Shown: positions 1 to 64,000 of the stretch, piece after piece
Layout of the letters: every line of letters starts with the position of its first letter
Numbering within the stretch: the stretch's first letter is position 1
Source of the DNA: Cytophagales bacterium
Lineage (GTDB): Bacteria; Bacteroidota; Bacteroidia; Cytophagales; VRUD01
NCBI GenBank assembly: GCA_019456305.1
Contig: VRUD01000013.1
Location: forward strand, 1,594 to 65,593
DNA: 64,000 bases
Direction of reading: 5' to 3'
The notes under the pieces: generated by a model
The model's input: the letters and a program-made list of their open reading frames with translations, nothing else
What the model was told of the DNA's origin: nothing
Database searches by the model: none
Position numbers and translations under genes: made by a program

Positions 1-2
1 TC

Positions 3-2144
3 TCAGACGCCAATCATTTAGCAAAATTAGTTCCTGAAATCCCAGGCATGACCCTTGATAAAGCTTACCAGGAAAACCCTGAATTGGCACAAAGCAAAAG
101 TTCAAATACACCTAAGGGAAAAGTTCTGCGGCTTGCTGAAACGGTGGAAGGTTCTCCACGTCATACAGGGATACACGCTGCAGGTATTATCATAGCTCCT
201 AACGACCTGCTTGAGCTCATACCTGTCTGCACATCAAAAGAATCAGAGCTGCTGGTAACACAGTACGATGGCTCTGAAATTGAGCATGTAGGAATGCTTA
301 AAATGGACTTTTTGGGTTTAAAAACTTTGACGATCATCAAGGATGCCCTGGAGCTGATAAAGAAAAATCATGGCGTTGAAATTGACATAGAAAACATCCC
401 GTTTGATGATGAAAAAACTTTTCAGCTTTACCAGCAAGGAGACACCATAGGTACTTTCCAATTTGAATCAGAAGGTATGAGAACTTACCTGAAGGAGTTA
501 AAACCAACAAGTTTTGAGGACCTTATTGCCATGAATGCCCTTTACAGGCCCGGGCCAATGCAATTCATCCCCAATTACATAAACCGTAAGCACGGCAAAG
601 AGAAAATTGAATATTCGCATCCCTTATTGGAAGGTATTCTTAAAAATACTTACGGCATCATGGTATACCAGGAGCAGATCATGCAAGCTGCCCGGATCAT
701 AGCTGATTATACTTTAGGAGAAGCAGATATTCTAAGAAAAATAATGGGTAAGAAAAAACCGGAATTACTCCCGCCCGAAGAAAGAAAATTTGTGCCGCGT
801 GCCATATCCAAAGGAATAGATGAAAAGAAGGCAAAAGAAATTTTTGAAATAATGGCACATTTTGGAGGATATGGGTTTAACCGTTCGCATTCTGCTGCAT
901 ATTCTGTGATAGCTTACCAAACCGCCTGGCTTAAGGCACATTACCCGGCAGAATACATGGCTGCCGTACTTACAAATAATATGAATAATATTGATAAAGT
1001 AACTTTCTTTATAGACGAATGTAAAAGACAAAACATAGAAGTATTGGGGCCAGACCTCAATGAAAGCAATATTCATTTTGATATAAATAAAGACAGAAAA
1101 ATACGATTTGGGCTGGGAGCCATAAAAGGAACAGGTGAAGCTGCTGCAATGGAAATCATTTCAGATAGAGAAAAAAACGGGCATTACAAGGATACTTTTG
1201 ACTTTGCTCAAAGGATCAATCTAAGAACGGTCAATAAAAAAACATTTGAAAGTCTCGCATACGCAGGCGCATTTGAGAGTTTTTCAGAAATTCACAGAGC
1301 GCAATATTTTTATAAACAGGATAGTGAGCAGGAAATTCTTATTGAAAAAATCATAAAATTTGGAAATACCTTTCAATTAGAAAAAAATGCTGCTCAACAA
1401 TCTCTATTTGGTAATGGCCAAAACGGAGCAGAATTATTTACTCCCAAAATACCTGATATCGAACCATGGGGAGAAATTGAAAAATTAAGATTAGAAAAAG
1501 AAGTCGTGGGTTTCTATATTTCAGGCCATCCGTTGGATCAATTCAGGATAGATCTGGATAGTTTTTGTACTTGCACGATTGATAAAATTGAAAATTATAA
1601 AAACAGAAGTATTACCGTAGCCGGCATTGTTAATAAAGTAAATGTAAGACAGGGAAAAACCGGGCAGCAATACGCGCTTTTTACAATTGAAGACTATGTT
1701 GATTCGTTGGATTTGGCAGTTTTTGGTGAAGATTACTTAAAAATGGCACATCTGCTGAACCCGGGTGAATTTTTATTTATCAAAGGGACGGTCGGGCTGC
1801 GTTATAATTCAACTGATAAATGGGATTTAAAGCCTCACGCCATCCATTTACTGAGCGAGATAAGAACCAAGCTCAGCAAAGCGCTTGCTATCCAGATAGA
1901 CCTGCAAAAGATCAATGATACAGTGTTGAAAGAAATAGAACGTATAACACATGAAAATCCCGGTAAATGTGAGCTGAGGCTTTCTCTTTATGACTTTTCT
2001 AATTCGGAGAAATCCGAAAACAAAGATATGATCACCGTTGAAATGTTATCCCGTAAAATGAGAGTAAACCCTAATAATGACCTTATTGATAAATTGAGTG
2101 AAATGGATGGGGTTTTTTGTAAATTGATCCCTGTTGTGGTTTAA
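3..2144 (+). CDS. dnaE: DNA polymerase III alpha subunit, C-terminal ~710 aa; the 5' end lies upstream of the window
   Basis: The frame is open from nt 3 (SDANHLAKLVPEIPG precedes the listed Met). Pol III alpha core motifs are present (HAAGIIIAP, MDFLGLKTLT, YRPGPM, GYGFNRSHSAAYS), followed by an OB-fold-like tail. Confidence 0.9.
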   Translation, partial: SDANHLAKLVPEIPGMTLDKAYQENPELAQSKSSNTPKGKVLRLAETVEGSPRHTGIHAAGIIIAPNDLLELIPVCTSKESELLVTQYDGSEIEHVGMLKMDFLGLKTLTIIKDALELIKKNHGVEIDIENIPFDDEKTFQLYQQGDTIGTFQFESEGMRTYLKELKPTSFEDLIAMNALYRPGPMQFIPNYINRKHGKEKIEYSHPLLEGILKNTYGIMVYQEQIMQAARIIADYTLGEADILRKIMGKKKPELLPPEERKFVPRAISKGIDEKKAKEIFEIMAHFGGYGFNRSHSAAYSVIAYQTAWLKAHYPAEYMAAVLTNNMNNIDKVTFFIDECKRQNIEVLGPDLNESNIHFDINKDRKIRFGLGAIKGTGEAAAMEIISDREKNGHYKDTFDFAQRINLRTVNKKTFESLAYAGAFESFSEIHRAQYFYKQDSEQEILIEKIIKFGNTFQLEKNAAQQSLFGNGQNGAELFTPKIPDIEPWGEIEKLRLEKEVVGFYISGHPLDQFRIDLDSFCTCTIDKIENYKNRSITVAGIVNKVNVRQGKTGQQYALFTIEDYVDSLDLAVFGEDYLKMAHLLNPGEFLFIKGTVGLRYNSTDKWDLKPHAIHLLSEIRTKLSKALAIQIDLQKINDTVLKEIERITHENPGKCELRLSLYDFSNSEKSENKDMITVEMLSRKMRVNPNNDLIDKLSEMDGVFCKLIPVVV

Positions 2145-2158
2145 AAATATTTTTGTTA

Positions 2159-2263
2159 TCAATGATCTTTTCGCATCTCTTTTCTCTCTAAATAAAAATG
2201 TACAATCGTCATTACTATGGCGAAAACTACAAACACGACTCCTGTTATTGCAACAATTTCCAT
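2159..2263 (-). CDS. 34-aa single-TM peptide; not in the ORF track because it is under 60 aa
   Basis: My translation is MEIVAITGVVFVVFAIVMTIVHFYLERKEMRKDH. It lies directly downstream of the 60-aa membrane ORF on the same strand. Confidence 0.25.
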   Translation of the reverse strand: MEIVAITGVVFVVFAIVMTIVHFYLERKEMRKDH

Positions 2264-2273
2264 AAGTTATAAA

Positions 2274-2456
2274 TTATTTTTTGATTAAAAAATATCCCCA
2301 TACAAATAAAATTATTGAAGTAATTAAACTAATAATTAACAAGTCAATCTGTATCCCTTTTTCTTTCATCATAATTATTTGACCAACTACGAATGCTATA
2401 AGAATAATCTTCCCAATATCGCAAAACAATTTTGCTAAATATTCTCTTCTATCCAT
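2274..2456 (-). CDS. small membrane protein, 60 aa, hypothetical
   Basis: The ORF has two hydrophobic helices and no recognisable family. Confidence 0.35.
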   Translation of the reverse strand: MDRREYLAKLFCDIGKIILIAFVVGQIIMMKEKGIQIDLLIISLITSIILFVWGYFLIKK

Positions 2457-2514
2457 TTATTTAATTGCCTATTTTTAAAAAGTGTAAGGTGTTTCCACCT
2501 TACACCATAGTGAA

Positions 2515-2973
2515 TTATGCCTTTGGCTTATAAATAGCTCCTGCTATCAAAGCACCGGCAATCGCTTGCAGTAATGAATCTAACATCCATCCTAATGGAA
2601 TGGCTCTACCCAGATCTGCATACATAAGCGCTCCGGTAGAACTTGGCACGCCCATAAGCAAGCCAATTACAATCCCTAAACACAGCGCTGTTTTAGGACC
2701 CGGTCCGCAGCACCCGTTTCTTGCCAAGGTATAAAGATAAGCAATACCGATACCTGCTAATATTGAAAGAACAGGAAAAGCCCATTCACCTAAGTAAGCA
2801 GGCTCAGAAAGCATAGAGGGACACGGCTCTCTTGTAGCAAAATACGTATAGTATTTCCCTAATAAAAAATCATTAATAAGCCATCCAATGATACTCATGC
2901 CTATCCCGGCAGCAATACCACCCGAGATCACCCGGCCCCAGTTGGTTTGGTTTTGTGTCGTTGTGTCTTCCAT
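2515..2973 (-). CDS. hypothetical integral membrane protein (152 aa)
   Basis: The ORF has about four Gly/Ala-rich hydrophobic segments. No competing ORF overlaps it. Confidence 0.55.
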   Translation of the reverse strand: MEDTTTQNQTNWGRVISGGIAAGIGMSIIGWLINDFLLGKYYTYFATREPCPSMLSEPAYLGEWAFPVLSILAGIGIAYLYTLARNGCCGPGPKTALCLGIVIGLLMGVPSSTGALMYADLGRAIPLGWMLDSLLQAIAGALIAGAIYKPKA

Positions 2974-3175
2974 AATTGTTTGGTTTTAAAGATTTACGAG
3001 TATGATTAAAGTGTCAGGCAGAAATCATCCGAGGTACTCGGGATGAACACCACTTTTGACGTCACAAAGTTATTAAATAAAATTTATAAACCAAATGGAT
3101 TCTTATATTTTTTATATCAATAATAAATTCGTACTTTTTCGCAACTGGTGGGAACTTTTTAATGCTAATAGTTAT

Positions 3176-3183
3176 TATATTTG
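3176..3183 (+). promoter_or_regulatory. candidate Bacteroidota -7 box (TAtaTTTG) upstream of trxA
   Basis: The sequence tatatttg matches the TAnnTTTG consensus and lies 60 nt upstream of the trxA ATG. Confidence 0.35.
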
Positions 3184-3242
3184 TATTAAAAAGATTCCAA
3201 ACACTTTAATATTGCTCAACATAAATGTTGAGATACCAAATT

Positions 3243-3563
3243 ATGACAAAACCAAAAGAAATTACCGATGCAAACTTCGATGAAGTGATTGCAACCGACA
3301 AGCCCGTTTTAGTAGATTTCTGGGCAGAATGGTGCGGGCCATGTAAAATGATAGGCCCGTTAGTAGAAGAAATAGCCACAGAATATGACGGTAAAGCAAT
3401 TATTGGCAAAGTAAATGTTGATAACAACCCTAATTCTTCTGCCAAGTATGGCATCAGAAGTATTCCTACTTTATTGTTTTTTAAGAACGGAGAAGTAGTT
3501 GATAAGCAGATTGGGGCTGCTTCAAAAAGTACACTGGCAAAAAAGCTTGATGAGCATATGTAG
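3243..3563 (+). CDS. trxA: thioredoxin
   Basis: It carries the WAEWCGPCK active site, has typical thioredoxin length and shows an [14 protein letters not shown] segment. I prefer the internal Met ([12 protein letters not shown]) over the track start at 3225. Confidence 0.9.
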
Positions 3564-3583
3564 GACGGATTGTTAATCCGTCC
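3563..3583 (+). terminator. stem-loop overlapping the trxA stop codon
   Basis: ggacggatt / aatccgtcc forms a 9-bp perfect stem with a 3-nt loop. No U-tract follows. Confidence 0.4.
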
Positions 3584-3640
3584 ACGTAATAATGTAATGG
3601 GGGTAGATGGTTTTCCTTATTTCCTTTATACCTTCTTATT

Positions 3641-4183
3641 ATGGTAATGGAAAAGACCTTAACACAAAACAGGATTTATACCTATGATGATCTGAATTAT
3701 TTTCTACCCAATGGAAATTATGAGATCATTGATGGGAAAAAAGTAAATATGTCACCAACAGGATTTATACACGGAGAATTTGAATTTAACATTGCCCGGT
3801 TCTTAAAAGATCACCTTGAGAATAAAGGTTATGTTTCAGTTGGAGAGATTGGAATTGTCATAAGTAAAAAACCATTCAGGCTAAGAGCTGCCGATGTTGT
3901 ATATATTAGCAAAGAGACCTCTGCCAGTAAACCTGAAGGGATACTTGAAATTGCACCTGATCTGATCTTTGAAATTTTATCTAAAGATGATACCATACAA
4001 GATATGAATGATAAGATCAAAGATTATTTGTCAATAGGTGTTAAAAAGATTGTAGTGGTTGATCCTTTTACCAAATCTCTTTCAATTTATCATCAAAATA
4101 AAAAAGATATAAACTTTTACAATTTTGATCAGCAATTTGAGTTGATTGATGGGATAAAAGTAATTACGAATAAAATTATATGA
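3641..4183 (+). CDS. Uma2-family (DUF820) putative PD-(D/E)XK endonuclease
   Basis: The YEIIDGKKVNMSP...GEFEF...APDLIFEILSKDD pattern is typical of the Uma2 family. Confidence 0.75.
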   Translation: MVMEKTLTQNRIYTYDDLNYFLPNGNYEIIDGKKVNMSPTGFIHGEFEFNIARFLKDHLENKGYVSVGEIGIVISKKPFRLRAADVVYISKETSASKPEGILEIAPDLIFEILSKDDTIQDMNDKIKDYLSIGVKKIVVVDPFTKSLSIYHQNKKDINFYNFDQQFELIDGIKVITNKII

Positions 4184-4225
4184 CTATCTGCGCATACGAT
4201 TATCTAATTTCTTTTTACCTTCATT

Positions 4226-6895
4226 CTATTCCCTAAAGTAAACTCGCTTTACTCTCTCACTCACATTGGTTAATATCTCATAAGGAATGGTGCCAATTGA
4301 ATCGGCAAGGTCAGTGATGGGCAGGCCTTTCCCGAAAAGGATCACTTCATCTCCTTCCTGAGCTTTGAACCCTGTTATATCTACCATACACATATCCATA
4401 CATACATCACCCATTACAGGTGCATAACTGCCATTGATCATAACTTTCCCTTTTCCGTTACCAAACCGCCTGTCATACCCATCGGAATAACCAGCGGCTA
4501 TTGTTGCAATTGCCATATTTCTATCTGCTCTTCTTGTTCTGCTACCCTGCCTTTGGTTAGACAGGTAACCGATCGTTTCGCCTTTTTTAATATGCCTGAT
4601 CTGTGAAATTACGGTCTTTAAGGTACCGACATTTTCTAACTCGGGCCAGTCCCCCCTAACAGCCCCCCTAAATCCCCCTGAATCGGTGAATGGGTGAATG
4701 GGTGAATCGGTGAATCGCTTCGTTTTCCCGCTCTCCGTTTCTCCGATTCCCCGTTTCTCCGATTCAGGGGAGTTGGAGGGGAGCTGGTAGAGGGGCTGGA
4801 CACCATAAAGCCCGATACCCAGTCTTACCATATCCATTTGTGCTTCAGGAAAACGGAGAATTCCCGCAGAATTTAAAATATGTTTTACAGCTATATATCC
4901 AATTCCCTTTTCGATTCTGGAAGTCAAAGTTTTAAATTTCTTTATTTGTGTCTTTGTAAACCCATCATGCTTATGCTGATCTGCTCCCGCTAAATGGGAG
5001 AATATACTAACTACTTTTATACTGGAATTGCTTTTAAGCATCTGAATAAGTTCATCAATATCAGTTTTATCAAAACCTAACCGATGCATGCCGGTATCTA
5101 ACTTTATGTGAATATTCAGTGAATCCTTGAAATCTGCTTGTATATCTTTTTTATCTATAAAATATATAAATGATTTTAAAATATTAAGACTGTATATTTC
5201 AGGTTCAAGGCTGTAATCAAGAATTTTTTTGTAAGTCTGCGGTGTGGGATTCATCACCATAATGGGCATTGTGATACCTTTTTCCCGTAATGCTACCCCT
5301 TCATCGGTATAAGCTACTGCCAGGGTTTCAACTACTTCGTATTGTAGCAGATTTGCAATTTCATAGCTTCCACTGCCGTATGAAAATGCCTTAACCATAA
5401 CCATGATCTTAGTTCCTGGATTGAGCGCTGAACGGAAAAAGTTCAGGTTATGAGCAAGCGCGTCTAAATTTATTTCCAGAACGGTACCATGTACCTTTTG
5501 CTCTAACAATGAAGTGATCTTTTCAAATTCAAAAACCCTGGCGCCTTTTACCAAAATACTCTGGTTTGTAAAATCATCCTTGTTAAATTTTTTCAAAAAA
5601 GACTCTGTGTCTTTATAGAATATAGTAGTGATGTGAGAAACTATATCTTTATTTCTTGAAATAACCTCTCCAATGCCGATTAACTTATTTACCTTTTTTT
5701 CTTTCAGGAGATCTCCTATATCAGCGTACAGTTCCTTTTCCTTTAAACCGGATTGCAGCACATCTGATAATATCAAAGTTTTACCAGGATGTTGATTTTG
5801 TTGAGCCAAAAAATCCAGCGCTAATCTAAGACCCGCCAGGTCATTATTGTAAGTATCATCAATGATCGAACAATTATTGATGCCTTCCTTGAGCTCCAAC
5901 CGCATAGCTACTGCGGTGAGATTTTGCATCCTTGTGATTGTATCCTTCAAGTCAATATTGAGATAAAGCAACAAAGCAATACAATGGATTGCATTTTCAA
6001 TAGAGGCATCATCATGAAAAGGAAAGTCAATTTCGGATTTCGGATTATTGATTGTGGATTTTAAATCCGAAATCCGAAATCCAAAATCCGCAATTTTAAA
6101 ATCTGAATCATCATTTTTCGACCACTTAACTGTTTTAATCCCTGTTATTTTTTGAAATGCGACTATCTCTTTATGTAATTCCTCATCGTCTTTACAATAA
6201 ATAAGCGCTTCTGAATTTTTGAACAACTTTAACTTTTCCCTGATCTTTTCAACTTTTGAACCAAAGCCTTCATCGTGAGCGGTACCTATATTTGTAAAAA
6301 TTCCAATAGTCGGACGAATGACCTTTTCCAATCGTTCCATCTCACCGGGTCTCGAAATTCCCGCTTCAAATATCCCGATCGTGTGATTATCATTGGTCTG
6401 CCAAACCGATAAAGGAACTCCTACCTGCGAATTGTAGCTCTTAGGGCTTTTCACCACAGTTTCATCAGGGCTTAGCAACTGTGATAACCACTCTTTAACG
6501 ATGGTTTTACCATTGCTGCCTGTTATGCCAATTACCGGTATATTAAATTGCGACCTGTGATGTGCAGCTAATGTCTGCAAGGCGGAGATACTGTTTTCTA
6601 CCTCTAAAATATTCGCTTCCGGCAAAAGTGTTGGCCAGTTCTCCCTCCCGAGTACTCGGGAGGAGTTAGAGGGGGGCTGCTCTTGCTCAATCACAAATTG
6701 CCTCACCCCTTTTGCATACAACTCTTCCAAAAAATGATGACCATTGTGCCTTTCTCCTTTTAGAGCAAAGAAAAGTGAAGAAGCAGGCGCAACTATTTTT
6801 CTGCTGTCTAATAATAAATGTTGAACAGGCAGGTCGTTAAAGAATTTTATCGTATTTCCTTTGATGATTTTTGCAGCTTTTTGGGAAGTGAGCAT
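4226..6895 (-). CDS. murF-alr: bifunctional UDP-MurNAc-tripeptide--D-Ala-D-Ala ligase (MurF) / alanine racemase (Alr) fusion
   Basis: The N-terminal half is Mur-ligase-like (GITGSNGKTIVKEW, DDTYNNDL). The C-terminal half is alanine-racemase-like (VMVKAFSYGSG with the PLP lysine context, GIGLYG, AGYSDGY). It contains three repeat-derived in-frame segments. Confidence 0.85.
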   Translation of the reverse strand: MLTSQKAAKIIKGNTIKFFNDLPVQHLLLDSRKIVAPASSLFFALKGERHNGHHFLEELYAKGVRQFVIEQEQPPSNSSRVLGRENWPTLLPEANILEVENSISALQTLAAHHRSQFNIPVIGITGSNGKTIVKEWLSQLLSPDETVVKSPKSYNSQVGVPLSVWQTNDNHTIGIFEAGISRPGEMERLEKVIRPTIGIFTNIGTAHDEGFGSKVEKIREKLKLFKNSEALIYCKDDEELHKEIVAFQKITGIKTVKWSKNDDSDFKIADFGFRISDLKSTINNPKSEIDFPFHDDASIENAIHCIALLLYLNIDLKDTITRMQNLTAVAMRLELKEGINNCSIIDDTYNNDLAGLRLALDFLAQQNQHPGKTLILSDVLQSGLKEKELYADIGDLLKEKKVNKLIGIGEVISRNKDIVSHITTIFYKDTESFLKKFNKDDFTNQSILVKGARVFEFEKITSLLEQKVHGTVLEINLDALAHNLNFFRSALNPGTKIMVMVKAFSYGSGSYEIANLLQYEVVETLAVAYTDEGVALREKGITMPIMVMNPTPQTYKKILDYSLEPEIYSLNILKSFIYFIDKKDIQADFKDSLNIHIKLDTGMHRLGFDKTDIDELIQMLKSNSSIKVVSIFSHLAGADQHKHDGFTKTQIKKFKTLTSRIEKGIGYIAVKHILNSAGILRFPEAQMDMVRLGIGLYGVQPLYQLPSNSPESEKRGIGETESGKTKRFTDSPIHPFTDSGGFRGAVRGDWPELENVGTLKTVISQIRHIKKGETIGYLSNQRQGSRTRRADRNMAIATIAAGYSDGYDRRFGNGKGKVMINGSYAPVMGDVCMDMCMVDITGFKAQEGDEVILFGKGLPITDLADSIGTIPYEILTNVSERVKRVYFRE

Positions 6896-7029
6896 AGTTA
6901 TTAATTAAGGATTTATGGTTATAAATTGCAAGTTTTATTTTTATATGGTATTATTGCTACAAAATTATAAAAATATAGTATTATAACATTTTTTAGTATT
7001 GGTATTTTATTTTTTTCAATTCTAAGATA

Positions 7030-7182
7030 TGAGTCCACTCTAAAAAGTCTTTTTTGCCACAAAAGCACAAAAACACTAAACCCCACTAAAAATTAACTAA
7101 TTGATTTTCAGGGTTTTGTGGGATTTAGTGCTTTGGTGTTTTAGTGGCATTTTTATTTTTTGGACTTATTAGAGTGGACTCA
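7030..7182 (+). mobile_element. 153-bp MITE-like palindromic element, copy 1
   Basis: It has 12-bp perfect terminal inverted repeats (tgagtccactct / agagtggactca) and full-length imperfect self-complementarity. Near-identical copies lie at 34326, 45053 and 55708, with a half copy at 52445. Confidence 0.7.
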
Positions 7183-7267
7183 AGTTTTAAATGCTTAAAA
7201 TTTTATTCATTTTTTATTTTTATTAATTAACATGTTTAGTATATTGCAAACTTAAATTAATATCATC

Positions 7268-9634
7268 ATGAAAACTTCAACATCTAATTCCGACCTGTCT
7301 GCTCCCGATGGTATCGGGACAGGCGAACAGGCAGGAAAAAATTTCTTCTCCTTTCCGGAATTGTCAGGAGTAAAGAAATTAGCAGCAGCCGTAGTAATTC
7401 TTTTATGCGGACTGACTATCAGCTATAAAGCAAATGCACAATGTTTTGCAGGCTTTTACTATTTTATAGATACTGCTACCAATACTGTCTCGTTTCTTGA
7501 TACGTCATATTCTCCTGTAGCGCTAATAAACAGTTGGTATTGGGATTTTGGAGATGGCTTCGTTGATAGTATTCAAAACCCTACGCATATTTATGCTGTT
7601 GCCGATACTTACTACGTATGTCAAACCATCTGGGATGATAGCGCTTGTACAAATACTTTGTGTATATGGGTAATAACAGGAGCAGGTAGTGTTTGCACTA
7701 ATCCTCCTGCTGCTGGTTTTACTTACAGCGCTTCCAACCTAACGGTAAATTTCACTGATCTTTCTACACCGGCAGTATGTATTACAAGCTGGTTATGGGA
7801 TTTTGGGGATGGCAATACAGATACCATCCAAAACCCATCTCATACCTATGCAGCAGTCGGAACGTATAATGTTTGTTTAATCATTTCAACCTTTGCGGGA
7901 ATTGACACGTTATGTTATTCGAATGTAACAGTAGTCGGTGGTAGTGGTTGTTCTGCAGGCTTCAGCTATTCGGTAGATTCTACCAATACTGCCTGGTTCA
8001 CTGATACATCATCCGGAACTGGCGGAGTAATTGCCTGGTATTGGGATTTTGGTGATGGCAGCGCTGACTCTCTTCAACAAAATCCGTCACATACTTATGC
8101 TGTTGCTGATACTTACTGGGTATGCCTAACCATCTGGGACAGCAGCAACTGTACAAATATCTGGTGTACCACTGTAATAACAACCATTATTAATTGCAAT
8201 AATCCTCCTGTTGCTAATTTTACTTACACCATTCCAAGTCCGTATACAGCAAATTTTTTTGATGCCTCAACACCCGTAGCATGCATTACAAGCTGGTCAT
8301 GGGATTTTGGTGACGGCAATACAGAGACCATCCAAAACCCATCACATACCTATGCTGTAAACGGTAGTTATATCGTTTGTTTAATCACTTCAACCATCGG
8401 AGGAAGTGACACTGTATGTATGAGTGTAACAGTGGTTGGTACTTGTTTTGCAGCCTTCAGCTATTGGGTAGATTCTACCAATACTGCCTGGTTTACTGAT
8501 TCGTCATATACTTGGACGATGCCACCGCAGGTATGGAGTTGGGCCTGGGATTTTGGAGATGGAGATACTTCTGCCTTACAGAATCCTACACACTTTTATG
8601 CTGTTGCTGATACTTACTGGGTATGCTTAACAATCCTGGTGGATAGTGCTTGTACAGATACGTGGTGCACGATGGTACTAGCCAATGGTGTACCTTGTCA
8701 ACGTACCATATCAGGCCAGGTATCAGACAGCGCAGGCGCAATCATTAGCGGAACAGTTGATCTTATAAATTATAGTCCTGTTCCCGGACAAATGACGATA
8801 GCTGCCACTACCGTACTTGATAGTTTATTACCAGGATATTATACCTTTACAAATGTATCTCAGGGGCAATACCTTATAAGAGCGGAAGGTGACAGCTTAT
8901 TGTATCCTAATACTGTTCTAACTTATTATGACAGCACCAACCACTGGCAAAATGCAACAACCGTGGATGCATCATCAGTGTGTGATACCACCATCATTGC
9001 TAATATCCAACTTGTAGAATTTCCTACTAATATTGGCCCGGCCAAAATAAGCGGGCAGATAACATCATCAGGCCCGTTTAAAGACGGTAAAAACCCTATC
9101 GACCCGGTGCCAGGTATTGATATAGTAGTTGAAGAAATTGCCACAGACAAACTAATAGCTGGTACGACTACTGATGGTTTGGGATTTTATTATTTTGAGA
9201 ATATACCCCTCGGAGATTATAGACTCTATGTGGATATTACCGGACTTCCGATGGATTCAACTTATTATTTCAGCGTAACCAATGCTGATACACTATTTAC
9301 AAACCTTGATTTTTTTGTAGATTCTGTATCTATTACCCTTACTCCATTAACATCTGTTCAGGAAAATCTGAATGATCACACTATAAAAATTTATCCGAAT
9401 CCATATAAAGATTTTACCAACATTGAGTTTACACTGAAAGAAACAAGCAGTGTTTCCCTTGAGGTATATAATATCTTAGGAGCTAAAATAAATACGATTG
9501 AAAACAGTAAAAAGCAACCCGGACATCACAACTATAAATTCAGTGTCAAAGATCTGGGATATCCTGCGGGACTATATCTTATTAAATTAAATATTGATCT
9601 TAACAGCTATTCATTAAGGATTTTAGAGTTTTAA
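7268..9634 (+). CDS. secreted PKD-repeat protein with a T9SS type A C-terminal sorting domain
   Basis: There are five WDFGDG...QNP(S/T)H(T/I/F)YA PKD-like modules. A CarboxypepD_reg-like region follows, and the C-terminus (IYPNPYKDFTNIEF...GLYLIKL) is typical of Por_Secre_tail. Confidence 0.8.
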   Translation: MKTSTSNSDLSAPDGIGTGEQAGKNFFSFPELSGVKKLAAAVVILLCGLTISYKANAQCFAGFYYFIDTATNTVSFLDTSYSPVALINSWYWDFGDGFVDSIQNPTHIYAVADTYYVCQTIWDDSACTNTLCIWVITGAGSVCTNPPAAGFTYSASNLTVNFTDLSTPAVCITSWLWDFGDGNTDTIQNPSHTYAAVGTYNVCLIISTFAGIDTLCYSNVTVVGGSGCSAGFSYSVDSTNTAWFTDTSSGTGGVIAWYWDFGDGSADSLQQNPSHTYAVADTYWVCLTIWDSSNCTNIWCTTVITTIINCNNPPVANFTYTIPSPYTANFFDASTPVACITSWSWDFGDGNTETIQNPSHTYAVNGSYIVCLITSTIGGSDTVCMSVTVVGTCFAAFSYWVDSTNTAWFTDSSYTWTMPPQVWSWAWDFGDGDTSALQNPTHFYAVADTYWVCLTILVDSACTDTWCTMVLANGVPCQRTISGQVSDSAGAIISGTVDLINYSPVPGQMTIAATTVLDSLLPGYYTFTNVSQGQYLIRAEGDSLLYPNTVLTYYDSTNHWQNATTVDASSVCDTTIIANIQLVEFPTNIGPAKISGQITSSGPFKDGKNPIDPVPGIDIVVEEIATDKLIAGTTTDGLGFYYFENIPLGDYRLYVDITGLPMDSTYYFSVTNADTLFTNLDFFVDSVSITLTPLTSVQENLNDHTIKIYPNPYKDFTNIEFTLKETSSVSLEVYNILGAKINTIENSKKQPGHHNYKFSVKDLGYPAGLYLIKLNIDLNSYSLRILEF

Positions 9635-9712
9635 TTGAAAACCTAATAGTTTTTTCTCTCTACTGTCTTAAACGATGATTTATTGTTTTTTTAATCTTTT
9701 TAAAAAACATCA

Positions 9713-10291
9713 GTGAATCGGGTGAAAAAAGAGATAATCATAATTGGAGGCGCTAATGGTTCTGGGAAGACTACTTTTGCGAAAACATTTATAAAAAAGT
9801 ATCCTTATGATTTTATTAATGCTGACGAAATTGCAAAGGAACTTAGTCCTGACGATTTAACAAAGAGTCAATTAGAAGCCGGTAAAATATTTTTTAAAAA
9901 GATTGATAAACTTATAAATAAAAATAAAAGTTTTATCGTTGAGTCAACATTATCTGGAAAATATTTATTAAGATTAATCCATAAGGTAAAAGAAAAGAGT
10001 TATTTAGTTAAGATTATTTATTTATTTTTACACGAACCAGAAGTTTGTATTAACCGTATAAAAGAGAGAGTTTTAAAGGGGGGACATTATGTACCTGATG
10101 AAGACGTAATAAGAAGGTATTATCGTAGTAAGAAGAATTTTTGGACTGTTTATAAACAATTAGCTGATAAGTGGTCTATAGTATATAATTCTGAAAAACA
10201 ATTTATTGAGATTGTGAAGGGTTCAAAAGATAATTATTCTATTAAGAATTTGCAATTATTCAAAACTTTTATTAACGATATAAAAAAATAA
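9713..10291 (+). CDS. zeta-toxin-like P-loop kinase/ATPase (COG4185-type)
   Basis: It has the Walker A motif GGANGSGKTTFAK and the size and layout of zeta-toxin-family proteins. The start is GTG. Confidence 0.7.
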   Translation: MNRVKKEIIIIGGANGSGKTTFAKTFIKKYPYDFINADEIAKELSPDDLTKSQLEAGKIFFKKIDKLINKNKSFIVESTLSGKYLLRLIHKVKEKSYLVKIIYLFLHEPEVCINRIKERVLKGGHYVPDEDVIRRYYRSKKNFWTVYKQLADKWSIVYNSEKQFIEIVKGSKDNYSIKNLQLFKTFINDIKK

Positions 10292-10295
10292 CATT

Positions 10296-10520
10296 ATGGA
10301 AGTAAAAAAATTTGATGATATTGAGCTTTATCAGTGGGCTGATGAAATCCAAAAAATTGGAAATGAAGCCGTAAATCAAGTATTAAAAGAAAACAGAGAA
10401 AAAGGTATTCCAATAGTATTTTCAGAGAACGGCATTATTTATTACGAACTACCTGGTGGAGAAATAACTACTGTTAGTCCCTTTACTGGAAATGATGATA
10501 AAGGTGAAAAATCTAAATAA
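10296..10520 (+). CDS. 74-aa protein, possible cognate partner of the zeta-like ATPase
   Basis: It starts 4 nt after the ATPase stop, which suggests an operon. No family is recognised. Confidence 0.45.
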   Translation: MEVKKFDDIELYQWADEIQKIGNEAVNQVLKENREKGIPIVFSENGIIYYELPGGEITTVSPFTGNDDKGEKSK

Positions 10521-10619
10521 TAATTTCACGAATCACATAATTAATCTACATCGTTATTAAAATAATTTTCTATTAAATCCTTACACCAAAATTTTTGGTG
10601 TAGATAAACGCTTTTTATT

Positions 10620-10976
10620 ATGAAACCTATGACACCAAAAGAAGTAAGAGAAGGTGCAATCATGACCTTAGACAAAGGGGAAAACATTGTTGGAATGTGG
10701 GCGTCACCACCTATTCCTCAAACCGGTTTCTATAAGCTGCTGGCAAAACAAAAAAAAGACGGCACTATTGAATGGGCTCATTTAGTACAAAGGGCTGATG
10801 GGTCTAAAGAACTAATGTTTCGGGGAACGGCTAAATCAAAAAAAGAGCTCAACAAAGTGGTGGATTTAGCCAGCGCCCAACTTAGCAGGATTTTTGGCCC
10901 ATCTATAAAATTAAAAGCCGCTAAAGCCGATTTTTATTCTTTGGAAGGCCAGAAATTTGATGATACGGTGAATTAA
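10620..10976 (+). CDS. hypothetical protein (118 aa)
   Basis: The ORF is clean, but no motif is recognised. Confidence 0.4.
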   Translation: MKPMTPKEVREGAIMTLDKGENIVGMWASPPIPQTGFYKLLAKQKKDGTIEWAHLVQRADGSKELMFRGTAKSKKELNKVVDLASAQLSRIFGPSIKLKAAKADFYSLEGQKFDDTVN

Positions 10977-10977
10977 A

Positions 10978-11092
10978 GTACGATTTACGAAGTACGAATG
11001 ACGAATATCGGTTTCTTCATTCGTACTTCGTAAATCGTACTTCGTAAATCGTACTTCGTACTTCGTACTTCGTACTTCGTACTTCGTACTTA
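10978..11092. repeat. 24-bp perfect-stem hairpin plus a ttcgtac heptamer tract filling the whole intergenic gap
   Basis: gtacgatttacgaagtacgaatga (10978-11001) pairs with tcattcgtacttcgtaaatcgtac (11017-11040). Five tandem ttcgtac units follow at 11055-11089. It belongs to the same tacgaa/ttcgta family as 62226-62270. Confidence 0.8.
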
Positions 11093-11098
11093 CAAATA

Positions 11099-11965
11099 AT
11101 GTCAAGAAAAATAAAATCCGGATTGATCCAGATGAGCCTCCCTAAAACAGAAGGGGAAGGCACCATCGCAGAGATCAAGGAAGCAATGCTGGAAAAGCAT
11201 ATTCCCTATATTGAAGATGCAGGGAAACAGGGCGTACAGATCCTTTGCCTTCAGGAAATTTTCAATACACCCTATTTTTGTCCCGGACAAGATAAGGCCT
11301 GGTATGCATCTGCGGAGCCTATTCCGGGGCCAACTACCGAATTAATGCAATCTTATGCCAAAAAATATGATATGGCCATGGTGGTTCCGATCTATGAAAA
11401 GGAACAGGCAGGGTTTTTATATAATTCAGCGGCTATGATAGATGCTGATGGTAAGTATATGGGAAAATACCGCAAAAATCATATCCCGCATACCTCCGGC
11501 TTTTGGGAAAAATTCTTTTTTAAGCCTGGTAATCTTGGGTATCCTGTGTGGCAGACTAAATATGCCAAAGTGGGTATTTATATTTGCTACGATCGGCACT
11601 TCCCCGATGGAGCAAGGGTACTTGGATTGAATGGCGCTGAGATCGTTTATAATCCCTCTGCTACCGTTGCAGGACTATCGCAATATCTGTGGAAATTAGA
11701 ACAACCTGCACATGCCGTTGCCAATGGCTATTTTATGGGCTGTATTAACAGGGTAGGCACGGAGAAACCATGGAAATTAGGTAAGTTTTACGGCACTTCC
11801 TATTTTGTTGATCCTAAAGGCCAGATTATTGCCGAAGCATCCCAGGATAAAGATGAGCTCCTGGTTGCTGAGTTTGACCTGGATATGATAGAGGAGGTAA
11901 GATCAACCTGGCAGTTTTTCAGAGACCGCAGGCCGGAGACTTATGGGAAGCTGGTGGAGCTGTAA
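11099..11965 (+). CDS. carbon-nitrogen hydrolase, beta-ureidopropionase-like
   Basis: It has the nitrilase-superfamily layout with a catalytic Cys context (VGIYICYDRHFPD), an E...K...C triad pattern and a length of 288 aa. Confidence 0.8.
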   Translation: MSRKIKSGLIQMSLPKTEGEGTIAEIKEAMLEKHIPYIEDAGKQGVQILCLQEIFNTPYFCPGQDKAWYASAEPIPGPTTELMQSYAKKYDMAMVVPIYEKEQAGFLYNSAAMIDADGKYMGKYRKNHIPHTSGFWEKFFFKPGNLGYPVWQTKYAKVGIYICYDRHFPDGARVLGLNGAEIVYNPSATVAGLSQYLWKLEQPAHAVANGYFMGCINRVGTEKPWKLGKFYGTSYFVDPKGQIIAEASQDKDELLVAEFDLDMIEEVRSTWQFFRDRRPETYGKLVEL

Positions 11966-12095
11966 GTTAGATGCTGGATACCTCTTAATCGTACCATAGT
12001 GGAATTGAAAAAGTCTACTATTTAAATCCATATCGAGAAACATATTATAATAAAAAAAACGGTATGGTTTATTATCAATCACCAAACGGTACTCA

Positions 12096-12623
12096 ATGGA
12101 TACTTATACTTTAAAAATTATAATATTTATTTTGATTATTAGTACTCTAAAACTTTCTGCTCAAAATGATACCTTATCAGATAGTGAAAGTGTACTTAAA
12201 GATAGCTCCATAATAGATAATATTAATATTCTAAAGATAAACTATTTTGATTTAGGTAAAAGGGATGCTAAAATACATTATAAAAAATTTACTCCATATT
12301 GTATTGGAGCTATATCTGGATGCGCTTTACCATTCGGTTTGTGGAATATTTTAAGTGGAGGAGCTTGGAGTCAAATCTATTTTCTATATATTACACCTGT
12401 TACTATTATTACGCAAGCTATTCCTTCTAAATTAAATAATCCTATTAATCCTTACAATCAATTATTTAAAAATAATGAGGAATATTATAAGGGTTATAAG
12501 AGAGGTGTATATAATATAAAAAGTCGTAAGTTTATTATAGGATTTGGATATGGGTTAATTATAGCAGTTGAAACTATAGGTATGATTATGCTGCTTGACT
12601 ATTTGGCAAATTCAGGTGGTTAA
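12096..12623 (+). CDS. hypothetical membrane protein (175 aa)
   Basis: It has a signal-like N-terminus and hydrophobic C-terminal segments. It is very AT-rich. Confidence 0.45.
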   Translation: MDTYTLKIIIFILIISTLKLSAQNDTLSDSESVLKDSSIIDNINILKINYFDLGKRDAKIHYKKFTPYCIGAISGCALPFGLWNILSGGAWSQIYFLYITPVTIITQAIPSKLNNPINPYNQLFKNNEEYYKGYKRGVYNIKSRKFIIGFGYGLIIAVETIGMIMLLDYLANSGG

Positions 12624-12692
12624 ATTTTTTAACATCCTTATAAACTTAAATCAATAAATAAAGATAAATAAACTCCTTAATATTATTACAAG

Positions 12693-13418
12693 ATGAAAAA
12701 TGTAAAAACTATCTTAAACCAATTAATCTTCCTTAGTCTTTTGCAATTATCATTACCTTATTCCAAGTGCCCGGGACAATCAGTCAAAGGTAATGGGAAT
12801 ATAATAAAGCAAGAGCGAAAAGTTCCTGCTTTTAACGTGATTGAAATTCATGACGCATTTGAGGTATATTTATCACAAGGATATAAGGAAATCGTGACGA
12901 TTGTGACAGATGAGAATCTACTCGAAATAGTTGTAACAGAAGTAAGAGACAACATACTGGTGATTTCAAATAAGCAAAAAATAATAAGATCAAAAAGCAC
13001 TAAACTATACATTACATTCAAAGAGTTAAATAAAATAGATATTTTAGGTGCAGTTACCTTAAACGGAGGTTCTAAATTTAAATTTGATATTTTAAAACTC
13101 ATGGTAACCGGAGCCGCTACAATAAATTTAGACCTGGTTGCCAATAAGCTGGTATCAGACTTGATAGGAGGGACTGAAATCAAACTAAGTGGAAATGTCT
13201 CAATAGTAAATATGAATATTTCAGGCGCTGCAAATTTATCCGCTTTTGACCTTATTACAGATAATTTTAAAATCTATATTTCCGGAGCAGGTAATGCTAA
13301 GATAAATGTAAATAAACAGTTAGACGTATCAATTTCCGGGGCAGGCAATGTTAAATACAAGGGTAATCCTTCGATCAAAAAAAATATTTCAGGAGTAGGT
13401 ACAATACAAAAGCTGTAA
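12693..13418 (+). CDS. DUF2807 / head GIN domain protein (putative beta-helical surface protein)
   Basis: It has a signal peptide and repeated ISGAGN / GAANL beta-helix rungs, and ends with VKYKGNPSIKKNISGVGTI. Confidence 0.7.
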   Translation: MKNVKTILNQLIFLSLLQLSLPYSKCPGQSVKGNGNIIKQERKVPAFNVIEIHDAFEVYLSQGYKEIVTIVTDENLLEIVVTEVRDNILVISNKQKIIRSKSTKLYITFKELNKIDILGAVTLNGGSKFKFDILKLMVTGAATINLDLVANKLVSDLIGGTEIKLSGNVSIVNMNISGAANLSAFDLITDNFKIYISGAGNAKINVNKQLDVSISGAGNVKYKGNPSIKKNISGVGTIQKL

Positions 13419-13446
13419 TTGATGATTAATAAGTTTATTTAAATCT

Positions 13447-14778
13447 ATGGCAGAATTCCAAAAACCACAATCAGAAAAAGAATTTGATAAAAATTTCGCC
13501 CAGATAAAGCCGGTGATGAACGAAACAGAGGCTTATTACGAAAGCTCAAGGTGTTTGTTCTGCTATGATGCTCCTTGTGTTGCTGCCTGCCCTACAGGAA
13601 TAAACATCCCTCTCTTTATCAGGCAGATCAGTTCAGGAAATCCGATAGGCGCTGCACAAACCATTTACGATTCAAATTATTTTGGATTTGCATGCGGGAA
13701 GGTTTGTCCAACCGAGGTTTTGTGTGAAGGATCGTGTGTTTATAATGAACAGGATATAAAGCCTATTGAAATAGGACGATTGCAGAGTTACGCTACAAAT
13801 GATGCTATAAAGAAAAATAAAAAACTGTTTATTCCCCCGCCAGATAACGGCAAAAAAGTAGCGATCATAGGTGCCGGGCCTGGTGGAATATCCTGTGCCG
13901 CAGAGTTGCGAATGCTCGGCTGCCAGGTAAACATATACGAATCAAAAGAAAAGCCATCAGGGCTGACCGTTTATGGTGTTGCGCCTTACAAAATCACAAA
14001 TGAAGAAGCGCTGAAAGAAATGGAATACCTGGAAGAGCAATTTGGTTATAAAGTAAAGTATAATCATCCAATTAAAGACAAAAAGCAGTTAGAGGAATTA
14101 GAGCAAAATTATGACGCCATCTTTATCGGGATAGGTTTGGGGGAAACTTCAAGCATAGAACTGCCGGGCGAAAACCTTGAAAATTGCATTGGTGCAGTCG
14201 AATTCATTGAAAAGCTGCGAATGGAGCATCATAAAGTTAAAGCAGGCAAAAAGGTGATCGTATTAGGTGGTGGCAATACTTCCATGGATGCCGCATCGGA
14301 ATCATGTAGAATGGGAGCAGAACAGGTAATACTGGCATATCGCAGGTCAAAGAAAGAAATGCCTGCCTATGAGTTTGAATATGATCTGGCAAAATCTGTG
14401 GGGATAAAAAGCTTATTCAACGCAGCACCGGTTGAGATCATTGGTAATGAAGTAGCAGAAGGAGTGAAATTTATCAGGACAGATTCAAAGAACGGCAAAT
14501 TAGAAACAATTCCCGGAAGTGAATTTGTGGAGGCATGTGATATGGTGATCAAAGCAACAGGCCAATCAAAGCAGGTAGAACTTTTGAGCCTGATCCCCGG
14601 TTTGAAATTAGATAAAGGTAAAATAATAGTAAATAAAGAAAACTACCAGACAGGAAACCCAAAATATTTTGCTGCCGGTGATTGTGTGAATGGCGGCAAG
14701 GAAGTGGTCAATGCCGTGGCGGAGGCGAAGGTTGCTGCGAATGGGATTCACAGGTATTTTAAATCTAACAACAGATAA
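13447..14778 (+). CDS. NAD(P)-dependent oxidoreductase, PreT / glutamate synthase small-subunit family
   Basis: It has N-terminal Fe-S Cys clusters (CLFCYDAPCVAACP, CGKVCPTEVLCEGSC), a dinucleotide fold (AIIGAGPGGISCA) and a second GG motif (VLGGGNTSMD). Confidence 0.8.
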   Translation: MAEFQKPQSEKEFDKNFAQIKPVMNETEAYYESSRCLFCYDAPCVAACPTGINIPLFIRQISSGNPIGAAQTIYDSNYFGFACGKVCPTEVLCEGSCVYNEQDIKPIEIGRLQSYATNDAIKKNKKLFIPPPDNGKKVAIIGAGPGGISCAAELRMLGCQVNIYESKEKPSGLTVYGVAPYKITNEEALKEMEYLEEQFGYKVKYNHPIKDKKQLEELEQNYDAIFIGIGLGETSSIELPGENLENCIGAVEFIEKLRMEHHKVKAGKKVIVLGGGNTSMDAASESCRMGAEQVILAYRRSKKEMPAYEFEYDLAKSVGIKSLFNAAPVEIIGNEVAEGVKFIRTDSKNGKLETIPGSEFVEACDMVIKATGQSKQVELLSLIPGLKLDKGKIIVNKENYQTGNPKYFAAGDCVNGGKEVVNAVAEAKVAANGIHRYFKSNNR

Positions 14779-14784
14779 CGTGTT

Positions 14785-14826
14785 GTCGGGTGTTTCCACC
14801 CGACACCCCTGTCGAGTAGAAACACC
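14785..14826. repeat. compound stem-loop element just downstream of the PreT-like gene
   Basis: gtcgggtg/cacccgac forms an 8-bp stem with a 4-nt loop. An alternative pairing is ggtgtttc/gaaacacc. It may act as a terminator. Confidence 0.5.
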
Positions 14827-14975
14827 TGACAGCACTACAAGAAAAAAATCTTCTTAAGCTAAATTAAATCCCAAATATTTTCATCTTCCATTCATTCTAA
14901 CGTTGTTCCATTATTGCAAATTAAATGTGTTTTTCTTACTTTTGTGGATTGGATATCAAAAATAGATAATAATTT

Positions 14976-15203
14976 ATGAATGACCGGATTATAATAGACC
15001 CAGATATACAACATGGCAAACCTGTAATTAAGGGTACAAGAGTTCCTATTACACGTATTATTGGAGGGATTGCAGGAGGTATGACGAAAGAAGAAATAGT
15101 ACGTGAATACGAAGTCACGGAAGAGGATATTCGTGCTGCTCTGAAATATGCTTGTGAGCTTATTGAAGAAGAAGAATTTCACCCTCTTCCAACGATAGAA
15201 TAA
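14976..15203 (+). CDS. DUF433 protein (antitoxin-like)
   Basis: The pattern IIIDPDIQHGKPVIKGTRVPI...EEIVREY..TEEDIRAAL is the classic DUF433 signature. Confidence 0.7.
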   Translation: MNDRIIIDPDIQHGKPVIKGTRVPITRIIGGIAGGMTKEEIVREYEVTEEDIRAALKYACELIEEEEFHPLPTIE

Positions 15204-15207
15204 GGTT

Positions 15208-15570
15208 ATGCGATTTTTAATTGATGAGGATTTGCCACGTTCAACTTCAGATCTTTTGCAACGTTATGGACATCAAGCAACAGATGTGCGTGACATAGGT
15301 TTAAGAGGTGTAAAAGACACACAAATTGCTTCCTACGCTAAAAGTAAAGGCTTGTGCATACTAACAGGAGATTCTGATTTTGGGGATATACGTAATTATC
15401 AACCGTCTCAATATAATGGAATTGTCGTTTTAGGTATTCCTAGAGATTCAACAGCTATGTTTATTCTCAATCTATTAGAAGGATTGCTTAAACAAGATAA
15501 GGTGGTTACGGAAATGGGTGGCAAATTATTAATCGTTGAACCTGGGCGTATTAGAGTAAGAAAAAAATAG
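15208..15570 (+). CDS. DUF5615 / Mut7-C-type PIN-like protein (toxin-like)
   Basis: It has the motifs MRFLIDEDLP and ILTGDSDFGDI. It starts 4 nt after the DUF433 stop. Confidence 0.7.
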   Translation: MRFLIDEDLPRSTSDLLQRYGHQATDVRDIGLRGVKDTQIASYAKSKGLCILTGDSDFGDIRNYQPSQYNGIVVLGIPRDSTAMFILNLLEGLLKQDKVVTEMGGKLLIVEPGRIRVRKK

Positions 15571-15574
15571 TTTA

Positions 15575-17668
15575 ATGGATAAATTCCAAATAATCACCCA
15601 ATATTCCCCATGGTTAATATTGCTATGTTTGATTGCAGGATTTACCTATTCTTTTATTTTATACCGCAAGCCATCTCCCTGGAATAAAACAATAAATCAA
15701 ATTCTTTCAGTCGTTCGCTTCCTGCTGGTTTCGTTCCTTTGTTTCCTGTTATTAAGCCCTTTCGTAAAACAGATCAGGAATTTTATTGAGTTACCTACCG
15801 TTGTCTTTGCTGTTGACAATTCTCAATCAATAACATTAGGATCGGATTCCACGCAATTACAAAAATACCTGTCTGAAGTAGAAAAGGTAAAAACAGCATT
15901 GGAGTATGAGGATATTAAGGTAGACCTGCAAACATTCAATGAAGATGAAAAATCAAATTCCCTTAATAATATAAAATTCAATAAAAATTCAACGGATATA
16001 AGCCGCCTGCTAAAAAATGTAGAATCAAATTATGAAAACAGGAATTTAGCCGGGGTCATATTAATATCTGATGGTATTTATAACCAGGGTATCGCTCCGA
16101 ATTTTTTCAATTACAATTTTAACATTTTCACCGTTGGGCTCGGTGATACTATACCCAGGAAGGATATTAATTTAAGGGCGCTTTATTACAATAAAATTGC
16201 CTATGCAGGTAATAAATTTCCGGTCGTAGCTGAAATTTATAATACCGGATTTAAAGGTGAAACTATCAATGTCTTTCTGCGCCAGCATGGAAAAATAATA
16301 GCAAAGAGACCTTTCAGGATCACTAATAATAACAGCATTAATGAGATAGAATTTTATATTACCTCTTCACAAAAAGGGATCCACCATTATGAAGTAATGA
16401 CAGAGCGCCAGGATGGAGAGTTTACATACATCAACAATACAAAGCATGCATACATTGATATTATTGAAGGAAAAGAAAGGATCCTGCTTGTGGCATTAAC
16501 GCCTCATCCGGATATTAAAGCAATAAGAAGCGCAGTAGAACAAAACGAAAATTACGAGTTTAACACCTACATTTTAAATGTAGAGCACGGGCACAAAGAA
16601 TTTAATGTAGAAAAGTATGACCTGATCATCTTTCACCAGGTACCCAATAAATACAATAAAGGAAATAAACTTATTCAAAAATTCCGCAATATACCCCACT
16701 GGTTTATCCTGGGGAGCCAATCAAATTTCCAGACGTTCAACCAGGTAAACAACGGCATAATGATCCACCCAAGAGGCAATCAAACAGATTTGGTAACTTC
16801 ATCTTTTAACCCGGATTTTGATAAATTCCGGTTTTTAGAATCCAGTCAGGCTATCCTGCAAAAGCTGCCGCCTTTGAAAGTTCCTTTTGGTGAATATAAG
16901 ATCTCTCCAAATACTGACGTGATCTTCTTTCAGAAAGTTGGAAGTATAACTACCGGCAAACCCTTATTTATAGTAAACGCAGATCCGGACTACAGATCAG
17001 CGGTTTTATTGGGTGAGGGTATCTGGAAATGGAGGCTGCAGGAATATTTACAGACAGATAAGTACAATACATTTGATAATTTGATCATTAAACTGATCCA
17101 ATACCTGTCAGCCAAAGAAGACAAAAGAAAATTCAGGGTTTATCCAATTTCAAATGAGTTCAACAGCACGGATAAAATAATTTTTGAAGCCCAAATTTAT
17201 AACGATGTTTATGAAAAGGTATATGGCAAGGAAATAGCGCTTAAGATCACCGGTGAAGAAAATAATTTCTGGTCATACAGTTTTGTGAATAGTGAAGATT
17301 ATTCAAGATTTGAAGCAGGCAGCCTGCCGCAGGGTATTTACAGGTATCATGCTTCCTGTAAAATTTCCGGTAAAACCGAAAATAGCGCAGGAGAATTTAC
17401 CATTAAAGAGCTCCAGCTTGAAGCAACCAATACAACGGCAGATCACAATATGCTCAGACAATTAGCGGAACAAACTGGCGGCAAATTCTTTCTGTCTGAA
17501 GATATCAAGCAGATTGCCGGACATCTTATTGATAGCAATATTGCAAAAAATATTATTCACAGTAAGGAAGCATTATCAGAGCTGATCAATCTCAGGTGGC
17601 TGCTGTTTTTGTTCCTGTTTCTGGTCTCTTTGGAATGGTTTGTCAGGAAGTATAAAGGAGGGTATTGA
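15575..17668 (+). CDS. large membrane-anchored hypothetical protein (697 aa)
   Basis: It has two N-terminal TM helices and one C-terminal TM helix. The ORF is clean. The function is not recognised. Confidence 0.6.
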   Translation: MDKFQIITQYSPWLILLCLIAGFTYSFILYRKPSPWNKTINQILSVVRFLLVSFLCFLLLSPFVKQIRNFIELPTVVFAVDNSQSITLGSDSTQLQKYLSEVEKVKTALEYEDIKVDLQTFNEDEKSNSLNNIKFNKNSTDISRLLKNVESNYENRNLAGVILISDGIYNQGIAPNFFNYNFNIFTVGLGDTIPRKDINLRALYYNKIAYAGNKFPVVAEIYNTGFKGETINVFLRQHGKIIAKRPFRITNNNSINEIEFYITSSQKGIHHYEVMTERQDGEFTYINNTKHAYIDIIEGKERILLVALTPHPDIKAIRSAVEQNENYEFNTYILNVEHGHKEFNVEKYDLIIFHQVPNKYNKGNKLIQKFRNIPHWFILGSQSNFQTFNQVNNGIMIHPRGNQTDLVTSSFNPDFDKFRFLESSQAILQKLPPLKVPFGEYKISPNTDVIFFQKVGSITTGKPLFIVNADPDYRSAVLLGEGIWKWRLQEYLQTDKYNTFDNLIIKLIQYLSAKEDKRKFRVYPISNEFNSTDKIIFEAQIYNDVYEKVYGKEIALKITGEENNFWSYSFVNSEDYSRFEAGSLPQGIYRYHASCKISGKTENSAGEFTIKELQLEATNTTADHNMLRQLAEQTGGKFFLSEDIKQIAGHLIDSNIAKNIIHSKEALSELINLRWLLFLFLFLVSLEWFVRKYKGGY

Positions 17669-17740
17669 GAGACGGGAAATGGGGAAAGGGTTTAGGTGAA
17701 TATACCTGATAATTATTTTATTATACTTGTTTTCAAATTA

Positions 17741-18115
17741 TCAAATCTTTTTAACCGTTACGCCCAGATCAACCATTTCCTGTAATTCTTTCCCTACATT
17801 TTTCATTTCAGTATCATTTTCTTTATAACACCAAATTATATCAACCTGGTACCCCTCTTTACTTATTTTTTCAAGTTTATAAAGTAATTCCAGAAAGCAT
17901 TTGTATGATGATGAATTAAAATAATCAAGATTAAAGACAATTTTAGTATATTTGTTCGGTTTGGCACAATATTGATCCAGCCAATCCAGTATTGGACTGT
18001 AATATTCTGAAGTATTTTCCGGAAAAGAGTTGCCGGAAATTTCAAATTTGTTATTTTTGGGGTCAAATATTATATTAGGAGTATCCTCTTCGGCATTGAA
18101 ATTAAGAATGTCCAT
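17741..18115 (-). CDS. DUF1987 / SiaC-family protein
   Basis: The motifs EDTPNIIFDPKNNKFEISGNSFPEN, YSPILDWLDQY and LDYFNSSSYKCFLELL match the DUF1987 pattern. I prefer the start at MDILNF over the track start at 18157. Confidence 0.65.
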   Translation of the reverse strand: MDILNFNAEEDTPNIIFDPKNNKFEISGNSFPENTSEYYSPILDWLDQYCAKPNKYTKIVFNLDYFNSSSYKCFLELLYKLEKISKEGYQVDIIWCYKENDTEMKNVGKELQEMVDLGVTVKKI

Positions 18116-18181
18116 GATTATAAATGTATAAAACAGCAATAATACAAATAAGAACATAGTTATACAAATTGATTAAAAAAA

Positions 18182-18291
18182 TTTTAACACAGAGGGCACA
18201 GAGTTTTACGAGTTACACAGAGAAAGATTAAAAGGTATATTCACAGAAATATTGTCGGCTAAAAAATAAAATTAGTTACTCTGTGTTAAAA
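18182..18291. repeat. 110-bp palindromic element with internal cacagag repeats
   Basis: It has 13-bp terminal inverted repeats, ttttaacacagag / ctctgtgttaaaa. Inside are four cacagag motifs. Confidence 0.65.
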
Positions 18292-18334
18292 TATTAATAA
18301 CATTGAAATTCCGATAAAATAAAATCAAATTCAA

Positions 18335-19303
18335 ATGCGAAAAACAATATTATCATTTTTAATTATCATTATTATTAATATTTGCGGCTACACCTGGGGT
18401 TTCTTTGCCCATAGAAGGATCAACCATCTTGCGGTATTTACCCTGCCGACTGAGATGGTCAGCTTTTATAAGAAACACATTCTTTATATCACTGAAAATG
18501 CAGTGAACCCTGACAGAAGGCGCTATGCGGTAGAAGGAGAAGCGCCCAGGCATTATATTGACATTGATCATTTTGGGAAAGATGCTATTTATACGATGCC
18601 CCGAAGATGGGAAGATGCAGTTGCAAAATACACAGAAGATACCCTTATGGCTTACGGTATCGTGCCATGGCATATCAACACGGTGAAGTATTGGTTAACA
18701 AATGCATTCAGGGATAAAGATGTAAACCGCATTTTACGTATTTCGGCAGACCTCGGCCATTATATTGCAGACGCCAATGTGCCGCTTCATACCACCGAAA
18801 ATTATAACGGTCAGTTTACAGGCCAGTATGGGATACACGCATTCTGGGAATCACGATTGACGGAATTATATTCGGATGAGTATGATTTTTTTGTGGGACA
18901 GGCAAGCTATATTAATGACCCATTGGAAACTGCCTGGAGTGCGGTTACTCAGGCCCATCTTGCTTTGGATTCGGTATTTTCATTTGAGCGGCAATTAAAC
19001 CAAAAGTTTTCCGGGGATAAAAAGTATAGTTTTGAGGACAGGCTTAACCGGACTACACGCGTTTATTCAAAAGCTTATTCTAAAGCATACCACCAGATGC
19101 TCAATAACCAGGTTGAAAGGCAGATGAGAAGAGCCGTCAAGATGACAGGTGACTTCTGGTACACCTGCTGGGTAGATGCAGGCCAGCCCAACCTGGATGA
19201 ACTGACCGGAAATGAATTAACGGAAGATGAAATTAACAAACAGAAAGAAGAGGAAGAAAAATGGAAGAAAGGAAAGCTGAAGGCAAGGAAGCATGAACGT
19301 TGA
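18335..19303 (+). CDS. zinc-dependent phospholipase C / S1-P1 nuclease superfamily protein
   Basis: It has a signal peptide followed by WGFFAHRRINHLAV, with His/Asp-rich metal-ligand positions (HYIDIDHF, HYIADANVPLHTTENYNG). Confidence 0.6.
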   Translation: MRKTILSFLIIIIINICGYTWGFFAHRRINHLAVFTLPTEMVSFYKKHILYITENAVNPDRRRYAVEGEAPRHYIDIDHFGKDAIYTMPRRWEDAVAKYTEDTLMAYGIVPWHINTVKYWLTNAFRDKDVNRILRISADLGHYIADANVPLHTTENYNGQFTGQYGIHAFWESRLTELYSDEYDFFVGQASYINDPLETAWSAVTQAHLALDSVFSFERQLNQKFSGDKKYSFEDRLNRTTRVYSKAYSKAYHQMLNNQVERQMRRAVKMTGDFWYTCWVDAGQPNLDELTGNELTEDEINKQKEEEEKWKKGKLKARKHER

Positions 19304-19313
19304 TATAAAAGTT

Positions 19314-19419
19314 GCTGGTTACTGGGTACTGGTTGCTGGGTAAAGGTAGTGATTACTGTCAGAAAGAATTACCAACCTGCCTGCCGAAAGCAAATAATCC
19401 AGAACCCAGTAACCAGAGC
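19314..19419. repeat. palindromic element (ggttactggg family)
   Basis: gctggttactgggtactgg (19314-19332) is the imperfect reverse complement of ccagaacccagtaaccagagc (19399-19419). Confidence 0.6.
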
Positions 19420-19497
19420 CCAGTAGCTGTTCATTAAGAGCACAAATAATAGATTGAAATATAAATTTCATTTAAACATTGAAATTCCGACTTCAAT

Positions 19498-21186
19498 TCA
19501 AATGTCCGCCTCAAAATGCAGATAAAATCCATGTTCCCCACGACCATTCACACTGTATTCAATCCTAAACACTGTATCATAAAAAGTCACAATATCCAGC
19601 CCAATTCCTCCACCTTGAAGAAAACTATTGGTTAATGGATTGTTTTTTTTTGTAAAACTTTTATTTACCACATATCCTGCGTCTGTATAGACCTTTAAAT
19701 AAAGCGCAAAAGGAATGGTTTGAAACTGCCGGATCGGGATCAAAGTTTTAAGTTCTTTTGTAGTTGAAAATAGCTGCTTTTTCAGGGTAACTTTTCCCAG
19801 CAAATAGTGCTGTCCGTCAATCACATAAAATTCATAGCCCCTTACAAAGTCCTGGTAATAGCCAAATGCCATGGAATTAAACCAGGGCTGTATTTTGGGG
19901 ATGGAATTTTTTGTTTTGATCAACCAAGCCAGGTAGGTCTTTTTCCCAACATCCCAAAATTTTGAATAACCGGCTGTAAATTCCAATTGATTGATGTCAT
20001 TGAATATGCCTGTTCCGGGCTTTTTTACTTCAAACATAAAATAACTTCCTTTAAGAGGATAGTATTGTATATCTCTGAAATCTCTTTTATAGGCATAGCT
20101 GACCTGGAAATATTTTTGTTCATGATCCCCCTTATTATTAAAATAATTCGGATTCAGCGCTATTACTGTGTCAGCAATGGTATTGTAGTTGAATTTTATA
20201 TCAAGAGAATGGCTTATGTGTATTGCTTTTCTTCTAAAAAGCTTCACCCCGGCATTGAACCTTTCTCTGATGAATTCAGGGTCCTCATAAAAAACAAGCT
20301 TATTTTCGAAGGCTTTGACCGTATCTCCTGTCTTATAAGCAATCTCCCTGTTTCTTGAATAAGATATTGAAGGCCTCATGCCTACAATTTGTTTTTTGTC
20401 AATATAGGGGATGTTGTAATAAAGTTCATATTTTCTTGTATAGCCTGATTGTAAAACAACCTTTAGCCGTTCATTTTTACCCCTGCAGTTTTCCTGGTAA
20501 AATCTGATCCCGTATTCAATCCTGTCAAGGTCTTTATTTTGCTCGTCCCACCAAACATTGAAATTCCTGTCTGCCAATTCTAAGATAGGGATAGGGAAGG
20601 TGTACCAGCGTTCTTTTACAATAATAATTATATCTATGAATTCATTATTTTCTGATCTTCCCTCATTCCCCTGCCCGCCTGCCTGCGCCTTTGGGGCTCC
20701 GGCAGGCAGGCGTTTTACGTCTGAATATACCAAACGCTCTGCGCTTAGCTCTACTGTTACAAACAAGCCAGTATTAAAAATATTATTCCGGTTAATTTCC
20801 AATAGGTGGTCTATAGATCCTTCAGTCAAAGTATCACCAACACCAAAATTCAATTCTCTAAGGATTATAAGATCTTTTGTTCTTGTATTTCCCAGTGTAA
20901 TAATTTCCTTGATGATGATAGATTTTTTGTCAAATTGTAGAGACGTTGGGTAGAGACGACCAAATTGGGCGTCTCTACCCAACGTCTCTACAATTTGACT
21001 TGTATCCTGATCCGAATGACTTGGTAATGCGTTGATATTATAGATAAGAACATAGCTTTGCAAATTGATTAAAAAAAATGCCACTAAATCACGAAAACAC
21101 AAAATCCCACAAAAAAAAGGTTTATAAAATAATTTAGAGGGATTTTGTGTTTTAGTCCCGCCAAAGGCGGGATTGTGGCAAAACAT
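19498..21186 (-). CDS. Omp85/BamA-family outer-membrane protein (POTRA plus surface-antigen barrel); start uncertain
   Basis: It has a POTRA-like segment (IIKEIITLGNTRTKDLIILRELNFGVGDTL) and a C-terminal beta-barrel ending in an aromatic-rich strand. All in-frame ATG starts lie inside repeat elements. Confidence 0.7.
   Translation of the reverse strand: MFCHNPAFGGTKTQNPSKLFYKPFFCGILCFRDLVAFFLINLQSYVLIYNINALPSHSDQDTSQIVETLGRDAQFGRLYPTSLQFDKKSIIIKEIITLGNTRTKDLIILRELNFGVGDTLTEGSIDHLLEINRNNIFNTGLFVTVELSAERLVYSDVKRLPAGAPKAQAGGQGNEGRSENNEFIDIIIIVKERWYTFPIPILELADRNFNVWWDEQNKDLDRIEYGIRFYQENCRGKNERLKVVLQSGYTRKYELYYNIPYIDKKQIVGMRPSISYSRNREIAYKTGDTVKAFENKLVFYEDPEFIRERFNAGVKLFRRKAIHISHSLDIKFNYNTIADTVIALNPNYFNNKGDHEQKYFQVSYAYKRDFRDIQYYPLKGSYFMFEVKKPGTGIFNDINQLEFTAGYSKFWDVGKKTYLAWLIKTKNSIPKIQPWFNSMAFGYYQDFVRGYEFYVIDGQHYLLGKVTLKKQLFSTTKELKTLIPIRQFQTIPFALYLKVYTDAGYVVNKSFTKKNNPLTNSFLQGGGIGLDIVTFYDTVFRIEYSVNGRGEHGFYLHFEADI
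21079..21180. repeat. short MITE-arm-derived hairpin element carrying an embedded cccgccaaaggcggg hairpin
   Basis: tgccactaaatc...cacaaaatcccac pairs with gggattttgtgttttagt, and the ends are tgccac / gtggca. It shares arm sequence with the 153-bp element. Confidence 0.6.
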
Positions 21187-21336
21187 TGAAATTCCGATAC
21201 GTTTAAAATAGAAAAAAATAATGATACAACATTTTGTTTCTTTTGGAAATGTCATAACTTTGTCTAAATGTTGAATTAAACTGATGCCAATATACGTATG
21301 TATAATGCTAATCCCGCCTTTGGCGGGACTAATGAT

Positions 21337-22527
21337 ATGAAAAACTATTTAACATACCTGTTTTTAATGATGCCTTTTTACCAGATTACCTATGCACAGG
21401 TCAATCCTGCCTCAACCATAGTGACTTTTCAAAAAACTTTTGGAGGAAAAAATGATGATATTGGCAATTCAGTTCAGCAAACTAAAGATGGGGGTTATAT
21501 TATCACAGGCGGTACGAGAAGTTCCGAAACAGAGCTTGATGATGTACTTCTGATAAAGACCGATGCTCTTGGAGATATTATATGGGAAAAATCGTTTGGA
21601 GAAAAAGGTAACGATGCCGGCTGGTCAGTTCAACAAACTGCAGACGGTGGCTATATTATTGCAGGCGAGATGAGCCATTCCAGGGCAGCGAAAACCTATG
21701 TCTATCTTATCAAGACCAATGCTAAAGGAGATGTTCTGTGGGAAAAATCGTTTGGCGGAAAAGATTACGATGCCGGTTATTCTGTTCAGCAAACTGATGA
21801 TAATGGGTATATTATCACAGGCGAAACCAGCAGCTTTGGAGCGGGGGTAGATGATGTTTATATAATTAAGACCTCTGTTAAAGACGATGACCATTTGACA
21901 AAGACCTATGGAGGTAAAGACAGTGATGTGGGTTATTCAGTGCAGCAAACTGCTGACGGAGGCTTTATTATCACAGGACTTACCAGCAGCTTTGGAGCAG
22001 GAGGCTTTGATGTTTATTTGGTCAAGACCGATGCCCGGGGAGAAGCGCTTTGGACAAAATCCATTGGGGGGAAACAAAGCGATGCCGGCAGATCAGTACA
22101 GCAAACTACTGACGGGGGTTATATTATAACCGGATTTACCGAAAAAGGAAATTTTGACGTTTATTTGATAAAGACCAATGCTGCCGGAGATACAATGTGG
22201 ACAAAAACCTTCGGAGGAACAGGCAGTGATGTCGGCTATTCAGTACAGCAAACTACTGATGGGGGGTATATCATCACAGGAGAGACCAGCAGCTTTGGAG
22301 ATGAAGACTTTGATGTTTATTTGATAAAGACAAATTTCAATGGCACAACGCTCTGGACAAAAACCTTTGGGGGAAAGGGCATTGATGTTGGCAGATCGGT
22401 CTGGCAAACTGCTGACGAAGGCTTTATTATCACAGGATGGACTGAGAGCAGGGGGGCAGGCGGTGTTGATGTATTGTTGATCAAAACCGATGCCAAGGGG
22501 AATTGCAAGGAACCCTCTAACAAATGA
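21337..22527 (+). CDS. secreted protein with nine tandem ~40-aa repeats (beta-propeller-like)
   Basis: It has the signal peptide MKNYLTYLFLMMPFYQITYAQ. Nine FGG..D.G.SVQQT.DGGYIITG...DV(Y/L)LIKT...G...W(T/E)K units follow. The track start at 21298 lies in a repeat. Confidence 0.7.
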   Translation: MKNYLTYLFLMMPFYQITYAQVNPASTIVTFQKTFGGKNDDIGNSVQQTKDGGYIITGGTRSSETELDDVLLIKTDALGDIIWEKSFGEKGNDAGWSVQQTADGGYIIAGEMSHSRAAKTYVYLIKTNAKGDVLWEKSFGGKDYDAGYSVQQTDDNGYIITGETSSFGAGVDDVYIIKTSVKDDDHLTKTYGGKDSDVGYSVQQTADGGFIITGLTSSFGAGGFDVYLVKTDARGEALWTKSIGGKQSDAGRSVQQTTDGGYIITGFTEKGNFDVYLIKTNAAGDTMWTKTFGGTGSDVGYSVQQTTDGGYIITGETSSFGDEDFDVYLIKTNFNGTTLWTKTFGGKGIDVGRSVWQTADEGFIITGWTESRGAGGVDVLLIKTDAKGNCKEPSNK

Positions 22528-22655
22528 CGAGTGATGAATGAAAAATGAAGATGGGTTATGGATATTGGGATGCTGGTTTTTATTCGTATCATTTGTAAAT
22601 CAAAAGCATGGTCATAGATTCAGGAATTTTTATTGCTAAGCGCAGATATACAGAT

Positions 22656-22991
22656 TCACATATTTATAGTCTTAACATTTGCGACACTAGTATAAGTAAT
22701 ACTGTTTTTGTATCTTGATTTTTTTTCAACCAAGTCTAACAGACTACGTAAATTCTCATTTAATTTAATAAACCTTACCTTTTTGCCAAGCAAATTTAAT
22801 TTAGTCCTATGGCTGTGCAATTCGTCAAAAAAGGATCTTGTTGCATAAGATATTTCAGAAAAGTCCAGATTGATGTTATTCTCAGTTGATTTCGAGAGAA
22901 TATCAAATAGATCACGTGCTGCCTGTCGGGTAATTAAACCCGAGGCATTAAATAGTTGACTGATATTTATTACTTCATTTGACATAGTCAT
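22656..22991 (-). CDS. STAS-like domain protein (DUF4325)
   Basis: The core LDFSEISYATRSFFDEL and the 111-aa size match the DUF4325 pattern (DF.gV...s.SF.DE). Confidence 0.65.
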   Translation of the reverse strand: MTMSNEVINISQLFNASGLITRQAARDLFDILSKSTENNINLDFSEISYATRSFFDELHSHRTKLNLLGKKVRFIKLNENLRSLLDLVEKKSRYKNSITYTSVANVKTINM

Positions 22992-23477
22992 ATAAGTTAA
23001 ACGTAGAAACAGGCTTGTTAAGTTTCATCATAACGATTGTTCCCTTCCAATAGTATTTGGCAAAGTTAATGAATTTTTTACCAAATTTAGCAGAATGCCA
23101 AAATGCAGCATCACCAGACATGATGAAAAACTCTCCATTGAATTCTCTTTCTTTAAAGTTGAGCGAGGGAAAAAGAGATTTTTATTTGATTTTCTACGAA
23201 TGTTTCTGGTTAAACGAAAACCCATGCGGTGGGGTATGCTCTTTGCCACCGCAGGTACGAGGATGGCAATTGATAAAACTGCTGTGAGCCTTCAATACCC
23301 TACAACTCTACTTGAACTATACTAGGCTTTGACGTGAAGTATCTATGGAATATCCATGCCTTTGAAGTGGGGGAATTAGCGATGTGTTATGAGCGATCTC
23401 CACTTCTACATAATACAAAATATAAGCTATAAAAAAATAATATAGTAAATAATTTGGCATTTATGAACATAAATAGT

Positions 23478-23485
23478 TATATTTG
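23478..23485 (+). promoter_or_regulatory. candidate -7 box (TAtaTTTG) for the small-ORF/GHKL operon
   Basis: The sequence tatatttg lies 17 nt upstream of the ATG at 23503. Confidence 0.4.
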
Positions 23486-23502
23486 CAAAAAATGTCTCAA
23501 TT

Positions 23503-23727
23503 ATGAAAACAAAAAGAGAAAGATTTGAAATTATTGCTTCAAATAGAGTTCAAAAGATTATTGATACTCTTGATAGCTTGAGTAAGTGTTCTAACAGAAA
23601 TAACTATGAATATAATGAGATAGATATAAGAAAGATGGAAAAAGTATTCAAGGAAAAAATGAATGAGGTATTAGCTTTATTCAATAATGGTCTCAAGAAA
23701 GGGTATAAAACAGAATTTAAATTTTGA
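23503..23727 (+). CDS. 74-aa helical hypothetical protein, first gene of the GHKL operon
   Basis: The ORF is clean, Lys/Glu-rich and predicted helical by eye. It lies 54 nt upstream of the GHKL gene. Confidence 0.4.
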   Translation: MKTKRERFEIIASNRVQKIIDTLDSLSKCSNRNNYEYNEIDIRKMEKVFKEKMNEVLALFNNGLKKGYKTEFKF

Positions 23728-23781
23728 AGCAATAAATAATCGAGCATTACATGCTATATTACATCAATACTTGTATAGAAT

Positions 23782-26253
23782 ATGAACAATGAACAGGTCA
23801 AGCAATTGTGTCTGAGTCTAATGACGGCAGATACCGAACGAGATATTATTTCAATTCTCAAACAACATGGTTATTGGGAGAGGTCAGAGTTTTGGCGATA
23901 TTATGGAGACAAAGAGAATAATTACAGTGCTGCAGGTAACCAGGCTGACGAAGCTGAGGCAGCACTGGTGGAGAAAATTACGAATTCCAGGGATGCGATA
24001 TTGATGAACGAGTGTTGGATGAAAGCTATAGAGCCAAAAAGCGATGAGGCACCGTCTGGCGTAAAGGAGGCTGTTGCAGAATTTTTTGAAGAAAACCCAA
24101 AGAACGAATTGGCGGGGCAAATAAAAGAATGGTCAAAAGAGAAAAGGCGTGAAATTGCTAAAAACATATCTGTTTATATAACTGGAAATAAGCCAGCAAA
24201 GGATTTGTTTCCTTGCATTAATATTGCCGATAAAGGTGAAGGTCAAACACCACTCGAAATACCTAATACCATACTCTCATTAGGAGAATCTATTAAAAGG
24301 AAGATACCCTTTGTGCATGGGAAATGGAATATGGGTGGCACTGCAGCATTGGTTTATTGTGGAAAGGCCAATTTACAATTAATTGTAAGCAGAAGGAATC
24401 AGCAGTTGATCAAGGATGAGGAACGGAAAGAAACTGATAATAATTGGGGTTTTACTATTGTGAGAAGGGAAGACCCAGTTGGCAAAGAAACATCATCAAC
24501 GTACAAATATCTAGCACCTGTTGAAGCAGAAGCAAACCCTGGTAAGGGTGAATTATTAAACTTTAATAGCAACACCTTCCCAATTTTTGCAAAATATAAT
24601 GAGCCGTATTCTGTGAAATCAGAGTGGGGTACACTTGTAAAACTATATGAATACGAGACCAGGTACAAGCAAAATGTGCAGGGAAGTGGAGGACTGTTGC
24701 GCCCTTTAGATTTGTTGGCACCTGATCTTGGCTTGCCCTTCCGTCTGCATGAATGCCGATACGAAGGAACTCCTGGCTCTTTTGAACATCAAGTTAATGG
24801 CCTGCGTGTAAGGTTATACGATGACAGAGGAAATGCGCTCGAACCAGGATATCCAACTTCGCATAATACCGTAACTAATGGAGAACCATTTTCATTCTCT
24901 TTATATGCCTTTAAGGATGACAAGGCAAAAACATACCGTGACAGCGAGAAAGGTGTCATTTTTACTCTCAATGGTCAAAGTCAGGGATGGTTTGATGATA
25001 GAATTTTCACAAGAAATAAGGTTAGTTTGGGATTCTTGAAGAACTCCTTGCTGTTAATTGTAGATTGTAGTGGTTTAAGCTATCGGGCGCAGGAGAAACT
25101 ATTTGTAAATGATAGGGTGCATATAAGAAAGGGGCCATATAGAGATAAAATCGAAGATGAAATAATCGACTATCTTGCTAATCACCAGGGGTTAAGCGAC
25201 TTGCAAGAAGAAAGGAAAAGGCAATTGCAAGCTGACAAACTTGATGATTCAAAGCCATTGGAAACGGTGCTGTCAAGTGTGTTCAAACATTCAAGTGCCC
25301 TATCAAAAATATTCCTGAAAGGTCAACGGCTTTCCAACGCTTTTAGATCCGAAAGGGTTGAGGGTAAAAACAAGGATTACAAAGGCCTTCCGTATCCGAC
25401 ATATTTCAAATTCAAAAAACTTGATTATGGTAAAGTGCTTGCTCGTGATGCATTTCAGTCGACCAGGTCAAGAATTGGATTTGAAACCGATGCTGAAAAT
25501 GATTATCTGATAAGAAAAACTAATCCCGGTAGCTTCAAGTTGTTCCTGAAGGATGAAAAAGGAAACCTCATTGAGGCAAAGCAAAAGCACGTAGTCTATG
25601 GATTGAGCTTACTAAATGGCATTGCGATCGTGAATATTGATATTGATTCACAAATGAAAACAGGGGATAAGGTACGCTTTATGCTTGAAGTGACTGATCC
25701 TATGCGAATTGCGGAACCCCCATTCCAAAATGAGTTTGTACTGACTATTTATCCGAAACCAACCAAAAGAACAGGGGGTAAATCAATGAGGTCTAAACCA
25801 CCAACCACTATTCCAGGTAAAGATAGAGATAAATCGGGTGGGGTTAAATTTCCAAAAATTTACCAAGTCAACGAAAGTGAATGGGGTAAGCATGAGTTTA
25901 ATAAGTTCTCGGCAATGAGAGTTGTTAAATCCAAAATTAATGAAAACGGTAAGAATGAGGTTGAATTTACATTTTATGTGAACATAGATAATATCTACTT
26001 GCAGCATGAGGTAAAGGATAATATTGAGGATAAAAAAACAACAGAGGCTTATTTCAAATATGGTATGGCTTTGCTTGGCATATCAATTATTTATGACGAC
26101 CAGCAGAACAAGGATGAACAAAATAAGTATGAGGGTATTGAAGAAAGAATCGCTGGATTTTCAAGGGCAATGGGACCAATGATAATACCCATGATTAAAG
26201 AATTTGGAGACCTTGACTTAAAAGATGAACTGCTTGAACAGTTAGCTGATTAA
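23782..26253 (+). CDS. GHKL (Bergerat-fold) ATPase, MORC/paraMORC-like, with an unassigned ~500-aa C-terminal region
   Basis: The N-box EKITNSRDA is at aa 64-72 (nt 23971-23997). The G1 box DKGEG is at aa 150-154 (nt 24229-24243). The G2-like GKWNMGG is at aa 180-186 (nt 24319-24339). Confidence 0.75.
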   Translation: MNNEQVKQLCLSLMTADTERDIISILKQHGYWERSEFWRYYGDKENNYSAAGNQADEAEAALVEKITNSRDAILMNECWMKAIEPKSDEAPSGVKEAVAEFFEENPKNELAGQIKEWSKEKRREIAKNISVYITGNKPAKDLFPCINIADKGEGQTPLEIPNTILSLGESIKRKIPFVHGKWNMGGTAALVYCGKANLQLIVSRRNQQLIKDEERKETDNNWGFTIVRREDPVGKETSSTYKYLAPVEAEANPGKGELLNFNSNTFPIFAKYNEPYSVKSEWGTLVKLYEYETRYKQNVQGSGGLLRPLDLLAPDLGLPFRLHECRYEGTPGSFEHQVNGLRVRLYDDRGNALEPGYPTSHNTVTNGEPFSFSLYAFKDDKAKTYRDSEKGVIFTLNGQSQGWFDDRIFTRNKVSLGFLKNSLLLIVDCSGLSYRAQEKLFVNDRVHIRKGPYRDKIEDEIIDYLANHQGLSDLQEERKRQLQADKLDDSKPLETVLSSVFKHSSALSKIFLKGQRLSNAFRSERVEGKNKDYKGLPYPTYFKFKKLDYGKVLARDAFQSTRSRIGFETDAENDYLIRKTNPGSFKLFLKDEKGNLIEAKQKHVVYGLSLLNGIAIVNIDIDSQMKTGDKVRFMLEVTDPMRIAEPPFQNEFVLTIYPKPTKRTGGKSMRSKPPTTIPGKDRDKSGGVKFPKIYQVNESEWGKHEFNKFSAMRVVKSKINENGKNEVEFTFYVNIDNIYLQHEVKDNIEDKKTTEAYFKYGMALLGISIIYDDQQNKDEQNKYEGIEERIAGFSRAMGPMIIPMIKEFGDLDLKDELLEQLAD

Positions 26254-27411
26254 CCTGTGAAATAGTACAACCTCATTTGAACTGGGAGTTTTGCCTTTAT
26301 TTTGTGTATACCATTTGCGGTTGGGTACTTCTCTCCAAATTCTTGATTTGAATGGCTTAATTTCATAGAACCCAGCCAATTTCATCACTTCAAGATACTT
26401 AGGTAGCTGCCATTCAGGTTTGGAAAACGCTAATACCTGGACAATAAGGGTTTCGTTGTCACAAACCTTTGCGACAGAAGAAAAGGTATCCTTGATATTT
26501 TGGAAGTAATTAATAAGCCCTTCCTGCTGCCGATTGCCCATCGTGTAATGAGTCAACCCATGCCCGTCTAAACTATTTGCAATCCAGAAAGGTGCCGGGG
26601 TTTCTTTGCTACCATGTATTTGCCAACGGTGATAGACCACGTGAATACCTGGGTAAGGTGGAGATGTGAGAACCAACTTTGGTGAGTTCGATTTTTTAAG
26701 CGTTCTTGACCGTTTGATTTCAATTGCTGGTTTATTGATTTGCAAAGACATAACATCGTTTTTATGTTCAGCAAGTGCGAATTTGAGTTGGGTAGAGCCA
26801 ACGAGCATTTGCTCTATTGTAGTCCATAATTTAGCACGGAATCTCTTTGCGGAAGGGATTTCTTTTTTTGAGTCAAGTGCCCATTGCCCTGTCTTCAACA
26901 AAACACAACGCAAAAAATTCTTTACTTTTACTGTAGTCCTTACTTTTTCAAGGTCATTGATAAACTGTTCGGATAATTTGCGAATTGGCCATGTGGTTTT
27001 GTTAGATAAGTTTCTTTGGTAGCCAGCTTCAATCCATTGTTCAGGTCGTTCTGAGTGAGATTTGCAGTTCATTTTTTTAATTGTCAAGGCAGTCCACTTT
27101 TTAACAAATTCAGTTTCTTTCTCTGTTAATGGGGAAGTTTTGACTGAGGCAATAAAGTACGCCAAACTGCTTATGTCAAACCCAATGGCAGGTCTATTAA
27201 GAATCTGCGCTTCAACTAAGGTTGTTCCTCCACCCATGAAAGGGTCGAGAATAAAGTCTCCAGGTTCAGTGAATGATTCAATTGCTTCTCTGGCGAACAA
27301 TGGTGAGAATCGAGCCGGATAATTATAGAAATCATGGGTGTATCCTGATACCGTACTTCGGTCATTAACGGCTTTTACAAAAGTATCCAGATTTATTCCT
27401 TTTGCTATCAT
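26242..27411 (-). CDS. DNA methyltransferase, alpha-class motif order, SPPY catalytic motif (N4-cytosine or N6-adenine)
   Basis: Motif I DPFMGGGTT is at aa 56-64 (nt 27220-27246). Motif IV SPPY is at aa 250-253 (nt 26653-26664). About 190 aa lie between them, presumably the target-recognition domain. Confidence 0.85.
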   Translation of the reverse strand: MIAKGINLDTFVKAVNDRSTVSGYTHDFYNYPARFSPLFAREAIESFTEPGDFILDPFMGGGTTLVEAQILNRPAIGFDISSLAYFIASVKTSPLTEKETEFVKKWTALTIKKMNCKSHSERPEQWIEAGYQRNLSNKTTWPIRKLSEQFINDLEKVRTTVKVKNFLRCVLLKTGQWALDSKKEIPSAKRFRAKLWTTIEQMLVGSTQLKFALAEHKNDVMSLQINKPAIEIKRSRTLKKSNSPKLVLTSPPYPGIHVVYHRWQIHGSKETPAPFWIANSLDGHGLTHYTMGNRQQEGLINYFQNIKDTFSSVAKVCDNETLIVQVLAFSKPEWQLPKYLEVMKLAGFYEIKPFKSRIWREVPNRKWYTQNKGKTPSSNEVVLFHRLIS

Positions 27412-27412
27412 G

Positions 27413-27616
27413 TTAGTTTTTTGTTGATACGAGTAGTTCTCTTATGTCCACATCTAGGATTCTTGCTATTTTTTTTAAATTTGTTAAATGCGGTTGTGAT
27501 TTATTGTTACAAATCGATGCAATGGAGGTGGTGCTTTTTCTAAGTTTCTCCGCAAGCCATTTTTGTGTTTTACCTTGAATTACAAGTATCTCCTTTATTC
27601 GATTGATACGCTCCAT
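27413..27616 (-). CDS. XRE/Cro-type HTH transcriptional regulator (C-protein-like)
   Basis: KTQKWLAEKLRKSTTSIASICNNKSQPHLTNLKKIARILDVDIRELL is a canonical HTH_3. Its stop lies 1 nt before the methyltransferase ATG. Confidence 0.85.
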   Translation of the reverse strand: MERINRIKEILVIQGKTQKWLAEKLRKSTTSIASICNNKSQPHLTNLKKIARILDVDIRELLVSTKN

Positions 27617-27635
27617 GATTTGTATATTGAATGTA

Positions 27636-27656
27636 AATATAAGTTCTGCTTATATT
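27636..27656. promoter_or_regulatory. candidate operator: inverted repeat aatataag-N5-cttatatt
   Basis: The 8-bp arms are perfect and lie 20 nt upstream of the HTH start. A third aatataag half-site sits at 27678-27685. Confidence 0.45.
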
Positions 27657-27675
27657 AATAGAAGCAAGAATTTCA

Positions 27676-27683
27676 CAAATATA
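27676..27683 (-). promoter_or_regulatory. candidate -7 box (TAtaTTTG on the minus strand) for the HTH-MTase operon
   Basis: The plus-strand caaatata reads tatatttg on the minus strand. It lies 60 nt upstream of the HTH ATG and overlaps the third half-site. Confidence 0.35.
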
Positions 27684-27844
27684 AGAATAATTAATGTTAA
27701 TAACTAATATTTGAATGTTGATAAAAGCAAGCTCTTTTGCAAAGTTTTGGTTTGCCTATCAACAACTTCCTGTTGGTATCTTGTATATCAGATTATTAAA
27801 ACCAGATGAAACATATTAACTTTGCATTCGTAGGATTCCAACTA

Positions 27845-28729
27845 ATGTATTACCGGAGAAAAATATTGCTTGCGTTGTTAGAGAAAATGGGCGGTAAGCT
27901 ACTGCCTACCGATATGCAAAAACTACTTTTCCTGTTTTGCGAAAGACAAAGGGAAAAGAACTACGAGTTTGTACCATACCGTTTCGGTGGTTTTTCCTTC
28001 CAGTCGTATGCCGACAAACGTACCCTTACAAAATATGGTTATTTAAGTGATGTGGACGGATGGGAACTGACCGATAAGGGCAGAAACTTCAGCAGTACAT
28101 TAAAAAATGAAGATCAAACTGCGTTGCAACAGGTTGCGGCAAGGTATGGCAAAATGCGGGGCAACCCATTGGTGAAGGAAGTTTACCGGAATTACCCGTA
28201 TTATGCCATTTACAGCGAAATATTGGAAAAGGTGCTGTCACAGGAAGAAATAAAGAAAGTGGAAGCGCAGAGGCCAAAAGAGAACAGCGAAGCGTTTTTT
28301 ACGATCGGCTACGAGGGTATCTCGCAGGAACGATATCTTAACAAACTGATAAAAAACAATGTGAAGCTGCTTTGTGATGTGCGGAAAAATCCGCTTAGCA
28401 TGAAGTACGGGTTTTCAAAAAATCAACTAAAAGATGCTTGCGAGCATGTCGGCATACAATATTTGCATATCCCTGATTTGGGAATTGTCCCGGAAAAGCG
28501 AAAGGAACTCAACACCAAAGAGGATTACGAAAGATTGTTTGAGGAATACGAGCGCACCACTTTGCGGGAAGAAAAGGAGTCGTTAGACCGGTTGCTGACT
28601 TTGTTGAAACAATACAAGCGGATTGCCATTACCTGTTTTGAAGCATGTGAAACGCAATGCCATAGAGGCAAGGTAGCCAAAACGTTGCAAAAAATGCCGG
28701 AATGGAAATATCCTGTAAAGCACCTGTAA
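27845..28729 (+). CDS. winged-helix-like N-terminal domain fused to a DUF488 domain
   Basis: The C-terminal half matches the DUF488 pattern (FFTIGYEG, LLCDVRKNPLS, GIQYLHIPDLG, ITCFEACETQCHRGKVA). I prefer the start at MYYRRKILLALLEK over the track start at 27806. Confidence 0.7.
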   Translation: MYYRRKILLALLEKMGGKLLPTDMQKLLFLFCERQREKNYEFVPYRFGGFSFQSYADKRTLTKYGYLSDVDGWELTDKGRNFSSTLKNEDQTALQQVAARYGKMRGNPLVKEVYRNYPYYAIYSEILEKVLSQEEIKKVEAQRPKENSEAFFTIGYEGISQERYLNKLIKNNVKLLCDVRKNPLSMKYGFSKNQLKDACEHVGIQYLHIPDLGIVPEKRKELNTKEDYERLFEEYERTTLREEKESLDRLLTLLKQYKRIAITCFEACETQCHRGKVAKTLQKMPEWKYPVKHL

Positions 28730-28730
28730 A

Positions 28731-29546
28731 ATGGCAAAACAACGCGTATTGATTACCGTCAAGACCTACCCGACCATTTCTAAAAAATACGATGAAATAG
28801 TTTGCACTGCCGGATTTACGGCAGAAGGCAAATGGATTCGTCTTTACCCGATTCCATTTCGCAAGCTGGATTACGTTCACCAGTACAAGAAGTACGATTG
28901 GGTGGAAATGGATTTAACCAAAAACACCAGTGATTTCAGGCCCGAAAGCTACCGGCCTGTTAATATAGATGTTGACGAACCTGTTAAAGTTGTTGGGCAT
29001 ATTGAAACAAAAGACAATTGGGCCGAACGGAAAAATATTGTATTGAATACGGTGTATGACGATTTAGAGCGATTGATTTTAGAAGCAAAGGATAAAAAGG
29101 TTTGTACTTCGCTTGCGGTTTTCAAGCCGACAAAAATTCATGATTTTATTTGCGAAGCAGTTGAACGGGAATGGGATAACAAGAAGAAAGAACAATTGTT
29201 ACAAATGAAACTGTTTGAGCAAAAGAGGGATTTTGAAGTTGTTCGGAAACTGCCCTACAAGTTCAGCTATGTGTTTGAAGATGTAAACGGCAAGAAACCA
29301 ACTTTGATGATAGAGGATTGGGAAATTGGCGCTTTATATTGGAACTGTCTTGCCCGCAATGAAGGTGATGAAAAAGCAGCTTGCAAGGAGGTAATAGCGA
29401 AATACTTTGATGATTTTGCCAAAACCAAAGACCTGTATTTCTTTTTAGGAACTACAAAAGTGAATCATTTTGTAGCAAAGAACCCTTTTATCATTATAGG
29501 AACTTTCCATCCTAAACCGGTAACTCAATTAAAATTAGACCTGTAA
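28731..29546 (+). CDS. 271-aa hypothetical protein, translationally coupled to the DUF488 gene
   Basis: The ATG follows the upstream stop by 1 nt. The ORF is clean with balanced composition. No family is recognised. Confidence 0.6.
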   Translation: MAKQRVLITVKTYPTISKKYDEIVCTAGFTAEGKWIRLYPIPFRKLDYVHQYKKYDWVEMDLTKNTSDFRPESYRPVNIDVDEPVKVVGHIETKDNWAERKNIVLNTVYDDLERLILEAKDKKVCTSLAVFKPTKIHDFICEAVEREWDNKKKEQLLQMKLFEQKRDFEVVRKLPYKFSYVFEDVNGKKPTLMIEDWEIGALYWNCLARNEGDEKAACKEVIAKYFDDFAKTKDLYFFLGTTKVNHFVAKNPFIIIGTFHPKPVTQLKLDL

Positions 29547-29582
29547 AAAGCGGGCGGGGAAATTTAGCTCTTTCAGATTTTT

Positions 29583-30446
29583 TTATTTTTCAATAATTAA
29601 TTTAATAGTTTCAATCTCCTTCGTATCAGCAGTGTGTACTCTTATTAAATAAATTCCATTGCTAAAGTTTGAGAGGTCTATCCTGTTTATTCTATTGTTT
29701 AGCTGTCCGCTGGTAATAATTTTACCACTATTGTCAAGGATATCAAATTTAAAGTGGTTATTCTCTTGTAATACTAGGTTGCAATGATCCTTCGCAGGAT
29801 TGGGGTAGATCTTTGATATTATTTTAAATTCGTCAATGTCTGTTTGAACGATCTCTGTTCTTTCTTCTTCTTCAATGTTTTCTTTGCCGTTCAATTTAGG
29901 TTCCCATTCTATCAAAGTGTACGCTGGCAGACTGTCAATTATTGAAGTATATATTTTTCTCAATTCTATTTTGTCAGGCCTCAGTATAATTATGTCTTTT
30001 TCTTTGTCAATGAATTTTACTATGTTTTTATGATCTCCTTTTTCAATTATTTCATCTAATAAAAACATTTGTTCCAACCCGGTATTCAGTCCTTTTATTG
30101 TTTCATAATTAATTTCTACAGCATATATCCAATAAGCCGTGTCATTTATCTGTTCGTTGAAGTAGTACAGGCCTTTGTACTGACAAACTGTTCCTGAAAA
30201 AATAGTGTCATTTGTAGATTGGTTTACTACGAAATTGTACCTGTCTGGTTTTCTGAAAGATACATTGTATTTTATTGTGTCATTGCCGTTTGTGATCAAA
30301 AAATTTTCTCCAAGTATATAAGTTAAATTTTTGTTTCTTTTAGGGAAGGGGCTGTCAAATGAGGATTTAGGGTTAAATTCAATCTCATTGCATTTAATAC
30401 AACAAAAACAAATGAAAGCAATAATTATGGCTTTTAGTCTGTTCAT
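29583..30446 (-). CDS. secreted hypothetical protein with a T9SS type A C-terminal sorting domain
   Basis: It has a signal peptide, and the C-terminus (IYPNPAKDHCNLVL...GIYLIRV) is Por_Secre_tail-like. Confidence 0.65.
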   Translation of the reverse strand: MNRLKAIIIAFICFCCIKCNEIEFNPKSSFDSPFPKRNKNLTYILGENFLITNGNDTIKYNVSFRKPDRYNFVVNQSTNDTIFSGTVCQYKGLYYFNEQINDTAYWIYAVEINYETIKGLNTGLEQMFLLDEIIEKGDHKNIVKFIDKEKDIIILRPDKIELRKIYTSIIDSLPAYTLIEWEPKLNGKENIEEEERTEIVQTDIDEFKIISKIYPNPAKDHCNLVLQENNHFKFDILDNSGKIITSGQLNNRINRIDLSNFSNGIYLIRVHTADTKEIETIKLIIEK

Positions 30447-30596
30447 TTTTTATATTGTCACTTTGCGCATGGCGCATGGAGCATAGCGCATAGCTCCCAT
30501 ACTCCAGGCAATCTAATCATGCCTGTCTTTCATTAATCTTACGGGTGATACGCAGGTATGTTACAAATTTTCAAATTACCAAAGAATCTAATTCCT

Positions 30597-30699
30597 TAAT
30601 ATTTCTGATTTACTTTTCATTTATTGTTCTTTACAAAGAGTCTAATTCCTTCAGTTCCTTCTCAAACCCACCGCTCAATATAGGAAACCTGCACCATGA
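30597..30699. repeat. 103-bp direct repeat, copy A (downstream of rhuM)
   Basis: It matches 31708-31810 at 102 of 103 positions. It contains a copy of the last ~23 nadE codons, the spacer and the first 8 rhuM codons. Confidence 0.9.
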
Positions 30700-30717
30700 T
30701 ATTTTTTTAGATACATA

Positions 30718-31731
30718 CTACTTTTTTCCTTTTAATTTTTTGACTTCCTGTTCCAATCGTTTCATTTCCTCTGCATCCAATGCTTCAATTTGTTGTTTAC
30801 GGAATGTTTTATATTCGTTTTCTGCCAGTTCCTTTGCCATTTTATGCGATATTCTGCCGGCATCCAACAGTATTTCCCGTTCGTTCAGTGTCAAAAAAGC
30901 ATTGAGTTTTTTCTCCCAGTCGTTCATGTACATAGATTTGCGGTTACGCGCCTGCAATTCTCCAAATGCTAAGTACTGTTCTACAATAAGATTCAATTCA
31001 GTCAGTTCATCCTGTGAAAGATAGTTTTTAGCTACGGCAACATCTGTTTTGCGGATTTTTCCTTCAGGGCTATTTTTCCATGAGGTAAGTCCCATGCTGG
31101 GCTTTTTTGCATTCGTACGCTTGTAAATTATTTCTGCTGCTGTATGACCGTGTATTGCCCAGTGCATTTTGTTTTGCACAGCGGCAAAAAACCTTTTGGC
31201 TTGTTCACTTTGGGTGTCATAATCAATGCTTGTGGTGTAAATATCTTTTATCTTAGCGTAGAAAATCTTTTCAGAGCTTCGGATGTCCCTGATTCTTTCT
31301 AATAGTTCATTAAAGTATTGATTTGTGTGGCCTGTTTCTTTAAGGCGTTCATCATTGAGGGTAAAACCTTTGATAATGTATTCTCTGAGACGTTGGGTAG
31401 CCCAGATCCTAAACTGTGTGCCCCTATGCGACTTCACCCTGTAACCAACGGAAATTATAACGTCTAAGTTGTAGTATTCCAGGTCGCGTGAAACCTCTCT
31501 GCTGCCCTCAGTTTGAACTGTTCGGAAATTCCGAACAGTTGCTTTGTCCTGGTGAAGCTCGCCTTCTTCAAAAACATTGCGAATGTGCTCGCTGATAGTG
31601 CTTTTTGCCTTCCCGAAAAGCTCGGAAAGCTGGTTTAGCGTAAGCCAAACCGTTTCATTGTCTAACCGCACCTCAATTTTGGTTTGTCCGTCTTCTGTTT
31701 GGTACAATAATATTTCCGATTTACTTTTCAT
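30718..31731 (-). CDS. rhuM: RhuM-family protein (Fic/DOC-related virulence-associated family)
   Basis: ILLYQTEDGQTKIEVRLDNETVWLTLNQLSELF...NLDVIISVGYRVKSHRGTQFRIWATQRLREY is the characteristic RhuM N-terminal region. Confidence 0.85.
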   Translation of the reverse strand: MKSKSEILLYQTEDGQTKIEVRLDNETVWLTLNQLSELFGKAKSTISEHIRNVFEEGELHQDKATVRNFRTVQTEGSREVSRDLEYYNLDVIISVGYRVKSHRGTQFRIWATQRLREYIIKGFTLNDERLKETGHTNQYFNELLERIRDIRSSEKIFYAKIKDIYTTSIDYDTQSEQAKRFFAAVQNKMHWAIHGHTAAEIIYKRTNAKKPSMGLTSWKNSPEGKIRKTDVAVAKNYLSQDELTELNLIVEQYLAFGELQARNRKSMYMNDWEKKLNAFLTLNEREILLDAGRISHKMAKELAENEYKTFRKQQIEALDAEEMKRLEQEVKKLKGKK

Positions 31732-31810
31732 TTATTGTTCTTTACAAAGAGTCTAATTCCTTCAGTTCCTTCTCAAACCCACCGCTCAATATAGGAAACC
31801 TGCACCATGA
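31708..31810. repeat. 103-bp direct repeat, copy B (spans the nadE 3' end and the rhuM start)
   Basis: It differs from copy A at 30597-30699 by a single mismatch. Confidence 0.9.
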
Positions 31811-33628
31811 GCGCGGGTCTATATTGAACTCATCAAGGTAAAATGAGGGCGCTATCCTTTCCCGTTTCCATTGATTTTTTGCCCATAAGGTGAAGAATTT
31901 TCGGATGTGTTTTTTTAGAAGGCTGTCATTTTCCAGGCCTTTTAGCTGATCATATACTTCAACAGGAGAAAGGCGATCGCTTATAGCAGCTTTTTCAATT
32001 GCAATTAATGTGGAATATGGCATCAGATCGGCCTCATCGGTTTGGTTTTTTTCACTGGGTCGTAATTCGGCACTTGGCAAAAACGCATTTACATTTTTTA
32101 ATGCTTTATACCCTAACGTTCTCTCTGCCCATTGCAGCCACTGCCGGATAAATACTTTATCAATTCCCGCAATAGGAGCCAGGCTGCCTGAAGTATCGCC
32201 ATCCATGGTGGCATAGCCCACATCCCCTTCACTCCGGTTGGAAGTAACGATCAAAAGGGCATTTTTTGAATTTGCCATCATCCATATTAAAGGAGAGCGG
32301 GTTCTTGCCTGGATATTCTGCAAGGTTATATCATCATTTTTCCAGTCAAATTTTCTGCCAATGGCAGATTCTATTTTTTTGGTAAATAGATCTATTTCTT
32401 CATCTATGTTCCAGTGATAAAATACTGCACCAATTGAATCTGCCAATGTCTTAGCCGATTTGTAAGTTTCTTTACTCGAATTTTTGGTACCCTGGTAAAC
32501 ACAGGTAAGGATTTTTGATACTAAATATTTTACCGTTTCTACATTTGGACCCAGTCCACTACAAATGTTCAATTTTTCCAAAAATCGTGAAGTACCAAGC
32601 TCATCTATCGCCCTTTTCACCATTTCAGCCACCAGCACCGCACAAGTTGAGGAGTCTGCGCCCCCGCTTAATGAAATTACAAAGCCTTTGCTTTTACTTT
32701 TTCGTAAATAATCAAAGAGGCCTAAGGTGGCAGCATTTAAGAACTCTGTTTCTTTTTTCTGCTCAACAGTTTTTGCACCTTCGATATTTTCAAAACCTCG
32801 CAGGTTTTTTATAGGAGACGTTTTAAAATTAATTTCTGCAGTTACCAGGTTAACATCTTTAAATGACAGTCTTTTATTTCTCTGCAACAATTTCCCGTTC
32901 TGTGCAATAAGAATTTCCCCATCAAAGATCAATCTGCCAGCTTCATTCCCAAGCAGATTAGCATACACATAGGTACAATTAAACTTTTTTGAGCTATTAG
33001 TAACCAACTCCTCTCTCTTTTGAGATTTCCCGATCGTAAAGGGGCTTGCACTTGGATTTAAAATCAAGTTCACATTTTTTTTAGAATGCCTTATACAAGG
33101 CCTGTTTTCATGGAGGGCGTCCTCACAGATCTCAAAACCAATTTTGATTCCCCCGGTATCATAAATCACATCTCCAAATTTATATTTACTATTATTGCTG
33201 CTGCCGCTTCTTTTGTTTGTGATCCTTAAAAGATCAATTAAATCCGCTTTCCAGGGCGTGAACCATCTGTGTTCGTAATGCACACCGTCATTGGCCAAAA
33301 ATTGTTTGGCGGTAAATCCTAAAATTTTTTTATTCTTTACCAGGCACACAGTATTATAAAGATTTCCATTAAAATAGACCGGCAAACCGATACTCACGAT
33401 GATATTACTGCACCAGGGCAGGATCTCAAAGAGTTTATCCAATGCTTTTTTGTGAAGCCAGTGACTGAGAAAAACATCTTCACATCCATAGCCCGTCAAG
33501 CACAATTCAGGAAGGCAAAGGATCTGAACATTTTGGGATTGAGCTTGTTTTATCGCAGTGATAATATTTCTCATATTGTTGTCCCAGTCAAGAGGAGTTT
33601 GATTTAGGGCTGCGCCAGCGATCTTCAT
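31742..33628 (-). CDS. nadE: glutamine-dependent NAD+ synthetase (CN-hydrolase plus NAD synthase domains)
   Basis: It has an N-terminal nitrilase-like domain (LCLPELCLTGYGCED, EICED). It also has a C-terminal N-type ATP-PPase motif (SLSGGADSS). Confidence 0.85.
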   Translation of the reverse strand: MKIAGAALNQTPLDWDNNMRNIITAIKQAQSQNVQILCLPELCLTGYGCEDVFLSHWLHKKALDKLFEILPWCSNIIVSIGLPVYFNGNLYNTVCLVKNKKILGFTAKQFLANDGVHYEHRWFTPWKADLIDLLRITNKRSGSSNNSKYKFGDVIYDTGGIKIGFEICEDALHENRPCIRHSKKNVNLILNPSASPFTIGKSQKREELVTNSSKKFNCTYVYANLLGNEAGRLIFDGEILIAQNGKLLQRNKRLSFKDVNLVTAEINFKTSPIKNLRGFENIEGAKTVEQKKETEFLNAATLGLFDYLRKSKSKGFVISLSGGADSSTCAVLVAEMVKRAIDELGTSRFLEKLNICSGLGPNVETVKYLVSKILTCVYQGTKNSSKETYKSAKTLADSIGAVFYHWNIDEEIDLFTKKIESAIGRKFDWKNDDITLQNIQARTRSPLIWMMANSKNALLIVTSNRSEGDVGYATMDGDTSGSLAPIAGIDKVFIRQWLQWAERTLGYKALKNVNAFLPSAELRPSEKNQTDEADLMPYSTLIAIEKAAISDRLSPVEVYDQLKGLENDSLLKKHIRKFFTLWAKNQWKRERIAPSFYLDEFNIDPRSWCRFPILSGGFEKELKELDSL

Positions 33629-33675
33629 AAGTAAATCCGAATTGCATTCGGATATTAAATTATTTTCATTTTTAA

Positions 33676-34299
33676 TTAATAAAATTTAACTGGTTCAGAT
33701 GAAAATAAATAAAATTCTCCATTTGTTTGATAATAGTGAATTGTAAAAGTATGCTCCAATGATAATGTTGGATTTTGATTAAGTACCAATCCAAATCCCT
33801 CTGGAGCTTGTTGTGGATTGGATGACAAATACTGGTTAAGACTTGATTGTATTTTTCCATAAAATGTTATATCAAAAAAAATATTCAATGTGTCTCCAGC
33901 TAAATAGCCTGGTTTGAAATTTGCATTACTTTTTATTATCACGTTTTGAATCTCTTCATCTGTACCTAAATATCCAGGACCTGCACAACTGCAAGCAAAG
34001 GTTCTATTTATAAATAAATTATCAGGTAGTAATATTGGTGGATCTATTTGACCATAATAATTAACAATAGCTTGAATATTTAATGCAAACTTAGTAGCAT
34101 TTACACTATCTGTTGATAGTAATTTTTCATAAATGAATCTTTCTTTATCTATCCCAATTATCTTATAGTTCTGTGTAGTAAAACCTTGTATATCATAATA
34201 TGGCGGTGCATCTTTACAATCGCACTTATACTTCGTGCAATTAGGTACACCTGTTATAAATAAAAGAATAAATAAAAAAATAAATATTATTTGTTTCAT
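33676..34299 (-). CDS. hypothetical lipoprotein/secreted protein (207 aa)
   Basis: It has a signal peptide with a Cys shortly after it (GVPNCTKYKC). No family is recognised. Confidence 0.5.
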   Translation of the reverse strand: MKQIIFIFLFILLFITGVPNCTKYKCDCKDAPPYYDIQGFTTQNYKIIGIDKERFIYEKLLSTDSVNATKFALNIQAIVNYYGQIDPPILLPDNLFINRTFACSCAGPGYLGTDEEIQNVIIKSNANFKPGYLAGDTLNIFFDITFYGKIQSSLNQYLSSNPQQAPEGFGLVLNQNPTLSLEHTFTIHYYQTNGEFYLFSSEPVKFY

Positions 34300-34325
34300 A
34301 ATAAAACTATTTTTTAATTAAAATA

Positions 34326-34478
34326 TGAGTCCACTCTTAAAAGTCTTTTTTGCCACAAAAGCACAAAAACACTAAATCCCACTAAAAATTAACTAATTGA
34401 TTTTCAGGGTTTTGTGGGATTTAGTGCTTTGGTGATTTGGTGGCATTTTTATTTTTTGGACTTATTAGAGTGGACTCA
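34326..34478 (+). mobile_element. 153-bp MITE-like element, copy 2
   Basis: It has the same terminal inverted repeats and internal sequence as copy 1. Confidence 0.7.
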
Positions 34479-34609
34479 AAGGTATTAGTTAAAATAATAA
34501 GTAAAGTGCAAAGTTTAAAAAGAATAGATTTAATATGCAAGAAAAAGATTGATTATTTAATTTGAAAATAGTCATCAAATTTTCAAATTAAACCATCTTC
34601 CATTACCTT

Positions 34610-36667
34610 TCAGTCTTCAACCACCTCAAACTCTGTTCGCCTGTTCATCTGGCGGCCTTCGGGGTTGTCGCTGCCGTCAGGGTTTTCATTGGGGGCAATG
34701 GATTTTGTTTCACCGTAGCCAACTGCTTTTAACCGTTGCTTATCAATTCCCTGCTTCACCAAATGATCCACAACTGCCTGGGCACGTTTTTCTGATAATC
34801 GTTGATTGAAATCCGTACCGCCTTTGTTATCGGTATGACCTGAAATTTCAATCTTCAGCCTGGAATAATGTATCAATAACTCATGCAACCTCTCAAGCTC
34901 TGCTATCGATGTGGGCCTTAAAGTTGCCTTATCATAATCAAAAAAGATATTATTGAGCACAATTTTTGCTCCAACCCGGATTTTCTTCAGCGCTAAATTC
35001 TTTTCAATTTCCTGGTATTCTTTTAAAACAGGTATATCAAAATTCTCTGAATGAAATAAGTACCCCTCTTTACTAACATTAATGCCGTAGTTCCTGCCCG
35101 ATGGCAATGATATAAGGTATTTGCCTGTTTGAGTATTAGAAGACAATTCTCCAATAACTTTATTTGAATCATTATCAATGATCTGGATATCAGCCCCTAA
35201 ATACCCGGAAGTGATCTTGTCAGTAATGACACCGGTTAAAAGTGTGAGCTTTTTGGATGGCTTTGGGAAAGTGATCTTATAAAGGTCTTTTTCACCTTCC
35301 CCGTCTTTACGGAAAGATGTATAATATCCTCTCTCGCCATTAGCAGATAAAACGAAATATATATCATCGTTGTTTGTATTGACAGGATACCCAAGGTTTC
35401 TGGGTTCAGACCAAACTCCTTTATCATAGGTCGCCTCAAAAATATCGTAGCCTCCCAGCCCCTGGTGTCCCTTTGAACTGAAATATAAGGTTTTTCCATC
35501 AGGGTGAAAGAACACACCATCTTCATCGTATTTTGTATTGATCTTACTGCCCAGGTTTACAGGTTTATACCATGTGTTACGGTCTTTCTTTTTGCTCATA
35601 TAAATATCTCTGCCTCCCTGTCCACCCGGTCTGTCACTTACGAAAAAAAGCGTGCTTTCATCGGCAGATAAAGAGGCTGATTTTTCAGCAAATCGCGAAT
35701 TAATACCTTCCGGTAAACGTTCGGGTGGCGCCCAGACGTAACCATGCACATTGGAAACATACAGATCCCCTCCATCCCCACTCTCATCTTTATAAATAAA
35801 CAATTTTTGCCCGTCTGCTGATAAGCCGATTACCGATTCATGCAGATCGGTACAGATCGGAGTTTCCATAGATAATGCCGGCAGCCATTTACCCTCTACG
35901 TTAATAGTTACATAAATGTCTTCAAAAAACCTTCCGTCAATAGGATCTTTTCCACCACCGGTAGTTTCTTCCCTGCGGGAAGTAAAGTACATGACCGACT
36001 CATCAGCAGTGATCACAGGGCCGTATTCAGGGAAGGTAGTATTAACATTGATTCCCAGGTTTTCTATTACCACATCTACAGGATCTTTTACAAATCTTTT
36101 TGCCTGCCGGCACTCTTCTATTCTTCTATCAATGATGGCCCCGATATTTGTCACTTTAACTTTTGCGGATTTTTGAAAATTTTGATCTTCCCTGATGATC
36201 TTGGCAATTATTCTTGAAATATACTTTTTACTTAGTTCGCCTTGCGAAAGAGTGCTTTTGTAGTTATCATATCCGGCTATGGCTTTATCAAGCTGGTAAT
36301 TAAGCTGATAGGCTTTGGCTAATAAGTAATGAACCTCAGGGTTGCCTTCAATTTTTCCAGCCTTTTCTAGATACGGGATTGCTTTTGTTTTATCATTGGT
36401 ATTCAAATAGCACAGCCCGATCATATAACTCAAAACATTATCTTCCGGGGCCGACTTAGATGCTTTCAAGTACAGCTCAAGGGCAGTATCGATTTTAGGG
36501 ATCAGCCCGTTCAAAAGCTTATCTGCTTTATTGATATTTGCAGCAGCACTGCCTGCATCCTGGGCAATTATCGGGCATGTGTACAGACAAATGATTAAAA
36601 GAAATAAACCAATTATTGCCCATACTGAATATCCTGAATTCTTCATGGTAAATATTTTTATTTTCAT
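34610..36667 (-). CDS. OmpA-family protein (TPR, TolB-like beta-propeller repeats, CarboxypepD_reg-like and OmpA C-terminal domains)
   Basis: The C-terminal OmpA motif is present (NIFFDYDKATL...GHTDNKGGTDFNQRLSEKRAQAV...NRRTEFEV). WD40-like repeats lie upstream. The start may be the internal Met at 36646. Confidence 0.85.
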   Translation of the reverse strand: MKIKIFTMKNSGYSVWAIIGLFLLIICLYTCPIIAQDAGSAAANINKADKLLNGLIPKIDTALELYLKASKSAPEDNVLSYMIGLCYLNTNDKTKAIPYLEKAGKIEGNPEVHYLLAKAYQLNYQLDKAIAGYDNYKSTLSQGELSKKYISRIIAKIIREDQNFQKSAKVKVTNIGAIIDRRIEECRQAKRFVKDPVDVVIENLGINVNTTFPEYGPVITADESVMYFTSRREETTGGGKDPIDGRFFEDIYVTINVEGKWLPALSMETPICTDLHESVIGLSADGQKLFIYKDESGDGGDLYVSNVHGYVWAPPERLPEGINSRFAEKSASLSADESTLFFVSDRPGGQGGRDIYMSKKKDRNTWYKPVNLGSKINTKYDEDGVFFHPDGKTLYFSSKGHQGLGGYDIFEATYDKGVWSEPRNLGYPVNTNNDDIYFVLSANGERGYYTSFRKDGEGEKDLYKITFPKPSKKLTLLTGVITDKITSGYLGADIQIIDNDSNKVIGELSSNTQTGKYLISLPSGRNYGINVSKEGYLFHSENFDIPVLKEYQEIEKNLALKKIRVGAKIVLNNIFFDYDKATLRPTSIAELERLHELLIHYSRLKIEISGHTDNKGGTDFNQRLSEKRAQAVVDHLVKQGIDKQRLKAVGYGETKSIAPNENPDGSDNPEGRQMNRRTEFEVVED

Positions 36668-36851
36668 TGTATCGGAATCCGATAGCTATCGGATTCAATG
36701 TTTTGCCACTAAATCTCTAAAACACAAAATCCCACAAAAGCAGTAAGCAGTCCCGACAAATCGGGATCTCTGTTGCACTCCGATAGGCAGTTGACAGCAG
36801 GCAATATTGTCAACTGTCAATTGTCAACTGCCTATTTCTTTTGACTAATCC

Positions 36852-37904
36852 CTACCTGTCAAACCTCGGGCATGGTAAAGACCTCCTTCTTCTCTTGGTA
36901 GGTAGAGGCGCTTCATAAATAAGTGAGATCTCCGGCCCTCCCCTGCCATTGCTTGCCAGTCTTAATGACGATACATTTATATCATAGCTTATTCCCAGAG
37001 TAAAATTCTGGTATTCTCCCCCTATCATCATTACCAACGCATCACCTAACCGGTACCAGCTCCCCAAAAATACAGTTCCGCTTACATCGTACTTGTAATC
37101 TTCTACTAATTTATATCCCACAGATGTTCCTAAAGTTAGCTCCTGTGCCTTTTTCTGACGCATATACAATGCTGATGGCCTGATATCCCATTTCTTATTC
37201 AAACTTAGTTTTGCATTGCTATGGATTGTTACCATTCTGCCTAAACGGTCTAATTGACCCTCGAAATTCAGAACAAAGTCATAAAACGACTCTGGTGGAG
37301 CAAGCAAATGAAATAATCCTATTCCGGTAGCTACCTGTACCTTATCATTTGGTATGAAACTCCATAATAAGCCTGTGTGTACATCTAAATGTGAAAAACT
37401 TTTAGTATCATTTATCCCCTCTCCATTGTCGGGTCCCAAATTACCGGTATTTGGATCCCATTGCTCATTAAAAGTTAATTGGCTGTAGTCTAATTTACGC
37501 TGTACAAAGCCTGCCTGGACGCCCCCGGATAAATAATTCCATTTATTGATCCACTTAAAATAGGACCCGGAAAGCATAAACTTCAGGTTAGTCAAATTTC
37601 CCGTACCGGCCTTATCTTTTAATATTACCAGGCCTGCTCCTACCCAGTCTTCGCCCAATTCATCACCCAAAAAGGTCATATCAGCCGAAAAAGACATGGT
37701 AACAAAAGGAGACGCAAAACCCCTCCATTGGTTCCTGTAGTTGAGGATACCCCTAAGCTCACCTTCAATGGCTCCCGTCAATGCCGGGTTTACATTTAAG
37801 GGGGAAAAATAGAATTGTGATAGATGAATGTCTTGGCAGAAACAGTCAGCAGTACGCAGCAGGCAGCAGGCAATTAGCGCTACTATGATAATAAACTTTT
37901 TCAT
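36852..37904 (-). CDS. PorP/SprF-family type IX secretion system membrane protein
   Basis: The N-terminus QDIHLSQFYFSPLNVNPALTG and the ~350-aa beta-barrel layout are typical of PorP/SprF. It lies directly downstream of a type B CTD protein. Confidence 0.85.
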   Translation of the reverse strand: MKKFIIIVALIACCLLRTADCFCQDIHLSQFYFSPLNVNPALTGAIEGELRGILNYRNQWRGFASPFVTMSFSADMTFLGDELGEDWVGAGLVILKDKAGTGNLTNLKFMLSGSYFKWINKWNYLSGGVQAGFVQRKLDYSQLTFNEQWDPNTGNLGPDNGEGINDTKSFSHLDVHTGLLWSFIPNDKVQVATGIGLFHLLAPPESFYDFVLNFEGQLDRLGRMVTIHSNAKLSLNKKWDIRPSALYMRQKKAQELTLGTSVGYKLVEDYKYDVSGTVFLGSWYRLGDALVMMIGGEYQNFTLGISYDINVSSLRLASNGRGGPEISLIYEAPLPTKRRRRSLPCPRFDR

Positions 37905-37908
37905 AATT

Positions 37909-38028
37909 TTATTCTTTTATTGATGAAATTTTACTTTTTTCACTTCTTTTAATCAAAAAAATAGCAACTAATATTGCTATAGATCCTCCACCATAAACGA
38001 TTATTGAATAAAGTGTCAAAGCATCCAT
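37909..38028 (-). CDS. 39-aa single-TM peptide between the type B cargo gene and porP/sprF; not in the ORF track
   Basis: My translation is MDALTLYSIIVYGGGSIAILVAIFLIKRSEKSKISSIKE. Its stop lies 4 nt before the PorP/SprF ATG. Confidence 0.3.
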   Translation of the reverse strand: MDALTLYSIIVYGGGSIAILVAIFLIKRSEKSKISSIKE

Positions 38029-38112
38029 TTTTTTATTTTTTTAAATGAAAACAAGTTTTCCGATATCATAAATTGCCTTGGCTAAATTTTCATATTTATT
38101 CATATTTCCAAA

Positions 38113-41100
38113 TTATCTTATCAGTGTTACATCTCCATTTAAAGCCCCTTTTGTTCCATCGGTAAACTCAGCCTCGACATAGTAAACAAATACAGCCATA
38201 TTCTGTTCTTTTCCATTGTGTTTTCCATCCCAGCCTACATCCGGGTCATTAACCGGAAAATCATTATTTTCAAATACTATTTCTCCCCACCGGTTATATA
38301 TTACAAATTTGATCTTTTCTATATTGATTCCTCTGACGTAGAATTCGTCATTCTTTTTATCATTATTTGGAGAAAAGGCATTGGGGAGCCATAGCTGATT
38401 TTCTATACAAGTATCTTTCAAAGTTACGATCACTGAATCTACATTGGAGCAGCCATTTACATCAGTAACTTTTACAATATATTCAGTTGTAATCTCAGGA
38501 TTTGCTACAGGATTAAAAATGTTTATATCACTTAATGTCGGATCAGGATTCCATAAATACTTAATACCACCCGTTGCATTTAATGAAATACGCTCTTCGG
38601 GGCACACTGAAAGATCATTTCCTGCATCGGCATTTGGTAAAGCATTCACGTATATAAATTTATTTTTAAAAACCGAACAATTAGCATTGGAAAAAGTATA
38701 AGTCAGCATTACGGTATCTCCTCCGGTTAACACAGAATCAAAAATGCCTAAGTCAGGATCAGTTATTCCTGCTCCTGACCACATCCCCCCAAGCGGACTA
38801 TATCCACCTAGCGTAAACGACACGTTACCTTCACAAACAGAAGTATCATTCCCAGCATCTACAGATGTAAAAGGGATTACAATAGTTACTATCGGATTAC
38901 CCGGAGTGCTTTGACAACCTGAACAGGTTACCTCGACTGTTAAGCTGTTTGTATCACCAAGAAGATTTGTAGTAAAAATACTATCTGTACCGCTCTGTAT
39001 CAAAATGGCATTATTATAAAAATCATAATTACCACACCCTGCCGGCTCTGCTGTAAAAGTTATGCTTTCACCACTGCAAATAGAATCATCAGAAGCTGTT
39101 AAAGTTACTATTGGCAATGGGTTGATGATAATGGTAACAAATGAAGAAGGGCTTACACAGAGACCCACGGTTTCAATTACGTAATAAATTGTTGTTCCTA
39201 TAGTAGTATCCGGAGAAAATGTTGTTCCTGTACCTATGACTGTGTCTAATCCAGGGTCTGAATACCATGTCAGAGTTCCGCCCATTGATGCTGATGCCGT
39301 CAGATCAGTCATTGAATCACCATCACAATAAGTTGCATTGGTTCCGGCCGAAGGTAGAGGAGGCGTACCTGGCGCAGTCATAGTTACTGTATCTCCAAAA
39401 ACCCCGCAATTATTACTATCGGTAACCACAACGTAATAATTGCCGGAAGTCAATCCTGTAAAATTTCCACTACCGGTAAAGGTAGCGCCACCATCAATAG
39501 AATATAATAACGGAGGCGTACCACCTACTGCATAAATAGTAATTGTACCATTATCTACCCCGCACATATCAGGGTTTGTTGATGATGTAGAATCTATAAC
39601 AGGCAAAGGGTTAACCGTAATTACAACAGAATCAAGTGGACTTTGACAGCCGCTTGCAGTTTGGGTTACGTAGTAAGTAGTTGTGCCGGTACCGGGAGAA
39701 ATAGTAAATGGGGAGTCGGTTCCGATTGAAGTTGTAAGCCCCGGATCGGAGAACCATTCAATGTTAGTACCCGTTGCAGTAAGGTCTGCTACTGCACTTC
39801 CATCACAGTAGGTAGTATCAGCTAATGCTGTTGGAGCAGCAGGTATTGGATTTACCGTAAAAATTAAAGCATTGCTAATGGGACTCACACAACCATTAAT
39901 GTCAACAACACCTACCGTAACGCTGTCTCCATTGATTAAAGTGGTCGTGGTGTAGGCGCTGTCCGGGCCACCCTGTACCAAAGAACCGTTAATTATAAAT
40001 CCATATAAGCTGTAAACAGGTGGGGATGCGGTAAAAGTTACGCTATCTCCGGTACAAATCGTATCACCGTCTGAACTGCTTAAACTCACACTGGGCACAG
40101 GATTCACAGTGATAAGAATAGAATTGCTGGTTGGGCCGGGACACCCGAGAATATTAGGAACTACCACAGTGATGGTGTCTCCGTTTGAGAGGGTATCTGT
40201 TGAAAAAGTATTTGATGGCCCTGATTGTACAGAGGTGGTATTAACCCAAAATTCATAGTTAATATAAAAGGTTGGTGTAGCAGTAAAGGTTATGGTGTCA
40301 CCCTGGCATATCGTGCTATCCGGGTCATTAATGGTCAAAGTAGCTTTTGGCGTAGGCACTACTATGGGCGTTAATAAAGCGATGGGATTGGTGAAGCATC
40401 CACCGGCAGATGCTATTACCTGTACACTATCGCCTGGCGCTAAACTGTCTGTTGTATAAATATTACTCGCACTATTCTGTACGGAAACACCGTTAATTAA
40501 AAATTCGTAGCTGACAAAACCTGACGGCACTGCCGTAAAAATGATGGTATCCCCTTCACAGATGCTGTCATTCGTAGCTGTTAAATTTAAGGTTAAAGCG
40601 CTTGTATCAACAGTAACCGTAATAGTATCTATTGGTTTTCCACAACAGGAATCAGCGGGCGTCAGGTTTAAAATGATATTATATGTTCCCACGGTATTAA
40701 AAAAAATGTTATTTACGTTTTGCAGGCCGGCTCCTGCCAAAGTATCAGGAGATGCACCTCCACCGAAAGTCCATTCATAAAATACACCCGAAAGTGTGGA
40801 TGAAAAGTCTATTGGACAGCCTGCTGATATGGTTGTATCGTTAGGGCTGATAAAATTCCCTGAAGCAACCCCTGATCTGAAAATATGTACATAATCAGTA
40901 AAGGTTGTTGTTCCGAAAATAATGGTTTTTCTCCCCAGAGTTGAATAAGTTACAGAAAACGGTCCGGTACCGGTTGCACTACCAGGTGTAGCGTTAGCAC
41001 CAAAATCCCAGATATCGGATGTTGGAGCAGTAAAGATAACTTCCACATTGGTACAGCCCACGTTGAGTACACTGATAAACGGAAGGTTACCCGGAACAGC

Positions 41101-42642
41101 AATAATGCCTAACACTATTGCAGCAGTACCACCCGGGTGTTCGTATAGTGGTAAATTTTCGCCTGATTGTCCATCTAGACCATCTCCACCAGCAACGCCA
41201 TCACCACCACTGCCGCCATGTCCGCCACATCCGATATCATCATTAGAAAATTGATATCCTAGTCCCACGGCACCACCGGTACCGCCACTACCTCCAAAAC
41301 CGCCATTTCCACCCAAACCAAATGAACCTGAAATTAAATTACAATCCTGGATTACACCACCTGCACCATTGTCGAATAAATAAACGGCATAAGAAGATCC
41401 GCCACCTTCGCCACCGGTTCCTCCAGCGCCACCTTCACCGCCTCCACCTCCACCGCCTCCGCCATCACCTGCACCGGCAGAGCATCCAAAAAGTACCTCT
41501 TTCTCACCGGCACCACCGCCTCCGCCATGCCCCCCTTGTCCACCGCAGCCATCAGTACCTGAAAACCCGGGAGTTCCAGTAACCCAATACCCACCCGCAT
41601 GTGAACCGGTTCCTCCGGGCAATCCGGTACTTCCGGGAGCTCCAGAGATGCCGGAGTTGCCGTCTTTACCTGATAAATTAAAATCGCAATTAGCCCCATC
41701 GTTACAGCTTCCACTTTGAATACCCGGACCACCACCACCAGTATTCGCACCTCCACAAGCCGGGCACCAGCTACCATTCCCGCCAGATCCTCCATTTAAT
41801 GCATCACCCAAAAAACTGCTGGTTGCTTGACCACCGCTTGCACCACCACCACCACCGCCACCGGCACGGCAGTTGCTAGGAATTACTCCCGCACCACCAT
41901 TATCTCCCACACAACCACAACCTGATGACAATGTACCTCCGGAACCTCCGGTACCGCCTCCTACACCGCCACCGGTACCGCCAGTACCACCCTGACCTTC
42001 TTGGTCCCACGTATCATCAGCCCCTCCTGTTCCATTTCCACCGGGATTACCAGGTAGCCCGTTGGCACCCGTTATTCCATTTACACCATCTCCACCATTA
42101 CCGGCAGTTACGGCACAACGAGTGATGTTGTAATTAGAACAACTGATCAAATGAATACCATAAACAGTTATCCCGGTGTTGACCGGTGCATCTACAACAG
42201 TGATCGTCAGATCCTGCAGCCTGAAATTAGAAATAGTGTTACCTTCCAGGGCGATCAATGCTTTATTTATATTATCAGGGTTAAGTGAATCCCTTGCTAT
42301 AATGCTGCTGTCTGCATTGGTTTTTACCCAGGTGACCGGGTCAAAGCCGCCTTCAATGGTTGTATTGGCAGGTATCTGTAAGGTATTTGAAATATTGTAA
42401 ACGCCATCAGCCAGCCACACGATCGTATCGGAAGCAATAACGAGGCTTAATCCATAGGTTAAATTGGCAGGTGTAGCCTTGGTGCCTGCAATGCCACTTG
42501 TTGCGCCTGCGGGAATTACGTATATGACGCCACATTCCTGGGCGTAGGATTGAATCCCTGTAAAATCGGGAGAAAATTGAAAATTGAAAAATAATGCTAG
42601 AAATACGCCAAACGATTTAGCCTTTAATAAATTTAGTTTCAT
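38113..42642 (-). CDS. giant adhesin-like protein with a T9SS type B (gliding-motility-associated) C-terminal sorting domain
   Basis: The C-terminus LWLPNAFSPNNDKKNDEFYVRG...YNRWGEIVFE is present. There are multiple Ig-like CxGD(T/S)ITFTA modules. A Gly-rich region of about 300 aa spans aa ~185-500. Confidence 0.85.
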   Translation of the reverse strand: MKLNLLKAKSFGVFLALFFNFQFSPDFTGIQSYAQECGVIYVIPAGATSGIAGTKATPANLTYGLSLVIASDTIVWLADGVYNISNTLQIPANTTIEGGFDPVTWVKTNADSSIIARDSLNPDNINKALIALEGNTISNFRLQDLTITVVDAPVNTGITVYGIHLISCSNYNITRCAVTAGNGGDGVNGITGANGLPGNPGGNGTGGADDTWDQEGQGGTGGTGGGVGGGTGGSGGTLSSGCGCVGDNGGAGVIPSNCRAGGGGGGGASGGQATSSFLGDALNGGSGGNGSWCPACGGANTGGGGPGIQSGSCNDGANCDFNLSGKDGNSGISGAPGSTGLPGGTGSHAGGYWVTGTPGFSGTDGCGGQGGHGGGGGAGEKEVLFGCSAGAGDGGGGGGGGGEGGAGGTGGEGGGSSYAVYLFDNGAGGVIQDCNLISGSFGLGGNGGFGGSGGTGGAVGLGYQFSNDDIGCGGHGGSGGDGVAGGDGLDGQSGENLPLYEHPGGTAAIVLGIIAVPGNLPFISVLNVGCTNVEVIFTAPTSDIWDFGANATPGSATGTGPFSVTYSTLGRKTIIFGTTTFTDYVHIFRSGVASGNFISPNDTTISAGCPIDFSSTLSGVFYEWTFGGGASPDTLAGAGLQNVNNIFFNTVGTYNIILNLTPADSCCGKPIDTITVTVDTSALTLNLTATNDSICEGDTIIFTAVPSGFVSYEFLINGVSVQNSASNIYTTDSLAPGDSVQVIASAGGCFTNPIALLTPIVVPTPKATLTINDPDSTICQGDTITFTATPTFYINYEFWVNTTSVQSGPSNTFSTDTLSNGDTITVVVPNILGCPGPTSNSILITVNPVPSVSLSSSDGDTICTGDSVTFTASPPVYSLYGFIINGSLVQGGPDSAYTTTTLINGDSVTVGVVDINGCVSPISNALIFTVNPIPAAPTALADTTYCDGSAVADLTATGTNIEWFSDPGLTTSIGTDSPFTISPGTGTTTYYVTQTASGCQSPLDSVVITVNPLPVIDSTSSTNPDMCGVDNGTITIYAVGGTPPLLYSIDGGATFTGSGNFTGLTSGNYYVVVTDSNNCGVFGDTVTMTAPGTPPLPSAGTNATYCDGDSMTDLTASASMGGTLTWYSDPGLDTVIGTGTTFSPDTTIGTTIYYVIETVGLCVSPSSFVTIIINPLPIVTLTASDDSICSGESITFTAEPAGCGNYDFYNNAILIQSGTDSIFTTNLLGDTNSLTVEVTCSGCQSTPGNPIVTIVIPFTSVDAGNDTSVCEGNVSFTLGGYSPLGGMWSGAGITDPDLGIFDSVLTGGDTVMLTYTFSNANCSVFKNKFIYVNALPNADAGNDLSVCPEERISLNATGGIKYLWNPDPTLSDINIFNPVANPEITTEYIVKVTDVNGCSNVDSVIVTLKDTCIENQLWLPNAFSPNNDKKNDEFYVRGINIEKIKFVIYNRWGEIVFENNDFPVNDPDVGWDGKHNGKEQNMAVFVYYVEAEFTDGTKGALNGDVTLIR

Positions 42643-42742
42643 TTTATTTTAATAAAAGTAGCTACAAAAATATACAAAGTAACTAACAAAAACAAAATAC
42701 CGGTAAATAATAAATATAAAACATACTCATCGCTATAAACTT

Positions 42743-44563
42743 TTAAAACTTAATTAGTTTTTGAATATCTAACCTTCCTTCTCTTATTAATCGGAAAAAA
42801 TAAATTCCTTTATTCACACCTGTTTTTGAAGCATCTATAAAGTATCTGTATTTACCACGCTCTTGTTTTTCCTCAACCACCGTATAAACCTTTTGCCCAA
42901 AGATATTATAAATTTCCAATGATACAAAACCTGAAGCATTCAGGGTATATTGAACCTGTACTTTATCGGAAAAAGGATTGGGATAAACGATTAGAGATTG
43001 ATGATTATAAATTACAGATTGATCAATACCTGTCGTAGTATCTTCTACCTTGATGATCGTAAAGTTATCAAAAACTACTGCGTTTGTATCAATGAAATAT
43101 GCATTCAACGTGTCCCCGGTTATCTCAAGCGCCATTGAACCGAGAATATAATCACCTGTAAACATTACAGGGTGGTCTAATTGCCCATCGCCTGCAAAGT
43201 TCCCTTTTTTAGCCGAGCTTCCAACAACAGCATAAACTGTTCCGTAATTGGCATTCGGGCCGGTAGTATACTTTATATATGGTGTACCATCTAACAGACT
43301 GCCGCTTGATGAATCAAGCAGCATGGTTGCAGTATCAAATGTATTGGAAAATCCATAATGGCCGCGTATCAGGTAGGAACGTTCGTAGTTATGACTATGC
43401 CCGCACAATACCAGATCAACACCATGATCTTCAAGGACCGGAAGAATGCTGTCACGCATGGCTTTCATAAAAAACTCAAATCCTGCAGGAGTATTTGGAT
43501 AAACATTATCAGAATTGTGAGTGCCTTTTGAATAGGGAGTTTGATGCCAATAAGCAATGATCCATGGCTGATTTGTATTGGCAAGATCATTTTTAAGCCA
43601 GGAGATCATATCTGCACGGGCAGTAAAATCTATGTTGCCTGGCCAAAACACACCATTCCACTTTGCACTTTCTGAGTTCAGTGATAAAAAATGTACATTT
43701 CCATAATCAAATGAATAATACTCTTCTATTCCGCTGGAACTACCACCTGCTTCTCCACTGACAGGCATGGTAAAAATATCATAATAAACTCCTGTATGGG
43801 GTGTTGTAGTTGTATCAACGCTTGAATAGTCGTGATTGCCCGGACTGGGCCAAAGCACTGTCTTTGCAAATATCTCCGGATACATATCAAAAACATTTGT
43901 CTGATATTCTAATTCTGTTCCTGTGTCATAAGCATTATCTCCAAGCCATAGCCATACATCAGTATGCTGATTTCCCATATAGCTCTTATAAGCATCGCGT
44001 ACAGCTCTTTGACCATTATTGCCTTCTCCAAAATCACCGATTGCCCACACCCTGACCGGCTGTACAGTACCCGGTAAAGGGGATGTTTGAAAATATTGCA
44101 TACTATCCGGTCCTGTCAAAATAGAATCGCTTGTTGCAATTGCGTAGTAATAACGGGTGTTTGGTGATAGACCTGTGATCTTTACTTCGTGTTCGGTGGT
44201 AAGCGCAGCACTGTCAATGATTGACATTCCTGCAGTATCAGGCTGCAAACCATAATAAACCCTGCTGTTTACCGGAGTAAGTGAATCTGTTCTCCAGCGA
44301 ACCACCATGCTATTGGGTGTACCAACTTGTAAATAGGGGCCTCTTCTGACTGATATGTTTTGGGCTTTTGAAAAAGTTGGCAGTAGGCAGTTGACAGTTG
44401 GCAATAGGCAGTAAACAGCAAGGAGTAGGCAGATCCCCCGGGTACTTGGGTAAATCTTAGCGGAGTTTATCCCGACACAGTCAGGGCTCCGATAGGTAAT
44501 AGGCAATATTGCAACTTTTGTTCTGCACATGATGTGCAGGATTATTTTTTTGATTTTTTTCAT
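42743..44563 (-). CDS. calcineurin-like metallophosphoesterase (purple-acid-phosphatase-like) with a T9SS type A CTD
   Basis: It has the motifs GDFG, GDNAYD, GNHD and GHSHNYER, and the C-terminus is VYPNPFSDKVQVQYTL...GIYFFRLI. The N-terminal ~90 codons are built from repeat sequences, so the start is uncertain. Confidence 0.75.
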   Translation of the reverse strand: MKKIKKIILHIMCRTKVAILPITYRSPDCVGINSAKIYPSTRGICLLLAVYCLLPTVNCLLPTFSKAQNISVRRGPYLQVGTPNSMVVRWRTDSLTPVNSRVYYGLQPDTAGMSIIDSAALTTEHEVKITGLSPNTRYYYAIATSDSILTGPDSMQYFQTSPLPGTVQPVRVWAIGDFGEGNNGQRAVRDAYKSYMGNQHTDVWLWLGDNAYDTGTELEYQTNVFDMYPEIFAKTVLWPSPGNHDYSSVDTTTTPHTGVYYDIFTMPVSGEAGGSSSGIEEYYSFDYGNVHFLSLNSESAKWNGVFWPGNIDFTARADMISWLKNDLANTNQPWIIAYWHQTPYSKGTHNSDNVYPNTPAGFEFFMKAMRDSILPVLEDHGVDLVLCGHSHNYERSYLIRGHYGFSNTFDTATMLLDSSSGSLLDGTPYIKYTTGPNANYGTVYAVVGSSAKKGNFAGDGQLDHPVMFTGDYILGSMALEITGDTLNAYFIDTNAVVFDNFTIIKVEDTTTGIDQSVIYNHQSLIVYPNPFSDKVQVQYTLNASGFVSLEIYNIFGQKVYTVVEEKQERGKYRYFIDASKTGVNKGIYFFRLIREGRLDIQKLIKF

Positions 44564-44670
44564 TTGTAAATAATTTGTTTTTTGAAGTTCAAATAAAAAC
44601 AAACAAAGATAAGTAATAAAATTTTATTAATACAAAATTTTATTATTTTTGCAATTAAAATAAAACTACC

Positions 44671-45033
44671 ATGGAACCTACAATAACTTATGTAACATTG
44701 ATAGCAGGATTAGTTACCATTACCTGGTTTATTAGGGATGTGAGGAAACAAAACAGTAAATCGCTTAAATCAATTGACCAAACTCAAATGAAGCAAAGTG
44801 AAATATTGCTGAAAATAGAGGAAGGGCAAAGAAAGGGTTTTGAAGTATTAGCAAAAATTCTTGAAAGAGTAGAAAAAAGCAGTGAAGCAACAGCCAGGAT
44901 CCTTGAAAGAATAGAAAAAAGCAGTGAAGCAACAGCCGAGACCCTTGAAAGAATTCAAAAAAGCAGTGAAGCAACAGTAAAAAGCAGTGAAACACAAACA
45001 AAGATTCTCGATAAAATACTGGCAAAAGCTTAG
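44671..45033 (+). CDS. membrane-anchored coiled-coil protein with three 42-bp tandem repeats
   Basis: It has an N-terminal TM helix. The units ILERVEKSSEATAR / ILERIEKSSEATAE / TLERIQKSSEATVK lie at nt 44857-44982. Confidence 0.5.
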   Translation: MEPTITYVTLIAGLVTITWFIRDVRKQNSKSLKSIDQTQMKQSEILLKIEEGQRKGFEVLAKILERVEKSSEATARILERIEKSSEATAETLERIQKSSEATVKSSETQTKILDKILAKA

Positions 45034-45052
45034 AAAATTAACAATATAATCA

Positions 45053-45205
45053 TGAGTCCACTCTAAAAAGTCTTTTTTGCCACAAAAGCACAAAAACACA
45101 AAATCCCACTAAAAATTAACTAATTGATTTTCAGGGTTTTGTGGGATTTAGTGCTTTGGTGTTTTAGTGGCATTTTTATTTTTTGGACTTATTAGAGTGG
45201 ACTCA
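45053..45205 (+). mobile_element. 153-bp MITE-like element, copy 3
   Basis: It has the same terminal inverted repeats. The track start of the downstream ORF at 45167 lies inside it. Confidence 0.7.
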
Positions 45206-45211
45206 ATCATT

Positions 45212-48115
45212 ATGACTAAAATAAGAATTTTATCAGTAATTCTAATATTCACATTATTTCAAAGTGTTAATGCTCAAATTAAAATTTCGGGCAAGGTTTT
45301 AGATAATAGAAACAAGGAAGCCCTGGTTGGCACCAACATTGTGATCAAAGGAACAACCACAGGCACCACCACTAATTTTAATGGAGCATTTGAACTTGAA
45401 GTTGACTCATTGCCGGTAACATTACAAATCTCATTCATAGGTTATGTGAAAAAGGATTTGCGGGTAACCAATGCTGCTAAAGCCTTGAACATCTCGATGG
45501 AAGGTTTAGCGTTTACAGGGCAGGAAGTTGTGGTAACAGCTTCCAGGGTGGAAGAGACCATTATGGAATCTCCTGTTTCAATTCAAAAAATCAACGCCAG
45601 GGAGATCCAGGGTGCAGCATCAGGGGATTTTTACCAGGATATCGGCAATTTGCAAGGAGTGGATGTTGCTACGGCCAGTATGGGTTTTAAAGTTATAAAT
45701 ACAAGGGGGTTCAATACTACTTTTAACACCCGTTCCGTACAGTTTATAGATGGTATGGACAACCAGGCGCCAGGCCTCCAGGTCTCCGTTGGCAATCTTG
45801 TGGGCGCTTCTGAATTAGACCTTGAAAGTGTAGAGTTAATATCCGGTCCTGCTTCAGCATTATATGGTCCAAACGCTATGCAGGGAGTAGTCAGCATGAC
45901 CACAAAAAACCCATTTGATTATACCGGATTAGACGTTTTGGTAAAAGGCGGGACAAGAAACCTTTTTGACGGGCAATTTCGATATGCCCAGGTTTTAGAT
46001 ACCTCTTTAATTCCTTCTTTACCATCTTTTTTAAACAACAAACTTGCTTTTAAATTTACCGGCTCTTATATGCAGGCAGATGATTGGGAAGCTATTGACA
46101 CTGCTGCAAACAGGTATGGAGATGAATTTCTTGGAGGCGATGATCCGTTAGAAGTAGATCTCAGCAGTATCGTAGCTCAAGCACAATATGATACACTAAA
46201 CTTTACACCGGATGAAATAGATGACTGGATCGCTTTAAATAATTTTCTTGGTTTCAATCGCGGCCTTTTCCCCGGGAAAATAAATATCCCATCAGCGCCT
46301 GGATATATGGAATCAGACCTTGCTGATTATTCCACTAAAAGTATAAAAGCCGGAGCAAGCCTTCACTATAAATTTAACGATAGTCTCAAAATATCCTACG
46401 ATTATAAATTCGGACTTGGAACAGCAATTTTCCAGGCTACCAACAGGTTCAGTATCAAAAATATACAATTCCAGCAGCACAAATTAGAGCTAACCGGTAA
46501 AAACTTTTTCGTAAGAGGATACACAACGCTGGAAAATGCAGGCGATGCTTACGATATTGTATTTACAGGAATTTTCTTATCAAAGAAATCAATTGAGGAT
46601 CTTTATGTTCCTGACTATTTAAGTGAATATTTTGATATTTTAGATACGCTAACCAATGGATTCGAAAGCAGTGACGACGGCAATTGGTGGAGTGAAGACA
46701 GACAGGCAATCATTGACAGCGCTCATTCTGCTGCTGTAAGTGCGGCTGCAAATTCATGGTATCAACCCGGTACGGCTCAATTTGATTCTGTTTATAATGC
46801 AACAATCAATATTCCTACCCGAAAAAAAGATGGCTCTAAATTTGTTGACGCCTCCTCTCTGCAGCATTTCGAAGCGCAATATGACTTTACTGAAATGCTT
46901 GGTAACAAATTAAATCTTGGATTATCCAGTATTATTGCAGGCGCTTCGTTCAGAAGATACAACCCTCATTCTTTTGGGACAATCTTTTCAGACACATTGA
47001 TCAATCGCTCCGATGCTTTGGAAAGTGGAGATATTGACATCAATTCAGAATACGTAGATATTTCCACATGGGAATATGGAGCTTATACTCAAATCTCAAA
47101 ACGCTTCTTAGACAACAAATTAAAAATAACCGGCTCCATCCGTTTTGATGATCACAAGAATTATGATCCGCAGCTTTCCCCCAGGGCATCAGCCGTTTAC
47201 ACGTACAAGGATAATAATTTCCGGGTTGCCGTCCAATCAGCTTTTCGAGCTCCTACATTACAGAACCAATACTTGTATATAGACCTTGGTGCACTATTTC
47301 TGGAAGGTAACCTGAACGGTTCAACTAATTATACACGAGGATCTGTTGATGCATTCAATGATATGTTTGATATTACAAAAGTCTCTCTTAATCAGTGGGT
47401 ATATAATCTTGATCATATAGATTCAATAAGTAAAGCAACGCTAAAGATCATAACACTTGCCCCCCTGCAACCCGAACATGTTAACTCTTTAGAAATCGGT
47501 TACAGGAGTATTTTTAATAATGATCTATACGTTGATATGACTGTATATTACAGCATTTATTCTAATTTTATAGGCAACAGAAGAGTAATAAGGCCTTTGT
47601 TTTCCGGGACAGGTGTTCCAACAGGCGAAGATAGCATTAATGCTATTATTGCAGGTACCTCCAAACTGTATCAGATACCGGTCAATGCAAAAGAAGATAT
47701 AACAACTTATGGCGGTTCAATTGGTATATCGTATTTTTTTGGCAGGGGACTGACGGCTAAGCTCAATTATACCTATGCTTTTATGGATACATCAAATCTT
47801 GGCGAATTCATTCCCGGTTTTAATACACCGAAAAATAAGTTTAATGTCGGCTTACAGGGAACCAGCATTTATAAAGGATTGGGATTTTCTGTTAATTATA
47901 AATGGATAGAAGGTTTCAGTTGGGAAAGTTCATTTGGTGACGGGAACGTACCAACTTACAATTTGTTGGATGTACAGTTAAACTATAATTTTTCCGATCT
48001 ACATTCCATACTTCGGGTTGGCGCATCCAACCTGCTGAAAAATAGCCATATTGAAGCTTTTGGCGCTCCTGCTGTTGGGAGGATAATTTATACTTCGTGG
48101 ACGTTTAGCCTGTAA
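45212..48115 (+). CDS. TonB-dependent receptor (CarboxypepD_reg, plug and beta-barrel)
   Basis: It has a signal peptide and a CarboxypepD_reg-like ISGKVLD...GTNIVIKGTTTGTTTNFNGAFELE segment. A plug follows (ESPVSIQKINAREI) and the terminal strand ends YTSWTFSL. I take the start at MTKIRIL. Confidence 0.85.
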   Translation: MTKIRILSVILIFTLFQSVNAQIKISGKVLDNRNKEALVGTNIVIKGTTTGTTTNFNGAFELEVDSLPVTLQISFIGYVKKDLRVTNAAKALNISMEGLAFTGQEVVVTASRVEETIMESPVSIQKINAREIQGAASGDFYQDIGNLQGVDVATASMGFKVINTRGFNTTFNTRSVQFIDGMDNQAPGLQVSVGNLVGASELDLESVELISGPASALYGPNAMQGVVSMTTKNPFDYTGLDVLVKGGTRNLFDGQFRYAQVLDTSLIPSLPSFLNNKLAFKFTGSYMQADDWEAIDTAANRYGDEFLGGDDPLEVDLSSIVAQAQYDTLNFTPDEIDDWIALNNFLGFNRGLFPGKINIPSAPGYMESDLADYSTKSIKAGASLHYKFNDSLKISYDYKFGLGTAIFQATNRFSIKNIQFQQHKLELTGKNFFVRGYTTLENAGDAYDIVFTGIFLSKKSIEDLYVPDYLSEYFDILDTLTNGFESSDDGNWWSEDRQAIIDSAHSAAVSAAANSWYQPGTAQFDSVYNATINIPTRKKDGSKFVDASSLQHFEAQYDFTEMLGNKLNLGLSSIIAGASFRRYNPHSFGTIFSDTLINRSDALESGDIDINSEYVDISTWEYGAYTQISKRFLDNKLKITGSIRFDDHKNYDPQLSPRASAVYTYKDNNFRVAVQSAFRAPTLQNQYLYIDLGALFLEGNLNGSTNYTRGSVDAFNDMFDITKVSLNQWVYNLDHIDSISKATLKIITLAPLQPEHVNSLEIGYRSIFNNDLYVDMTVYYSIYSNFIGNRRVIRPLFSGTGVPTGEDSINAIIAGTSKLYQIPVNAKEDITTYGGSIGISYFFGRGLTAKLNYTYAFMDTSNLGEFIPGFNTPKNKFNVGLQGTSIYKGLGFSVNYKWIEGFSWESSFGDGNVPTYNLLDVQLNYNFSDLHSILRVGASNLLKNSHIEAFGAPAVGRIIYTSWTFSL

Positions 48116-48145
48116 ATTCGATTTGAAAGTAAATTTTTCATTTTG

Positions 48146-48235
48146 GGGCATCTCTAAAAACTACATATTTTTTAAAACACACCCCTTGCCCCTCTTGATA
48201 GAGGGGAATGTATGGTGTAGTTTTTAGAGATGCCC
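48146..48235. repeat. 90-bp palindromic element with a nested inner hairpin
   Basis: It has 20-bp perfect arms, gggcatctctaaaaactaca / tgtagtttttagagatgccc. The inner hairpin is cccctct-tgat-agagggg at 48189-48206. Confidence 0.8.
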
Positions 48236-48351
48236 TTTGGTATTTATTTAAAGTTGTTTAAAATTCTTTGTTTGTCCTCATTCTCTTTGTTGTTCTTGTG
48301 ATACAGCTCTACAAAAATTTATTATTCCTGGTTTAGTTGTTTTAGTGTGAC

Positions 48352-48820
48352 GGGTTCCGAATGTGGATTTCCGTGATCTCTTATTGTGAGCCCGACTTGG
48401 AGTCGGACTCCCATGGGGTTCGGACTCCCACGCTATCGGAGTCCCACTCCGAGTGGGGCTCCGAATAATGAGGATTTCCGTGGTCTCTTATTGTGAGCCC
48501 GACCGGGAGTCGGACTCCCATATTCCCCAGTACGGTCGTTCCTCCCTACGGGGTAAACCTCACTATGGGGCAGGCTGGGAGTCGGACTCCCACGCTATCG
48601 GAGTCCCGTTCGTTCCCCAGTACGGTCGTTCCTCCCTACAGGGAATTAACGATGCCATCGCTTTATTTAGTTAACGACCAATTAATTATACTGCTGTTGT
48701 TTTAAGCAATGATGTTGTTAAATATATTGGTTTTTAGCGATGGCATCGTTTGTCCGAACCCCATGGGAGTCGGACTCCCATGGGGTTCGGACTCCCACGC
48801 TATCGGAGTCCCACTCCGAG
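48352..48820. repeat. roughly 470-bp pile-up of at least four short repeat families
   Basis: There are two ~57-bp direct units (ccgaat..ggatttccgtg.tctcttattgtgagcccgac..ggagtcggactcccat). ggactcccacgctatcggagtccc occurs three times. The 29-nt ccccagtacggtcgttcctccctacgggg occurs twice. A 33-nt perfect odd palindrome lies at 48756-48788. The inverted repeat aacgatgccatcgct / agcgatggcatcgtt is also present. Confidence 0.85.
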
Positions 48821-51800
48821 CTACATCAACCCTCTCACTCTCGCCAGACTCAGTCCGGTTACTTCTGCTATAAATTGGATATCTGACCCTTTTGCCAGCA
48901 TTTTCCCTGTTATCTCATACCTTTCATCCTTCCTCGCCTTCTTCACGATCGTATTCTCCACCCTCTTAGTGAGCATTTTTACGCTAAAGTCTCGCTGTGT
49001 TTTTACCTTCAGCCTGGCGGTGGCGCGGGCGATGCGCAGGACGAAGCCCTCAAACGGAATGAGCAATGCGCCTATGGACACATTAAGCACGATCTTCAGG
49101 ATAACGATACCGGTGATGTAGGAGGCAAGCGCCTCCTCGGTGTAGTTTTGCGCGTACTCCAGCACTAAGAAGATGAACATATAAGCAAGTACTTTTATGA
49201 GCTTCTGGCGTTTTTCTCCTGTGCCGCGCAGCATTAGTATAATACAGAACAAGCCGAACAACACCCCGCCCTGCAGCGCATAAAACCACCACGTTAACCA
49301 CCAGGGCGGCAGGATGCGAAAGCGGTACTCCCCTATAGCACTCTCATGCCCATACACATTCTTTGCCTTTACCCTGAAGGTGTATTTGCCGGGGTCTAAG
49401 TTGGTGAAGTTGGTTTTGGTTTCTGTGCTCCACGGGCTCCAGTCTTTGGTAGTACCCTCCAGGAAAAAGCTGTACTGCGTTTTCTCTTCCTTTACATAAA
49501 AAGGCGCAGCAAAGCGGAAAGTGAAATTATTCATGTCATAAGGGAGTACGGGCGCCATTGCTGCCGGCTGTTTTTGTACTACACGCGGCGCTGCCGTGCC
49601 GGTATTATAACCAAAGCCGCCATACAGCACCGTATCTCTTATCACACCCGGTTTCCCCCCTTTGGTGGGAGGGCGATGTCCAGTGGACATTGAGCCAGCC
49701 TGTGGGAGGGGGGCTCTCACTTCGGTGACCATGCAGGGGTAGGGATGCTCATAATTCAATACAATCGAAGGATCATACCGCAGTAGCCCGTCATCTCCGC
49801 CTATCCATATTAACCCATCCTGCGCAGGGTAAATGACGCGTGGAACCCCTATATTCATGCTCAAAAAAGGGATGGTATCCACCATGTATGCACCTTGCGG
49901 GGTTAATTTGCAGTGAACGACCTTACTTTTACTTGACATCCACACATCCCCGTTGGGCGCCTGGAAAAAGCTGTATACCGGCCTTCCCGTATCTGCAAAC
50001 ATTGCTCCAAACTGGGTGCAGGGTATGATCCTGTAGCGCTTCCTGTCAGGGGTAGAGACACGGTGCACCGTGTCTCTACCCCCTCCTGGGGCTGCTTCGT
50101 ACAACCCCTTATCAGTACACACCATCACCTCCCAGGTTCCATCAGGAGATTTCCAGGGGAAAACCCCGGTATATCCTTCCGGTACTTCCCTGCCTGCCTG
50201 ATAATGCTCATGCCCGGTCACATTTCCATGCTCATCCACGAGTATCCGGTGCACTCCCTCATAGATTGTGCCTGCCCACACCTCGGTAAGGGTTGTATCG
50301 GAAGGCAGGGGACGGGTAACTATATCATATATTTCTCTTATCTCCTTATTCGAAAGGAGTTGTTTTGACTCCCAGCCTGGGTGACCCTGCCGTTGAGCTA
50401 CTCTGTATAAACCATCCCTGCCGCCTGTAAATATAGCTCCCCTGTGGCTGATGGCAAGGCCTTGACTTTGTGCTTTCAGTATTTTCTCAACAATTACATC
50501 ACTTTCAACTGATTTTCCGACTGCCGACTGTTTACCCCGTAGGGAGAAACGACCGTACTGGGGCCGACTGCCGACTTGTTCACGGGCGGGTTGTATGGAA
50601 TATAAGCCGACATTTCCTGCAAGGATAAACCTGCCGGTTGGAGGATGGTACCGGATGTTCCGACACTGACTTTCAATGCCCGGTACTTTTTGAAACAGGC
50701 TGCCTGTTGCTGCGGAACCGGTCATTTTCGCTTTGCTTTCCCTGCCGCCAGCGCTGTAATAACAGCCCTGTGCTGTGGCAAGCCACACAGCAGCAGCCGG
50801 GGTATTTTCATTCATGATGGCAATGGATTGAATTTTTCCATCTATCCCATCATTGTATCCATACCAGCCAACGGGTGAGGGAAACTCTAACCGGCTGATA
50901 CCGTTGTTAGTGCACAGCCATACAGCGCCCGGGGGCGCTGCTTCCATAGCGCCTGATGCAGCGGGAAGATACAACTGGTTCCATATAAGGTTATCACTCA
51001 GCCCCTCTTTTTTACTTAAATGGAACAGCGGGGTCAAAGCCATGCCGCCTGCCCCGTTGGATCCTTCTTCCATCCAACCTGGGCCGGTCAGCTCCAAACC
51101 AACTATTCCGTCATTTCGTGTTCCTGCCATGTACAGGGGAGGGATGCCGCTGAAAGAGAGCAATGCCGCGTTATAGGGTAATGCAGAAGGGTTGTAGCGC
51201 ACGTATTGTCCGTTCCTGATGAGCAGCCCTCCCGGACCCGCCTGCCATAGGCCTTTGGCCTGTCCGCCAGACAGGCGGGCGGGCAGGTTTTGAAAATCCG
51301 GCAGCTCCGTATCAGCGCCCGTCACCCCGGGGTAAACCTGCCCTGCCGCTTTGTCGTACCGGTAAAAGCCACCGGGCTTCACATACAAAAGCAAGCCGGT
51401 ATAGTTACCGGCAGCCATCGCTTCCCCGGTTGCGTCCGGATAAACCTGCTGTACGGGATGAAGGGCATAAATGCGTCCTTCTTTTACAATGGTTTTGGTA
51501 CCGGGAAGCAGCTCCCATGCTGTTCCGCCTGCCCCGTCCGTAAGATTAGGATCAAAGGTAAGGATGCCCAATCCATCATGCTGGATATAAAGCGATGCCT
51601 CTGTATCTTTCCGGTTTCCCCCGGCATTGCCGGTTGCAGGGGCAGTTCCTCCGGCTTCGACCAGGGCGGGTGCATAAAATGAACTGAAAAACAGGCCGGA
51701 AGTGGTGGTATTTAACTTTTCCGTGTTTTCCTTTTTGGCGCTGCCGGCCTGCCCCGTACCGGAGGCCGGGGGTATTTGTTCCTGCCTGCCTGTTATTTCA

Positions 51801-52354
51801 TTGTAAACCGAGTCAGGCAGGAAAACCTCCATCTTTCCTGTTTCTGGCTGATAGAGGAACAGATGGGAGTATGCATTAAATACAATACCAAACCGGGTGG
51901 CATGGGTCTCCCATACACTGGAGAATTGCCCCGTACCGGAGGCCGGGGGTATTTTGTCTGTCAGCGACACATATTCCAGCGCTCCGGTAATGGTACTTGC
52001 ATTTAATATTTCGTACTTCCCTGTTGGGGCGATATATCCGAACTCACCGCTGCCACCCGCATAAATAATGCCTGAAGCGGTATCTAAGTCCATGCTGACT
52101 ATATAATTCCCGGCTCCCACCGGCACATGGCTCCAGGAGGCGCCATCGTAGATGAATATTTCATCTGCGGTTCCAAAATATGCCCTTCCGGCTTTGTCTG
52201 TTGCGGCACAGAATACCTGGCTGTGTGCTTTGTATTGTTTTGGAGTAAAATTGGTGATGGCCGGTCTATGGGGCAGTTGGGCAGTTGCTTCAAGCGTGCA
52301 TTGAAGGAGCAACACAGCAGTTGCGATAAATCGGATGTAGTTTGATGTTTTCAT
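48821..52354 (-). CDS. periplasmic sensor: two-component-regulator propeller repeats, Y_Y_Y domain and TM segments, with a short atypical C-terminal tail and no kinase domain
   Basis: It has a signal peptide and beta-propeller repeats. A Y_Y_Y-type segment (YSFFLEGTTKDWSPWS...GKYTFRVKAKNVYGHES) is followed by PPWWLTWWFYAL. The tail ends ...GSDIQFIAEVTGLSLARVRGLM. It is GC-rich relative to its neighbours. Confidence 0.75.
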   Translation of the reverse strand: MKTSNYIRFIATAVLLLQCTLEATAQLPHRPAITNFTPKQYKAHSQVFCAATDKAGRAYFGTADEIFIYDGASWSHVPVGAGNYIVSMDLDTASGIIYAGGSGEFGYIAPTGKYEILNASTITGALEYVSLTDKIPPASGTGQFSSVWETHATRFGIVFNAYSHLFLYQPETGKMEVFLPDSVYNEITGRQEQIPPASGTGQAGSAKKENTEKLNTTTSGLFFSSFYAPALVEAGGTAPATGNAGGNRKDTEASLYIQHDGLGILTFDPNLTDGAGGTAWELLPGTKTIVKEGRIYALHPVQQVYPDATGEAMAAGNYTGLLLYVKPGGFYRYDKAAGQVYPGVTGADTELPDFQNLPARLSGGQAKGLWQAGPGGLLIRNGQYVRYNPSALPYNAALLSFSGIPPLYMAGTRNDGIVGLELTGPGWMEEGSNGAGGMALTPLFHLSKKEGLSDNLIWNQLYLPAASGAMEAAPPGAVWLCTNNGISRLEFPSPVGWYGYNDGIDGKIQSIAIMNENTPAAAVWLATAQGCYYSAGGRESKAKMTGSAATGSLFQKVPGIESQCRNIRYHPPTGRFILAGNVGLYSIQPAREQVGSRPQYGRFSLRGKQSAVGKSVESDVIVEKILKAQSQGLAISHRGAIFTGGRDGLYRVAQRQGHPGWESKQLLSNKEIREIYDIVTRPLPSDTTLTEVWAGTIYEGVHRILVDEHGNVTGHEHYQAGREVPEGYTGVFPWKSPDGTWEVMVCTDKGLYEAAPGGGRDTVHRVSTPDRKRYRIIPCTQFGAMFADTGRPVYSFFQAPNGDVWMSSKSKVVHCKLTPQGAYMVDTIPFLSMNIGVPRVIYPAQDGLIWIGGDDGLLRYDPSIVLNYEHPYPCMVTEVRAPLPQAGSMSTGHRPPTKGGKPGVIRDTVLYGGFGYNTGTAAPRVVQKQPAAMAPVLPYDMNNFTFRFAAPFYVKEEKTQYSFFLEGTTKDWSPWSTETKTNFTNLDPGKYTFRVKAKNVYGHESAIGEYRFRILPPWWLTWWFYALQGGVLFGLFCIILMLRGTGEKRQKLIKVLAYMFIFLVLEYAQNYTEEALASYITGIVILKIVLNVSIGALLIPFEGFVLRIARATARLKVKTQRDFSVKMLTKRVENTIVKKARKDERYEITGKMLAKGSDIQFIAEVTGLSLARVRGLM

Positions 52355-52444
52355 GGTTGATAATTGTTAAGATAAAGAACTACAGGAATAAAAGTAAAAA
52401 GTAAAAAGTAAAAATATGGAGGCAGTTTTTTTCATTTTAAGTAA

Positions 52445-52508
52445 TGAGTCCACTCTAATAAGTCTTTTTTGCCACAAAAGCACAAAAACACAAAATCCCA
52501 CTAAAAAG
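52445..52508 (+). mobile_element. left half of the 153-bp MITE-like element (truncated copy 4)
   Basis: tgagtccactctaataagtcttttttgccacaaaagcacaaaaacacaaaatcccactaaaaag abuts a different palindromic element. Confidence 0.6.
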
Positions 52509-52510
52509 AA

Positions 52511-52602
52511 TTGTCATTGCGAGCGCAGCGAAGCAATCCATTCATAGAAAGTAGTACAATTAAACAGATTGCTTCGGTCGCTGCGCTCCCTCGCAATGAC
52601 AG
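52511..52602. repeat. imperfect inverted repeat (gtcattgcgag...cgcagcg...aagcaatc family)
   Basis: The left arm is 52511-52538 and the right arm is 52567-52602. The arms differ by small indels. Confidence 0.65.
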
Positions 52603-52653
52603 TTTTGTGTTATTATTTTCTTTTTGTTCGTAAGATCATTTCGCAATCCTTCT

Positions 52654-53643
52654 CTACGACACAACAAGCTCATATTTTTCTCCCACTTCATTCAAAATCT
52701 CACTGACCTCCTTAAGTGTTTCTCCCGTAACCAGCCTTGTCCGCAAAGGTTTAAAATCCGGGAACCCCCTGAAATAATTACTGTAATGCCTGCGCATTTC
52801 AAAAATGCCGGTTCGCGGCCCTTTCCATTCTATGGATCTTGCCAGATGCTTTTTACAGACTTCAACCCTTTCTTCTATATCAGGAGGAGGTAGTTTTTCA
52901 CCGGTTCTGAAATAATGCTTAATTTCATTAAATATCCAGGGATATCCGATAGCTGCTCTTCCGATCATAATTCCATCTACACCATATTGAGCCCTGTATT
53001 CCACGGCTTTCTCAGGGGAAACAACATCGCCATTTCCAAATATAGGAATATGTATGTCATCACAATTTTTAACTTCCGCTATCAATGACCAGTCTGCATT
53101 TCCTTTATACATTTGTTGTCTTGTACGGCCATGTATTGTGAGGGCTTTAATTCCGGCATCCTGCAGGCGCTTTGCTACTTCAACTATTTTAATTGAATGA
53201 TCATCCCAGCCTAAGCGCGTTTTAACGGTAACAGGCAAGGTACATTTTTTCACAATTTCTTCGGTCATTTTCTGCATTTTGGGCAAGTCTAACAGGATAC
53301 CTGCTCCGGCACCCTTGCAGGCAACATTTTTAACAGGGCAGCCATAGTTTATATCAATCAGCTCAGGATCAGCCGCTTCAGCAATAGCAGCAGCCTCCCG
53401 CATTGATTCGATCTTATCCCCAAATATCTGGATACCAATTGGCCGTTCATAATCGTAAATGTCTAACTTTCGCACACTTTTCTCAGCGCTTCTGATCAGC
53501 CCTTCTGAAGAGATAAACTCTGTGTAAAGCAGATCTGCCCCCTTGTCCTTACACACAGCCCTGAACGGAGGATCACTGACATCTTCCATGGGAGCGAGTA
53601 ATAATGGGAATTCTCCAAGTTCTAAATTGCCGATACGTACCAT
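52654..53643 (-). CDS. dusB: tRNA-dihydrouridine synthase
   Basis: LLAPMEDVSDPPFR, INYGCPVKNV..KGAGAGILLD and the TIHGRT motif match the Dus family. The upstream 9 codons of the track ORF are encoded by a gcgcatagcgcat repeat, so I take the start at MVRIGN. Confidence 0.85.
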   Translation of the reverse strand: MVRIGNLELGEFPLLLAPMEDVSDPPFRAVCKDKGADLLYTEFISSEGLIRSAEKSVRKLDIYDYERPIGIQIFGDKIESMREAAAIAEAADPELIDINYGCPVKNVACKGAGAGILLDLPKMQKMTEEIVKKCTLPVTVKTRLGWDDHSIKIVEVAKRLQDAGIKALTIHGRTRQQMYKGNADWSLIAEVKNCDDIHIPIFGNGDVVSPEKAVEYRAQYGVDGIMIGRAAIGYPWIFNEIKHYFRTGEKLPPPDIEERVEVCKKHLARSIEWKGPRTGIFEMRRHYSNYFRGFPDFKPLRTRLVTGETLKEVSEILNEVGEKYELVVS

Positions 53644-53748
53644 GTGAAGGGTGCATAGCGCATAGCGCATGGCGCATGGCGCATAGCTGCCACCGCTCTG
53701 CTCTCTGCACTATGTTTTTACAAGTTTTTCCCGTAAATTTACGCAATT

Positions 53749-54729
53749 ATGTCTTTAAATCCAAAACTTGTTCCGGGCGAAGCGAGGAATCTAATCCAAA
53801 ATCCACAATATTCGAAACTCGAAACTCGAACTGCAACCCAAAGCACCTTGCTATCCCTGGGCATGCTGATATTATTCATTTTTGCCGGATGGTTGATATT
53901 TCAATTTATTGCAGCAGTGGCAGTTTTGCCATTCTTTGATTTTGATATTATCACCATGCAAAATGTTTTCAGTGACCCTGTAAATAATCCTGAATCAAAA
54001 ATCCCATTCCTGGTAATTCAGGGAATTGTATCATTAGGTATGTTTATTATTTCGCCTCTACTATTCATGTATTTCATTGATAAGAGCAATCTTTACAATT
54101 TTCTCTCCTCCCTTGTCCCCCGTCTCTTGTTCCTCGTCCCGATGGTGATAACTATAATTATAGTAATCGTATTGATGCCTCTGAATTCAGCCATAATTGA
54201 ATGGAACGCTAATATAAAATTCCCGGAGATTCTTTCTTCTTTCGAACAGTGGGCTGCTGAAAAAGAATTAATGCTTAAAGAGCTAACAAATTTAATTACA
54301 GATTTTACCAGCTTCCCGCAATTTTTACTGGGGGTTTTGGTAATAGCAATCATTCCTGCAGTAGGAGAAGAGCTCGTTTTTAGAGGGTTGGTACAAAATA
54401 AATTGTTTCAGGTAACCAAAAACCGGCACATTGCTATATGGATCTCTGCTTTCTTGTTCAGCGCTATCCACATACAGTTTTATGGCTTTTTCCCCAGAAT
54501 GCTGCTTGGAATAATTTTTGGCTATCTTTATCTCTGGTCGGGAAATTTATTGATTCCGATAATTGCTCATTTTATAAATAATTGCTTTACTGCCGTGATC
54601 ATTTATCTAGGAAAACTAAATATTATTACCTTTGATATTGAATCAACCGAAGCTATGCCAATTGAGCTTGTGATTACCTCGTTGGTATTAACTATTGGAT
54701 TAATTTTTTTGTTTAGAAAATCTGTGTAA
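53749..54729 (+). CDS. CPBP-family intramembrane glutamic endopeptidase (CAAX protease-like)
   Basis: It has the motifs EELVFRG, FSAIHIQF and HFINN in a multi-TM protein. The start is uncertain because the first ~25 codons overlap a repeat. Confidence 0.8.
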   Translation: MSLNPKLVPGEARNLIQNPQYSKLETRTATQSTLLSLGMLILFIFAGWLIFQFIAAVAVLPFFDFDIITMQNVFSDPVNNPESKIPFLVIQGIVSLGMFIISPLLFMYFIDKSNLYNFLSSLVPRLLFLVPMVITIIIVIVLMPLNSAIIEWNANIKFPEILSSFEQWAAEKELMLKELTNLITDFTSFPQFLLGVLVIAIIPAVGEELVFRGLVQNKLFQVTKNRHIAIWISAFLFSAIHIQFYGFFPRMLLGIIFGYLYLWSGNLLIPIIAHFINNCFTAVIIYLGKLNIITFDIESTEAMPIELVITSLVLTIGLIFLFRKSV

Positions 54730-54732
54730 TCT

Positions 54733-55653
54733 ATGAAATCTGTGGTTAAAAAACGTATCCTCGTTGGTATTATCGGAGCCGCTCTGATAATTTTCTGCAT
54801 TTGCTTCAGTGCATGGACCTATTTTGCTTTGTTCTTCCTGATATGTCTTTTCAGCCAGTTAGAATTTTACAAAAATGTGGCTGCGGGTCGTATTTGTAAT
54901 CCGGCTCTATATTTAGGGCTCATCTGCGGGCTAACTTTATTCACATCAACTTTCTTAATAGAAAAAGAAATTATTAGCCAAAACTATTATTATCTTTTAT
55001 TCCCATTTTTAAGTTTAATTTTTCTTTTTGAACTCTTTAAACCGGCATCCAGTATCCAGTCAGAGCGAAGCGGAGATCCAGATCTACCAGGGCATCCAGC
55101 ATCCAGCTTCACCAACATTGCTTTTACTTTTTTAGGAATAATCTACATTGCCCTCCCACTTGCACTGTTAAACATTGCAGCCTTTTCAACAGAACATTCT
55201 GCTATCCAACATCTAATATCCAGTATCCGGCATCCAGCATCCAGCATCCAGTATTATAGTTACCAGGTCATTTTAGGGATTTTACTCATCGTATGGGCTA
55301 ATGATACACTGGCATATTTTGTAGGGATCAATTTTGGCCGAACAAAGCTTTTTCAGCGCATCTCACCGAAAAAAACCTGGGAAGGAACCATCGGGGGTGG
55401 TGTTGCTTCGCTCATCACTGCCTTGATTTTATCTTTTTATTTCAAAGACCTGCTGTTGTGGCAATGGATGACTTTATCTTTGATAATAATCATATCATCT
55501 ACATTAGGCGACCTTGTGGAATCATTATTCAAACGCAGCCTTAACATAAAAGATTCGGCAACAACAATTCCCGGCCACGGAGGATTTCTTGACAGGTTTG
55601 ACGGGCTGTTCCTGGCAGCGCCTTTTGTGACGGCATTTTTAAAATTTTTGTAA
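54733..55653 (+). CDS. cdsA: phosphatidate cytidylyltransferase
   Basis: It has the signature region SPKKTWEGTIGG...GDLVESLFKRSLNIKDSATTIPGHGGFLDRFDG. Two catccag-repeat-encoded segments interrupt it. Confidence 0.85.
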   Translation: MKSVVKKRILVGIIGAALIIFCICFSAWTYFALFFLICLFSQLEFYKNVAAGRICNPALYLGLICGLTLFTSTFLIEKEIISQNYYYLLFPFLSLIFLFELFKPASSIQSERSGDPDLPGHPASSFTNIAFTFLGIIYIALPLALLNIAAFSTEHSAIQHLISSIRHPASSIQYYSYQVILGILLIVWANDTLAYFVGINFGRTKLFQRISPKKTWEGTIGGGVASLITALILSFYFKDLLLWQWMTLSLIIIISSTLGDLVESLFKRSLNIKDSATTIPGHGGFLDRFDGLFLAAPFVTAFLKFL

Positions 55654-55707
55654 CCCATGACGAAAAAAAGAAAGAGCGTTGCAGATGAAGCGAGCCCAAT
55701 TTAAATA

Positions 55708-55860
55708 TGAGTCCACTCTAAAAAGTCCAAAAAATAAAAATGCCACTAAATCACCAAAGCACTAAATCCCACAAAACACTGAAAATCAATTAGTTAATTT
55801 ATAGTGGGATTTTGTGTTTTTGTGCTTTTGTGGCAAAAAAGACTTTTTAGAGTGGACTCA
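55708..55860 (-). mobile_element. 153-bp MITE-like element, copy 5 (inverted orientation)
   Basis: It is the reverse complement of copies 1-3, with a few substitutions. Confidence 0.7.
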
Positions 55861-55914
55861 AAATATCAATGATAAATATTCGTTTGTATATTATTATTTA
55901 CCTAAATTTGTGTT

Positions 55915-58900
55915 ATGATCTTTAAAAAAATTATATTGTCATTCAGCTTTGCTTTTGCATTTGCTTTTCTTCTCCACCTTTCCTCCTGGATTTTTTTCTC
56001 CCCCTTTGTGGGAGATTCAGAGGGGTCCTGGGTTGGGGGTGAAGTTTTTGCACAAACACTCAAATTCTCTGATGAGCCGGAGCAGTTCATAACAGACATC
56101 AACCAGATGATGGAAGCCACTACCTATGAAATTGCAATCCAGGCAGCAGTAAATTTCGATTCTGCATGGGTTTCACTCACCGGTGGTCAAAAGACAGTAC
56201 TGATCAGCATCGCTCAAAAGATGGCAAAAAGAAGACTCAAGCCAATACCAGACTTTCAGAATTTTTTTAATACAATTTCTTATGCTGTTCAAAATGACTC
56301 CATAGACTCACAAATACTTGATACATTTTTAACCGTAATGTTTAAAGTGATAGACAGACCTGAAAATAGCAATGCCTTGATCAGTAAATTTCTTGCAACT
56401 ACCAGGCTGTTTTTTGAAAAAAAAGCCCTGTACGACTCAAACTATAACAGCGTGTTTGTGATTGGAGGAACCTATGCTTTTGATTATATAGAACCGGAAG
56501 AAGAAAAAACTATCTTTGATGAATATGATCCCGAATACCCGGAAGCACAAGAAGAAGAAGCAGAAGATGATGACTGGGGTTGGGAGGATGAAGGTTGGGG
56601 TGATGAGGATGAAGATGATTTTACCACGAGCAAACAAAGGATCGAAGCTTTGTTAGGAGATGAAGTTACAGAAGATGATGCTACTGAGCAAACCCCAATA
56701 CAAGGCCCTGTAATAATTTTTAAAAACGCCAACATTGCCTTACGAACAAATTATGGCTCCAATCAAATTCAGGGCACAAATGGCACCTTCATGTTTTATA
56801 GCAACATTTTTACCGGGGATAGCGGCAAATTTGACTGGAGTAAAGTGGGAATTTCACCAGCAGCGCTTTATTGTGAATTTAAAGGATATAATTTTAACGT
56901 AAAAAGCCCTACCTTAAAAGTAGACTCAGTTACCTTACACTATCCTGAAGTGGTTGGCTACCCCGTTGAAGGAATATTTGAATTTCAAAGTAAAAAATAT
57001 TCAAATCCATTGAAAGCCCAATACCCCAAATTTAAGTCTTATTCTAACGATATTAAAATCAAAAACTTTGGGAAAAATATGATATATAAAGGAGGAATGG
57101 CCCTCATCTATAAAGGTGGATTAGCCCTTGCCGGCAACAGGATGAACAGTTTATCAGTGACCGGAGGAAACTGCGAAATGAACTTTCTCAGAAAAAACAA
57201 ATTAATGTTTAGGTTGTTAGCGAAAAGATTTGAATTAGGCGACTCTTTAATTGCCTCTAAAAATGCGTATTTTGTCCTTTATCAATATGAAGATTCGTTG
57301 ATGGACGGCAACAGAGTAGCATTTCAGCGAAAAGACTCAATCGTTCACCCAAAAGTTAAGTTGAAATACAATAAAAATACTGCCATGTTAAAGTTGGTAA
57401 CAGGTGGAAGTACATCAAAGCATACAGCATTCTCCGATTCCTATCATAATATTGATATCAGAGCAGAATTTCTTCACTGGGATTTGAAAACTTCACAAGT
57501 AAATTTTTCTATAATTACTGCAAAACACAAAGTACCGGCATTTTTTGAGTCAAGAGAATATTATGATCCTGTCAGGTACAAACAAATGGGGGGTATTTTA
57601 AGCTTTCATCCACTACAAATGGTGGTAATGTACGGACGCTTAAAAGGGAAAAAACAATTTTATGTTGATCAAATAGCAAGAGATTATAAGAAAAATGCCA
57701 ACACGATTAAATCTACCTGTGTATCTTTGGACAGGCAGGGGTTTATAGATTATAATGCTGAAACGGGTTTTATTAAATTAAAACCTAAGGGTATACATTA
57801 TGTGTATGCCAGCATGGGAAGAGCCGATTATGATAATATGCTGATAAGGTCTTTAAGCGCAGCAGGGAAAAATGCTACTTTAGACATTTCTAACAATGAG
57901 CTCACCGTAAGAGGCATTCGCAAGTTCTATTTAAGTGATTCGATGAGGGTGTTTGTGCTTCCGCAAGGTAACCAGATCAAAATATTAAAAGACCGCAATC
58001 TATTATTCAATGGCATGTTGAGAGCTGGTAATATGTTGTTTTACGGGCAGGATTTCAAGTTTGATTATGATGGTTTTTTTGTAGTTTTAAAACAGGTTGA
58101 TTCACTGAAATTCAGATTGGATAAAGTAGGAGTACTTGATAACCAGATGGTCTTTGAGGAGGGTATTTTATATATTAATAAGCCAAATAACAGATCGGGA
58201 AGAAAAAGCTTTCCGGATTATCCTAAGCTTGCCGCCCCACAGGGAGGAAAGGTCTATTTTGACCGGGATAAAGTGCTCAATCATGCTTATGATAAAAGTA
58301 TGTATTTTGAAATACCTGCTTTTGATCTTGATAGCCTCAACAGCTATAATCCTGCCTCCTTTTCATTTTATGGCACTTTTTATTCGGGCGGCATTTTCCC
58401 ACCCTTCCAGGAAAGATTGCGAATTATGCCGGATTACTCACTTGGATTTACGCACAAGGTCCCTTATGGTGGGTATAATCTTTACGGAAAGGATGACGCC
58501 CGGTTTTACGACATGCTTACCTTAAACAACGAGGGCCTGAGAGGACCGGGAGAGCTCAAATATTTAATGGCTACCTTAAAATCAGAGGATTTTGTTTTTT
58601 ATTTAGATTCTACTTTAGCTATAGCCACAGCAGGGTATATACAAAAAGGTAATTATAACGAAGCATCCTGCCCTCAGACAACCTATGATCGCTGCCTGAT
58701 GAAATGGCTGCCTAAGCTCGGTATGTATTTAAGCAATACCGATATACAAGCCCCGATCCTGCTTTATGAAGGAGACGCTACATTAGATGGAACCACGCTA
58801 TTAACTGCAACCGGGTTATATGGAATTGGCAAAGTCTCTACAAGTGATGCAGCAACAATATCTGATAAGTTTCATTTTAGAGAAAATGACTTTAGCGCCA

Positions 58901-61380
58901 GAAGAGCAACTTTTAAAATAGCCTCTGATAACCCCAAAAAGCCTGCATTATTATGTACCTCAGTGAGACTCGACTTTGATATGCAAAACCTTATTGCCGA
59001 CTGGACCCCTGAAATAAAAGGATTCCCCAGCACCGAGTTCCCTTATTCACAATATAAAACATCCATCGAAAAAGGGCTGCTGGATTTGAATAAAAGAACC
59101 GTAACCATGCATATGCCTGAAGGAAGCGAACTTAAAAATTCGTACTTCTATTCCACCCATCCCGACCAGGATTCTTTAGCTTTTAATGCTACGGGCGCTA
59201 TCTATGATATGGATGAATTTACATTAAACATAAATGGTATCCCGGAAATCAAGGTTGCAGACGCCTCTATCGTCCCTGATAGTAATAAAATTTTTGTGCT
59301 TGAAAATGCAAAAATACCGATGCTCACCAGAGCAGAGATTACCATGGATACATTAAATGGTTACCATCAACTTCACAGCGGTAACATTTTTGTAAATTCA
59401 AGAAATGAATTTGAAGGCAATGCAATCTATGATTTTGTTAATTTGGCTAATGACACCTTCCGGATAAAATTTGACAAGTTTGTGATGGGAAAAGAAACTA
59501 AAAAGAAGAAAGATATTGTCTCCACTGCTGCTTATGGCGAAGTGCTGGAAGATGACAGCATTTTCATCTCTCCCAAAATATTTTACAGGGGAAAGGTTGC
59601 TTTGCACGCAGACAAAGATAATCTGGATGTAGATGGTTTTATTAAACTGCAAATGATAGGTATTTTTAAATCTGATAACTGGTTTAAATACACTAACCAG
59701 GAAGATATATTTAATGTATTTATAAAGGTTGAAGACCTTGTTTCTGCTATGGGTAAACCTCTGAGTACCGGCCTGCACATAAATCAGCGCACTTCACAAT
59801 TATACAGCACTTTTATTTCTCAAAAGTACCAGAATACTGATAAAGACGTGCTGCCTGCTAAGGGGATGCTTTATATTGAACCGTTTAAAAGTGAATTTAA
59901 GATCACCACTCCTGAAAAAAACGCTGGACTATCTTATCAGGGCAACGTAATGGTGTATCGTGATTCCACTTCCGAGATTGATTATGAGGGAAAATTAAGT
60001 TTGGTTACTACCCGAAATGATAATAAAAGTTTTGTATGTGACGCTTCCGGCAGCGGCAGCGCATACTTTTCCTCTTACGACACTATCTACATGACCGATA
60101 CCCTTTTCACCATAAATCCAATGATTTATAATAAACTTATTCAGTTCTATGACACACTTTATACTACTGACACTATTTACAGAAACGATTTGCTGTTCTA
60201 TCTTCCATCTTCTATCTTCCATTTCCCATCTGCCCCGACAGAGTCGGGGTCTGCTATCTCCCATTTTCCATTTTCCATTTTCCATCTCCCGTCAGGAGAT
60301 ACACTCCTTTCCACTTCCGATATTCTTCTCAACACTACCGATACGCTTTACACCCTTGATCCCTTTCTAAACCCGGATACACTTTTTACCTCCGATACTC
60401 TTTATTCTCTTGATACTCTCGTGGCTTATACCATTGATACTCTGATAGCTAACTCTTATATCATAGACACCATTGCTACCAACCAGTATTCGTTCAACAC
60501 ATTTCTATCATTTAATTTCGGCTTTCCTACCCAGGCGCTGAAATTAATGGGAGAAGATATTGTCAAAGCTACCACTCCTAAATCTTTAATCTCTGATCAG
60601 GTCATGATCGAGAAGATGCAGGGGTCTTCGGTCGAAGATCAAGAAGAGTCCAACAAGCCTAATGACAATGATTCAACTTTGATCTACAGGTTGGCAGAAA
60701 TAATTGGCAATGAGAAAGCAAAAGAATATAAACAGCATTTGGCAGCTCAAAATTCTCCTTTTATGGATTATGAATATTCACCTCTTTATACTTTTTCTAA
60801 TAAATTAAATAAATCCATCGTCTTTTCTGACGTAACGCTTAAATGGTCAAATGAATACAAGGCCTGGTATAGTGTAGGTAAACTGGGTCTGTCCAACATC
60901 CTGAAAAATGACGTCAATGCAGAAGTTAATGGCTATCTGCAGATGAGCAAAACCCCGGCCGGAGATAAGGTAGATATTTATATTGAGCTTGCCTATGATA
61001 AATGGTATTATTTCCATTATGATAATACATCATTCTGGTATAAAATGAGCGTTAATACGCCCATCAACAAGCTTATTGCTACTTCGTCTGATCTAAGGTT
61101 TAATGATATTATTGCCTCAAAAGCTAAAGGAAATAGAGATGCAATTACTGAAGATAAGTATGCTTTTGCTTTGGGAGACCTGATGGATAAAGCCTTGTTT
61201 ATTAGAAAATTCAAATCAAAATATTTGGGAGAAGGCACTTTTGAGCAAGAAGAGGAAGAAGAGGAACTTGATGAAGAAGAAACATACGATGAAGAAGAAG
61301 ATGATTTTGATGATTCCGAAATTATGGATATGCGGATGAAAGCCGGGTCAAAGCCGCCTAAGAAAAAAGGCAGGAAATAG
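55915..61380 (+). CDS. giant (1821 aa) N-terminally membrane-anchored hypothetical protein with acidic tracts
   Basis: It is a single uninterrupted ORF with an N-terminal hydrophobic helix. Acidic runs occur near aa 200-235 and at the C-terminus. No family is recognised. Confidence 0.6.
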   Translation: MIFKKIILSFSFAFAFAFLLHLSSWIFFSPFVGDSEGSWVGGEVFAQTLKFSDEPEQFITDINQMMEATTYEIAIQAAVNFDSAWVSLTGGQKTVLISIAQKMAKRRLKPIPDFQNFFNTISYAVQNDSIDSQILDTFLTVMFKVIDRPENSNALISKFLATTRLFFEKKALYDSNYNSVFVIGGTYAFDYIEPEEEKTIFDEYDPEYPEAQEEEAEDDDWGWEDEGWGDEDEDDFTTSKQRIEALLGDEVTEDDATEQTPIQGPVIIFKNANIALRTNYGSNQIQGTNGTFMFYSNIFTGDSGKFDWSKVGISPAALYCEFKGYNFNVKSPTLKVDSVTLHYPEVVGYPVEGIFEFQSKKYSNPLKAQYPKFKSYSNDIKIKNFGKNMIYKGGMALIYKGGLALAGNRMNSLSVTGGNCEMNFLRKNKLMFRLLAKRFELGDSLIASKNAYFVLYQYEDSLMDGNRVAFQRKDSIVHPKVKLKYNKNTAMLKLVTGGSTSKHTAFSDSYHNIDIRAEFLHWDLKTSQVNFSIITAKHKVPAFFESREYYDPVRYKQMGGILSFHPLQMVVMYGRLKGKKQFYVDQIARDYKKNANTIKSTCVSLDRQGFIDYNAETGFIKLKPKGIHYVYASMGRADYDNMLIRSLSAAGKNATLDISNNELTVRGIRKFYLSDSMRVFVLPQGNQIKILKDRNLLFNGMLRAGNMLFYGQDFKFDYDGFFVVLKQVDSLKFRLDKVGVLDNQMVFEEGILYINKPNNRSGRKSFPDYPKLAAPQGGKVYFDRDKVLNHAYDKSMYFEIPAFDLDSLNSYNPASFSFYGTFYSGGIFPPFQERLRIMPDYSLGFTHKVPYGGYNLYGKDDARFYDMLTLNNEGLRGPGELKYLMATLKSEDFVFYLDSTLAIATAGYIQKGNYNEASCPQTTYDRCLMKWLPKLGMYLSNTDIQAPILLYEGDATLDGTTLLTATGLYGIGKVSTSDAATISDKFHFRENDFSARRATFKIASDNPKKPALLCTSVRLDFDMQNLIADWTPEIKGFPSTEFPYSQYKTSIEKGLLDLNKRTVTMHMPEGSELKNSYFYSTHPDQDSLAFNATGAIYDMDEFTLNINGIPEIKVADASIVPDSNKIFVLENAKIPMLTRAEITMDTLNGYHQLHSGNIFVNSRNEFEGNAIYDFVNLANDTFRIKFDKFVMGKETKKKKDIVSTAAYGEVLEDDSIFISPKIFYRGKVALHADKDNLDVDGFIKLQMIGIFKSDNWFKYTNQEDIFNVFIKVEDLVSAMGKPLSTGLHINQRTSQLYSTFISQKYQNTDKDVLPAKGMLYIEPFKSEFKITTPEKNAGLSYQGNVMVYRDSTSEIDYEGKLSLVTTRNDNKSFVCDASGSGSAYFSSYDTIYMTDTLFTINPMIYNKLIQFYDTLYTTDTIYRNDLLFYLPSSIFHFPSAPTESGSAISHFPFSIFHLPSGDTLLSTSDILLNTTDTLYTLDPFLNPDTLFTSDTLYSLDTLVAYTIDTLIANSYIIDTIATNQYSFNTFLSFNFGFPTQALKLMGEDIVKATTPKSLISDQVMIEKMQGSSVEDQEESNKPNDNDSTLIYRLAEIIGNEKAKEYKQHLAAQNSPFMDYEYSPLYTFSNKLNKSIVFSDVTLKWSNEYKAWYSVGKLGLSNILKNDVNAEVNGYLQMSKTPAGDKVDIYIELAYDKWYYFHYDNTSFWYKMSVNTPINKLIATSSDLRFNDIIASKAKGNRDAITEDKYAFALGDLMDKALFIRKFKSKYLGEGTFEQEEEEEELDEEETYDEEEDDFDDSEIMDMRMKAGSKPPKKKGRK

Positions 61381-61468
61381 GAGACAATTTGATAATTAAC
61401 GTTCTTATTCGCGATTCGCGTAAATCCCGTAAATAAGAATTGAATTTGGTTGTTTAAAAAATAATACT

Positions 61469-61476
61469 TAACTTTG
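61469..61476 (+). promoter_or_regulatory. candidate -7 box (TAacTTTG) upstream of plsY
   Basis: The sequence taactttg matches TAnnTTTG and lies about 90 nt upstream of the plsY ATG. Confidence 0.3.
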
Positions 61477-61568
61477 CAGGCTTTCTATTTATAAACACCG
61501 GTTGAACAAGAGTATTCAGGAACAGTTAGCAATTGACCCCGAATACCTGGGAGTCAACTTTTTCAGAT

Positions 61569-62216
61569 ATGACAATCTGTTTAATCATATTTTGTACCCT
61601 TTTTGCTTATCTCATCGGTTCACTACCTACGTCAGTGTGGCTCGGACAGGCATACTATGGAATTGATGTCAGGGAATACGGGAGCGGCAATGCCGGTGCA
61701 ACCAATACTTTCAGAATTCTGGGAAAGCGGGCAGGCGTCATTGTGTTGGCTGTTGATATTATGAAAGGATGGTCGGCTACTTCGTTTGCTACTTTCCTTT
61801 TAGCGTTGAATTTGATCCCTTATGATGACCTGGTCATTTATAAAATAATTTTTGGCACTGCCGCTGTTTTAGGACATATTTTTCCGGTTTATGTAAAATT
61901 CAGAGGAGGCAAAGGCATTGCCACGCTAATAGCCGTGATCTTCTCTATCAATATTGAAGCAGCCCTGGCTTGTATGATCATTTTTTTTATTGTTCTTTTC
62001 ATTTCAAAATATGTCTCCCTGGGCTCATTGTCAGCAGCCCTGGCATTTCCCCTCCTGCTTCTTCTTCCAAGGTTTTATCCTGATGAGCCTTTTATCATCA
62101 CTTTCGGATTTGCCTTGTTTGCCATCGTTGTGCTTACCCACCAAAAAAACATTATCCGGCTTATCAACGGACAGGAAAGTAAGGCGAATATAAGGTTGAG
62201 GAAAAATAAAACCTGA
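61569..62216 (+). CDS. plsY: glycerol-3-phosphate acyltransferase PlsY
   Basis: GSGNAGATNTFRILGK and KGGKGIAT are PlsY signatures in a multi-TM protein. I prefer the ATG at MTICLIIF over the track TTG start at 61533. Confidence 0.85.
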   Translation: MTICLIIFCTLFAYLIGSLPTSVWLGQAYYGIDVREYGSGNAGATNTFRILGKRAGVIVLAVDIMKGWSATSFATFLLALNLIPYDDLVIYKIIFGTAAVLGHIFPVYVKFRGGKGIATLIAVIFSINIEAALACMIIFFIVLFISKYVSLGSLSAALAFPLLLLLPRFYPDEPFIITFGFALFAIVVLTHQKNIIRLINGQESKANIRLRKNKT

Positions 62217-62225
62217 ATTAAAAAT

Positions 62226-62270
62226 GACGAATTACGAATGACGAAGTACGAATTCGTCATTCGTAATTCG
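62226..62270 (+). terminator. 19-bp perfect-stem hairpin 10 nt downstream of plsY (tacgaa/ttcgta repeat family)
   Basis: Positions 62226-62244 pair perfectly with 62252-62270 around a 7-nt loop. No U-tract follows. Confidence 0.45.
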
Positions 62271-62418
62271 TACTTCGTAATTTACAATGACCGGTAAAAG
62301 CATCCCTATACAAATATTTTATTTCTTATTATTTACAGCTATACAGCTAATTTTACTAAGAAACGCTGTGCTTTTTAAAAAATTTATATCATTTTTTTTG
62401 CATTTAAAAAAAATGCCC

Positions 62419-62426
62419 TACCTTTG
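62419..62426 (+). promoter_or_regulatory. candidate -7 box (TAccTTTG)
   Basis: The sequence tacctttg lies 44 nt upstream of the ATG at 62470. Confidence 0.35.
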
Positions 62427-62469
62427 CACCCTGTTTTGGCTTCATTAACCTAAAAATAAAAATAAAATC

Positions 62470-64000
62470 ATGACAAAACTTACAATTACTTTCGTATTGG
62501 CAATCTTTGGCTATTGCTCTTTGTTTGCCCAAACTTCAGGCGGGCCTGATACTTATGGGTATATCTGGAAAAACAGCAATGACATCAGCGTTGACGCTCC
62601 GGTTTACAACTGGATAGACATTACAACCATTGGTACAGAGATCACCGGGTTGGGCGATGACAATGTTTCAGTTATCTTTCCTTTCGGCTTTACTTTTAAA
62701 TATTACTGGTCGGATATATCTGGTTTTTCTGTTGGCTCTAATGGCTACATTGCCTTGAATACTTCTTATGTCATTTCCTCTGGATTTGGAGATGGCGGTT
62801 TTCCTCCTACACCTTCAGTGGATGGTAAAGAGAATGTGGTTGCACCCTTTATGGCTGATCTCAAGCCTGATGGAGCAGGAAATCCTTCGAAACTATATTA
62901 TTACTCAAATTTAATAGATACACTCATCGTATCCTATGAGAATGTAGCTTTTTGGTCAAGCGCTGCCGCACCCCCAAATGATTGGTTAGGCTCAAATACC
63001 TTTCAAGTCATCTTTGCCAAAACTGATAGTTCTATTACATTTCAATATAAAAAACAACAGGGATCGTGGGCTCCTTCATATGATGCCACTACATACCCAG
63101 GTGTAACAGGTATTGAAAATATCACCGAACAGATTGGTTTATTGGTTTCTAGTACTAAACCAGACACGGCAACGGCTATTAAATTCTATTATCCTGACAG
63201 TGTTACCTTGTCTGTTGAAGACGTCAAACCATCATGGACCAACAATGCCGCAAATGCCGGGTTTTTTGAAATAGCAAACAGAAGCGTTAACATGGCTACC
63301 AATGTATCTAATGTTGGAAATGTTAATGTTGATACAGCCTTTAATACATTCATTGAAATACAAAGATCCGATTTTACAATTGCTTATAGTGATACAGTGA
63401 GCATTCCATCTTTAGCCCAAGGTGTTGATACCACCATCGTTTACCCTACTATATATACACCTGATTCGGCAGATATATACACGATTATGACATTTACAAA
63501 TCTATCAAGCGATATTAATACACTTAATAACCAGATCCAAACAGAGATGGTAGTGATTGATACTGTTGGTAAAACTCAGGATACCTTATCCTGGGACAAT
63601 GGGATGACGCCAGGTCAGGGAGTTGGATTTGAAGGCTGCGGGGTTCATTTCATACCACCATTTTATCCGACTGTTGTAAAGGAATTGTTATACTTTATAA
63701 TTCAAACCACTGTTGATTCCGGTGGTTTTGTAGCAGCATTGTGGGATGATGATGGCCCCGGTGGAACTGCCGGTACAGTACTTTTTTCTGATACAATAAT
63801 TCCTGACAGTGTTATTCTTGGTGGTTGGAACTCAGTAAATTTATCTGCTCCTATCTTAATAAATGATGGCGGATTTTACATTTCGTGGCAATTTATTGAT
63901 ACTACTACCCAAGGTATAGGTGTTGGTGTTGACCTTATACCACCATTTTCTTTGAGAACTTACGAAGTGCTCAGTGGGGTCTGGGGTGCATACAGGAGTG
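62470..64000 (+). CDS. secreted hypothetical protein, N-terminal ~510 aa; runs off the window end and is absent from the ORF track
   Basis: The ATG at 62470 is followed by the signal peptide MTKLTITFVLAIFGYCSLFAQ. By my translation the frame stays open to nt 64000. Confidence 0.6.
   Translation, partial: MTKLTITFVLAIFGYCSLFAQTSGGPDTYGYIWKNSNDISVDAPVYNWIDITTIGTEITGLGDDNVSVIFPFGFTFKYYWSDISGFSVGSNGYIALNTSYVISSGFGDGGFPPTPSVDGKENVVAPFMADLKPDGAGNPSKLYYYSNLIDTLIVSYENVAFWSSAAAPPNDWLGSNTFQVIFAKTDSSITFQYKKQQGSWAPSYDATTYPGVTGIENITEQIGLLVSSTKPDTATAIKFYYPDSVTLSVEDVKPSWTNNAANAGFFEIANRSVNMATNVSNVGNVNVDTAFNTFIEIQRSDFTIAYSDTVSIPSLAQGVDTTIVYPTIYTPDSADIYTIMTFTNLSSDINTLNNQIQTEMVVIDTVGKTQDTLSWDNGMTPGQGVGFEGCGVHFIPPFYPTVVKELLYFIIQTTVDSGGFVAALWDDDGPGGTAGTVLFSDTIIPDSVILGGWNSVNLSAPILINDGGFYISWQFIDTTTQGIGVGVDLIPPFSLRTYEVLSGVWGAYRS

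Follow-up and report, generated by a model that had tools for sequence, protein, structure and literature searches.

A hairpin-forming segment read in frame within a Cytophagales murF-alr gene is probably one copy of a dispersed repeat family

A segment lying in frame within the murF-alr fusion gene of a Cytophagales bacterium is most probably one copy of a dispersed, hairpin-forming repeat family of non-coding origin from a Cytophagales lineage, which now occupies a surface linker of the MurF-Alr protein. The segment was found in a window of 64 kb, by which we mean the whole stretch of DNA that was analysed. An earlier note on this DNA had described a compound palindrome inside the gene, and the sequence, coordinates and peptide that it gave for the palindrome are correct. 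The extent that it assigned to the element, 4650-4796, is right in position and slightly too small, as the true variable block runs from 4640 to 4795.

The element is a nested imperfect palindrome in which the longest inverted pair measures 50 nt at 74% complementarity and the core arms consist of 8-nt tandem units, (GGAGAAAC)n and (SATTCACC)n (Table 1). Folded as single-stranded DNA, the interval 4640-4810 reached -45.2 kcal/mol, compared with -25 +/- 3.2 kcal/mol for 200 dinucleotide shuffles of the same interval, none of which was equally stable (0/200; z = -6.3). GC content is 0.55-0.59 within the element versus 0.39 for the genome. The element is a mosaic, in that a fixed 95-nt core is set within one to three C-run/G-run outer hairpin modules. 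This is shown by the recurrence of the modules in other combinations, at 6620-6680 of the window and at 5530-5690 of a second locus, L129; a GGATTTAGGGGGGCTG module, as in the 3′ outer module, also flanks the copies in loci L126, L127 and L128. Peptides encoded by the insert include GIGETESGK and FTDSPIHPFTDSGGFR.

Table 1. Features of the murF-alr element and of its host gene, in window coordinates.
Feature	Position	Strand	Sequence or content	Basis
murF-alr fusion gene	4226..6895	minus	889 aa; host of the element	ORF
Whole compound element	4640..4795	minus	156 nt, 52 codons (PLYQLPSNSPESEKRGIGETESGKTKRFTDSPIHPFTDSGGFRGAVRGDWPE)	L002 DNA alignment, protein alignment, fold
95-nt core	4680..4774	minus	AACTCCCCTGAATCGG(AGAAACGGGGAATCGGAGAAACGGAGAG)-loop CGGGAAAACGAAGC-(GATTCACCGATTCACCCATTCACCCATTCACC)GATTC	
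5′ arm (coding strand)	4732..4770	minus	octamers GAATCGGA / GAAACGGG (GGAGAAAC type)	TRF and repeat finder, composition
3′ arm (coding strand)	4679..4717	minus	(SATTCACC) x ~5, translated FTDSPIHPFTDS	repeat finders
Outer module, coding-strand 5′ side	4771..4800	minus	~3 tandem CCAGCTCCCCT, M1-type, related to AGCCCCCCTCTAACTCC	
Outer module, coding-strand 3′ side	4640..4679	minus	AGGGGGATTT / AGGGGGGCTGTT / AGGGGGGACTGG, mirror of the 5′ module	
Perfect 12-nt arms	4675..4686 and 4759..4770			
Tandem unit	4679..4717		TGAATSGG x4.9	
Imperfect complement of the tandem unit	4732..4765		TCTCCGAT x4.2	
Outer 10-12-nt units	4650..4684 and 4766..4800			
Second mosaic element, MurF N-terminal domain	6620..6680	minus	modules AGCCCCCCTCTAACTCC + CTCCCGAGTACTCGGGAG + GAGAACTGGCCAACACTTT	
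Third in-frame hairpin	6030..6094	minus	heptamer arrays (GGATTTC)n / (CCGAAAT)n, translated ADFGFRISDLKSTINNPKSEI	
Lineage-specific insert, small hairpin potential	4544..4564	minus	21 nt (LSNQRQG)	alignments

The product of the host gene is a bifunctional UDP-MurNAc-tripeptide:D-Ala-D-Ala ligase/alanine racemase (NCBIfam NF008897, 1121 bits) with the Pfam domains Mur_ligase_M/C, Ala_racemase_N (aa 475-701) and Ala_racemase_C (aa 758-886). The reading frame stays open through the element, as the earlier note had stated, and the 889-aa ORF is uninterrupted by stops across it. Alignment with orthologues and mapping on Alr had been proposed there as checks, and both agreed with an insertion at this point. 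In a protein alignment the segment was missing from 11 of 11 MurF-Alr orthologues, proteins of ~820 aa, which have ~8 residues instead, and the site falls in the linker that joins the two Alr domains. In an AF2 model of modest quality (mean pLDDT 68.5, 12-sequence alignment), aa 688-755 are predicted to be coil with pLDDT 24-35, and the insert is accordingly placed by the prediction at the surface, outside the fold core. Disorder-promoting residues make up 77% of the insert peptide.

The element is accompanied by others in the same gene. At least three hairpin insertions are present in murF-alr, an essential gene, and five hairpin indels distinguish it from that of a 95%-identical relative, L002. 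The modules of the second mosaic element, which are also present in the acyl-CoA synthetase gene of L129, take the place of a native 28-nt stretch that is kept in L002. The third hairpin is common to both genomes, and in L002 an 84-nt hairpin is nested in the loop between its heptamer arrays, an independent instance of one hairpin set in the loop of another. The 21-nt lineage-specific insert is likewise present in L002, several substitutions apart. Residues of the second element (aa 74-81) and of the third hairpin (aa 271-285) have pLDDT values below 50 in the AF2 model. In the NCBI annotation murF-alr is called a 203-aa hypothetical protein, and every carrier gene that was checked is cut off just upstream of the element. 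Through such truncation, repeats of this kind impair both annotation and orthology calls in MAGs without being noticed.

The 95-nt core is present in 8 copies in 7 genes of the same assembly, murF-alr included, which bears out the supposition of the earlier note that the element is not unique. The other host genes encode PorX, an epimerase, an inositol monophosphatase, an aspartate kinase (twice), a biotin carboxylase and a SAM hydrolase. The seven further copies have 87-94% identity, the same 95-nt length and no indels, and the mean pairwise identity of the 8 is 90.8%. Unit count and the non-repetitive loop (GAGAGnnGGAAAACGAAGC) are identical in all of them, and 29 base pairs are conserved; a covariation analysis detected no compensatory change across the copies, which are too similar to inform it. 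Every copy (8/8) is in frame and stop-free within an unrelated gene; all seven extra copies were located by a peptide search in one frame, which would itself favour coding, in-frame copies. No intergenic copy was seen in the ~130 kb of this genome that was read. In the biotin carboxylase, the copy adds 42 aa cleanly between residues 278 and 279 of PDB 6ybp_G.

When the 53-aa peptide was searched with phmmer against 1.84 billion representatives, the same 35-40-aa peptide was found in 10 proteins at 62-85% identity, inside unrelated enzymes. Six of the 10 carriers have accessions of the window's own NCBI MAG, and more copies are present in other Bacteroidota metagenomes. A BLAST comparison with the 64-kb window had returned the element alone and suggested that it was unique, which the peptide search showed to be wrong. 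In a word-indexed protein search the 52-aa insert had no match and an idealised DSPIHRFT array one weak match, and the index appears to be blind to sequences of this type. In JGI metagenomes a strict loop pattern had no match, and a looser two-arm pattern matched 30 loci of other organisms, none of the Cytophagales family. Phage and plasmid collections contained no carrier, the sole match being one Burkholderia array.

The site is polymorphic between close relatives. In L002, the nearest relative (~95% nucleotide identity), a 39-nt mini-hairpin stands where the window has 156 nt, a gap of 117 nt or 39 codons. The element replaces the native loop and is not a clean insertion. The outermost module is already present at the L002 site, and the two genomes differ by gain or loss of the interior. 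One further locus, L001, comes from the window's own assembly (100% identity) and gives no independent confirmation. An empty/filled polymorphism of this kind would also be expected of a classical MITE, that is, a deletion derivative of an insertion sequence that has terminal inverted repeats, is moved in trans and leaves target-site duplications. The size (~100-165 nt), the palindromic fold and the many dispersed copies are in keeping with such an origin, as is a possible AAT duplication beside a different 39-nt hairpin that is found in L002 alone. However, the ends of the 8 copies are variable and modular instead of fixed inverted repeats, and no duplication is evident at the core copies, the boundaries of which are ambiguous as host sequence has been replaced. 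Such replacement occurred at two murF-alr sites in the comparison with L002, and neither the window nor the DNA around the other copies yielded a transposase, terminal inverted repeats or a target-site duplication. A classical MITE is for these reasons an improbable source of the element.

A local origin, in which the hairpin grew in place through slipped-strand expansion of 8-nt and 11-nt repeats and inverted duplication, without transfer, has a still smaller probability. The arms are tandem arrays, the genome is rich in 7-8-nt arrays and in array hairpins of differing units, and unequal arm expansion is seen at 10976-11091. The outer module is present three times in the window and once in L002, mirrored in both arms, and slippage may explain its copy number. 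The core does not vary in this manner, its unit count being the same in 8 of 8 copies. Independent slippage in unrelated genes would not reproduce an identical length, loop and unit count at 87-94% identity, and a local origin of the core is therefore largely refuted. Slippage in place as the whole explanation was rejected in view of the length and loop common to all copies.

The two strands of the element differ in their stop codons. The coding strand is open in two of three frames and the opposite strand in none (0/3). On the coding strand the 5′ arm is purine-rich, with 3 T in 51 nt, and this near absence of T leaves it free of stop codons; in the other arm every T precedes T or C only. The opposite strand of the 3′ arm, (GGTGAATS)n, contains TGA, and a perfectly complementary arm would place a TGA stop at codon 715. 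The asymmetry is a property of the family and no proof of local selection, because a T-poor arm is also seen in apparently intergenic hairpins of other organisms.

It is scarcely credible that the segment is missing from the mature protein as a result of mRNA removal, ribosome bypass or intein splicing. The element would form a strong hairpin in the mRNA, ribosome bypass is known in T4 gene 60, and GC-rich mobile hairpins are skipped in yeast mitochondria ("byp" elements), but the frame and the freedom from stops are kept in all 8 copies, which would be unnecessary if the segment were skipped. Neither an intein nor any other family was identified in the insert with Pfam or NCBIfam, and Rfam returned only chance-level miRNA-like matches (21-32 bits, against gathering scores of 58-90). 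Just as little probability attaches to the idea that a functional peptide, such as a flexible linker, a localisation signal or an interaction motif, was selected and taken up by several proteins. The same peptide in ~10 proteins and its place here in a linker suggest this reading. Against it stand the palindromic DNA, whose 8-nt periodicity yields the peptide as a by-product, and the lack of any functional kinship among the hosts. The peptide itself has predicted disorder and no known domain (Pfam, NCBIfam, PHROGs), and it is missing from the 95%-identical relative.

As a copy of a dispersed hairpin family, the segment would be translated with MurF-Alr as a disordered, hydrophilic 52-residue loop, and the peptide would be retained and harmless. 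Its survival in an essential gene could be accounted for by a length gap to the empty state that is a multiple of three, by a family sequence that is stop-free on one strand, and by a landing site in an interdomain linker. The family may spread by copy-and-paste on hairpin DNA, with a preference for the apex of existing hairpins. Candidate agents would be template switching or gene conversion at stalled forks, or a trans-acting enzyme of the HUH type; no Y1 transposase was seen in the ~130 kb read. Spread of this kind would not be cut-and-paste transposition of the classical sort, which relies on terminal inverted repeats and duplicates its target sites. In murF-alr there is a natural system for measuring the rates at which hairpin DNA enters and leaves coding sequence, and for finding the protein sites that tolerate it.

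The octamer of the 3′ arm has a wide distribution. Arrays of (SATTCACC)n were found at more than 120 loci in at least 53 genomes of at least 10 phyla. Among the matches listed, 38 of 136 arrays fall within long ORFs of other phyla, where they are always read DSPIH[RP]FT, and the array-bearing ORFs include murF, hemH, lpxK, P-type ATPase and rimO/miaB-like genes. Three Nitrospirota loci, Thermodesulfovibrionales included, have both arms and a loop at 78-83% identity to the window core. We suggest only tentatively, as a minority possibility, that the element represents in Bacteroidota an undescribed class of "coding-competent" hairpins that are made of short-unit arrays and occur across phyla. 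Were this so, a shared generator that spreads horizontally, be it an enzyme or a mobile template, would write such units into housekeeping genes across bacteria, the stop-free strand asymmetry would be built into the units that it writes, and the class would bear on the origin of STRR-type repeats.

Several known systems resemble the element in part. PARCELs have dyad symmetry of coding DNA and a punctate distribution in distant taxa, but they are 25-residue tandem domains that form whole surface or membrane ORFs, as opposed to single insertions in enzymes. MITEs (Correia, ERIC, Anabaena MITEs and the Coxiella QMITE; PMC10969869, PMC5896051) are also small non-autonomous palindromes, some of them in in-frame fusions; they carry terminal inverted repeats, target duplications and parent insertion sequences, however, and internal in-frame insertion is exceptional among them, whereas all copies seen here are internal and in frame. 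BIMEs, REP mosaics and REPINs (PMC3116915, PMC3733652) share with the element short hairpin modules in variable mosaics, presumably handled as single-stranded hairpins. REPs and REPINs are extragenic, RAYT-linked and marked by conserved GTAG/CGTC tags; here all copies seen are intragenic, inspection of the alignments revealed no GTAG/CGTC tag at their ends, and no RAYT was seen in the ~130 kb read.

Long simple-sequence repeats of 5-11 nt, cyanobacterial STRR heptamers and TAACTGA repeats (Mrazek et al. 2007; MacGregor 2015; as presented in PMC4679880) are similar in their 7-8-nt unit arrays, with few units at many loci per genome, and in a sporadic cross-phylum spread that includes Bacteroidota. 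The element differs in that two different unit arrays pair into a hairpin whose unit count is fixed and whose loop is conserved, the whole forming a single 95-nt repeat, and in that it lies inside ORFs. According to PMC4679880, the repeats likeliest to occur in coding regions are those whose unit length is a multiple of three, and TAACTGA repeats are mostly intergenic. The cross-phylum recurrence of the octamer unit in ORFs may make the origin of STRR-like repeats testable.

The closest parallel is with the Rickettsia palindromic elements (RPEs), to which the earlier note had likened the segment; the comparison holds as a description of behaviour and fails by sequence. RPE domain models are part of the TIGRFAM/NCBIfam library; when the 53-aa insert, the full-length protein and two further carriers were scanned against NCBIfam, no RPE model matched at E<=1 and the insert was assigned to no family. 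Like RPE-1 to RPE-10 (Ogata et al. 2000, 2002, as summarised in PMC10969869 and PMC3184786), the element is a palindromic repeat of ~100-150 nt, forming a stable stem-loop and dispersed in frame in unrelated housekeeping genes. Both would be translated as extra surface segments. RPEs lack a transposase, clear terminal inverted repeats and target duplications, and none of these was evident at the copies seen here. The two have no sequence kinship. RPEs belong to an obligate intracellular alphaproteobacterium, whereas the host here is apparently a free-living environmental Cytophagales MAG, and the present element has arms of 8-nt units, a nested mosaic build and interchangeable outer modules. 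The title of the 2002 paper by Ogata et al., cited in PMC10969869, describes in-frame protein-coding palindromes as unique to Rickettsia. Comparable in-frame behaviour is now seen in an unrelated environmental Cytophagales, with a different element that is modular and built of 8-nt units.

The element lies in the murF-alr ORF (4226-6895, minus strand), which encodes an 889-aa MurF-Alr fusion matching NCBIfam NF008897 at 1121 bits and Pfam Mur_ligase_M/C, Ala_racemase_N and Ala_racemase_C. The earlier note had flagged a compound in-frame palindrome in this gene, and it was found as described, with perfect 12-nt arms at 4675-4686 and 4759-4770. As single-stranded DNA the region reaches -45.2 kcal/mol, compared with -25 +/- 3.2 for shuffles (z -6.3), and its GC content is 0.55-0.59 versus 0.39 for the window.

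The best 120 of the MurF-Alr orthologues found are nearly all 800-850 aa in length. In an alignment with 11 orthologues, the spacing from GIGLYGV(E/Q) to LE(T/N)VGTLKT is 52 residues in the window, 13 in P0001 (the MurF-Alr protein of the nearest relative) and ~8 in the others. Judged by this alignment, the segment is an insertion, as had been proposed, confined to the window and, in shorter form, to P0001. The contig of the nearest relative, L002, shares ~95% DNA identity with the window across murF-alr. At the element site, the window has 156 nt and L002 has 39 nt, a small hairpin (CCAGCTCCCCC...GGGCGGAGGCTGG); the difference is 117 nt, or 39 codons. The hairpin unit occurs once in L002 and three times per side in the window. 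Both genomes thus have the outer module, and what distinguishes them is the interior. Four further hairpin-type indels or replacements separate the two murF-alr genes over 2.67 kb (see table), and at two sites native sequence was replaced rather than interrupted. In the window, a Uma2-family endonuclease gene (3641-4183) lies between the thioredoxin gene and murF-alr; L002 is without it, and its thioredoxin gene is directly downstream of murF-alr. Several other window genes are toxin-antitoxin-like or restriction-modification-like (zeta toxin, DUF433/DUF5615-PIN, RhuM, N6_N4 methylase).

No second copy was found within the 64-kb window, and word-indexed protein searches gave no match to the 52-aa insert and a single weak one to an idealised DSPIHRFT array. 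A phmmer search of 1.84 billion representative proteins with the 53-aa peptide gave 13 matches, ten of which share a 35-40-residue peptide (approximate consensus SPPLTPSPPESEKRGIGETERRKTKRFTDSPIHPFTDSVRNSGGG). The carriers are unrelated: PorX, MutL, an NAD-dependent epimerase, inositol monophosphatase, aspartate kinase, biotin carboxylase, a TPR protein, a SAM hydrolase, a PAS/SpoIIE protein and an ABC ATPase. Six of the ten carry accessions from a single NCBI MAG, 'Cytophagales bacterium' (locus tags FVQ77_), which also contains the window's CdsA and NadE and a MurF-Alr fragment. In the ENA assembly to which the window murF-alr belongs, the DNA of these carrier genes contains seven extra copies of the 95-nt core (window 4680-4774), with two in aspartate kinase. 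All were ascertained through one reading frame, and each sits in frame on the coding strand of its gene. The element is thus not unique in its genome; uniqueness was the outcome that the earlier note had set against its own reading. All eight cores are equal in length and free of indels, with pairwise identities of 87-94% (mean 90.8%), and the non-repetitive loop GAGAGnnGGAAAACGAAGC is included in this conservation. Slippage in place cannot yield such copies and is an improbable origin of the core. One copy recurs unchanged in a second sample (L124 and L125), and another ENA project (L160), JGI data and a further NCBI Bacteroidota MAG contain related copies. The element is a new, modular family in the Cytophagales MAG, unrelated to Rickettsia palindromic elements (RPEs).

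Modules outside the core vary among copies. On the left, most copies are flanked by (C)AGCCCCCCTCTAACTCCA; on the right, the copies in the window and in PorX have GATTCAGGGGGATTTAGGGGGGCTG and the remaining copies have GATTCGGTAAGGAATAGTGGCGGGGGG(ATTTAGGGGGGGCT). The outer module combines with different interiors at different sites. These combinations and the 84-nt element nested in L002 suggest that hairpins have repeatedly entered the apexes of earlier ones.

The element is open in two of three frames on the coding strand and in none on the opposite strand. Its 3′ arm is (SATTCACC)n, the exact complement of which, (GGTGAATS)n, has TGA every 24 nt. The observed 5′ arm (GGAGAAAC / GGGGAATC) has 3 T in 51 nt, and substituting a perfect-complement arm for it creates a stop at codon 715. 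This T-poor, stop-free asymmetry explains a large part of why the arms are no more than 74% complementary. As it is common to all eight copies, it is a family property rather than a repair made at this site, and hairpins of other organisms that appear to be intergenic show it too. Periodic mismatches in the arms may additionally shield the long palindrome from cleavage, as the properties of SbcCD in E. coli would suggest.

The insert maps between the two Alr domains, Ala_racemase_N (ending at aa 701) and Ala_racemase_C (starting at aa 758), and the PDB alignment to 4y2w is interrupted exactly there. An AlphaFold2 model of modest overall quality gives aa 688-755 as coil with pLDDT 24-35, with low confidence also at the other two inserts (aa 74-81 and 271-285); 77% of the residues of the element peptide are disorder-promoting. 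The biotin carboxylase copy is a clean 42-aa insertion at residues 278/279 of 6ybp_G. In the NCBI annotation of the MAG, every element-bearing gene checked is called truncated, with a start 12-35 residues upstream of the element (P0141 (MBW8049550.1), P0122, P0125, P0126 and P0127 versus ENA calls P0140 and P0136-P0139). There murF-alr is a 203-aa 'hypothetical protein'; the full-length ORFs are in the ENA gene calls. Automated gene callers seem to be thrown off by the repeats.

Scanning one genome per species for GATTCACCSATTCACCSATTC gave at least 120 loci in at least 53 assemblies and at least 10 phyla, where we estimate a chance expectation of ~1 match for a random 21-mer in 596 Gb. Among the matches listed, the phyla are Nitrospirota, Acidobacteriota, Desulfobacterota, Bacteroidota, Gemmatimonadota, Planctomycetota, Myxococcota, Chloroflexota, Deinococcota and Pseudomonadota; period-7 and period-8 arrays predominate; and 38 of 136 arrays fall within ORFs that stay open for 60 codons or more to either side, always reading DSPIH[RP]FT. 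Several units match the window's, namely AAATCCG, AATTACG/AAGTACG and AACTGTC. Hosts, as read from flanking peptides, include murF of a Bacteroidales MAG (at a site different from the window's), ferrochelatase-like genes of two Nitrospirota MAGs (Nitrospiraceae and Thermodesulfovibrionales), and lpxK-, P-type ATPase-, rimO/miaB- and dusB-like genes. Relative to the window core, three Nitrospirota loci (two Nitrospirae, one Thermodesulfovibrionales), two of them in ORFs, have both arms and the loop region at 78-83% over ~85 nt, and a two-arm pattern gave 30 more loci in JGI metagenomes. Among orthologues, P-type ATPase genes (contigs L003 vs. L140/L149) and ferrochelatase-like genes (L009 vs. 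L058) each carry the octamer element at a shared position in the protein, as array only or as array plus a GGAGAAAG-type arm; these differing states in Nitrospirota-type orthologues echo the difference between the window and L002. Dispersed heptamer arrays are patchy in Cyanobacteria, Beggiatoaceae and Bacteroidota, with no known mechanism (PMC4679880). Our literature search found no paper with these unit or peptide sequences.

The window holds other repeats. A second dispersed hairpin family of ~95 nt (TGCCACAAAAGCACAAAAACACTAAATCCCAC ... GTGGGATTTAGTGCTTTGGTG..GTGGCA, with 8-nt sub-repeats) has 5-6 copies in 64 kb, all intergenic, with conserved A/T-rich flanks AAAAAGTCTTTTTTGCCAC / GTGGCATTTTTATTTTTTGGACTT, and is MITE- or terminator-like. 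The arms of the hairpin at 10976-11091 are unequal (~10 units vs. ~4), and ACGAATT-type arrays similar to its arms and those of 62215-62282 occur in the Acidobacteriota genome L038. The Pfam match of CdsA covers 300 aa although the profile has 264 positions, suggesting ~37 extra residues. The palindrome at 20929-20999 is probably upstream of the true Omp85-family start, CCCCGACAGAGTCGGGG resembles a small hairpin that entered a tandem array, and GTCATTGCGAGCGCAGCGAAGCAATCC...GATTGCTTCGGTCGCTGCGCTCCCTCGCAATGAC is another small repeat found in more than one phylum. The GC-rich block adjoins an unusually GC-rich Y_Y_Y-domain gene (48821-52354).

Coordinates of the element parts, related hairpins and other repeats (window positions unless a contig is named)
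Feature	Position	Context
Octamer array TGAATSGG x4.9	4679-4717	Element arm
TCTCCGAT x4.2, imperfect complement of the TGAATSGG array	4732-4765	Element arm
Outer C-run and G-run units, 10-12 nt	4650-4684, 4766-4800	Flank element arms
Shared 21-nt insert	4544-4564	murF-alr; substitutions between window and L002
84-nt hairpin in loop of shared heptamer hairpin	6030-6094 (shared hairpin)	L002 only
Perfect 39-nt hairpin		murF-alr, L002 only
Outer module + CTCCCGAGTACTCGGGAG + GAGAACTGGCCAACACTTT	6620-6680	murF-alr; replacement, 61 nt for 28 nt, window vs. L002
Outer module + CCCCCCAAAGGGGGG + other modules as in 6620-6680	L129 5530-5690	Acyl-CoA synthetase gene, in frame
Second hairpin family	7055-7150, 34351-34445, 45078-45172, 55741-55835 (reverse), 21091-21156, ~52470-52500	
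Hairpins with heptamer-array arms (AAGTACG / AATGACG / AATTACG vs. TTCGTAC)	10976-11091, 62215-62282	Intergenic
(GCATCCA)n arrays, read PASSIQ / HPASS	55044-55110, 55203-55254	In frame in cdsA (phosphatidate cytidylyltransferase), 54733-55653
GC-rich hairpin CGCCTGCCTGC...GCAGGCAGGCG, peptide RLPAGAPKAQAGGQG	20656-20721	In frame in Omp85/POTRA ORF 19498-21255, minus strand
Near-perfect 35-nt-arm palindrome, internal GTAGAGACG repeats	20929-20999	5′ region of Omp85/POTRA gene
Direct heptamer array TTCCATC / CCATTTT broken by mini-hairpin CCCCGACAGAGTCGGGG	60196-60285	1821-aa ORF 55915-61380
Hairpin GTCATTGCGAGCGCAGCGAAGCAATCC...GATTGCTTCGGTCGCTGCGCTCCCTCGCAATGAC	52511-52610	Clear relatives in L013 and L031 (Desulfonatronovibrio, Thermodesulfovibrionales contigs)
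GC-rich block, interleaved direct and inverted repeats, GGAGTCGGACTCCCATGGGGTTCGGACTCCCACGCTATCGGAGTCCCACTCCGAG x3	48350-48830	Intergenic
Perfect 20-nt-arm palindrome	48752-48792	Within GC-rich block 48350-48830

The element matched no RPE in an NCBIfam scan, no Rfam family and no phage protein family, and phages and plasmids yielded no carrier. Neither the window nor the flanks of the other copies contain a transposase, and among the core copies fixed terminal inverted repeats are absent and target duplications are not evident. Taken with the replacement of native sequence at two murF-alr sites, this argues against a classical MITE. The element would instead spread by hairpin-dependent copying, through template switching or gene conversion, or by a putative single-strand transposase. 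The RPE analogy drawn in the earlier note holds as a description of behaviour, in which the two are alike, but not by sequence: that of the element is unrelated, and its build is modular.

Follow-up and report, generated by a model that had tools for sequence, protein, structure and literature searches.

The locus at positions 23503-27616 of the window (the entire 64,000-nucleotide stretch of Cytophagales DNA that was analyzed) is an intact copy of a large, unannotated, and very widespread gene pair that joins a GHKL ATPase to a DNA methyltransferase. Judged from its sequence and genomic setting, the pair is a strong candidate for a restriction-like system of a new, ATP-dependent kind, and the reading that we favor on balance is that of a modification-linked, ATP-dependent, restriction-like defense module of two core genes.

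Distribution and linkage of the gene pair

The two core genes are convergent. The 823-aa GHKL-transducer ATPase, the proposed restriction-side engine, is encoded at 23782-26253 on the forward strand, and the 389-aa methyltransferase, which has the motif order X-I ... TRD ... IV and an SPPY motif, at 26242-27411 on the reverse strand; their 3' ends overlap by 12 bp (26242-26253). Upstream of the ATPase gene is a small helical ORF of 74 aa (23503-23727, forward strand), an accessory gene of the family termed A. A 67-aa Cro/C1-type HTH gene (27413-27616, reverse strand), a local, accessory controller, ends with its stop codon 1 nt before the methyltransferase ATG. The four ORFs, the motifs quoted from them, and the tail-to-tail overlap all agree with the earlier note. 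The 12-bp overlap recurs in Flagellimonas and Robiginitalea; in distant loci, the 3' ends overlap by 4 bp or leave a gap of 6 to 8 bp.

More than 1,269 homologues of the 823-aa protein were found, every one annotated as “hypothetical.” The ATPase family forms 3,105 clusters at 50% identity from at least a dozen phyla and occurs in 385 of ~185,579 species genomes, its range extending from Bacteroidota to Patescibacteria and Cyanobacteria. A methyltransferase of the same SPPY family adjoins the GHKL gene in 77 of the 80 loci examined, directly tail to tail in ~72, and the remaining three are truncated, either at a contig end or by an IS; among the assessable loci of these 80, none has a GHKL gene without a methyltransferase. 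When the comparison was anchored on the methyltransferase instead, a detectable ATPase relative was present in 61 of 80 metagenome loci, and the others were contig limited or encoded a GHKL protein that was split or had diverged further. Every assessable methyltransferase-anchored locus has a GHKL neighbor, either fused or naturally split, and the split form is homologous to the 823-aa family (hhalign probabilities of 99.3% and 96.6%). The pairing is close to obligatory in both directions and is no local accident. It had been considered earlier that the methyltransferase might belong to an orphan family unlinked to such ATPases; the GHKL neighbor found throughout the assessable loci argues otherwise.

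Next to the locus lie PDC-M19A/B and RhuM/PDC-S05, which bears out the claim that the module is set in a defense island. A prophage harbors one family copy, with lysis-type genes and terminase genes on either side of it; IS elements or integrases border further copies, one is disrupted by an IS, and five viral contigs contain family members. Three of five distant plasmid relatives adjoin SspA/B/C/D phosphorothioation genes, and a fourth distant relative, in an archaeon, adjoins a different DNA methyltransferase. Both the Ssp-linked and the archaeal relatives belong to the family proper (hhalign 100%, E = 1.7e-59).

Domain architecture of the ATPase

The 823-aa protein has no match in Pfam, NCBIfam, PADLOC, or PDB sequences. 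Its full-length AF2 model has a pLDDT of 79, and Foldseek searches with the AlphaFold model returned GyrB-43K, ParE, Hsp90, and SMCHD1 (E values of 1e-9 to 5e-8), in alignments of ~385 to 430 columns that cover the entire two-domain GyrB/ParE 43-kDa fragments. Sequence identity to these structural matches (the MutL, GyrB/ParE, Hsp90, and SMCHD1 group) is 9 to 13%, and TM-scores normalized to the targets are only 0.38 to 0.47. The three Bergerat motifs recognized previously lie in the translation where they were placed (EKITNSRDA at aa 64-72, DKGEG at aa 150-154, and GKWNMGG at aa 180-186), and a fourth, absent from the earlier list, is G283-T284 in WGTLVKLYEY. In an alignment of 44 sequences, whose members are 42 to 80% identical to the 823-aa protein, the invariant residues include E64, N68, D71, D150, G152, G154, G180, G185, G186, G283, and T284. 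The invariance of motifs I to IV and the fold match together establish the protein as a GHKL ATPase.

All segments of the protein are given here on the forward strand. The N-terminal helices and the conserved loop WRxYGDxENN..GNQ (aa 1-57, 23782-23952), with W32, W38, R39, Y41, N47, G52, and Q54 invariant in the 44 sequences, probably form an N-terminal strap of the ATPase dimer, by analogy with GyrB and MutL. D43 and E45 of this loop are unlikely to be catalytic acids because both are Arg in the split-gene relatives. The Bergerat-fold ATP-binding domain with motifs I to IV (aa 58-300, 23953-24681), delimited by the invariant motifs and Foldseek, is followed by a transducer-like second domain (aa 301-485, 24682-25236), assigned from Foldseek and the model, that ends in long helices. 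Its NGQ loop (N397, G398, Q399) and R445 are conserved and are kept in the split family too, and the natural gene split of that family falls within this domain.

A charged, low-confidence linker (aa 486-534, 25237-25383; pLDDT below 50 for aa 486-531) leads to an Ig-like β-sandwich (aa 535-660, 25384-25761; pLDDT of 86 in the C-terminal model) with an invariant acidic cluster of E568, D570, and D639 in the 44-sequence alignment. Ig-type domains dominate the top 50 Foldseek matches listed for this region (E of ~6e-6 to 1e-4), among which are also a few glycoside-hydrolase chains. In SMCHD1, Ig-like domains lie between the ATPase and the dimerizing hinge. A basic disordered linker follows (aa 661-691, 25762-25854; pLDDT below 50) that carries the motif RxKPP..GxDR[ED]xPxG, in which P691 is invariant and P674, G679, R682, and G687 are nearly so in the 44 sequences; it may bind DNA or a partner. 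The C-terminal α/β domain (aa 692-823, 25855-26250) comprises a β-hairpin, a conserved VN(M)DN motif (N734, D736, N737), and a helical bundle. An INxD motif of this domain recurs in the split family. Foldseek gave no fold match for it, and by analogy with MutL, Hsp90, and MORC, it is probably a constitutive dimerization domain.

The last ~500 aa, earlier described as lacking any assignable motif, are now resolved into transducer-like, Ig-like, basic linker, and C-terminal α/β parts. Searches of Pfam, NCBIfam, PADLOC, PDB sequences, and Foldseek detected no nuclease fold or profile in the 823-aa protein, and in the loci examined there is no nuclease or helicase in the ATPase and none conserved beside its gene. 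Candidate cryptic nuclease sites are N734/D736/N737 in the C-terminal domain or E568/D570/D639 in the Ig-like domain. The protein resembles MutL, GyrB/ParE, Hsp90, and SMCHD1 in having an N-terminal ATP-gated dimerization module and a transducer, with a presumed C-terminal dimerization clamp, and differs from MutL, GyrB, and SMCHD1 in lacking the MutL endonuclease motif, a Toprim domain, or an SMC hinge.

Methyltransferase specificity and accessory genes

The methyltransferase matches PF01555 (E = 5.8e-15) over aa 29-82 only, and since the alignment is confined to the C-terminal part of the profile, its motif order is permuted relative to PF01555. PADLOC calls it MTase_II, and among PDB entries it comes closest to DNA cytosine-N4 methyltransferases (E = 1.5e-9). 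The SAM-binding motif I, DPFMGGGTT (aa 56-63, 27223-27246, reverse strand), has D56, G60, G61, and T63 invariant in 30 family members, in which the catalytic motif IV, TSPPY (aa 249-253, 26653-26667, reverse strand), is also invariant. As a guess from these motifs, the product is probably N4-methylcytosine rather than 6mA. Between them lies a hypervariable target recognition region (aa ~96-240, 26692-27126, reverse strand), where mean pairwise identity is 27%, compared with 51 to 53% in the flanking catalytic parts.

This variability is not mirrored in the ATPase. In one pair of loci (L020 and L023), the GHKL proteins are 81% identical, while the methyltransferases are 45% identical and their target recognition domains 28%. 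The pairwise identities of the GHKL proteins and the methyltransferases have a Spearman correlation of only 0.21, and in a segment-wise comparison no GHKL segment covaries with the target recognition region. Because such similar GHKL proteins pair with such different methyltransferases, the ATPase seems to carry no matching specificity domain. By this comparison of sequences, the two genes are shuffled independently, which speaks against a simple Type II reading. From the shuffling pattern, the ATPase may depend functionally or physically on the methyltransferase.

A classical Type II restriction-modification system would require the ATPase to be an ATP-stimulated endonuclease with its own recognition (e.g., through the Ig-like domain) and a cryptic nuclease in its C-terminal third. 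The convergent, separately controlled genes do look like Type II more than Type III systems, the HTH protein is C-protein-like, and the conserved acidic and polar clusters named above, together with a C-terminal α/β domain that has no fold assignment, would leave room for such an activity; among the neighbors of distant relatives, a GHKL-like region falls within at least one Type II REase profile derived from REBASE. We nevertheless consider this explanation unlikely, as near-identical GHKL proteins, with identical Ig-like stretches, pair with target recognition regions that are 28% identical and covary with no GHKL segment, and the searches yielded no nuclease fold or profile. The pattern D736..E743xK745 lies in a predicted helix and is missing from the split family.

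Both the HTH gene and the 74-aa ORF count as accessory parts, with a probable regulatory function. The 67-aa HTH protein matches PF01381 (E = 6.6e-12), and copies of its gene are 72 to 82% identical in two loci (L007 and L011). Cro/C1 HTH proteins, this one included, account for only 7 of the 56 ORFs upstream of the methyltransferase, so that HTH control, proposed earlier for this locus, is not a feature of the family. A perfect 8-nt inverted repeat, AATATAAG-N5-CTTATATT, at 27636-27656, 20 to 40 nt upstream of the HTH start, is a candidate operator, although it lies in an AT-rich region and could have arisen by chance. The 74-aa ORF has no credible Pfam match. Flagellimonas has an ORF in the corresponding position that is 61% identical to it, and members of its family precede the GHKL gene at 20 of 80 other loci, which span several phyla. 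Its place in the operon is conserved to that extent, but at least seven upstream genes, this ORF among them, are interchangeable, and the families of the others show no relationship to it.

Relation to known systems and proposed mechanism

A MORC/paraMORC-like module had been suggested for this locus. MORC and paraMORC1-5 are GHKL ATPases of restriction-modification operons (Iyer, Abhiman, and Aravind 2008; PMC2292703), which the present family resembles in its succession of an N-terminal GHKL and a transducer-type domain, its DNA methylase neighbors, its patchy horizontal spread, and a predicted role as an ATP-driven organizer or engine of restriction. Membership is not supported: HATPase_c_3 has no match in the 823-aa protein and matches 4 of its 44 relatives at a best E of 0.075, below threshold, and no SF2 helicase, Vsr, HNH, or RE-fold endonuclease partner was found for the two-gene core. 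The C-terminus of the ATPase (Ig-like plus helical) differs from the RE-fold nuclease of paraMORC3, the TIR of paraMORC4, and the HxH of paraMORC5, and corresponds to none of the paraMORC1-5 extensions in PMC2292703. VcSduA, a paraMORC3-type Shedu protein whose GHKL ATPase is experimentally required for anti-phage defense and which was modeled as a dimeric clamp (PMC12137116), is encoded by a single gene without a methyltransferase and has a clear PD-(D/E)xK (DUF4263) nuclease, which is missing in the 823-aa protein.

The module shares with Type III and Type I systems its ATP dependence and a conserved motor-side subunit combined with freely varying methyltransferase target recognition regions, as would be expected of systems whose specificity comes from the modification subunit. 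It departs from both in that the ATPase is GHKL rather than an SF2 helicase and has no PD-(D/E)xK nuclease, and from Type III in its convergent genes, which do not form a mod-res operon, and in its X-I...TRD...IV methyltransferase with SPPY, which is not Mod. The Ssp-linked relatives show that the engine exists without this methyltransferase family, which weakens the idea of the methyltransferase as specificity subunit. With regard to the SspABCD-SspE and SspABCD-SspFGH phosphorothioate defense systems, these distant members directly adjoin SspA/B/C/D, where a restriction partner is expected; for 84% of sspBCD clusters, no partner is known (PMC8092258). SspE (DUF262/nuclease) and SspFGH (Walker A, FtsK-like) are by description unrelated to the GHKL family, and Ssp marks DNA by phosphorothioation, in contrast to base methylation here.

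As in BREX and MANTIS (Gao_RL), where ATPases are essential, self would be marked by a site-specific methyltransferase, and BREX likewise has no obvious nuclease and places specificity in the methyltransferase. Those systems are larger, at four to eight genes, and include AAA+/BrxC, PglZ, or helicase-nuclease components; the two-gene module has none of these, and no PADLOC model matches the ATPase. PF01555-type methyltransferases normally act alone, which counts against the proposal that the ATPase loads or activates the methyltransferase in an ATP-dependent manner and that the pair is an epigenetic or regulatory module, or a modification half only. MtsA and MtsB in MANTIS, on which methylation by MtsC depends, set a precedent for such a helper (bioRxiv 10.64898/2026.09.23.753747), and the strict two-way linkage and undetected effector domain would agree with it. 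We give the proposal little credence, given the patchy, horizontally transferred distribution in defense islands, a prophage, and IS-flanked sites, the pairing of relatives with SspABCD, which modifies DNA on its own, and the lack of a GHKL gene without a methyltransferase in assessable loci, which is more readily explained by a toxic ATPase than by a helper. A MutL-like repair or housekeeping role, with the ATPase as coordinator of strand discrimination or repair at methyltransferase sites, is suggested by the GHKL, transducer, and dimerization architecture and by the work of MutL with methyl-directed MutH (PMC2292703) but is hardly credible for a sporadic family (385 genomes) found on mobile elements and in defense islands, with a hypervariable target recognition region and no MutS, MutH, or UvrD genes called near the ATPase in the loci examined.

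In the favored model of a two-gene defense module, the methyltransferase would mark host DNA, probably as N4-methylcytosine, and the ATPase, whose genomic context suggests that it is the restriction-side component, would act as an ATP-gated dimeric clamp, similar to MutL, GyrB, and MORC, on DNA that lacks the modification of its partner. Since the ATPase has no covarying specificity domain, it would not read sequence itself and would take target or self/non-self information either from the modification enzyme, by a logic like that of Type I and III systems, or from a variable upstream DNA-binding protein. The DNA so engaged may then be disabled either by a cryptic, new nuclease site or by a non-nucleolytic block.

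The convergent gene pair and the GHKL assignment

The gene for the 823-aa ATPase (positions 23782-26253, forward strand) and that for the 389-aa methyltransferase (26242-27411, reverse strand) are convergent in the ORF map of 19-32 kb, with 12 bp common to both 3' ends. A 74-aa ORF (23503-23727, forward strand) precedes the former, and a 67-aa ORF encoding a Cro/C1 HTH protein (27413-27616, reverse strand) precedes the latter, leaving 1 base between the HTH stop codon and the methyltransferase ATG. The coordinates of all four ORFs in the earlier note were reproduced exactly, and the peptide motifs it quoted were found at the residues it named.

Neither the 823-aa protein alone nor a profile built from 44 sequences of its family matched anything in Pfam, NCBIfam, PADLOC, or the PDB sequences. 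The Pfam profiles HATPase_c and HATPase_c_3 do not match it above the gathering score, and HATPase_c_3 is touched by only 4 of its 44 relatives (E 0.075). The hallmarks of a Bergerat fold are nevertheless present in the alignment, which comprises 44 sequences and reaches homologues down to 42% identity. Motif I reads E64-K-I-T-N68-S-R-D71-A (ExxxNxxD), with E64, N68, and D71 invariant; D150, G152, and G154 of motif II (DxGxG), G180, G185, and G186 of motif III (the Gly-rich ATP lid), and G283 and T284 of motif IV (GT) are likewise invariant. The AlphaFold2 model has an overall pLDDT of 79, with values mostly of 80-97 over aa 58-300 and of ~70 over aa 161-190. In Foldseek, all matches at E 8.8e-10 to 5e-8 (probability 1.00) were to solved GHKL structures: GyrB-43K, ParE, Hsp90, and the ATPase module of SMCHD1. 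The alignments, of 385-430 columns, span the entire 363-390-residue two-domain fragments, so that they take in the ATP-binding domain and a possible transducer, with TM(target) of 0.38-0.47 and rmsd of 8-10 Å. A conserved NGQ loop in this second domain may be the counterpart of the QTK loop of GyrB. Judging from its motifs and predicted fold, the 823-aa protein is a GHKL ATPase despite the absence of profile matches.

The partner gene product matches PF01555 (E 5.8e-15) only over aa 29-82, in the C-terminal part of the profile, and its motif order is thus X-I, a variable region of ~145 residues, and then TSPPY (aa 249-253). Both the SAM-binding motif DPFxGGxT and the catalytic TSPPY are invariant in the family alignment, and the closest solved relatives in the PDB search are DNA cytosine-N4 methyltransferases; the predicted modification is 4mC.

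Distribution, linkage, and neighboring genes

We found more than 1,269 close homologues of the ATPase, every one annotated as "hypothetical." At 50% identity there are 3,105 clusters with E ≤ 1e-3, 1,136 of them with E ≤ 1e-30, and species-representative genomes gave 385 matches. The family occurs in at least a dozen phyla, among them Bacteroidota, Acidobacteriota, Planctomycetota, Chloroflexota, Verrucomicrobiota, Bacillota, Proteobacteria, Nitrospirota, Cyanobacteria, and Patescibacteria; the window itself comes from a Cytophagales MAG.

In five contexts inspected by hand, a methyltransferase of the same family abuts the ATPase gene in convergent orientation. That family was present in 77 of 80 genome loci of the ATPase, directly tail-to-tail in ~72, and is the only conserved neighbor across the 80; the three loci without it comprise two contig ends and one truncation by a DDE transposase. 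In the truncated locus, on a Patescibacteria contig (L078, 1729-4771), the transposase (PF01609, E 1e-30) cuts the GHKL gene at about aa 590-624 and occupies the expected methyltransferase start, an example of insertional inactivation. In the reverse direction, tblastn detected a GHKL relative in 61 of 80 metagenome loci anchored on the methyltransferase. Of the loci without a tblastn match, 12 or 13 were too short to judge, and the others encode GHKL proteins that have diverged further (HATPase_c_3 at E 2.7e-5 or 0.0039, or HATPase_c at E 1e-10). The concern raised in the earlier note, that this methyltransferase might normally be an orphan unlinked to the ATPase family, therefore falls away.

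The ATPase is naturally encoded by two genes in about ten metagenome loci (L111, L115, L138, L145, L159, L161, L164, L165, L169, and L135), which retain a methyltransferase of the same family. The first protein (~365-400 aa; GHKL domain and half of the transducer-like domain) corresponds to aa 7-359 of the window protein (hhalign probability 99.3%, E 9e-21). The second (~605-640 aa) begins with the equivalent of aa 389-480 (hhalign probability 96.6%), and farther along shows a weak alignment with aa 609-741 in which "INxD" is included (probability 71%). The two genes are thus divided within the transducer-like domain. The ATP motifs (motif I here as ExxxNxxE), NGQ, R445, and a C-terminal N-x-D are general to both forms; YGDxE and RLHECR are not.

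The slot directly upstream of the ATPase gene is filled by at least seven unrelated families. Among them are the small helical ~76-aa family to which the 74-aa ORF belongs (21 loci, including the window) and a ~380-aa protein (18 loci) whose N terminus looks by eye like a ribbon-helix-helix and whose C terminus has only weak winged-helix-type Pfam matches (PaaX/MksE, E 0.03-0.17). A ~210-aa family fills the slot in about 16 loci, and HARE-HTH, PC4, and HTH_17 proteins also occur there. A PIN-domain (VapC-like) gene lies directly upstream in 11 loci (L019, L025, L027, L032, L033, L038, L039, L043, L047, L051, and L055), accompanied in 9 of them by an AbrB-type antitoxin gene; these genes may form a stabilizing toxin-antitoxin pair carried along with the module. 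The earlier note described the methyltransferase as HTH-controlled and placed the 74-aa ORF in one operon with the ATPase gene. The HTH gene is indeed of Cro/C1 type at this locus, but across the family only 7 of 56 cases, the window counted, have such a gene ahead of the methyltransferase; the 74-aa ORF does precede the ATPase gene, but as one of several interchangeable occupants. Because the upstream gene varies and the HTH gene is rarely present, the core of the module consists of two genes, and the window's HTH gene and 74-aa ORF are local, plausibly regulatory additions. No similarity was found between the 74-aa ORF and the ~380-aa upstream protein, of which it had been considered a possible fragment.

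Several features flank the module. A candidate operator is the perfect inverted repeat AATATAAG-N5-CTTATATT (27636-27656), a short distance upstream of the HTH gene. TAnnTTTG-like elements, of the Bacteroidota -7 type, stand before the HTH gene and also, at 23477-23484, before the 74-aa ORF. On the opposite strand just upstream of the module, a 111-aa ORF (22656-22991, reverse strand) has a weak STAS-like match (DUF4325, E 0.0036). STAS proteins are frequent partners of GHKL kinases; as a partner by analogy with SpoIIAA/AB, this ORF was rejected because it is missing from all 80 related loci.

The module lies within a ~9-kb island of the window. Directly past the HTH gene (27806-29546, forward strand) is a candidate defence pair identified by PADLOC, PDC-M19A (307 aa, DUF488 domain, E 2e-123) and PDC-M19B (271 aa, E 2.5e-125), which we regard as a separate candidate system of the same island. 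A RhuM-family gene (30718-31731, reverse strand; PF13310, E 1.8e-114; PADLOC PDC-S05, E 1e-144) forms the far end and adjoins an NAD synthetase-like housekeeping gene. Immediately before the island, a 409-aa protein (21298-22527, forward strand) contains about nine tandem repeats of ~40 residues ("SVQQTxDGGYIITG...DVYLIKT"). Rfam and tRNA scans of the window were negative and thus gave no sign of a tRNA-type integration site. The same result indicates that two stretches with a GC content of 0.46-0.53 against a background of ~0.37 (38113-42642 and 48821-52354) are not rRNA; they lie inside very large genes, one encoding a 1,509-aa CHU_C/T9SS surface protein and the other a 1,177-aa Y_Y_Y/Reg_prop protein. 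Elsewhere, in a Marinacidobacterales MAG (L003/L013), the module is part of a prophage, flanked on one side by HNH/SLT lysis-type genes and on the other by those for the small and large terminase, a position typical of phage-carried defence cargo. Other copies lie between IS elements and integrases, and five viral contigs carry the family; the INPHARED phage collection gave no match.

The C-terminal third and the source of specificity

A separate model of aa 520-823 (pLDDT 86) resolves into three parts: an Ig-like β-sandwich (aa ~535-660), for which Ig-type domains dominate the top 50 Foldseek matches listed; a basic disordered linker (aa 661-691) with a conserved RxKPP..GxDRExPxG; and a β-hairpin with a helical bundle (aa 692-823) in which a VNxDN motif is conserved. 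A nuclease fold was absent from the Foldseek searches with both this model and that of the whole ATPase. Pfam, the PADLOC REase profiles, and PDB sequences revealed no recognized endonuclease in the ATPase, and none of the helicase and nuclease profiles of Pfam and PADLOC matches it.

Four motifs were considered as nuclease sites and either rejected or left without support. D736...E743-x-K745 is a poor PD-(D/E)xK site, with E743 and K745 in a predicted helix and ExK missing from the split family. The β-β-α element at 712-746 does not fit a His-Me finger, as its first strand ends without a conserved His in the alignment. The acidic residues of the invariant YGDxENN loop (D43 and E45) are replaced by Arg in the split family, in which RLHECR is not kept either. 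If the ATPase does cut DNA, the clusters N734/D736/N737 and E568/D570/D639 are candidates for a new active site.

The central, target-recognition region of the methyltransferase (aa ~96-240) is hypervariable, with a mean pairwise identity of 27% versus 51-53% in the catalytic parts, which is how a family with many specificities would be expected to look. When each GHKL segment was tested for co-variation with this region, partial correlations were zero or negative and none was positive, and the pairwise identities of ATPases and methyltransferases are poorly correlated overall (Spearman 0.21). Two related loci, L020 and L023, illustrate this: their ATPases are 81% identical end to end, Ig-like domain included, while their methyltransferases share 45% identity, their target-recognition regions 28%, and their upstream partners come from different families. 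The converse also occurs, with a methyltransferase identity of >80% and an ATPase identity of 56%. In Type II systems, R and M read the same sequence independently, so co-evolution is expected, and independent recognition of this kind would not tolerate such shuffling. Taken as a pattern only, the shuffling is that of Type I and Type III systems, in which the modification side gives specificity to a conserved motor.

Known systems, phosphorothioation-linked relatives, and a possible mode of action

In 2008, Iyer et al. (PMC2292703) predicted restriction systems that contain GHKL ATPases, and it is these that the module would work most like, with a specificity logic like that of Type III. The MORC/paraMORC likeness proposed in the earlier note holds for the association with a DNA methylase (77 of 80 loci) but not for the other neighbors, the profile score, or the C terminus. 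MORC/paraMORC1-5 have SF2 helicase and/or RE-fold, HNH, or Vsr endonuclease neighbors, none of which is conserved in the 80 loci, and the ATPase falls below the profile threshold. Going by their descriptions, paraMORC C-terminal extensions (RE-fold nuclease, TIR, or HxH) differ from the Ig-like sandwich and helical domain found here, and the 44-sequence ATPase alignment contains neither a conserved HxH nor an S5-domain ExxxH. Type III systems resemble the module, in pattern only, in combining a conserved R-side subunit with freely varying methyltransferase target-recognition regions, but Res is an SF2 helicase motor with a PD-(D/E)xK nuclease, whereas the ATPase here is of GHKL type. A Type II system would share the methyltransferase with its SAM-binding and catalytic motifs; in contrast, this family shows no nuclease fold and no R-M co-evolution. 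Identity with SspFGH is unlikely, given how that system has been described in print (Walker A, FtsK-like). Gene content rules out MANTIS/Gao_RL: the PglZ, BrxC, and AAA+ or helicase-nuclease parts of BREX/MANTIS are missing, and no PADLOC model matches either the ATPase or the 74-aa protein.

Distant relatives of the ATPase (22-27% identity) are carried by five plasmids, and for one of these relatives a profile comparison clearly places it in the family (probability 100%, E 1.7e-59, aa 8-641). By PADLOC, the relative on a Devosia plasmid (L174) lies beside the phosphorothioation genes SspA, SspB, and SspC, and that on a Hymenobacter plasmid (L172) beside SspC and SspD; on an Ensifer plasmid (L173) the neighbor is a PAPS-reductase family gene that is SspD-like by annotation only. 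In the archaeon Halogeometricum, a relative lies beside a different DNA methyltransferase. The Ensifer and Devosia relatives also adjoin a 635-680-aa unknown protein and a second GHKL-type protein of 776-786 aa, annotated as "sensor histidine kinase" (L173, 2378-4708; L174, 11687-14047), which matches a PADLOC Type II REase profile (PDLC03419, E 1e-12 and 2.8e-9, respectively). There is thus at least one restriction-enzyme profile derived from REBASE that extends over a GHKL-like region. A restriction-side role draws its strongest contextual support from the occurrence of the same engine beside self-marking modules of two different chemistries. According to PMC8092258, no restriction partner is known for 84% of sspBCD clusters. 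The GHKL relatives on the Hymenobacter, Ensifer, and Devosia plasmids may represent such a partner of Ssp systems, as yet undescribed.

The interpretation of the locus as a restriction module with the ATPase as restriction component is partly supported and can be sharpened to a restriction-modification-like defence with a GHKL engine. To our knowledge, no GHKL ATPase has yet been shown to be the restriction partner of a methyltransferase. We propose that the ATPase would dimerize via its C-terminal domain and that its N-terminal ATP gate would close around DNA, as in MutL, GyrB, Hsp90, and MORC. It would act on DNA without the partner's mark, with self/non-self information reaching it from the methyltransferase or an accessory DNA-binding protein, and the DNA would be disabled either by cutting at a new active site or by a non-cutting block. 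The boldest version is one to which we give a low but real probability: the GHKL protein might be a nuclease-free, MORC-like ATP-gated clamp that blocks or compacts unmarked invading DNA, a portable engine plugged into methylation here and into phosphorothioation in the Ssp relatives, and cued by the modification machinery instead of a recognition domain of its own. That restriction here is nuclease-free and clamp-type, and thus categorically new, we likewise consider unlikely but a serious possibility.

The large family described here is invisible to Pfam, NCBIfam, and PADLOC, and literature searches found no paper describing it. With the problem reduced to two genes, it offers an unusually clean system for testing. 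Its Ssp-linked relatives may provide one missing restriction partner for the ~84% of sspBCD clusters that are partnerless. If the ATPase restricts DNA, it would do so through a nuclease chemistry that is new or through a clamp-type mechanism that needs no nuclease, and this would bear directly on the origin of the eukaryotic MORC and SMCHD1 silencing ATPases from bacterial conflict systems.

What the first reader, a model, noticed from the sequence alone, without database searches (positions are those of the whole stretch)
27845..29546. Translationally coupled winged-helix-DUF488 fusion plus 271-aa orphan, divergent from the HTH-methyltransferase operon
The stop at 28729 and the start at 28731 are 1 nt apart. 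DUF488 is a widespread domain whose function I cannot assign. Here it is fused to an N-terminal region that looks like a winged helix by eye (YYRRKILLALLEKMGG...), and it pairs with a protein for which I recognise no family. Its position opposite a C-protein-like HTH and a methyltransferase is where a restriction or effector component would normally sit. This pair, rather than or together with the GHKL ATPase, could be the effector arm.
Basis: inference. Interest (0 to 1): 0.7.

Follow-up and report, generated by a model that had tools for sequence, protein, structure and literature searches.

The report
Mobile DUF488 plus dual-OB gene pair
The two tightly joined genes are a self-contained, horizontally spreading pair (a phosphatase-like DUF488 enzyme and a two-OB-fold single-stranded-DNA-binder-like protein) that PADLOC already lists as the untested phage-defence candidate PDC-M19, and they are not the missing restriction arm of the neighbouring methyltransferase.

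Summary
A 294-aa gene (27845-28729) and a 271-aa gene (28731-29546) lie 1 nt apart, divergent from an HTH-methyltransferase operon.

**What the proteins are**
- Both match PADLOC PDC-M19A and PDC-M19B over their full length (E about 1e-123 and 1e-125). PDC-M19 is an untested defence candidate.
- Protein A has a C-terminal DUF488 domain with an intact Cys/Cys-His-Arg pocket. Its N-terminal 148 residues look like the Panacea / DarG C-terminal antitoxin domain, with a winged-helix-like core.
- Protein B is not an orphan. It is a divergent branch of Pfam DuOB (dual OB fold): hhalign probability 100%, E 3.6e-58.

**How the pair behaves**
- A sits directly upstream of B in 78 of 78 genome loci, with a gap of -1 to +3 nt in 72.
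- No other neighbour recurs in more than 6 of 80 loci. The window's methyltransferase recurs in none.
- That methyltransferase instead pairs with the 823-aa protein in 5 of 5 loci.
- Distant B homologues on plasmids and in Gordonia phages, and DuOB-positive relatives on metagenome contigs, still sit beside a stand-alone DUF488 gene.

**Verdict**
- This is an autonomous mobile conflict cassette that probably acts on single-stranded DNA, perhaps like a toxin-antitoxin pair.
- The link to the methyltransferase is not supported.
- The function is untested.

The parts
27617..27844 (.). Intergenic spacer of 228 bp shared with the divergent HTH-methyltransferase operon. It is the presumed promoter region of the A-B bicistron.
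   Evidence: Gene layout. The promoter role is inferred. The sigma-70-type scan found no more sites than in shuffled sequence, and that scan does not cover Bacteroidota promoters. The palindrome at 27647-27666 and the direct repeats lie close to the HTH gene and more likely serve that gene.
27845..28729 (+). Gene A, 294 aa: PADLOC PDC-M19A, an N-terminal helical domain fused to DUF488.
   Evidence: - PDLC04505, E 1.8e-123, residues 1-294 of 294.
- 7403 homologues, about 294 aa each.
- AlphaFold2 mean pLDDT 92.3.
27845..28288 (+). A, residues 1-148: Panacea (DUF4065) / DarG-C-terminal-like helical domain with a winged-helix-like core. It is the fastest-evolving part of the pair.
   Evidence: - The best Foldseek PDB hits are 7yk3_D and 7yk3_B, the DarTG complex (E 1.1e-3, probability 1.00, target TM 0.55). 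MarR-family hits are weak.
- Weak Pfam hits among 24 family members: DUF7078 in 9, SocA_Panacea in 3, best E about 2e-4. The window protein itself reaches only E 0.09.
- DUF4065 proteins are reported to be homologous to the DarG C-terminal domain, PMC13621843.
- Median identity across loci is 40%.
28328..28684 (+). A, residues 162-280: DUF488 domain (PF04343), borderline for the 'active' DUF488-N3a subclade (PF22751).
   Evidence: - PF04343, E 7e-27.
- PF22751 scores 25.8 bits in the full protein and 27.4 bits with the domain alone, against a cut-off of 27.
- The database's own precomputed annotation lists PF22751 for this protein.
28634..28666 (+). A, residues 264-274 (C-FEACETQ-CHR): invariant Cys264, Cys272, His273 and Arg274. 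The stretch runs from the end of a beta-strand, through a loop, to the start of a helix, and is the presumed catalytic pocket.
   Evidence: - These are invariant columns in 40 sequences.
- The model has a strand at 259-264 and a helix at 274-282.
- The same C...CHR pattern is kept in the stand-alone Calothrix DUF488 partner.
- The catalytic role is inferred.
28727..28733 (+). Stop-start junction TAA-A-ATG, a 1-nt gap. Translational coupling of A and B is inferred.
   Evidence: Read directly from the sequence. The gap is -1 to +3 nt in 72 of 78 related loci.
28731..29546 (+). Gene B, 271 aa: PADLOC PDC-M19B, a divergent member of the DuOB (dual OB-containing) superfamily.
   Evidence: - PDLC04508, E 2.5e-125.
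- hhalign against relatives that pass the Pfam DuOB cut-off: probability 100%, E 3.6e-58, 253 columns.
- Foldseek hits are OB-fold and single-stranded-DNA-binding proteins: Teb1 AB, Rim1 SSB, RMI1, Pot1, IF1/eIF1A and baculovirus LEF-3.
- AlphaFold2 mean pLDDT 79.8.
28932..28949 (+). B, residues 68-73 (D-F-R-P-E-S): Asp68, Arg70, Glu72 and Ser73 are invariant across bacterial, archaeal and phage relatives.
   Evidence: Alignment A5 of relatives at 26-42% identity and alignment A1. What the residues do is unknown.
29316..29324 (+). B, residues 196-198 (D-W-E): an invariant motif across the whole family.
   Evidence: Alignments A1, A5 and A6. What the motif does is unknown.

Best explanation
The two genes form an autonomous, horizontally mobile two-gene cassette of the DUF488-DuOB type, listed in PADLOC as candidate PDC-M19. 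The cassette is functionally independent of the adjacent HTH-methyltransferase.

**Protein B.** B is a roughly 270-aa protein with a dual OB fold, like single-stranded-DNA-binding proteins. It carries an invariant polar cluster (Asp68/Arg70/Glu72/Ser73, Arg100, Asp196-Trp-Glu198).

**Protein A.** A joins a DUF488 domain to an N-terminal domain that resembles the Panacea / DarG C-terminal toxin-binding antitoxin domain. DUF488 belongs to the rhodanese-phosphatase superfamily and here keeps its invariant Cys264...Cys272-His273-Arg274 pocket.

**Proposed mechanism (inferred).** The cassette works in conflicts between the host and mobile elements, as phage defence, exclusion or abortive infection. 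It acts on single-stranded DNA or DNA ends and is organised like a toxin-antitoxin pair.
- B is the effector that engages single-stranded DNA.
- A, made first and in fixed ratio through the 1-nt stop-start junction, restrains B in two ways. It binds B through its N-terminal domain. It also undoes or pre-empts B's effect through a phosphate or sugar-phosphate reaction catalysed by DUF488.
- This would parallel the two-pronged action of DarG in the DarTG system.

**Shown.** The identities, the strict pairing, the mobility and the independence from the methyltransferase.

**Inferred.** The single-stranded-DNA target, which protein is effector and which is neutraliser, and the defence role.
For: **Identity**
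- Full-length PADLOC PDC-M19A and PDC-M19B matches.
- DUF488, E 7e-27.
- B is homologous to relatives that pass the DuOB cut-off: hhalign probability 100%, E 3.6e-58.
- B's Foldseek hits are OB-fold and single-stranded-DNA-binding proteins.

**Pairing**
- A is directly upstream of B in 78 of 78 genome loci, with a gap mostly of 1-3 nt.
- A is upstream of B in 16 of 18 viral contigs.
- B homologues at 27-38% identity sit beside a stand-alone DUF488 gene in seven plasmid contexts: Rhizobium, Streptomyces, Burkholderia, Arthrobacter, Pseudomonas, Sulfitobacter and Calothrix. The genes are sometimes convergent and sometimes co-directional.
- The same adjacency holds in seven Gordonia phage records.
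- It also holds at two DuOB-positive relatives.

**Autonomy**
- No third gene family recurs in more than 6 of 80 loci.
- The window's methyltransferase, 823-aa protein and RhuM homologues appear in none of the 80 loci, and the HTH in one.
- The methyltransferase pairs with the 823-aa protein in 5 of 5 loci.

**Mobility and conflict context**
- The pair is found on conjugative plasmids, in prophages next to the repressor and integrase, and on viral contigs with capsid, terminase and integrase genes.
- Some chromosomal neighbours are type I, IIG or ISP restriction-modification genes and mads genes.
- PDC candidates were defined by being embedded in BREX, DISARM or type I restriction-modification systems.

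**Toxin-antitoxin-like polarity**
- A's N-terminal domain gives its best PDB hit to the DarTG complex 7yk3 and weak SocA_Panacea hits.
- DUF4065/Panacea is an antitoxin domain (PMC8832971) and is reported to be homologous to the DarG C-terminal domain (PMC13621843).
- The gene order is A first, then B, with a coupled junction.
- B is more conserved than A in 72 of 72 loci (63% against 47%). A's N-terminal domain diverges fastest, at 40%.
- B almost never occurs without a DUF488 neighbour.

**DUF488 pocket**
- Invariant Cys, Cys-His-Arg on a strand-loop-helix.
- Weak Foldseek hits to PTP-fold phosphatases.
- A sister family, DUF4326, is predicted to process phosphates on ADP-ribose-derived sugars and is fused to Macro and NADAR domains (PMC9503650).
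Against: - No experiment exists. PDC-M19 is one of 145 untested candidates, and I found no paper that mentions it.
- B has no recognisable catalytic fold. It may be only a binder.
- The core family pairs DuOB with a stand-alone DUF488 of about 148 aa that lacks the Panacea-like domain. The antitoxin-like domain is therefore an accessory of this branch, not a defining part.
- The Panacea assignment is weak. The window protein scores 14 bits against a cut-off of 25.7, and the Foldseek hit has E about 1e-3.
- In many plasmids the two genes are convergent, which is unusual for type II toxin-antitoxin operons.
- Many chromosomal copies sit among housekeeping genes with no defence neighbours.
- The plasmid copies near ssb, radC and DUF932 genes would also fit a role in plasmid establishment or anti-defence.
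- B homologues are about 63% identical across phyla, which is unusually conserved for a defence gene.
Confidence: 0.4

Rival explanations
1. The polarity is reversed. B (DuOB) is the sensor or targeting subunit that recognises single-stranded DNA or DNA ends of an invader. The DUF488 domain of A is the effector enzyme, which removes or transfers a terminal phosphate or sugar-phosphate on nucleic-acid ends or on a nucleotide. That blocks replication, ligation or packaging. The N-terminal domain of A binds DNA or B.
For: - DUF488 is the only domain in the pair with an enzyme-like invariant pocket.
- B's fold matches non-catalytic OB-fold and single-stranded-DNA-binding proteins.
- The core family needs only DUF488 plus DuOB.
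- From memory: Burroughs and Aravind 2023 (NAR Genom Bioinform lqad029; not held in the library) predict DNA-end processing in conflict systems for the RapZ-C/DUF488/DUF4326 clade.
- Weak winged-helix (MarR-like) similarity in the N-terminal domain of A.
Against: - It does not explain the Panacea / DarG-C-terminal-like domain.
- It does not explain why B is more conserved than A in every locus.
- It does not explain the 13 invariant columns in B, 8 of them polar or charged, which is more than a plain binder would need.
Confidence: 0.3
2. The pair is a helper for mobile elements rather than a host defence. It would be an establishment, anti-defence or DNA-processing function that protects or processes the element's own single-stranded DNA during conjugative entry, replication or prophage induction.
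For: - The pair is carried by conjugative and mobilisable plasmids close to ssb, radC and DUF932 genes. It is also carried by temperate Gordonia phages and by viral contigs.
- A DUF488 protein lies near radC on Methanoperedens plasmids.
- The dual OB fold resembles single-stranded-DNA-binding proteins such as baculovirus LEF-3.
Against: - Many copies are isolated two-gene insertions in chromosomes with no other mobile-element genes nearby.
- PADLOC recovered the family embedded in restriction-modification, BREX or DISARM loci.
- In the Gordonia phages the pair lies in the lysogeny module right after the immunity repressor, a position typical of prophage-expressed exclusion genes.
Confidence: 0.17
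3. The pair is the restriction or effector arm of a methylation-linked system formed with the divergent C-protein-like HTH and the methyltransferase, alone or together with the 823-aa protein.
For: - The only evidence is the local layout: divergent orientation across a 228-bp spacer.
- PDC candidates are sometimes embedded in restriction-modification systems.
Against: - None of 80 genome loci and none of 18 viral loci with the pair has a homologue of this methyltransferase.
- Immediate neighbours of the pair are heterogeneous.
- The methyltransferase is convergently paired with the 823-aa protein in 5 of 5 related loci, none of which has the pair.
- Neither A nor B has a nuclease fold.
Confidence: 0.03
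4. The pair is a housekeeping DNA-repair or metabolic function of the cell.
For: - High sequence conservation: B homologues are about 63% identical across phyla.
- Some copies lie among housekeeping genes.
Against: - The distribution is patchy. These include Bacteroidota, Verrucomicrobia, Alphaproteobacteria, Bacillota and Leptospiraceae.
- No neighbourhood is conserved.
- The pair is present on plasmids and phages.
- Two contigs of one Flavobacterium genome bin each carry a copy (L026, L049).
Confidence: 0.05

Closest known systems
PADLOC-DB v2 candidate system PDC-M19 (PDC-M19A + PDC-M19B)
   Same: - Both proteins match the models end to end (E 1.8e-123 and 2.5e-125).
- The genes are adjacent, in the A-then-B order.
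- This window holds an ordinary member of the family.
   Different: Nothing structural differs. The family itself is an untested candidate predicted by 'guilt by embedding', and no paper in the library mentions it.
Pfam DUF488 (PF04343) / DUF488-N3a (PF22751) paired with DuOB (PF22557)
   Same: - A's C-terminal domain is DUF488, borderline for N3a.
- B is homologous to proteins that pass the DuOB cut-off.
- Those DuOB-positive proteins are preceded by a 148-aa DUF488-N3a gene.
   Different: - The Pfam DuOB model does not detect B directly.
- A carries an extra N-terminal domain of about 148 aa that the minimal pairs lack.
- The window branch lacks the Cys...Cys-x-Gly-His insert found in many relatives.
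DarTG toxin-antitoxin / phage-defence system (DarG = macrodomain + C-terminal DarT-binding domain)
   Same: - A combines a small-molecule or nucleic-acid-processing enzyme domain with a domain resembling the DarG C-terminal domain. Its best PDB hit is 7yk3.
- DarG neutralises its toxin both enzymatically and by binding (PMC8832971; PMC13621843).
- The partner protein is associated with single-stranded DNA.
   Different: - The domain order is reversed.
- The enzyme domain is DUF488, not Macro or NADAR.
- B is a dual OB fold, not an ADP-ribosyltransferase. No ART-fold hit appeared.
- This is an analogy, not membership.
PanAT toxin-antitoxin systems (Panacea / DUF4065 antitoxins)
   Same: - A two-gene, tightly coupled module.
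- The first gene carries a Panacea-like domain.
- Panacea antitoxins pair with many unrelated toxins.
   Different: - The match to PF13274 is below the cut-off.
- Fusion of Panacea to DUF488, or pairing with an OB-fold toxin, is not mentioned in that paper.
- Toxicity of B is untested.
Type II restriction-modification system with a controller (C) protein
   Same: The neighbouring HTH and methyltransferase genes, together with the convergent 823-aa gene, look like such a module.
   Different: The A-B pair is not co-conserved with that module and has no nuclease fold. It is a separate cassette that happens to lie next to it.

Membership tests
PADLOC PDC-M19 (candidate defence system) | Protein A matches a PDC-M19A model | tested here: met
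   PDLC04505, E 1.8e-123, residues 1-294 of 294.
PADLOC PDC-M19 (candidate defence system) | Protein B matches a PDC-M19B model and is adjacent to A | tested here: met
   PDLC04508, E 2.5e-125, residues 1-269 of 269. The genes are 1 nt apart.
PADLOC PDC-M19 (candidate defence system) | Confers protection against phage | not testable with these tools
   PDC systems are untested candidates. No paper in the library mentions PDC-M19.
Pfam DUF488 (PF04343) | Score above the gathering cut-off | tested here: met
   94.9 bits against 22.2, residues 162-280.
Pfam DUF488-N3a (PF22751, 'active' subclade) | Score above the gathering cut-off of 27 bits | tested here: inconclusive
   25.8 bits for the full protein and 27.4 bits for the domain alone. 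The precomputed annotation lists PF22751 for this protein.
Rhodanese-phosphatase superfamily (Cys-based phosphotransfer fold) | A catalytic Cys at the end of a beta-strand, followed by a phosphate-binding loop that ends in Arg at the start of a helix | tested here: inconclusive
   - Invariant Cys264 ends strand 259-264, and Cys272-His273-Arg274 begin helix 274-282. The spacing is Cys-X9-Arg, not the canonical Cys-X5-Arg.
- Foldseek hits to PTP-fold phosphatases are weak (target TM 0.42-0.45, E 0.27-0.43).
- The superfamily assignment of DUF488 rests on my memory of Burroughs and Aravind 2023, which is not held in the library.
Pfam DuOB (PF22557, dual OB-containing domain) | Direct match to the Pfam model | tested here: not met
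   No hit for B or for any of 38 close relatives, even at E up to 5-10.
Pfam DuOB (PF22557, dual OB-containing domain) | Homology to proteins that pass the DuOB cut-off | tested here: met
   - hhalign of alignment A1 against A6: probability 100%, E 3.6e-58, 253 columns.
- Five A6 members were rescanned and score 30-34 bits against a cut-off of 27.
- 22 of the 120 best hits to the broad-family profile carry PF22557.
Pfam DuOB (PF22557, dual OB-containing domain) | Two OB folds in the structure | tested here: inconclusive
Panacea / DUF4065 antitoxin domain (PF13274) | Score above the gathering cut-off of 25.7 bits | tested here: not met
   The window protein scores 14.2 bits, E 0.09. Three of 24 relatives hit weakly, best E 1.8e-4.
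Panacea / DUF4065 antitoxin domain (PF13274) | Structural similarity to the DarG C-terminal domain, which is reported to be homologous to DUF4065 | tested here: inconclusive
   The top Foldseek PDB hits are 7yk3_D and 7yk3_B: E 1.1e-3, probability 1.00, target TM 0.55. The homology is stated in PMC13621843.
Type II toxin-antitoxin module | A compact bicistron with tight coupling, in which the toxin is rarely found without its partner | tested here: met
   The gap is 1 nt. Adjacency holds in 78 of 78 genome loci and 16 of 18 viral loci. Exceptions are pSOG2 and L107.
Type II toxin-antitoxin module | One product is toxic and the other neutralises it | not testable with these tools
   This needs expression experiments.
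DarTG | The toxin is a DarT-type ADP-ribosyltransferase and the antitoxin carries a Macro or NADAR domain | tested here: not met
   B's hits are OB folds, with no ART fold. A has DUF488, not Macro or NADAR.
   - None of 80 genome loci and none of 18 viral loci with the pair has this methyltransferase.
- The methyltransferase pairs with the 823-aa protein in 5 of 5 loci.
[quoted passage not shown] | A winged-helix fold | tested here: inconclusive
   - Foldseek hits to MarR-family regulators: 2hr3_B (probability 0.97, E 0.16) and 5hso_C.
- The helix and strand order in the model is compatible with a winged helix.
- No HTH Pfam family is detected.

The most novel reading that the evidence does not exclude
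The DUF488-DuOB pair is a new class of toxin-antitoxin or abortive-infection system directed at single-stranded DNA.
- The dual-OB protein, with its invariant Asp-x-Arg-x-Glu-Ser and Asp-Trp-Glu clusters, would be a previously unrecognised toxin that binds or modifies single-stranded DNA.
- DUF488 would be a new kind of reversing or neutralising enzyme, a Cys-based phosphotransfer domain.
- In this branch DUF488 is fused to a Panacea / DarG-like toxin-binding domain, so A would neutralise B both enzymatically and by binding, as DarG does to DarT.

This would give DUF488, a domain with no tested function that I could find, its first biochemical role.
Probability: 0.22. Interest if true: 0.75.

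Novelty: new member of a known kind. Interest (0 to 1): 0.42.

Why it matters
**What the analysis corrects**
- It separates two modules that sit side by side. One is an RM-like set: the 74-aa gene, the 823-aa gene, the methyltransferase and the HTH. The other is an independent DUF488-DuOB cassette.
- It gives the 'orphan' protein a family: DuOB, PDC-M19B.

**Why the family is worth testing**
- It is large. There are 7799 homologues of B at 90% clustering and 2608 cluster representatives at 50%.
- It is found in bacteria, on archaeal plasmids and in phages.
- It is highly conserved, small and entirely uncharacterised.
- A simple toxicity, rescue and phage-challenge experiment could give DUF488 its first function. 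It could also show what a dual-OB protein does in conflicts between hosts and mobile elements.

The instance in this window is an ordinary member of the family and adds nothing unusual.

Tried and rejected
**Domain searches that found nothing**
- Pfam scans of B as a whole and as two halves, at E up to 10, gave no hit. NCBIfam gave nothing for A or B.
- PDB sequence-profile searches with A, with its N-terminal domain and with B gave only noise.

**Ideas about B that I dropped**
- B's C-terminal half as an ADP-ribosyltransferase, because TS...EDWE recalls the R-S-ExE motif. Foldseek gave only OB-fold hits and the predicted secondary structure does not fit.
- A PD-(D/E)xK nuclease reading of E169...K173. 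The region has low model confidence and no structural hit supports it.

**Tools and papers that were unavailable**
- Burroughs and Aravind 2023, which I believe defines the DUF488 clade and probably DuOB, is not held. What I say about it is from memory.
- Literature searches for PDC-M19 and DuOB found nothing relevant. The DUF488 search found only incidental mentions.

**A third conserved partner gene**
- I looked for one and found none.

**DUF488 partners that were not found**
- The 168-aa gene next to the B homologue on Sulfolobus plasmid pSOG2.
- The 166-aa gene next to the B homologue on viral contig L107.
- Neither is detectably DUF488, and the two are not alike.

**Other checks that led nowhere**
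- Gordonia phage gp44, the immunity repressor, is not an A homologue.
- The sigma-70 promoter and terminator scan was uninformative.
- There is no tRNA gene and no composition anomaly marking an island boundary.


Full report
**1. Observation**

- ORF A ends with TAA at 28727-28729 and ORF B starts with ATG at 28731, so the junction reads TAA-A-ATG. B ends at 29546.
- The longest ORF for A begins at 27806.
- A contains DUF488: PF04343, residues 162-280, E 7e-27.
- B has no direct Pfam or NCBIfam match.
- The HTH_3 gene (27413-27616) and the N6/N4 methyltransferase (26242-27411) lie on the opposite strand, 228 bp from A.

**2. What A is**

- A matches PADLOC model PDC-M19A over its whole length: PDLC04505, E 1.8e-123, residues 1-294 of 294. 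It also matches PHROG 14939, a family of unknown function.
- The AlphaFold2 model is confident, with mean pLDDT 92.3.
- *C-terminal half.* This is DUF488, borderline for the 'active' N3a subclade PF22751. It scores 25.8 to 27.4 bits against a cut-off of 27, and the precomputed annotation lists the subclade for this protein.
  - Forty homologues share invariant residues: TIGYEG, LCDVRxN..S.K.GFS, Y.H.P.LG, and Cys264-Phe-Glu...Cys272-His273-Arg274.
  - Cys264 ends a beta-strand and Arg274 starts a helix. This strand-Cys-loop-Arg-helix layout recalls the Cys-X5-Arg phosphate cradle of PTP and rhodanese enzymes, which is established knowledge, but the loop here is longer.
  - Foldseek gives only weak PTP-fold hits.
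[quoted passage not shown] That paper is not held in the library.
  - The same laboratory's 2022 paper predicts that the sister family DUF4326 processes phosphates on ADP-ribose-derived sugars.
- *N-terminal 148 residues.* The best PDB matches are chains of the M. tuberculosis DarTG complex 7yk3: E 1.1e-3, probability 1.00, target TM 0.55. Weaker MarR-type winged-helix hits follow.
  - Family members give weak Pfam hits to DUF7078 (9 of 24) and to SocA_Panacea (3 of 24, best E 1.8e-4). The window protein itself reaches only E 0.09.
  - A 2026 paper states that DUF4065 (Panacea) proteins are homologous to the DarT-binding C-terminal domain of DarG in 7YK3.
  - Panacea is an antitoxin domain that pairs with many different toxins.
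It remains a weak one.

**3. What B is**

- B matches PADLOC PDC-M19B: PDLC04508, E 2.5e-125. It also matches PHROG 25907.
- It has 7799 homologues in the 90%-clustered collection and 2608 representatives at 50% clustering. The best 150 representatives are all stand-alone proteins of at most 330 aa, most of them about 260-290 aa, with no domain fusions.
- The structure model (pLDDT 79.8) matches OB-fold and single-stranded-DNA-binding proteins only weakly. These are Teb1 AB, Rim1 SSB, RMI1, Pot1, IF1/eIF1A and baculovirus LEF-3.
- Distant homologues from a Gordonia phage and a Sulfolobus plasmid gave sub-threshold hits to Pfam DuOB, the 'Dual OB-containing domain'.
- A profile of distant members retrieved 120 full-length relatives, 22 of them annotated PF22557. 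The five of these that I rescanned pass the Pfam cut-off.
- hhalign of B's family against them gives probability 100%, E 3.6e-58, over 253 columns.
- B is therefore a divergent branch of the DuOB superfamily, not an orphan.
- Across bacteria, archaea and phage the invariant residues are Arg37, Pro40, Asp68, Arg70, Glu72, Ser73, Arg100, Pro133, Gln158, Asp196-Trp197-Glu198 and Gly240. That is more than a plain binder would seem to need.
- Many relatives carry a Cys...Cys-x-Gly-His insert that the window branch lacks.

**4. The pair is a unit and is independent of the methyltransferase**

- The genome scan found at least 578 relatives of B, and I examined the best 80 loci.
  - An A homologue lies directly upstream of B in all 78 loci that have upstream DNA.
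  - The gaps are -1 to +3 nt in 72 of those.
- No other gene family recurs in more than 6 of the 80 loci.
- Immediate neighbours mix housekeeping genes with some type I, IIG and ISP restriction-modification genes, mads genes and nuclease genes.
- Homologues of the window's methyltransferase, 823-aa protein, 74-aa protein, STAS-like protein and RhuM are found in none of the 80 loci. The HTH is found in one.
- Homologues of the 823-aa protein are followed by a convergent homologue of this methyltransferase in 5 of 5 metagenome loci, and none of those has A or B.
- The methyltransferase's partner is therefore the 823-aa protein.

**5. A deep and mobile association**

- B homologues at only 27-38% identity still sit next to a DUF488 gene. 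In these cases it is usually a stand-alone gene of 150-230 aa.
  - The hosts are plasmids of Rhizobium, Streptomyces, Burkholderia, Arthrobacter, Pseudomonas, Sulfitobacter and Calothrix.
  - The DUF488 gene is often convergent with overlapping 3' ends, and sometimes co-directional on either side.
- In seven Gordonia phage records (five distinct phages), the B homologue (gp43) follows the immunity repressor within the lysogeny module. The convergent gp42 is DUF488, although one record labels it 'HipA toxin'.
- DuOB-positive relatives are preceded by a 148-aa DUF488-N3a gene. One example lies beside a type ISP enzyme and a TraG gene, and another lies among housekeeping genes.
- Eighteen IMG/VR viral contigs carry B, and 16 of them have A upstream. 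Their neighbours include capsid, terminase, portal and integrase genes.
- There are two exceptions without a detectable DUF488 neighbour: pSOG2 and L107.
- B is more conserved than A in 72 of 72 loci, with medians of 63% and 47%. Within A, the N-terminal domain is at 40% and DUF488 at 55%.

**6. Mechanism (inferred)**

- The data show a two-gene cassette that moves between genomes, plasmids and phages.
- PADLOC lists it as one of 145 untested candidates found embedded in BREX, DISARM or type I restriction-modification loci.
- I favour a conflict module acting on single-stranded DNA or DNA ends, with a toxin-antitoxin-like logic.
  - B, the dual-OB protein with a conserved polar cluster, would be the effector.
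  - A, encoded first and coupled to B, would be the neutraliser. It would act through its Panacea / DarG-like domain and through the DUF488 Cys-His-Arg pocket.
  - This parallels the dual action of DarG.
- The support is circumstantial:
  - the domain resemblance;
  - the gene order;
  - B's higher conservation;
  - the near-absence of B without DUF488.
- The main weaknesses are these:
  - B has no catalytic fold.
  - The minimal family lacks the Panacea-like domain.
  - Convergent gene orders are common on plasmids.
  - There are no experiments.

**7. Rival explanations**

- *Reversed polarity.* B senses single-stranded DNA and DUF488 is the effector. This is almost as likely.
- *A mobile-element establishment or anti-defence role.* The plasmid copies near ssb, radC and DUF932 suggest this.
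- *The restriction-modification effector model.* Comparative genomics contradicts it.
- *A housekeeping role.* The patchy, mobile distribution contradicts it.

**8. Novelty**

- The family is already catalogued as PDC-M19 in PADLOC and as the DUF488 and DuOB domains in Pfam.
- This window holds a typical, intact member.
- The function is unknown.
- This analysis adds four things:
  - the separation from the RM-like module;
  - the link between B and DuOB;
  - the DarG / Panacea-like reading of A's N-terminus;
  - the breadth of the DUF488-DuOB association.

**9. Limits**

- No model of the A-B complex could be run.
- I did not compute a defence-island enrichment score.

Noticed in passing
window 23503-27616 (74-aa ORF 23503-23727 +; 823-aa ORF 23782-26253 +; methyltransferase 26242-27411 -; HTH 27413-27616 -): The 823-aa protein and the methyltransferase form a conserved convergent pair. 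In 5 of 5 metagenome loci, a methyltransferase homologue (43-58% identity) follows the 823-aa homologue (66-67% identity) on the opposite strand. A homologue of the 74-aa ORF lies upstream in 3 loci. This looks like a separate RM-like module with an uncharacterised large subunit.
   Followed up: partly
window 27627-27731: The spacer next to the HTH gene contains a palindrome, TGCTTATATTAATAGAAGCA (27647-27666). It also has two pairs of direct repeats: TTGAATGTnnATAnAAG at 27627 and 27711, and ATnTTnATAnAAGCAAG at 27652 and 27715. These could be operator sites for the C-protein-like HTH.
   Followed up: no
window 30718-31731 (-): A RhuM-family protein (PF13310, E 2e-114). It also matches the single-gene PADLOC candidate PDC-S05 (E 1e-144). 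Together with the RM-like module and PDC-M19, it makes 22.6-31.7 kb look like a small defence island.
   Followed up: no
window 27923-28222 (A residues 27-126): A's N-terminal domain matches the C-terminal end (positions 436-547 of 554) of one PADLOC type I specificity-subunit model, PDLC03184, at E 1.2e-5. Some HsdS proteins may therefore carry a related extra domain.
   Followed up: no
L082 (Gordonia phage Nymphadora NC_031061.1), genes 42-44: Gene 42, annotated 'HipA toxin' in one record, is in fact a DUF488 homologue (32% identity to A residues 151-281). Gene 43 is the B / DuOB-like protein. It starts at the last base of the immunity repressor gene 44, between the cro gene and the integrase gene.
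   Followed up: partly
L083 (Sulfolobus islandicus plasmid pSOG2) 4998-6358; L107 (IMG/VR contig) 7448-8762: Two B homologues lack a detectable DUF488 neighbour. Each sits beside an unrelated ORF of 166-168 aa with no recognisable family. These may be cases of partner swapping.
   Followed up: partly
alignments A5 and A6 (relatives of B); absent at window B residues about 183-190: Many DuOB-like relatives, including Gordonia phage, Sulfolobus, Streptomyces, Arthrobacter and the PF22557-positive set, carry a Cys-x(4-5)-Cys-x-Gly-His insert that looks like a metal-binding knuckle. The Bacteroidota-type branch in this window has lost it.
   Followed up: no
L089 (Sulfitobacter plasmid) and L087 (Arthrobacter FB24 plasmid 3): On these plasmids the DUF488-DuOB pair lies within a few kb of an ssb gene. 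On the Sulfitobacter plasmid it is also near radC and DUF932 genes. That gene set is reminiscent of plasmid leading regions, which hints at a role at DNA entry.
   Followed up: no
L026 and L049 (two contigs of one Flavobacterium genome bin, GL53_Up_metabinner_19): The same genome bin carries two copies of the B gene on different short contigs. This could be a duplication or a mixture of strains.
   Followed up: no
window 22656-22991 (-): A 111-aa ORF with a weak, sub-threshold match to DUF4325 (STAS-like), E 0.0036, at the left edge of the island.
   Followed up: no
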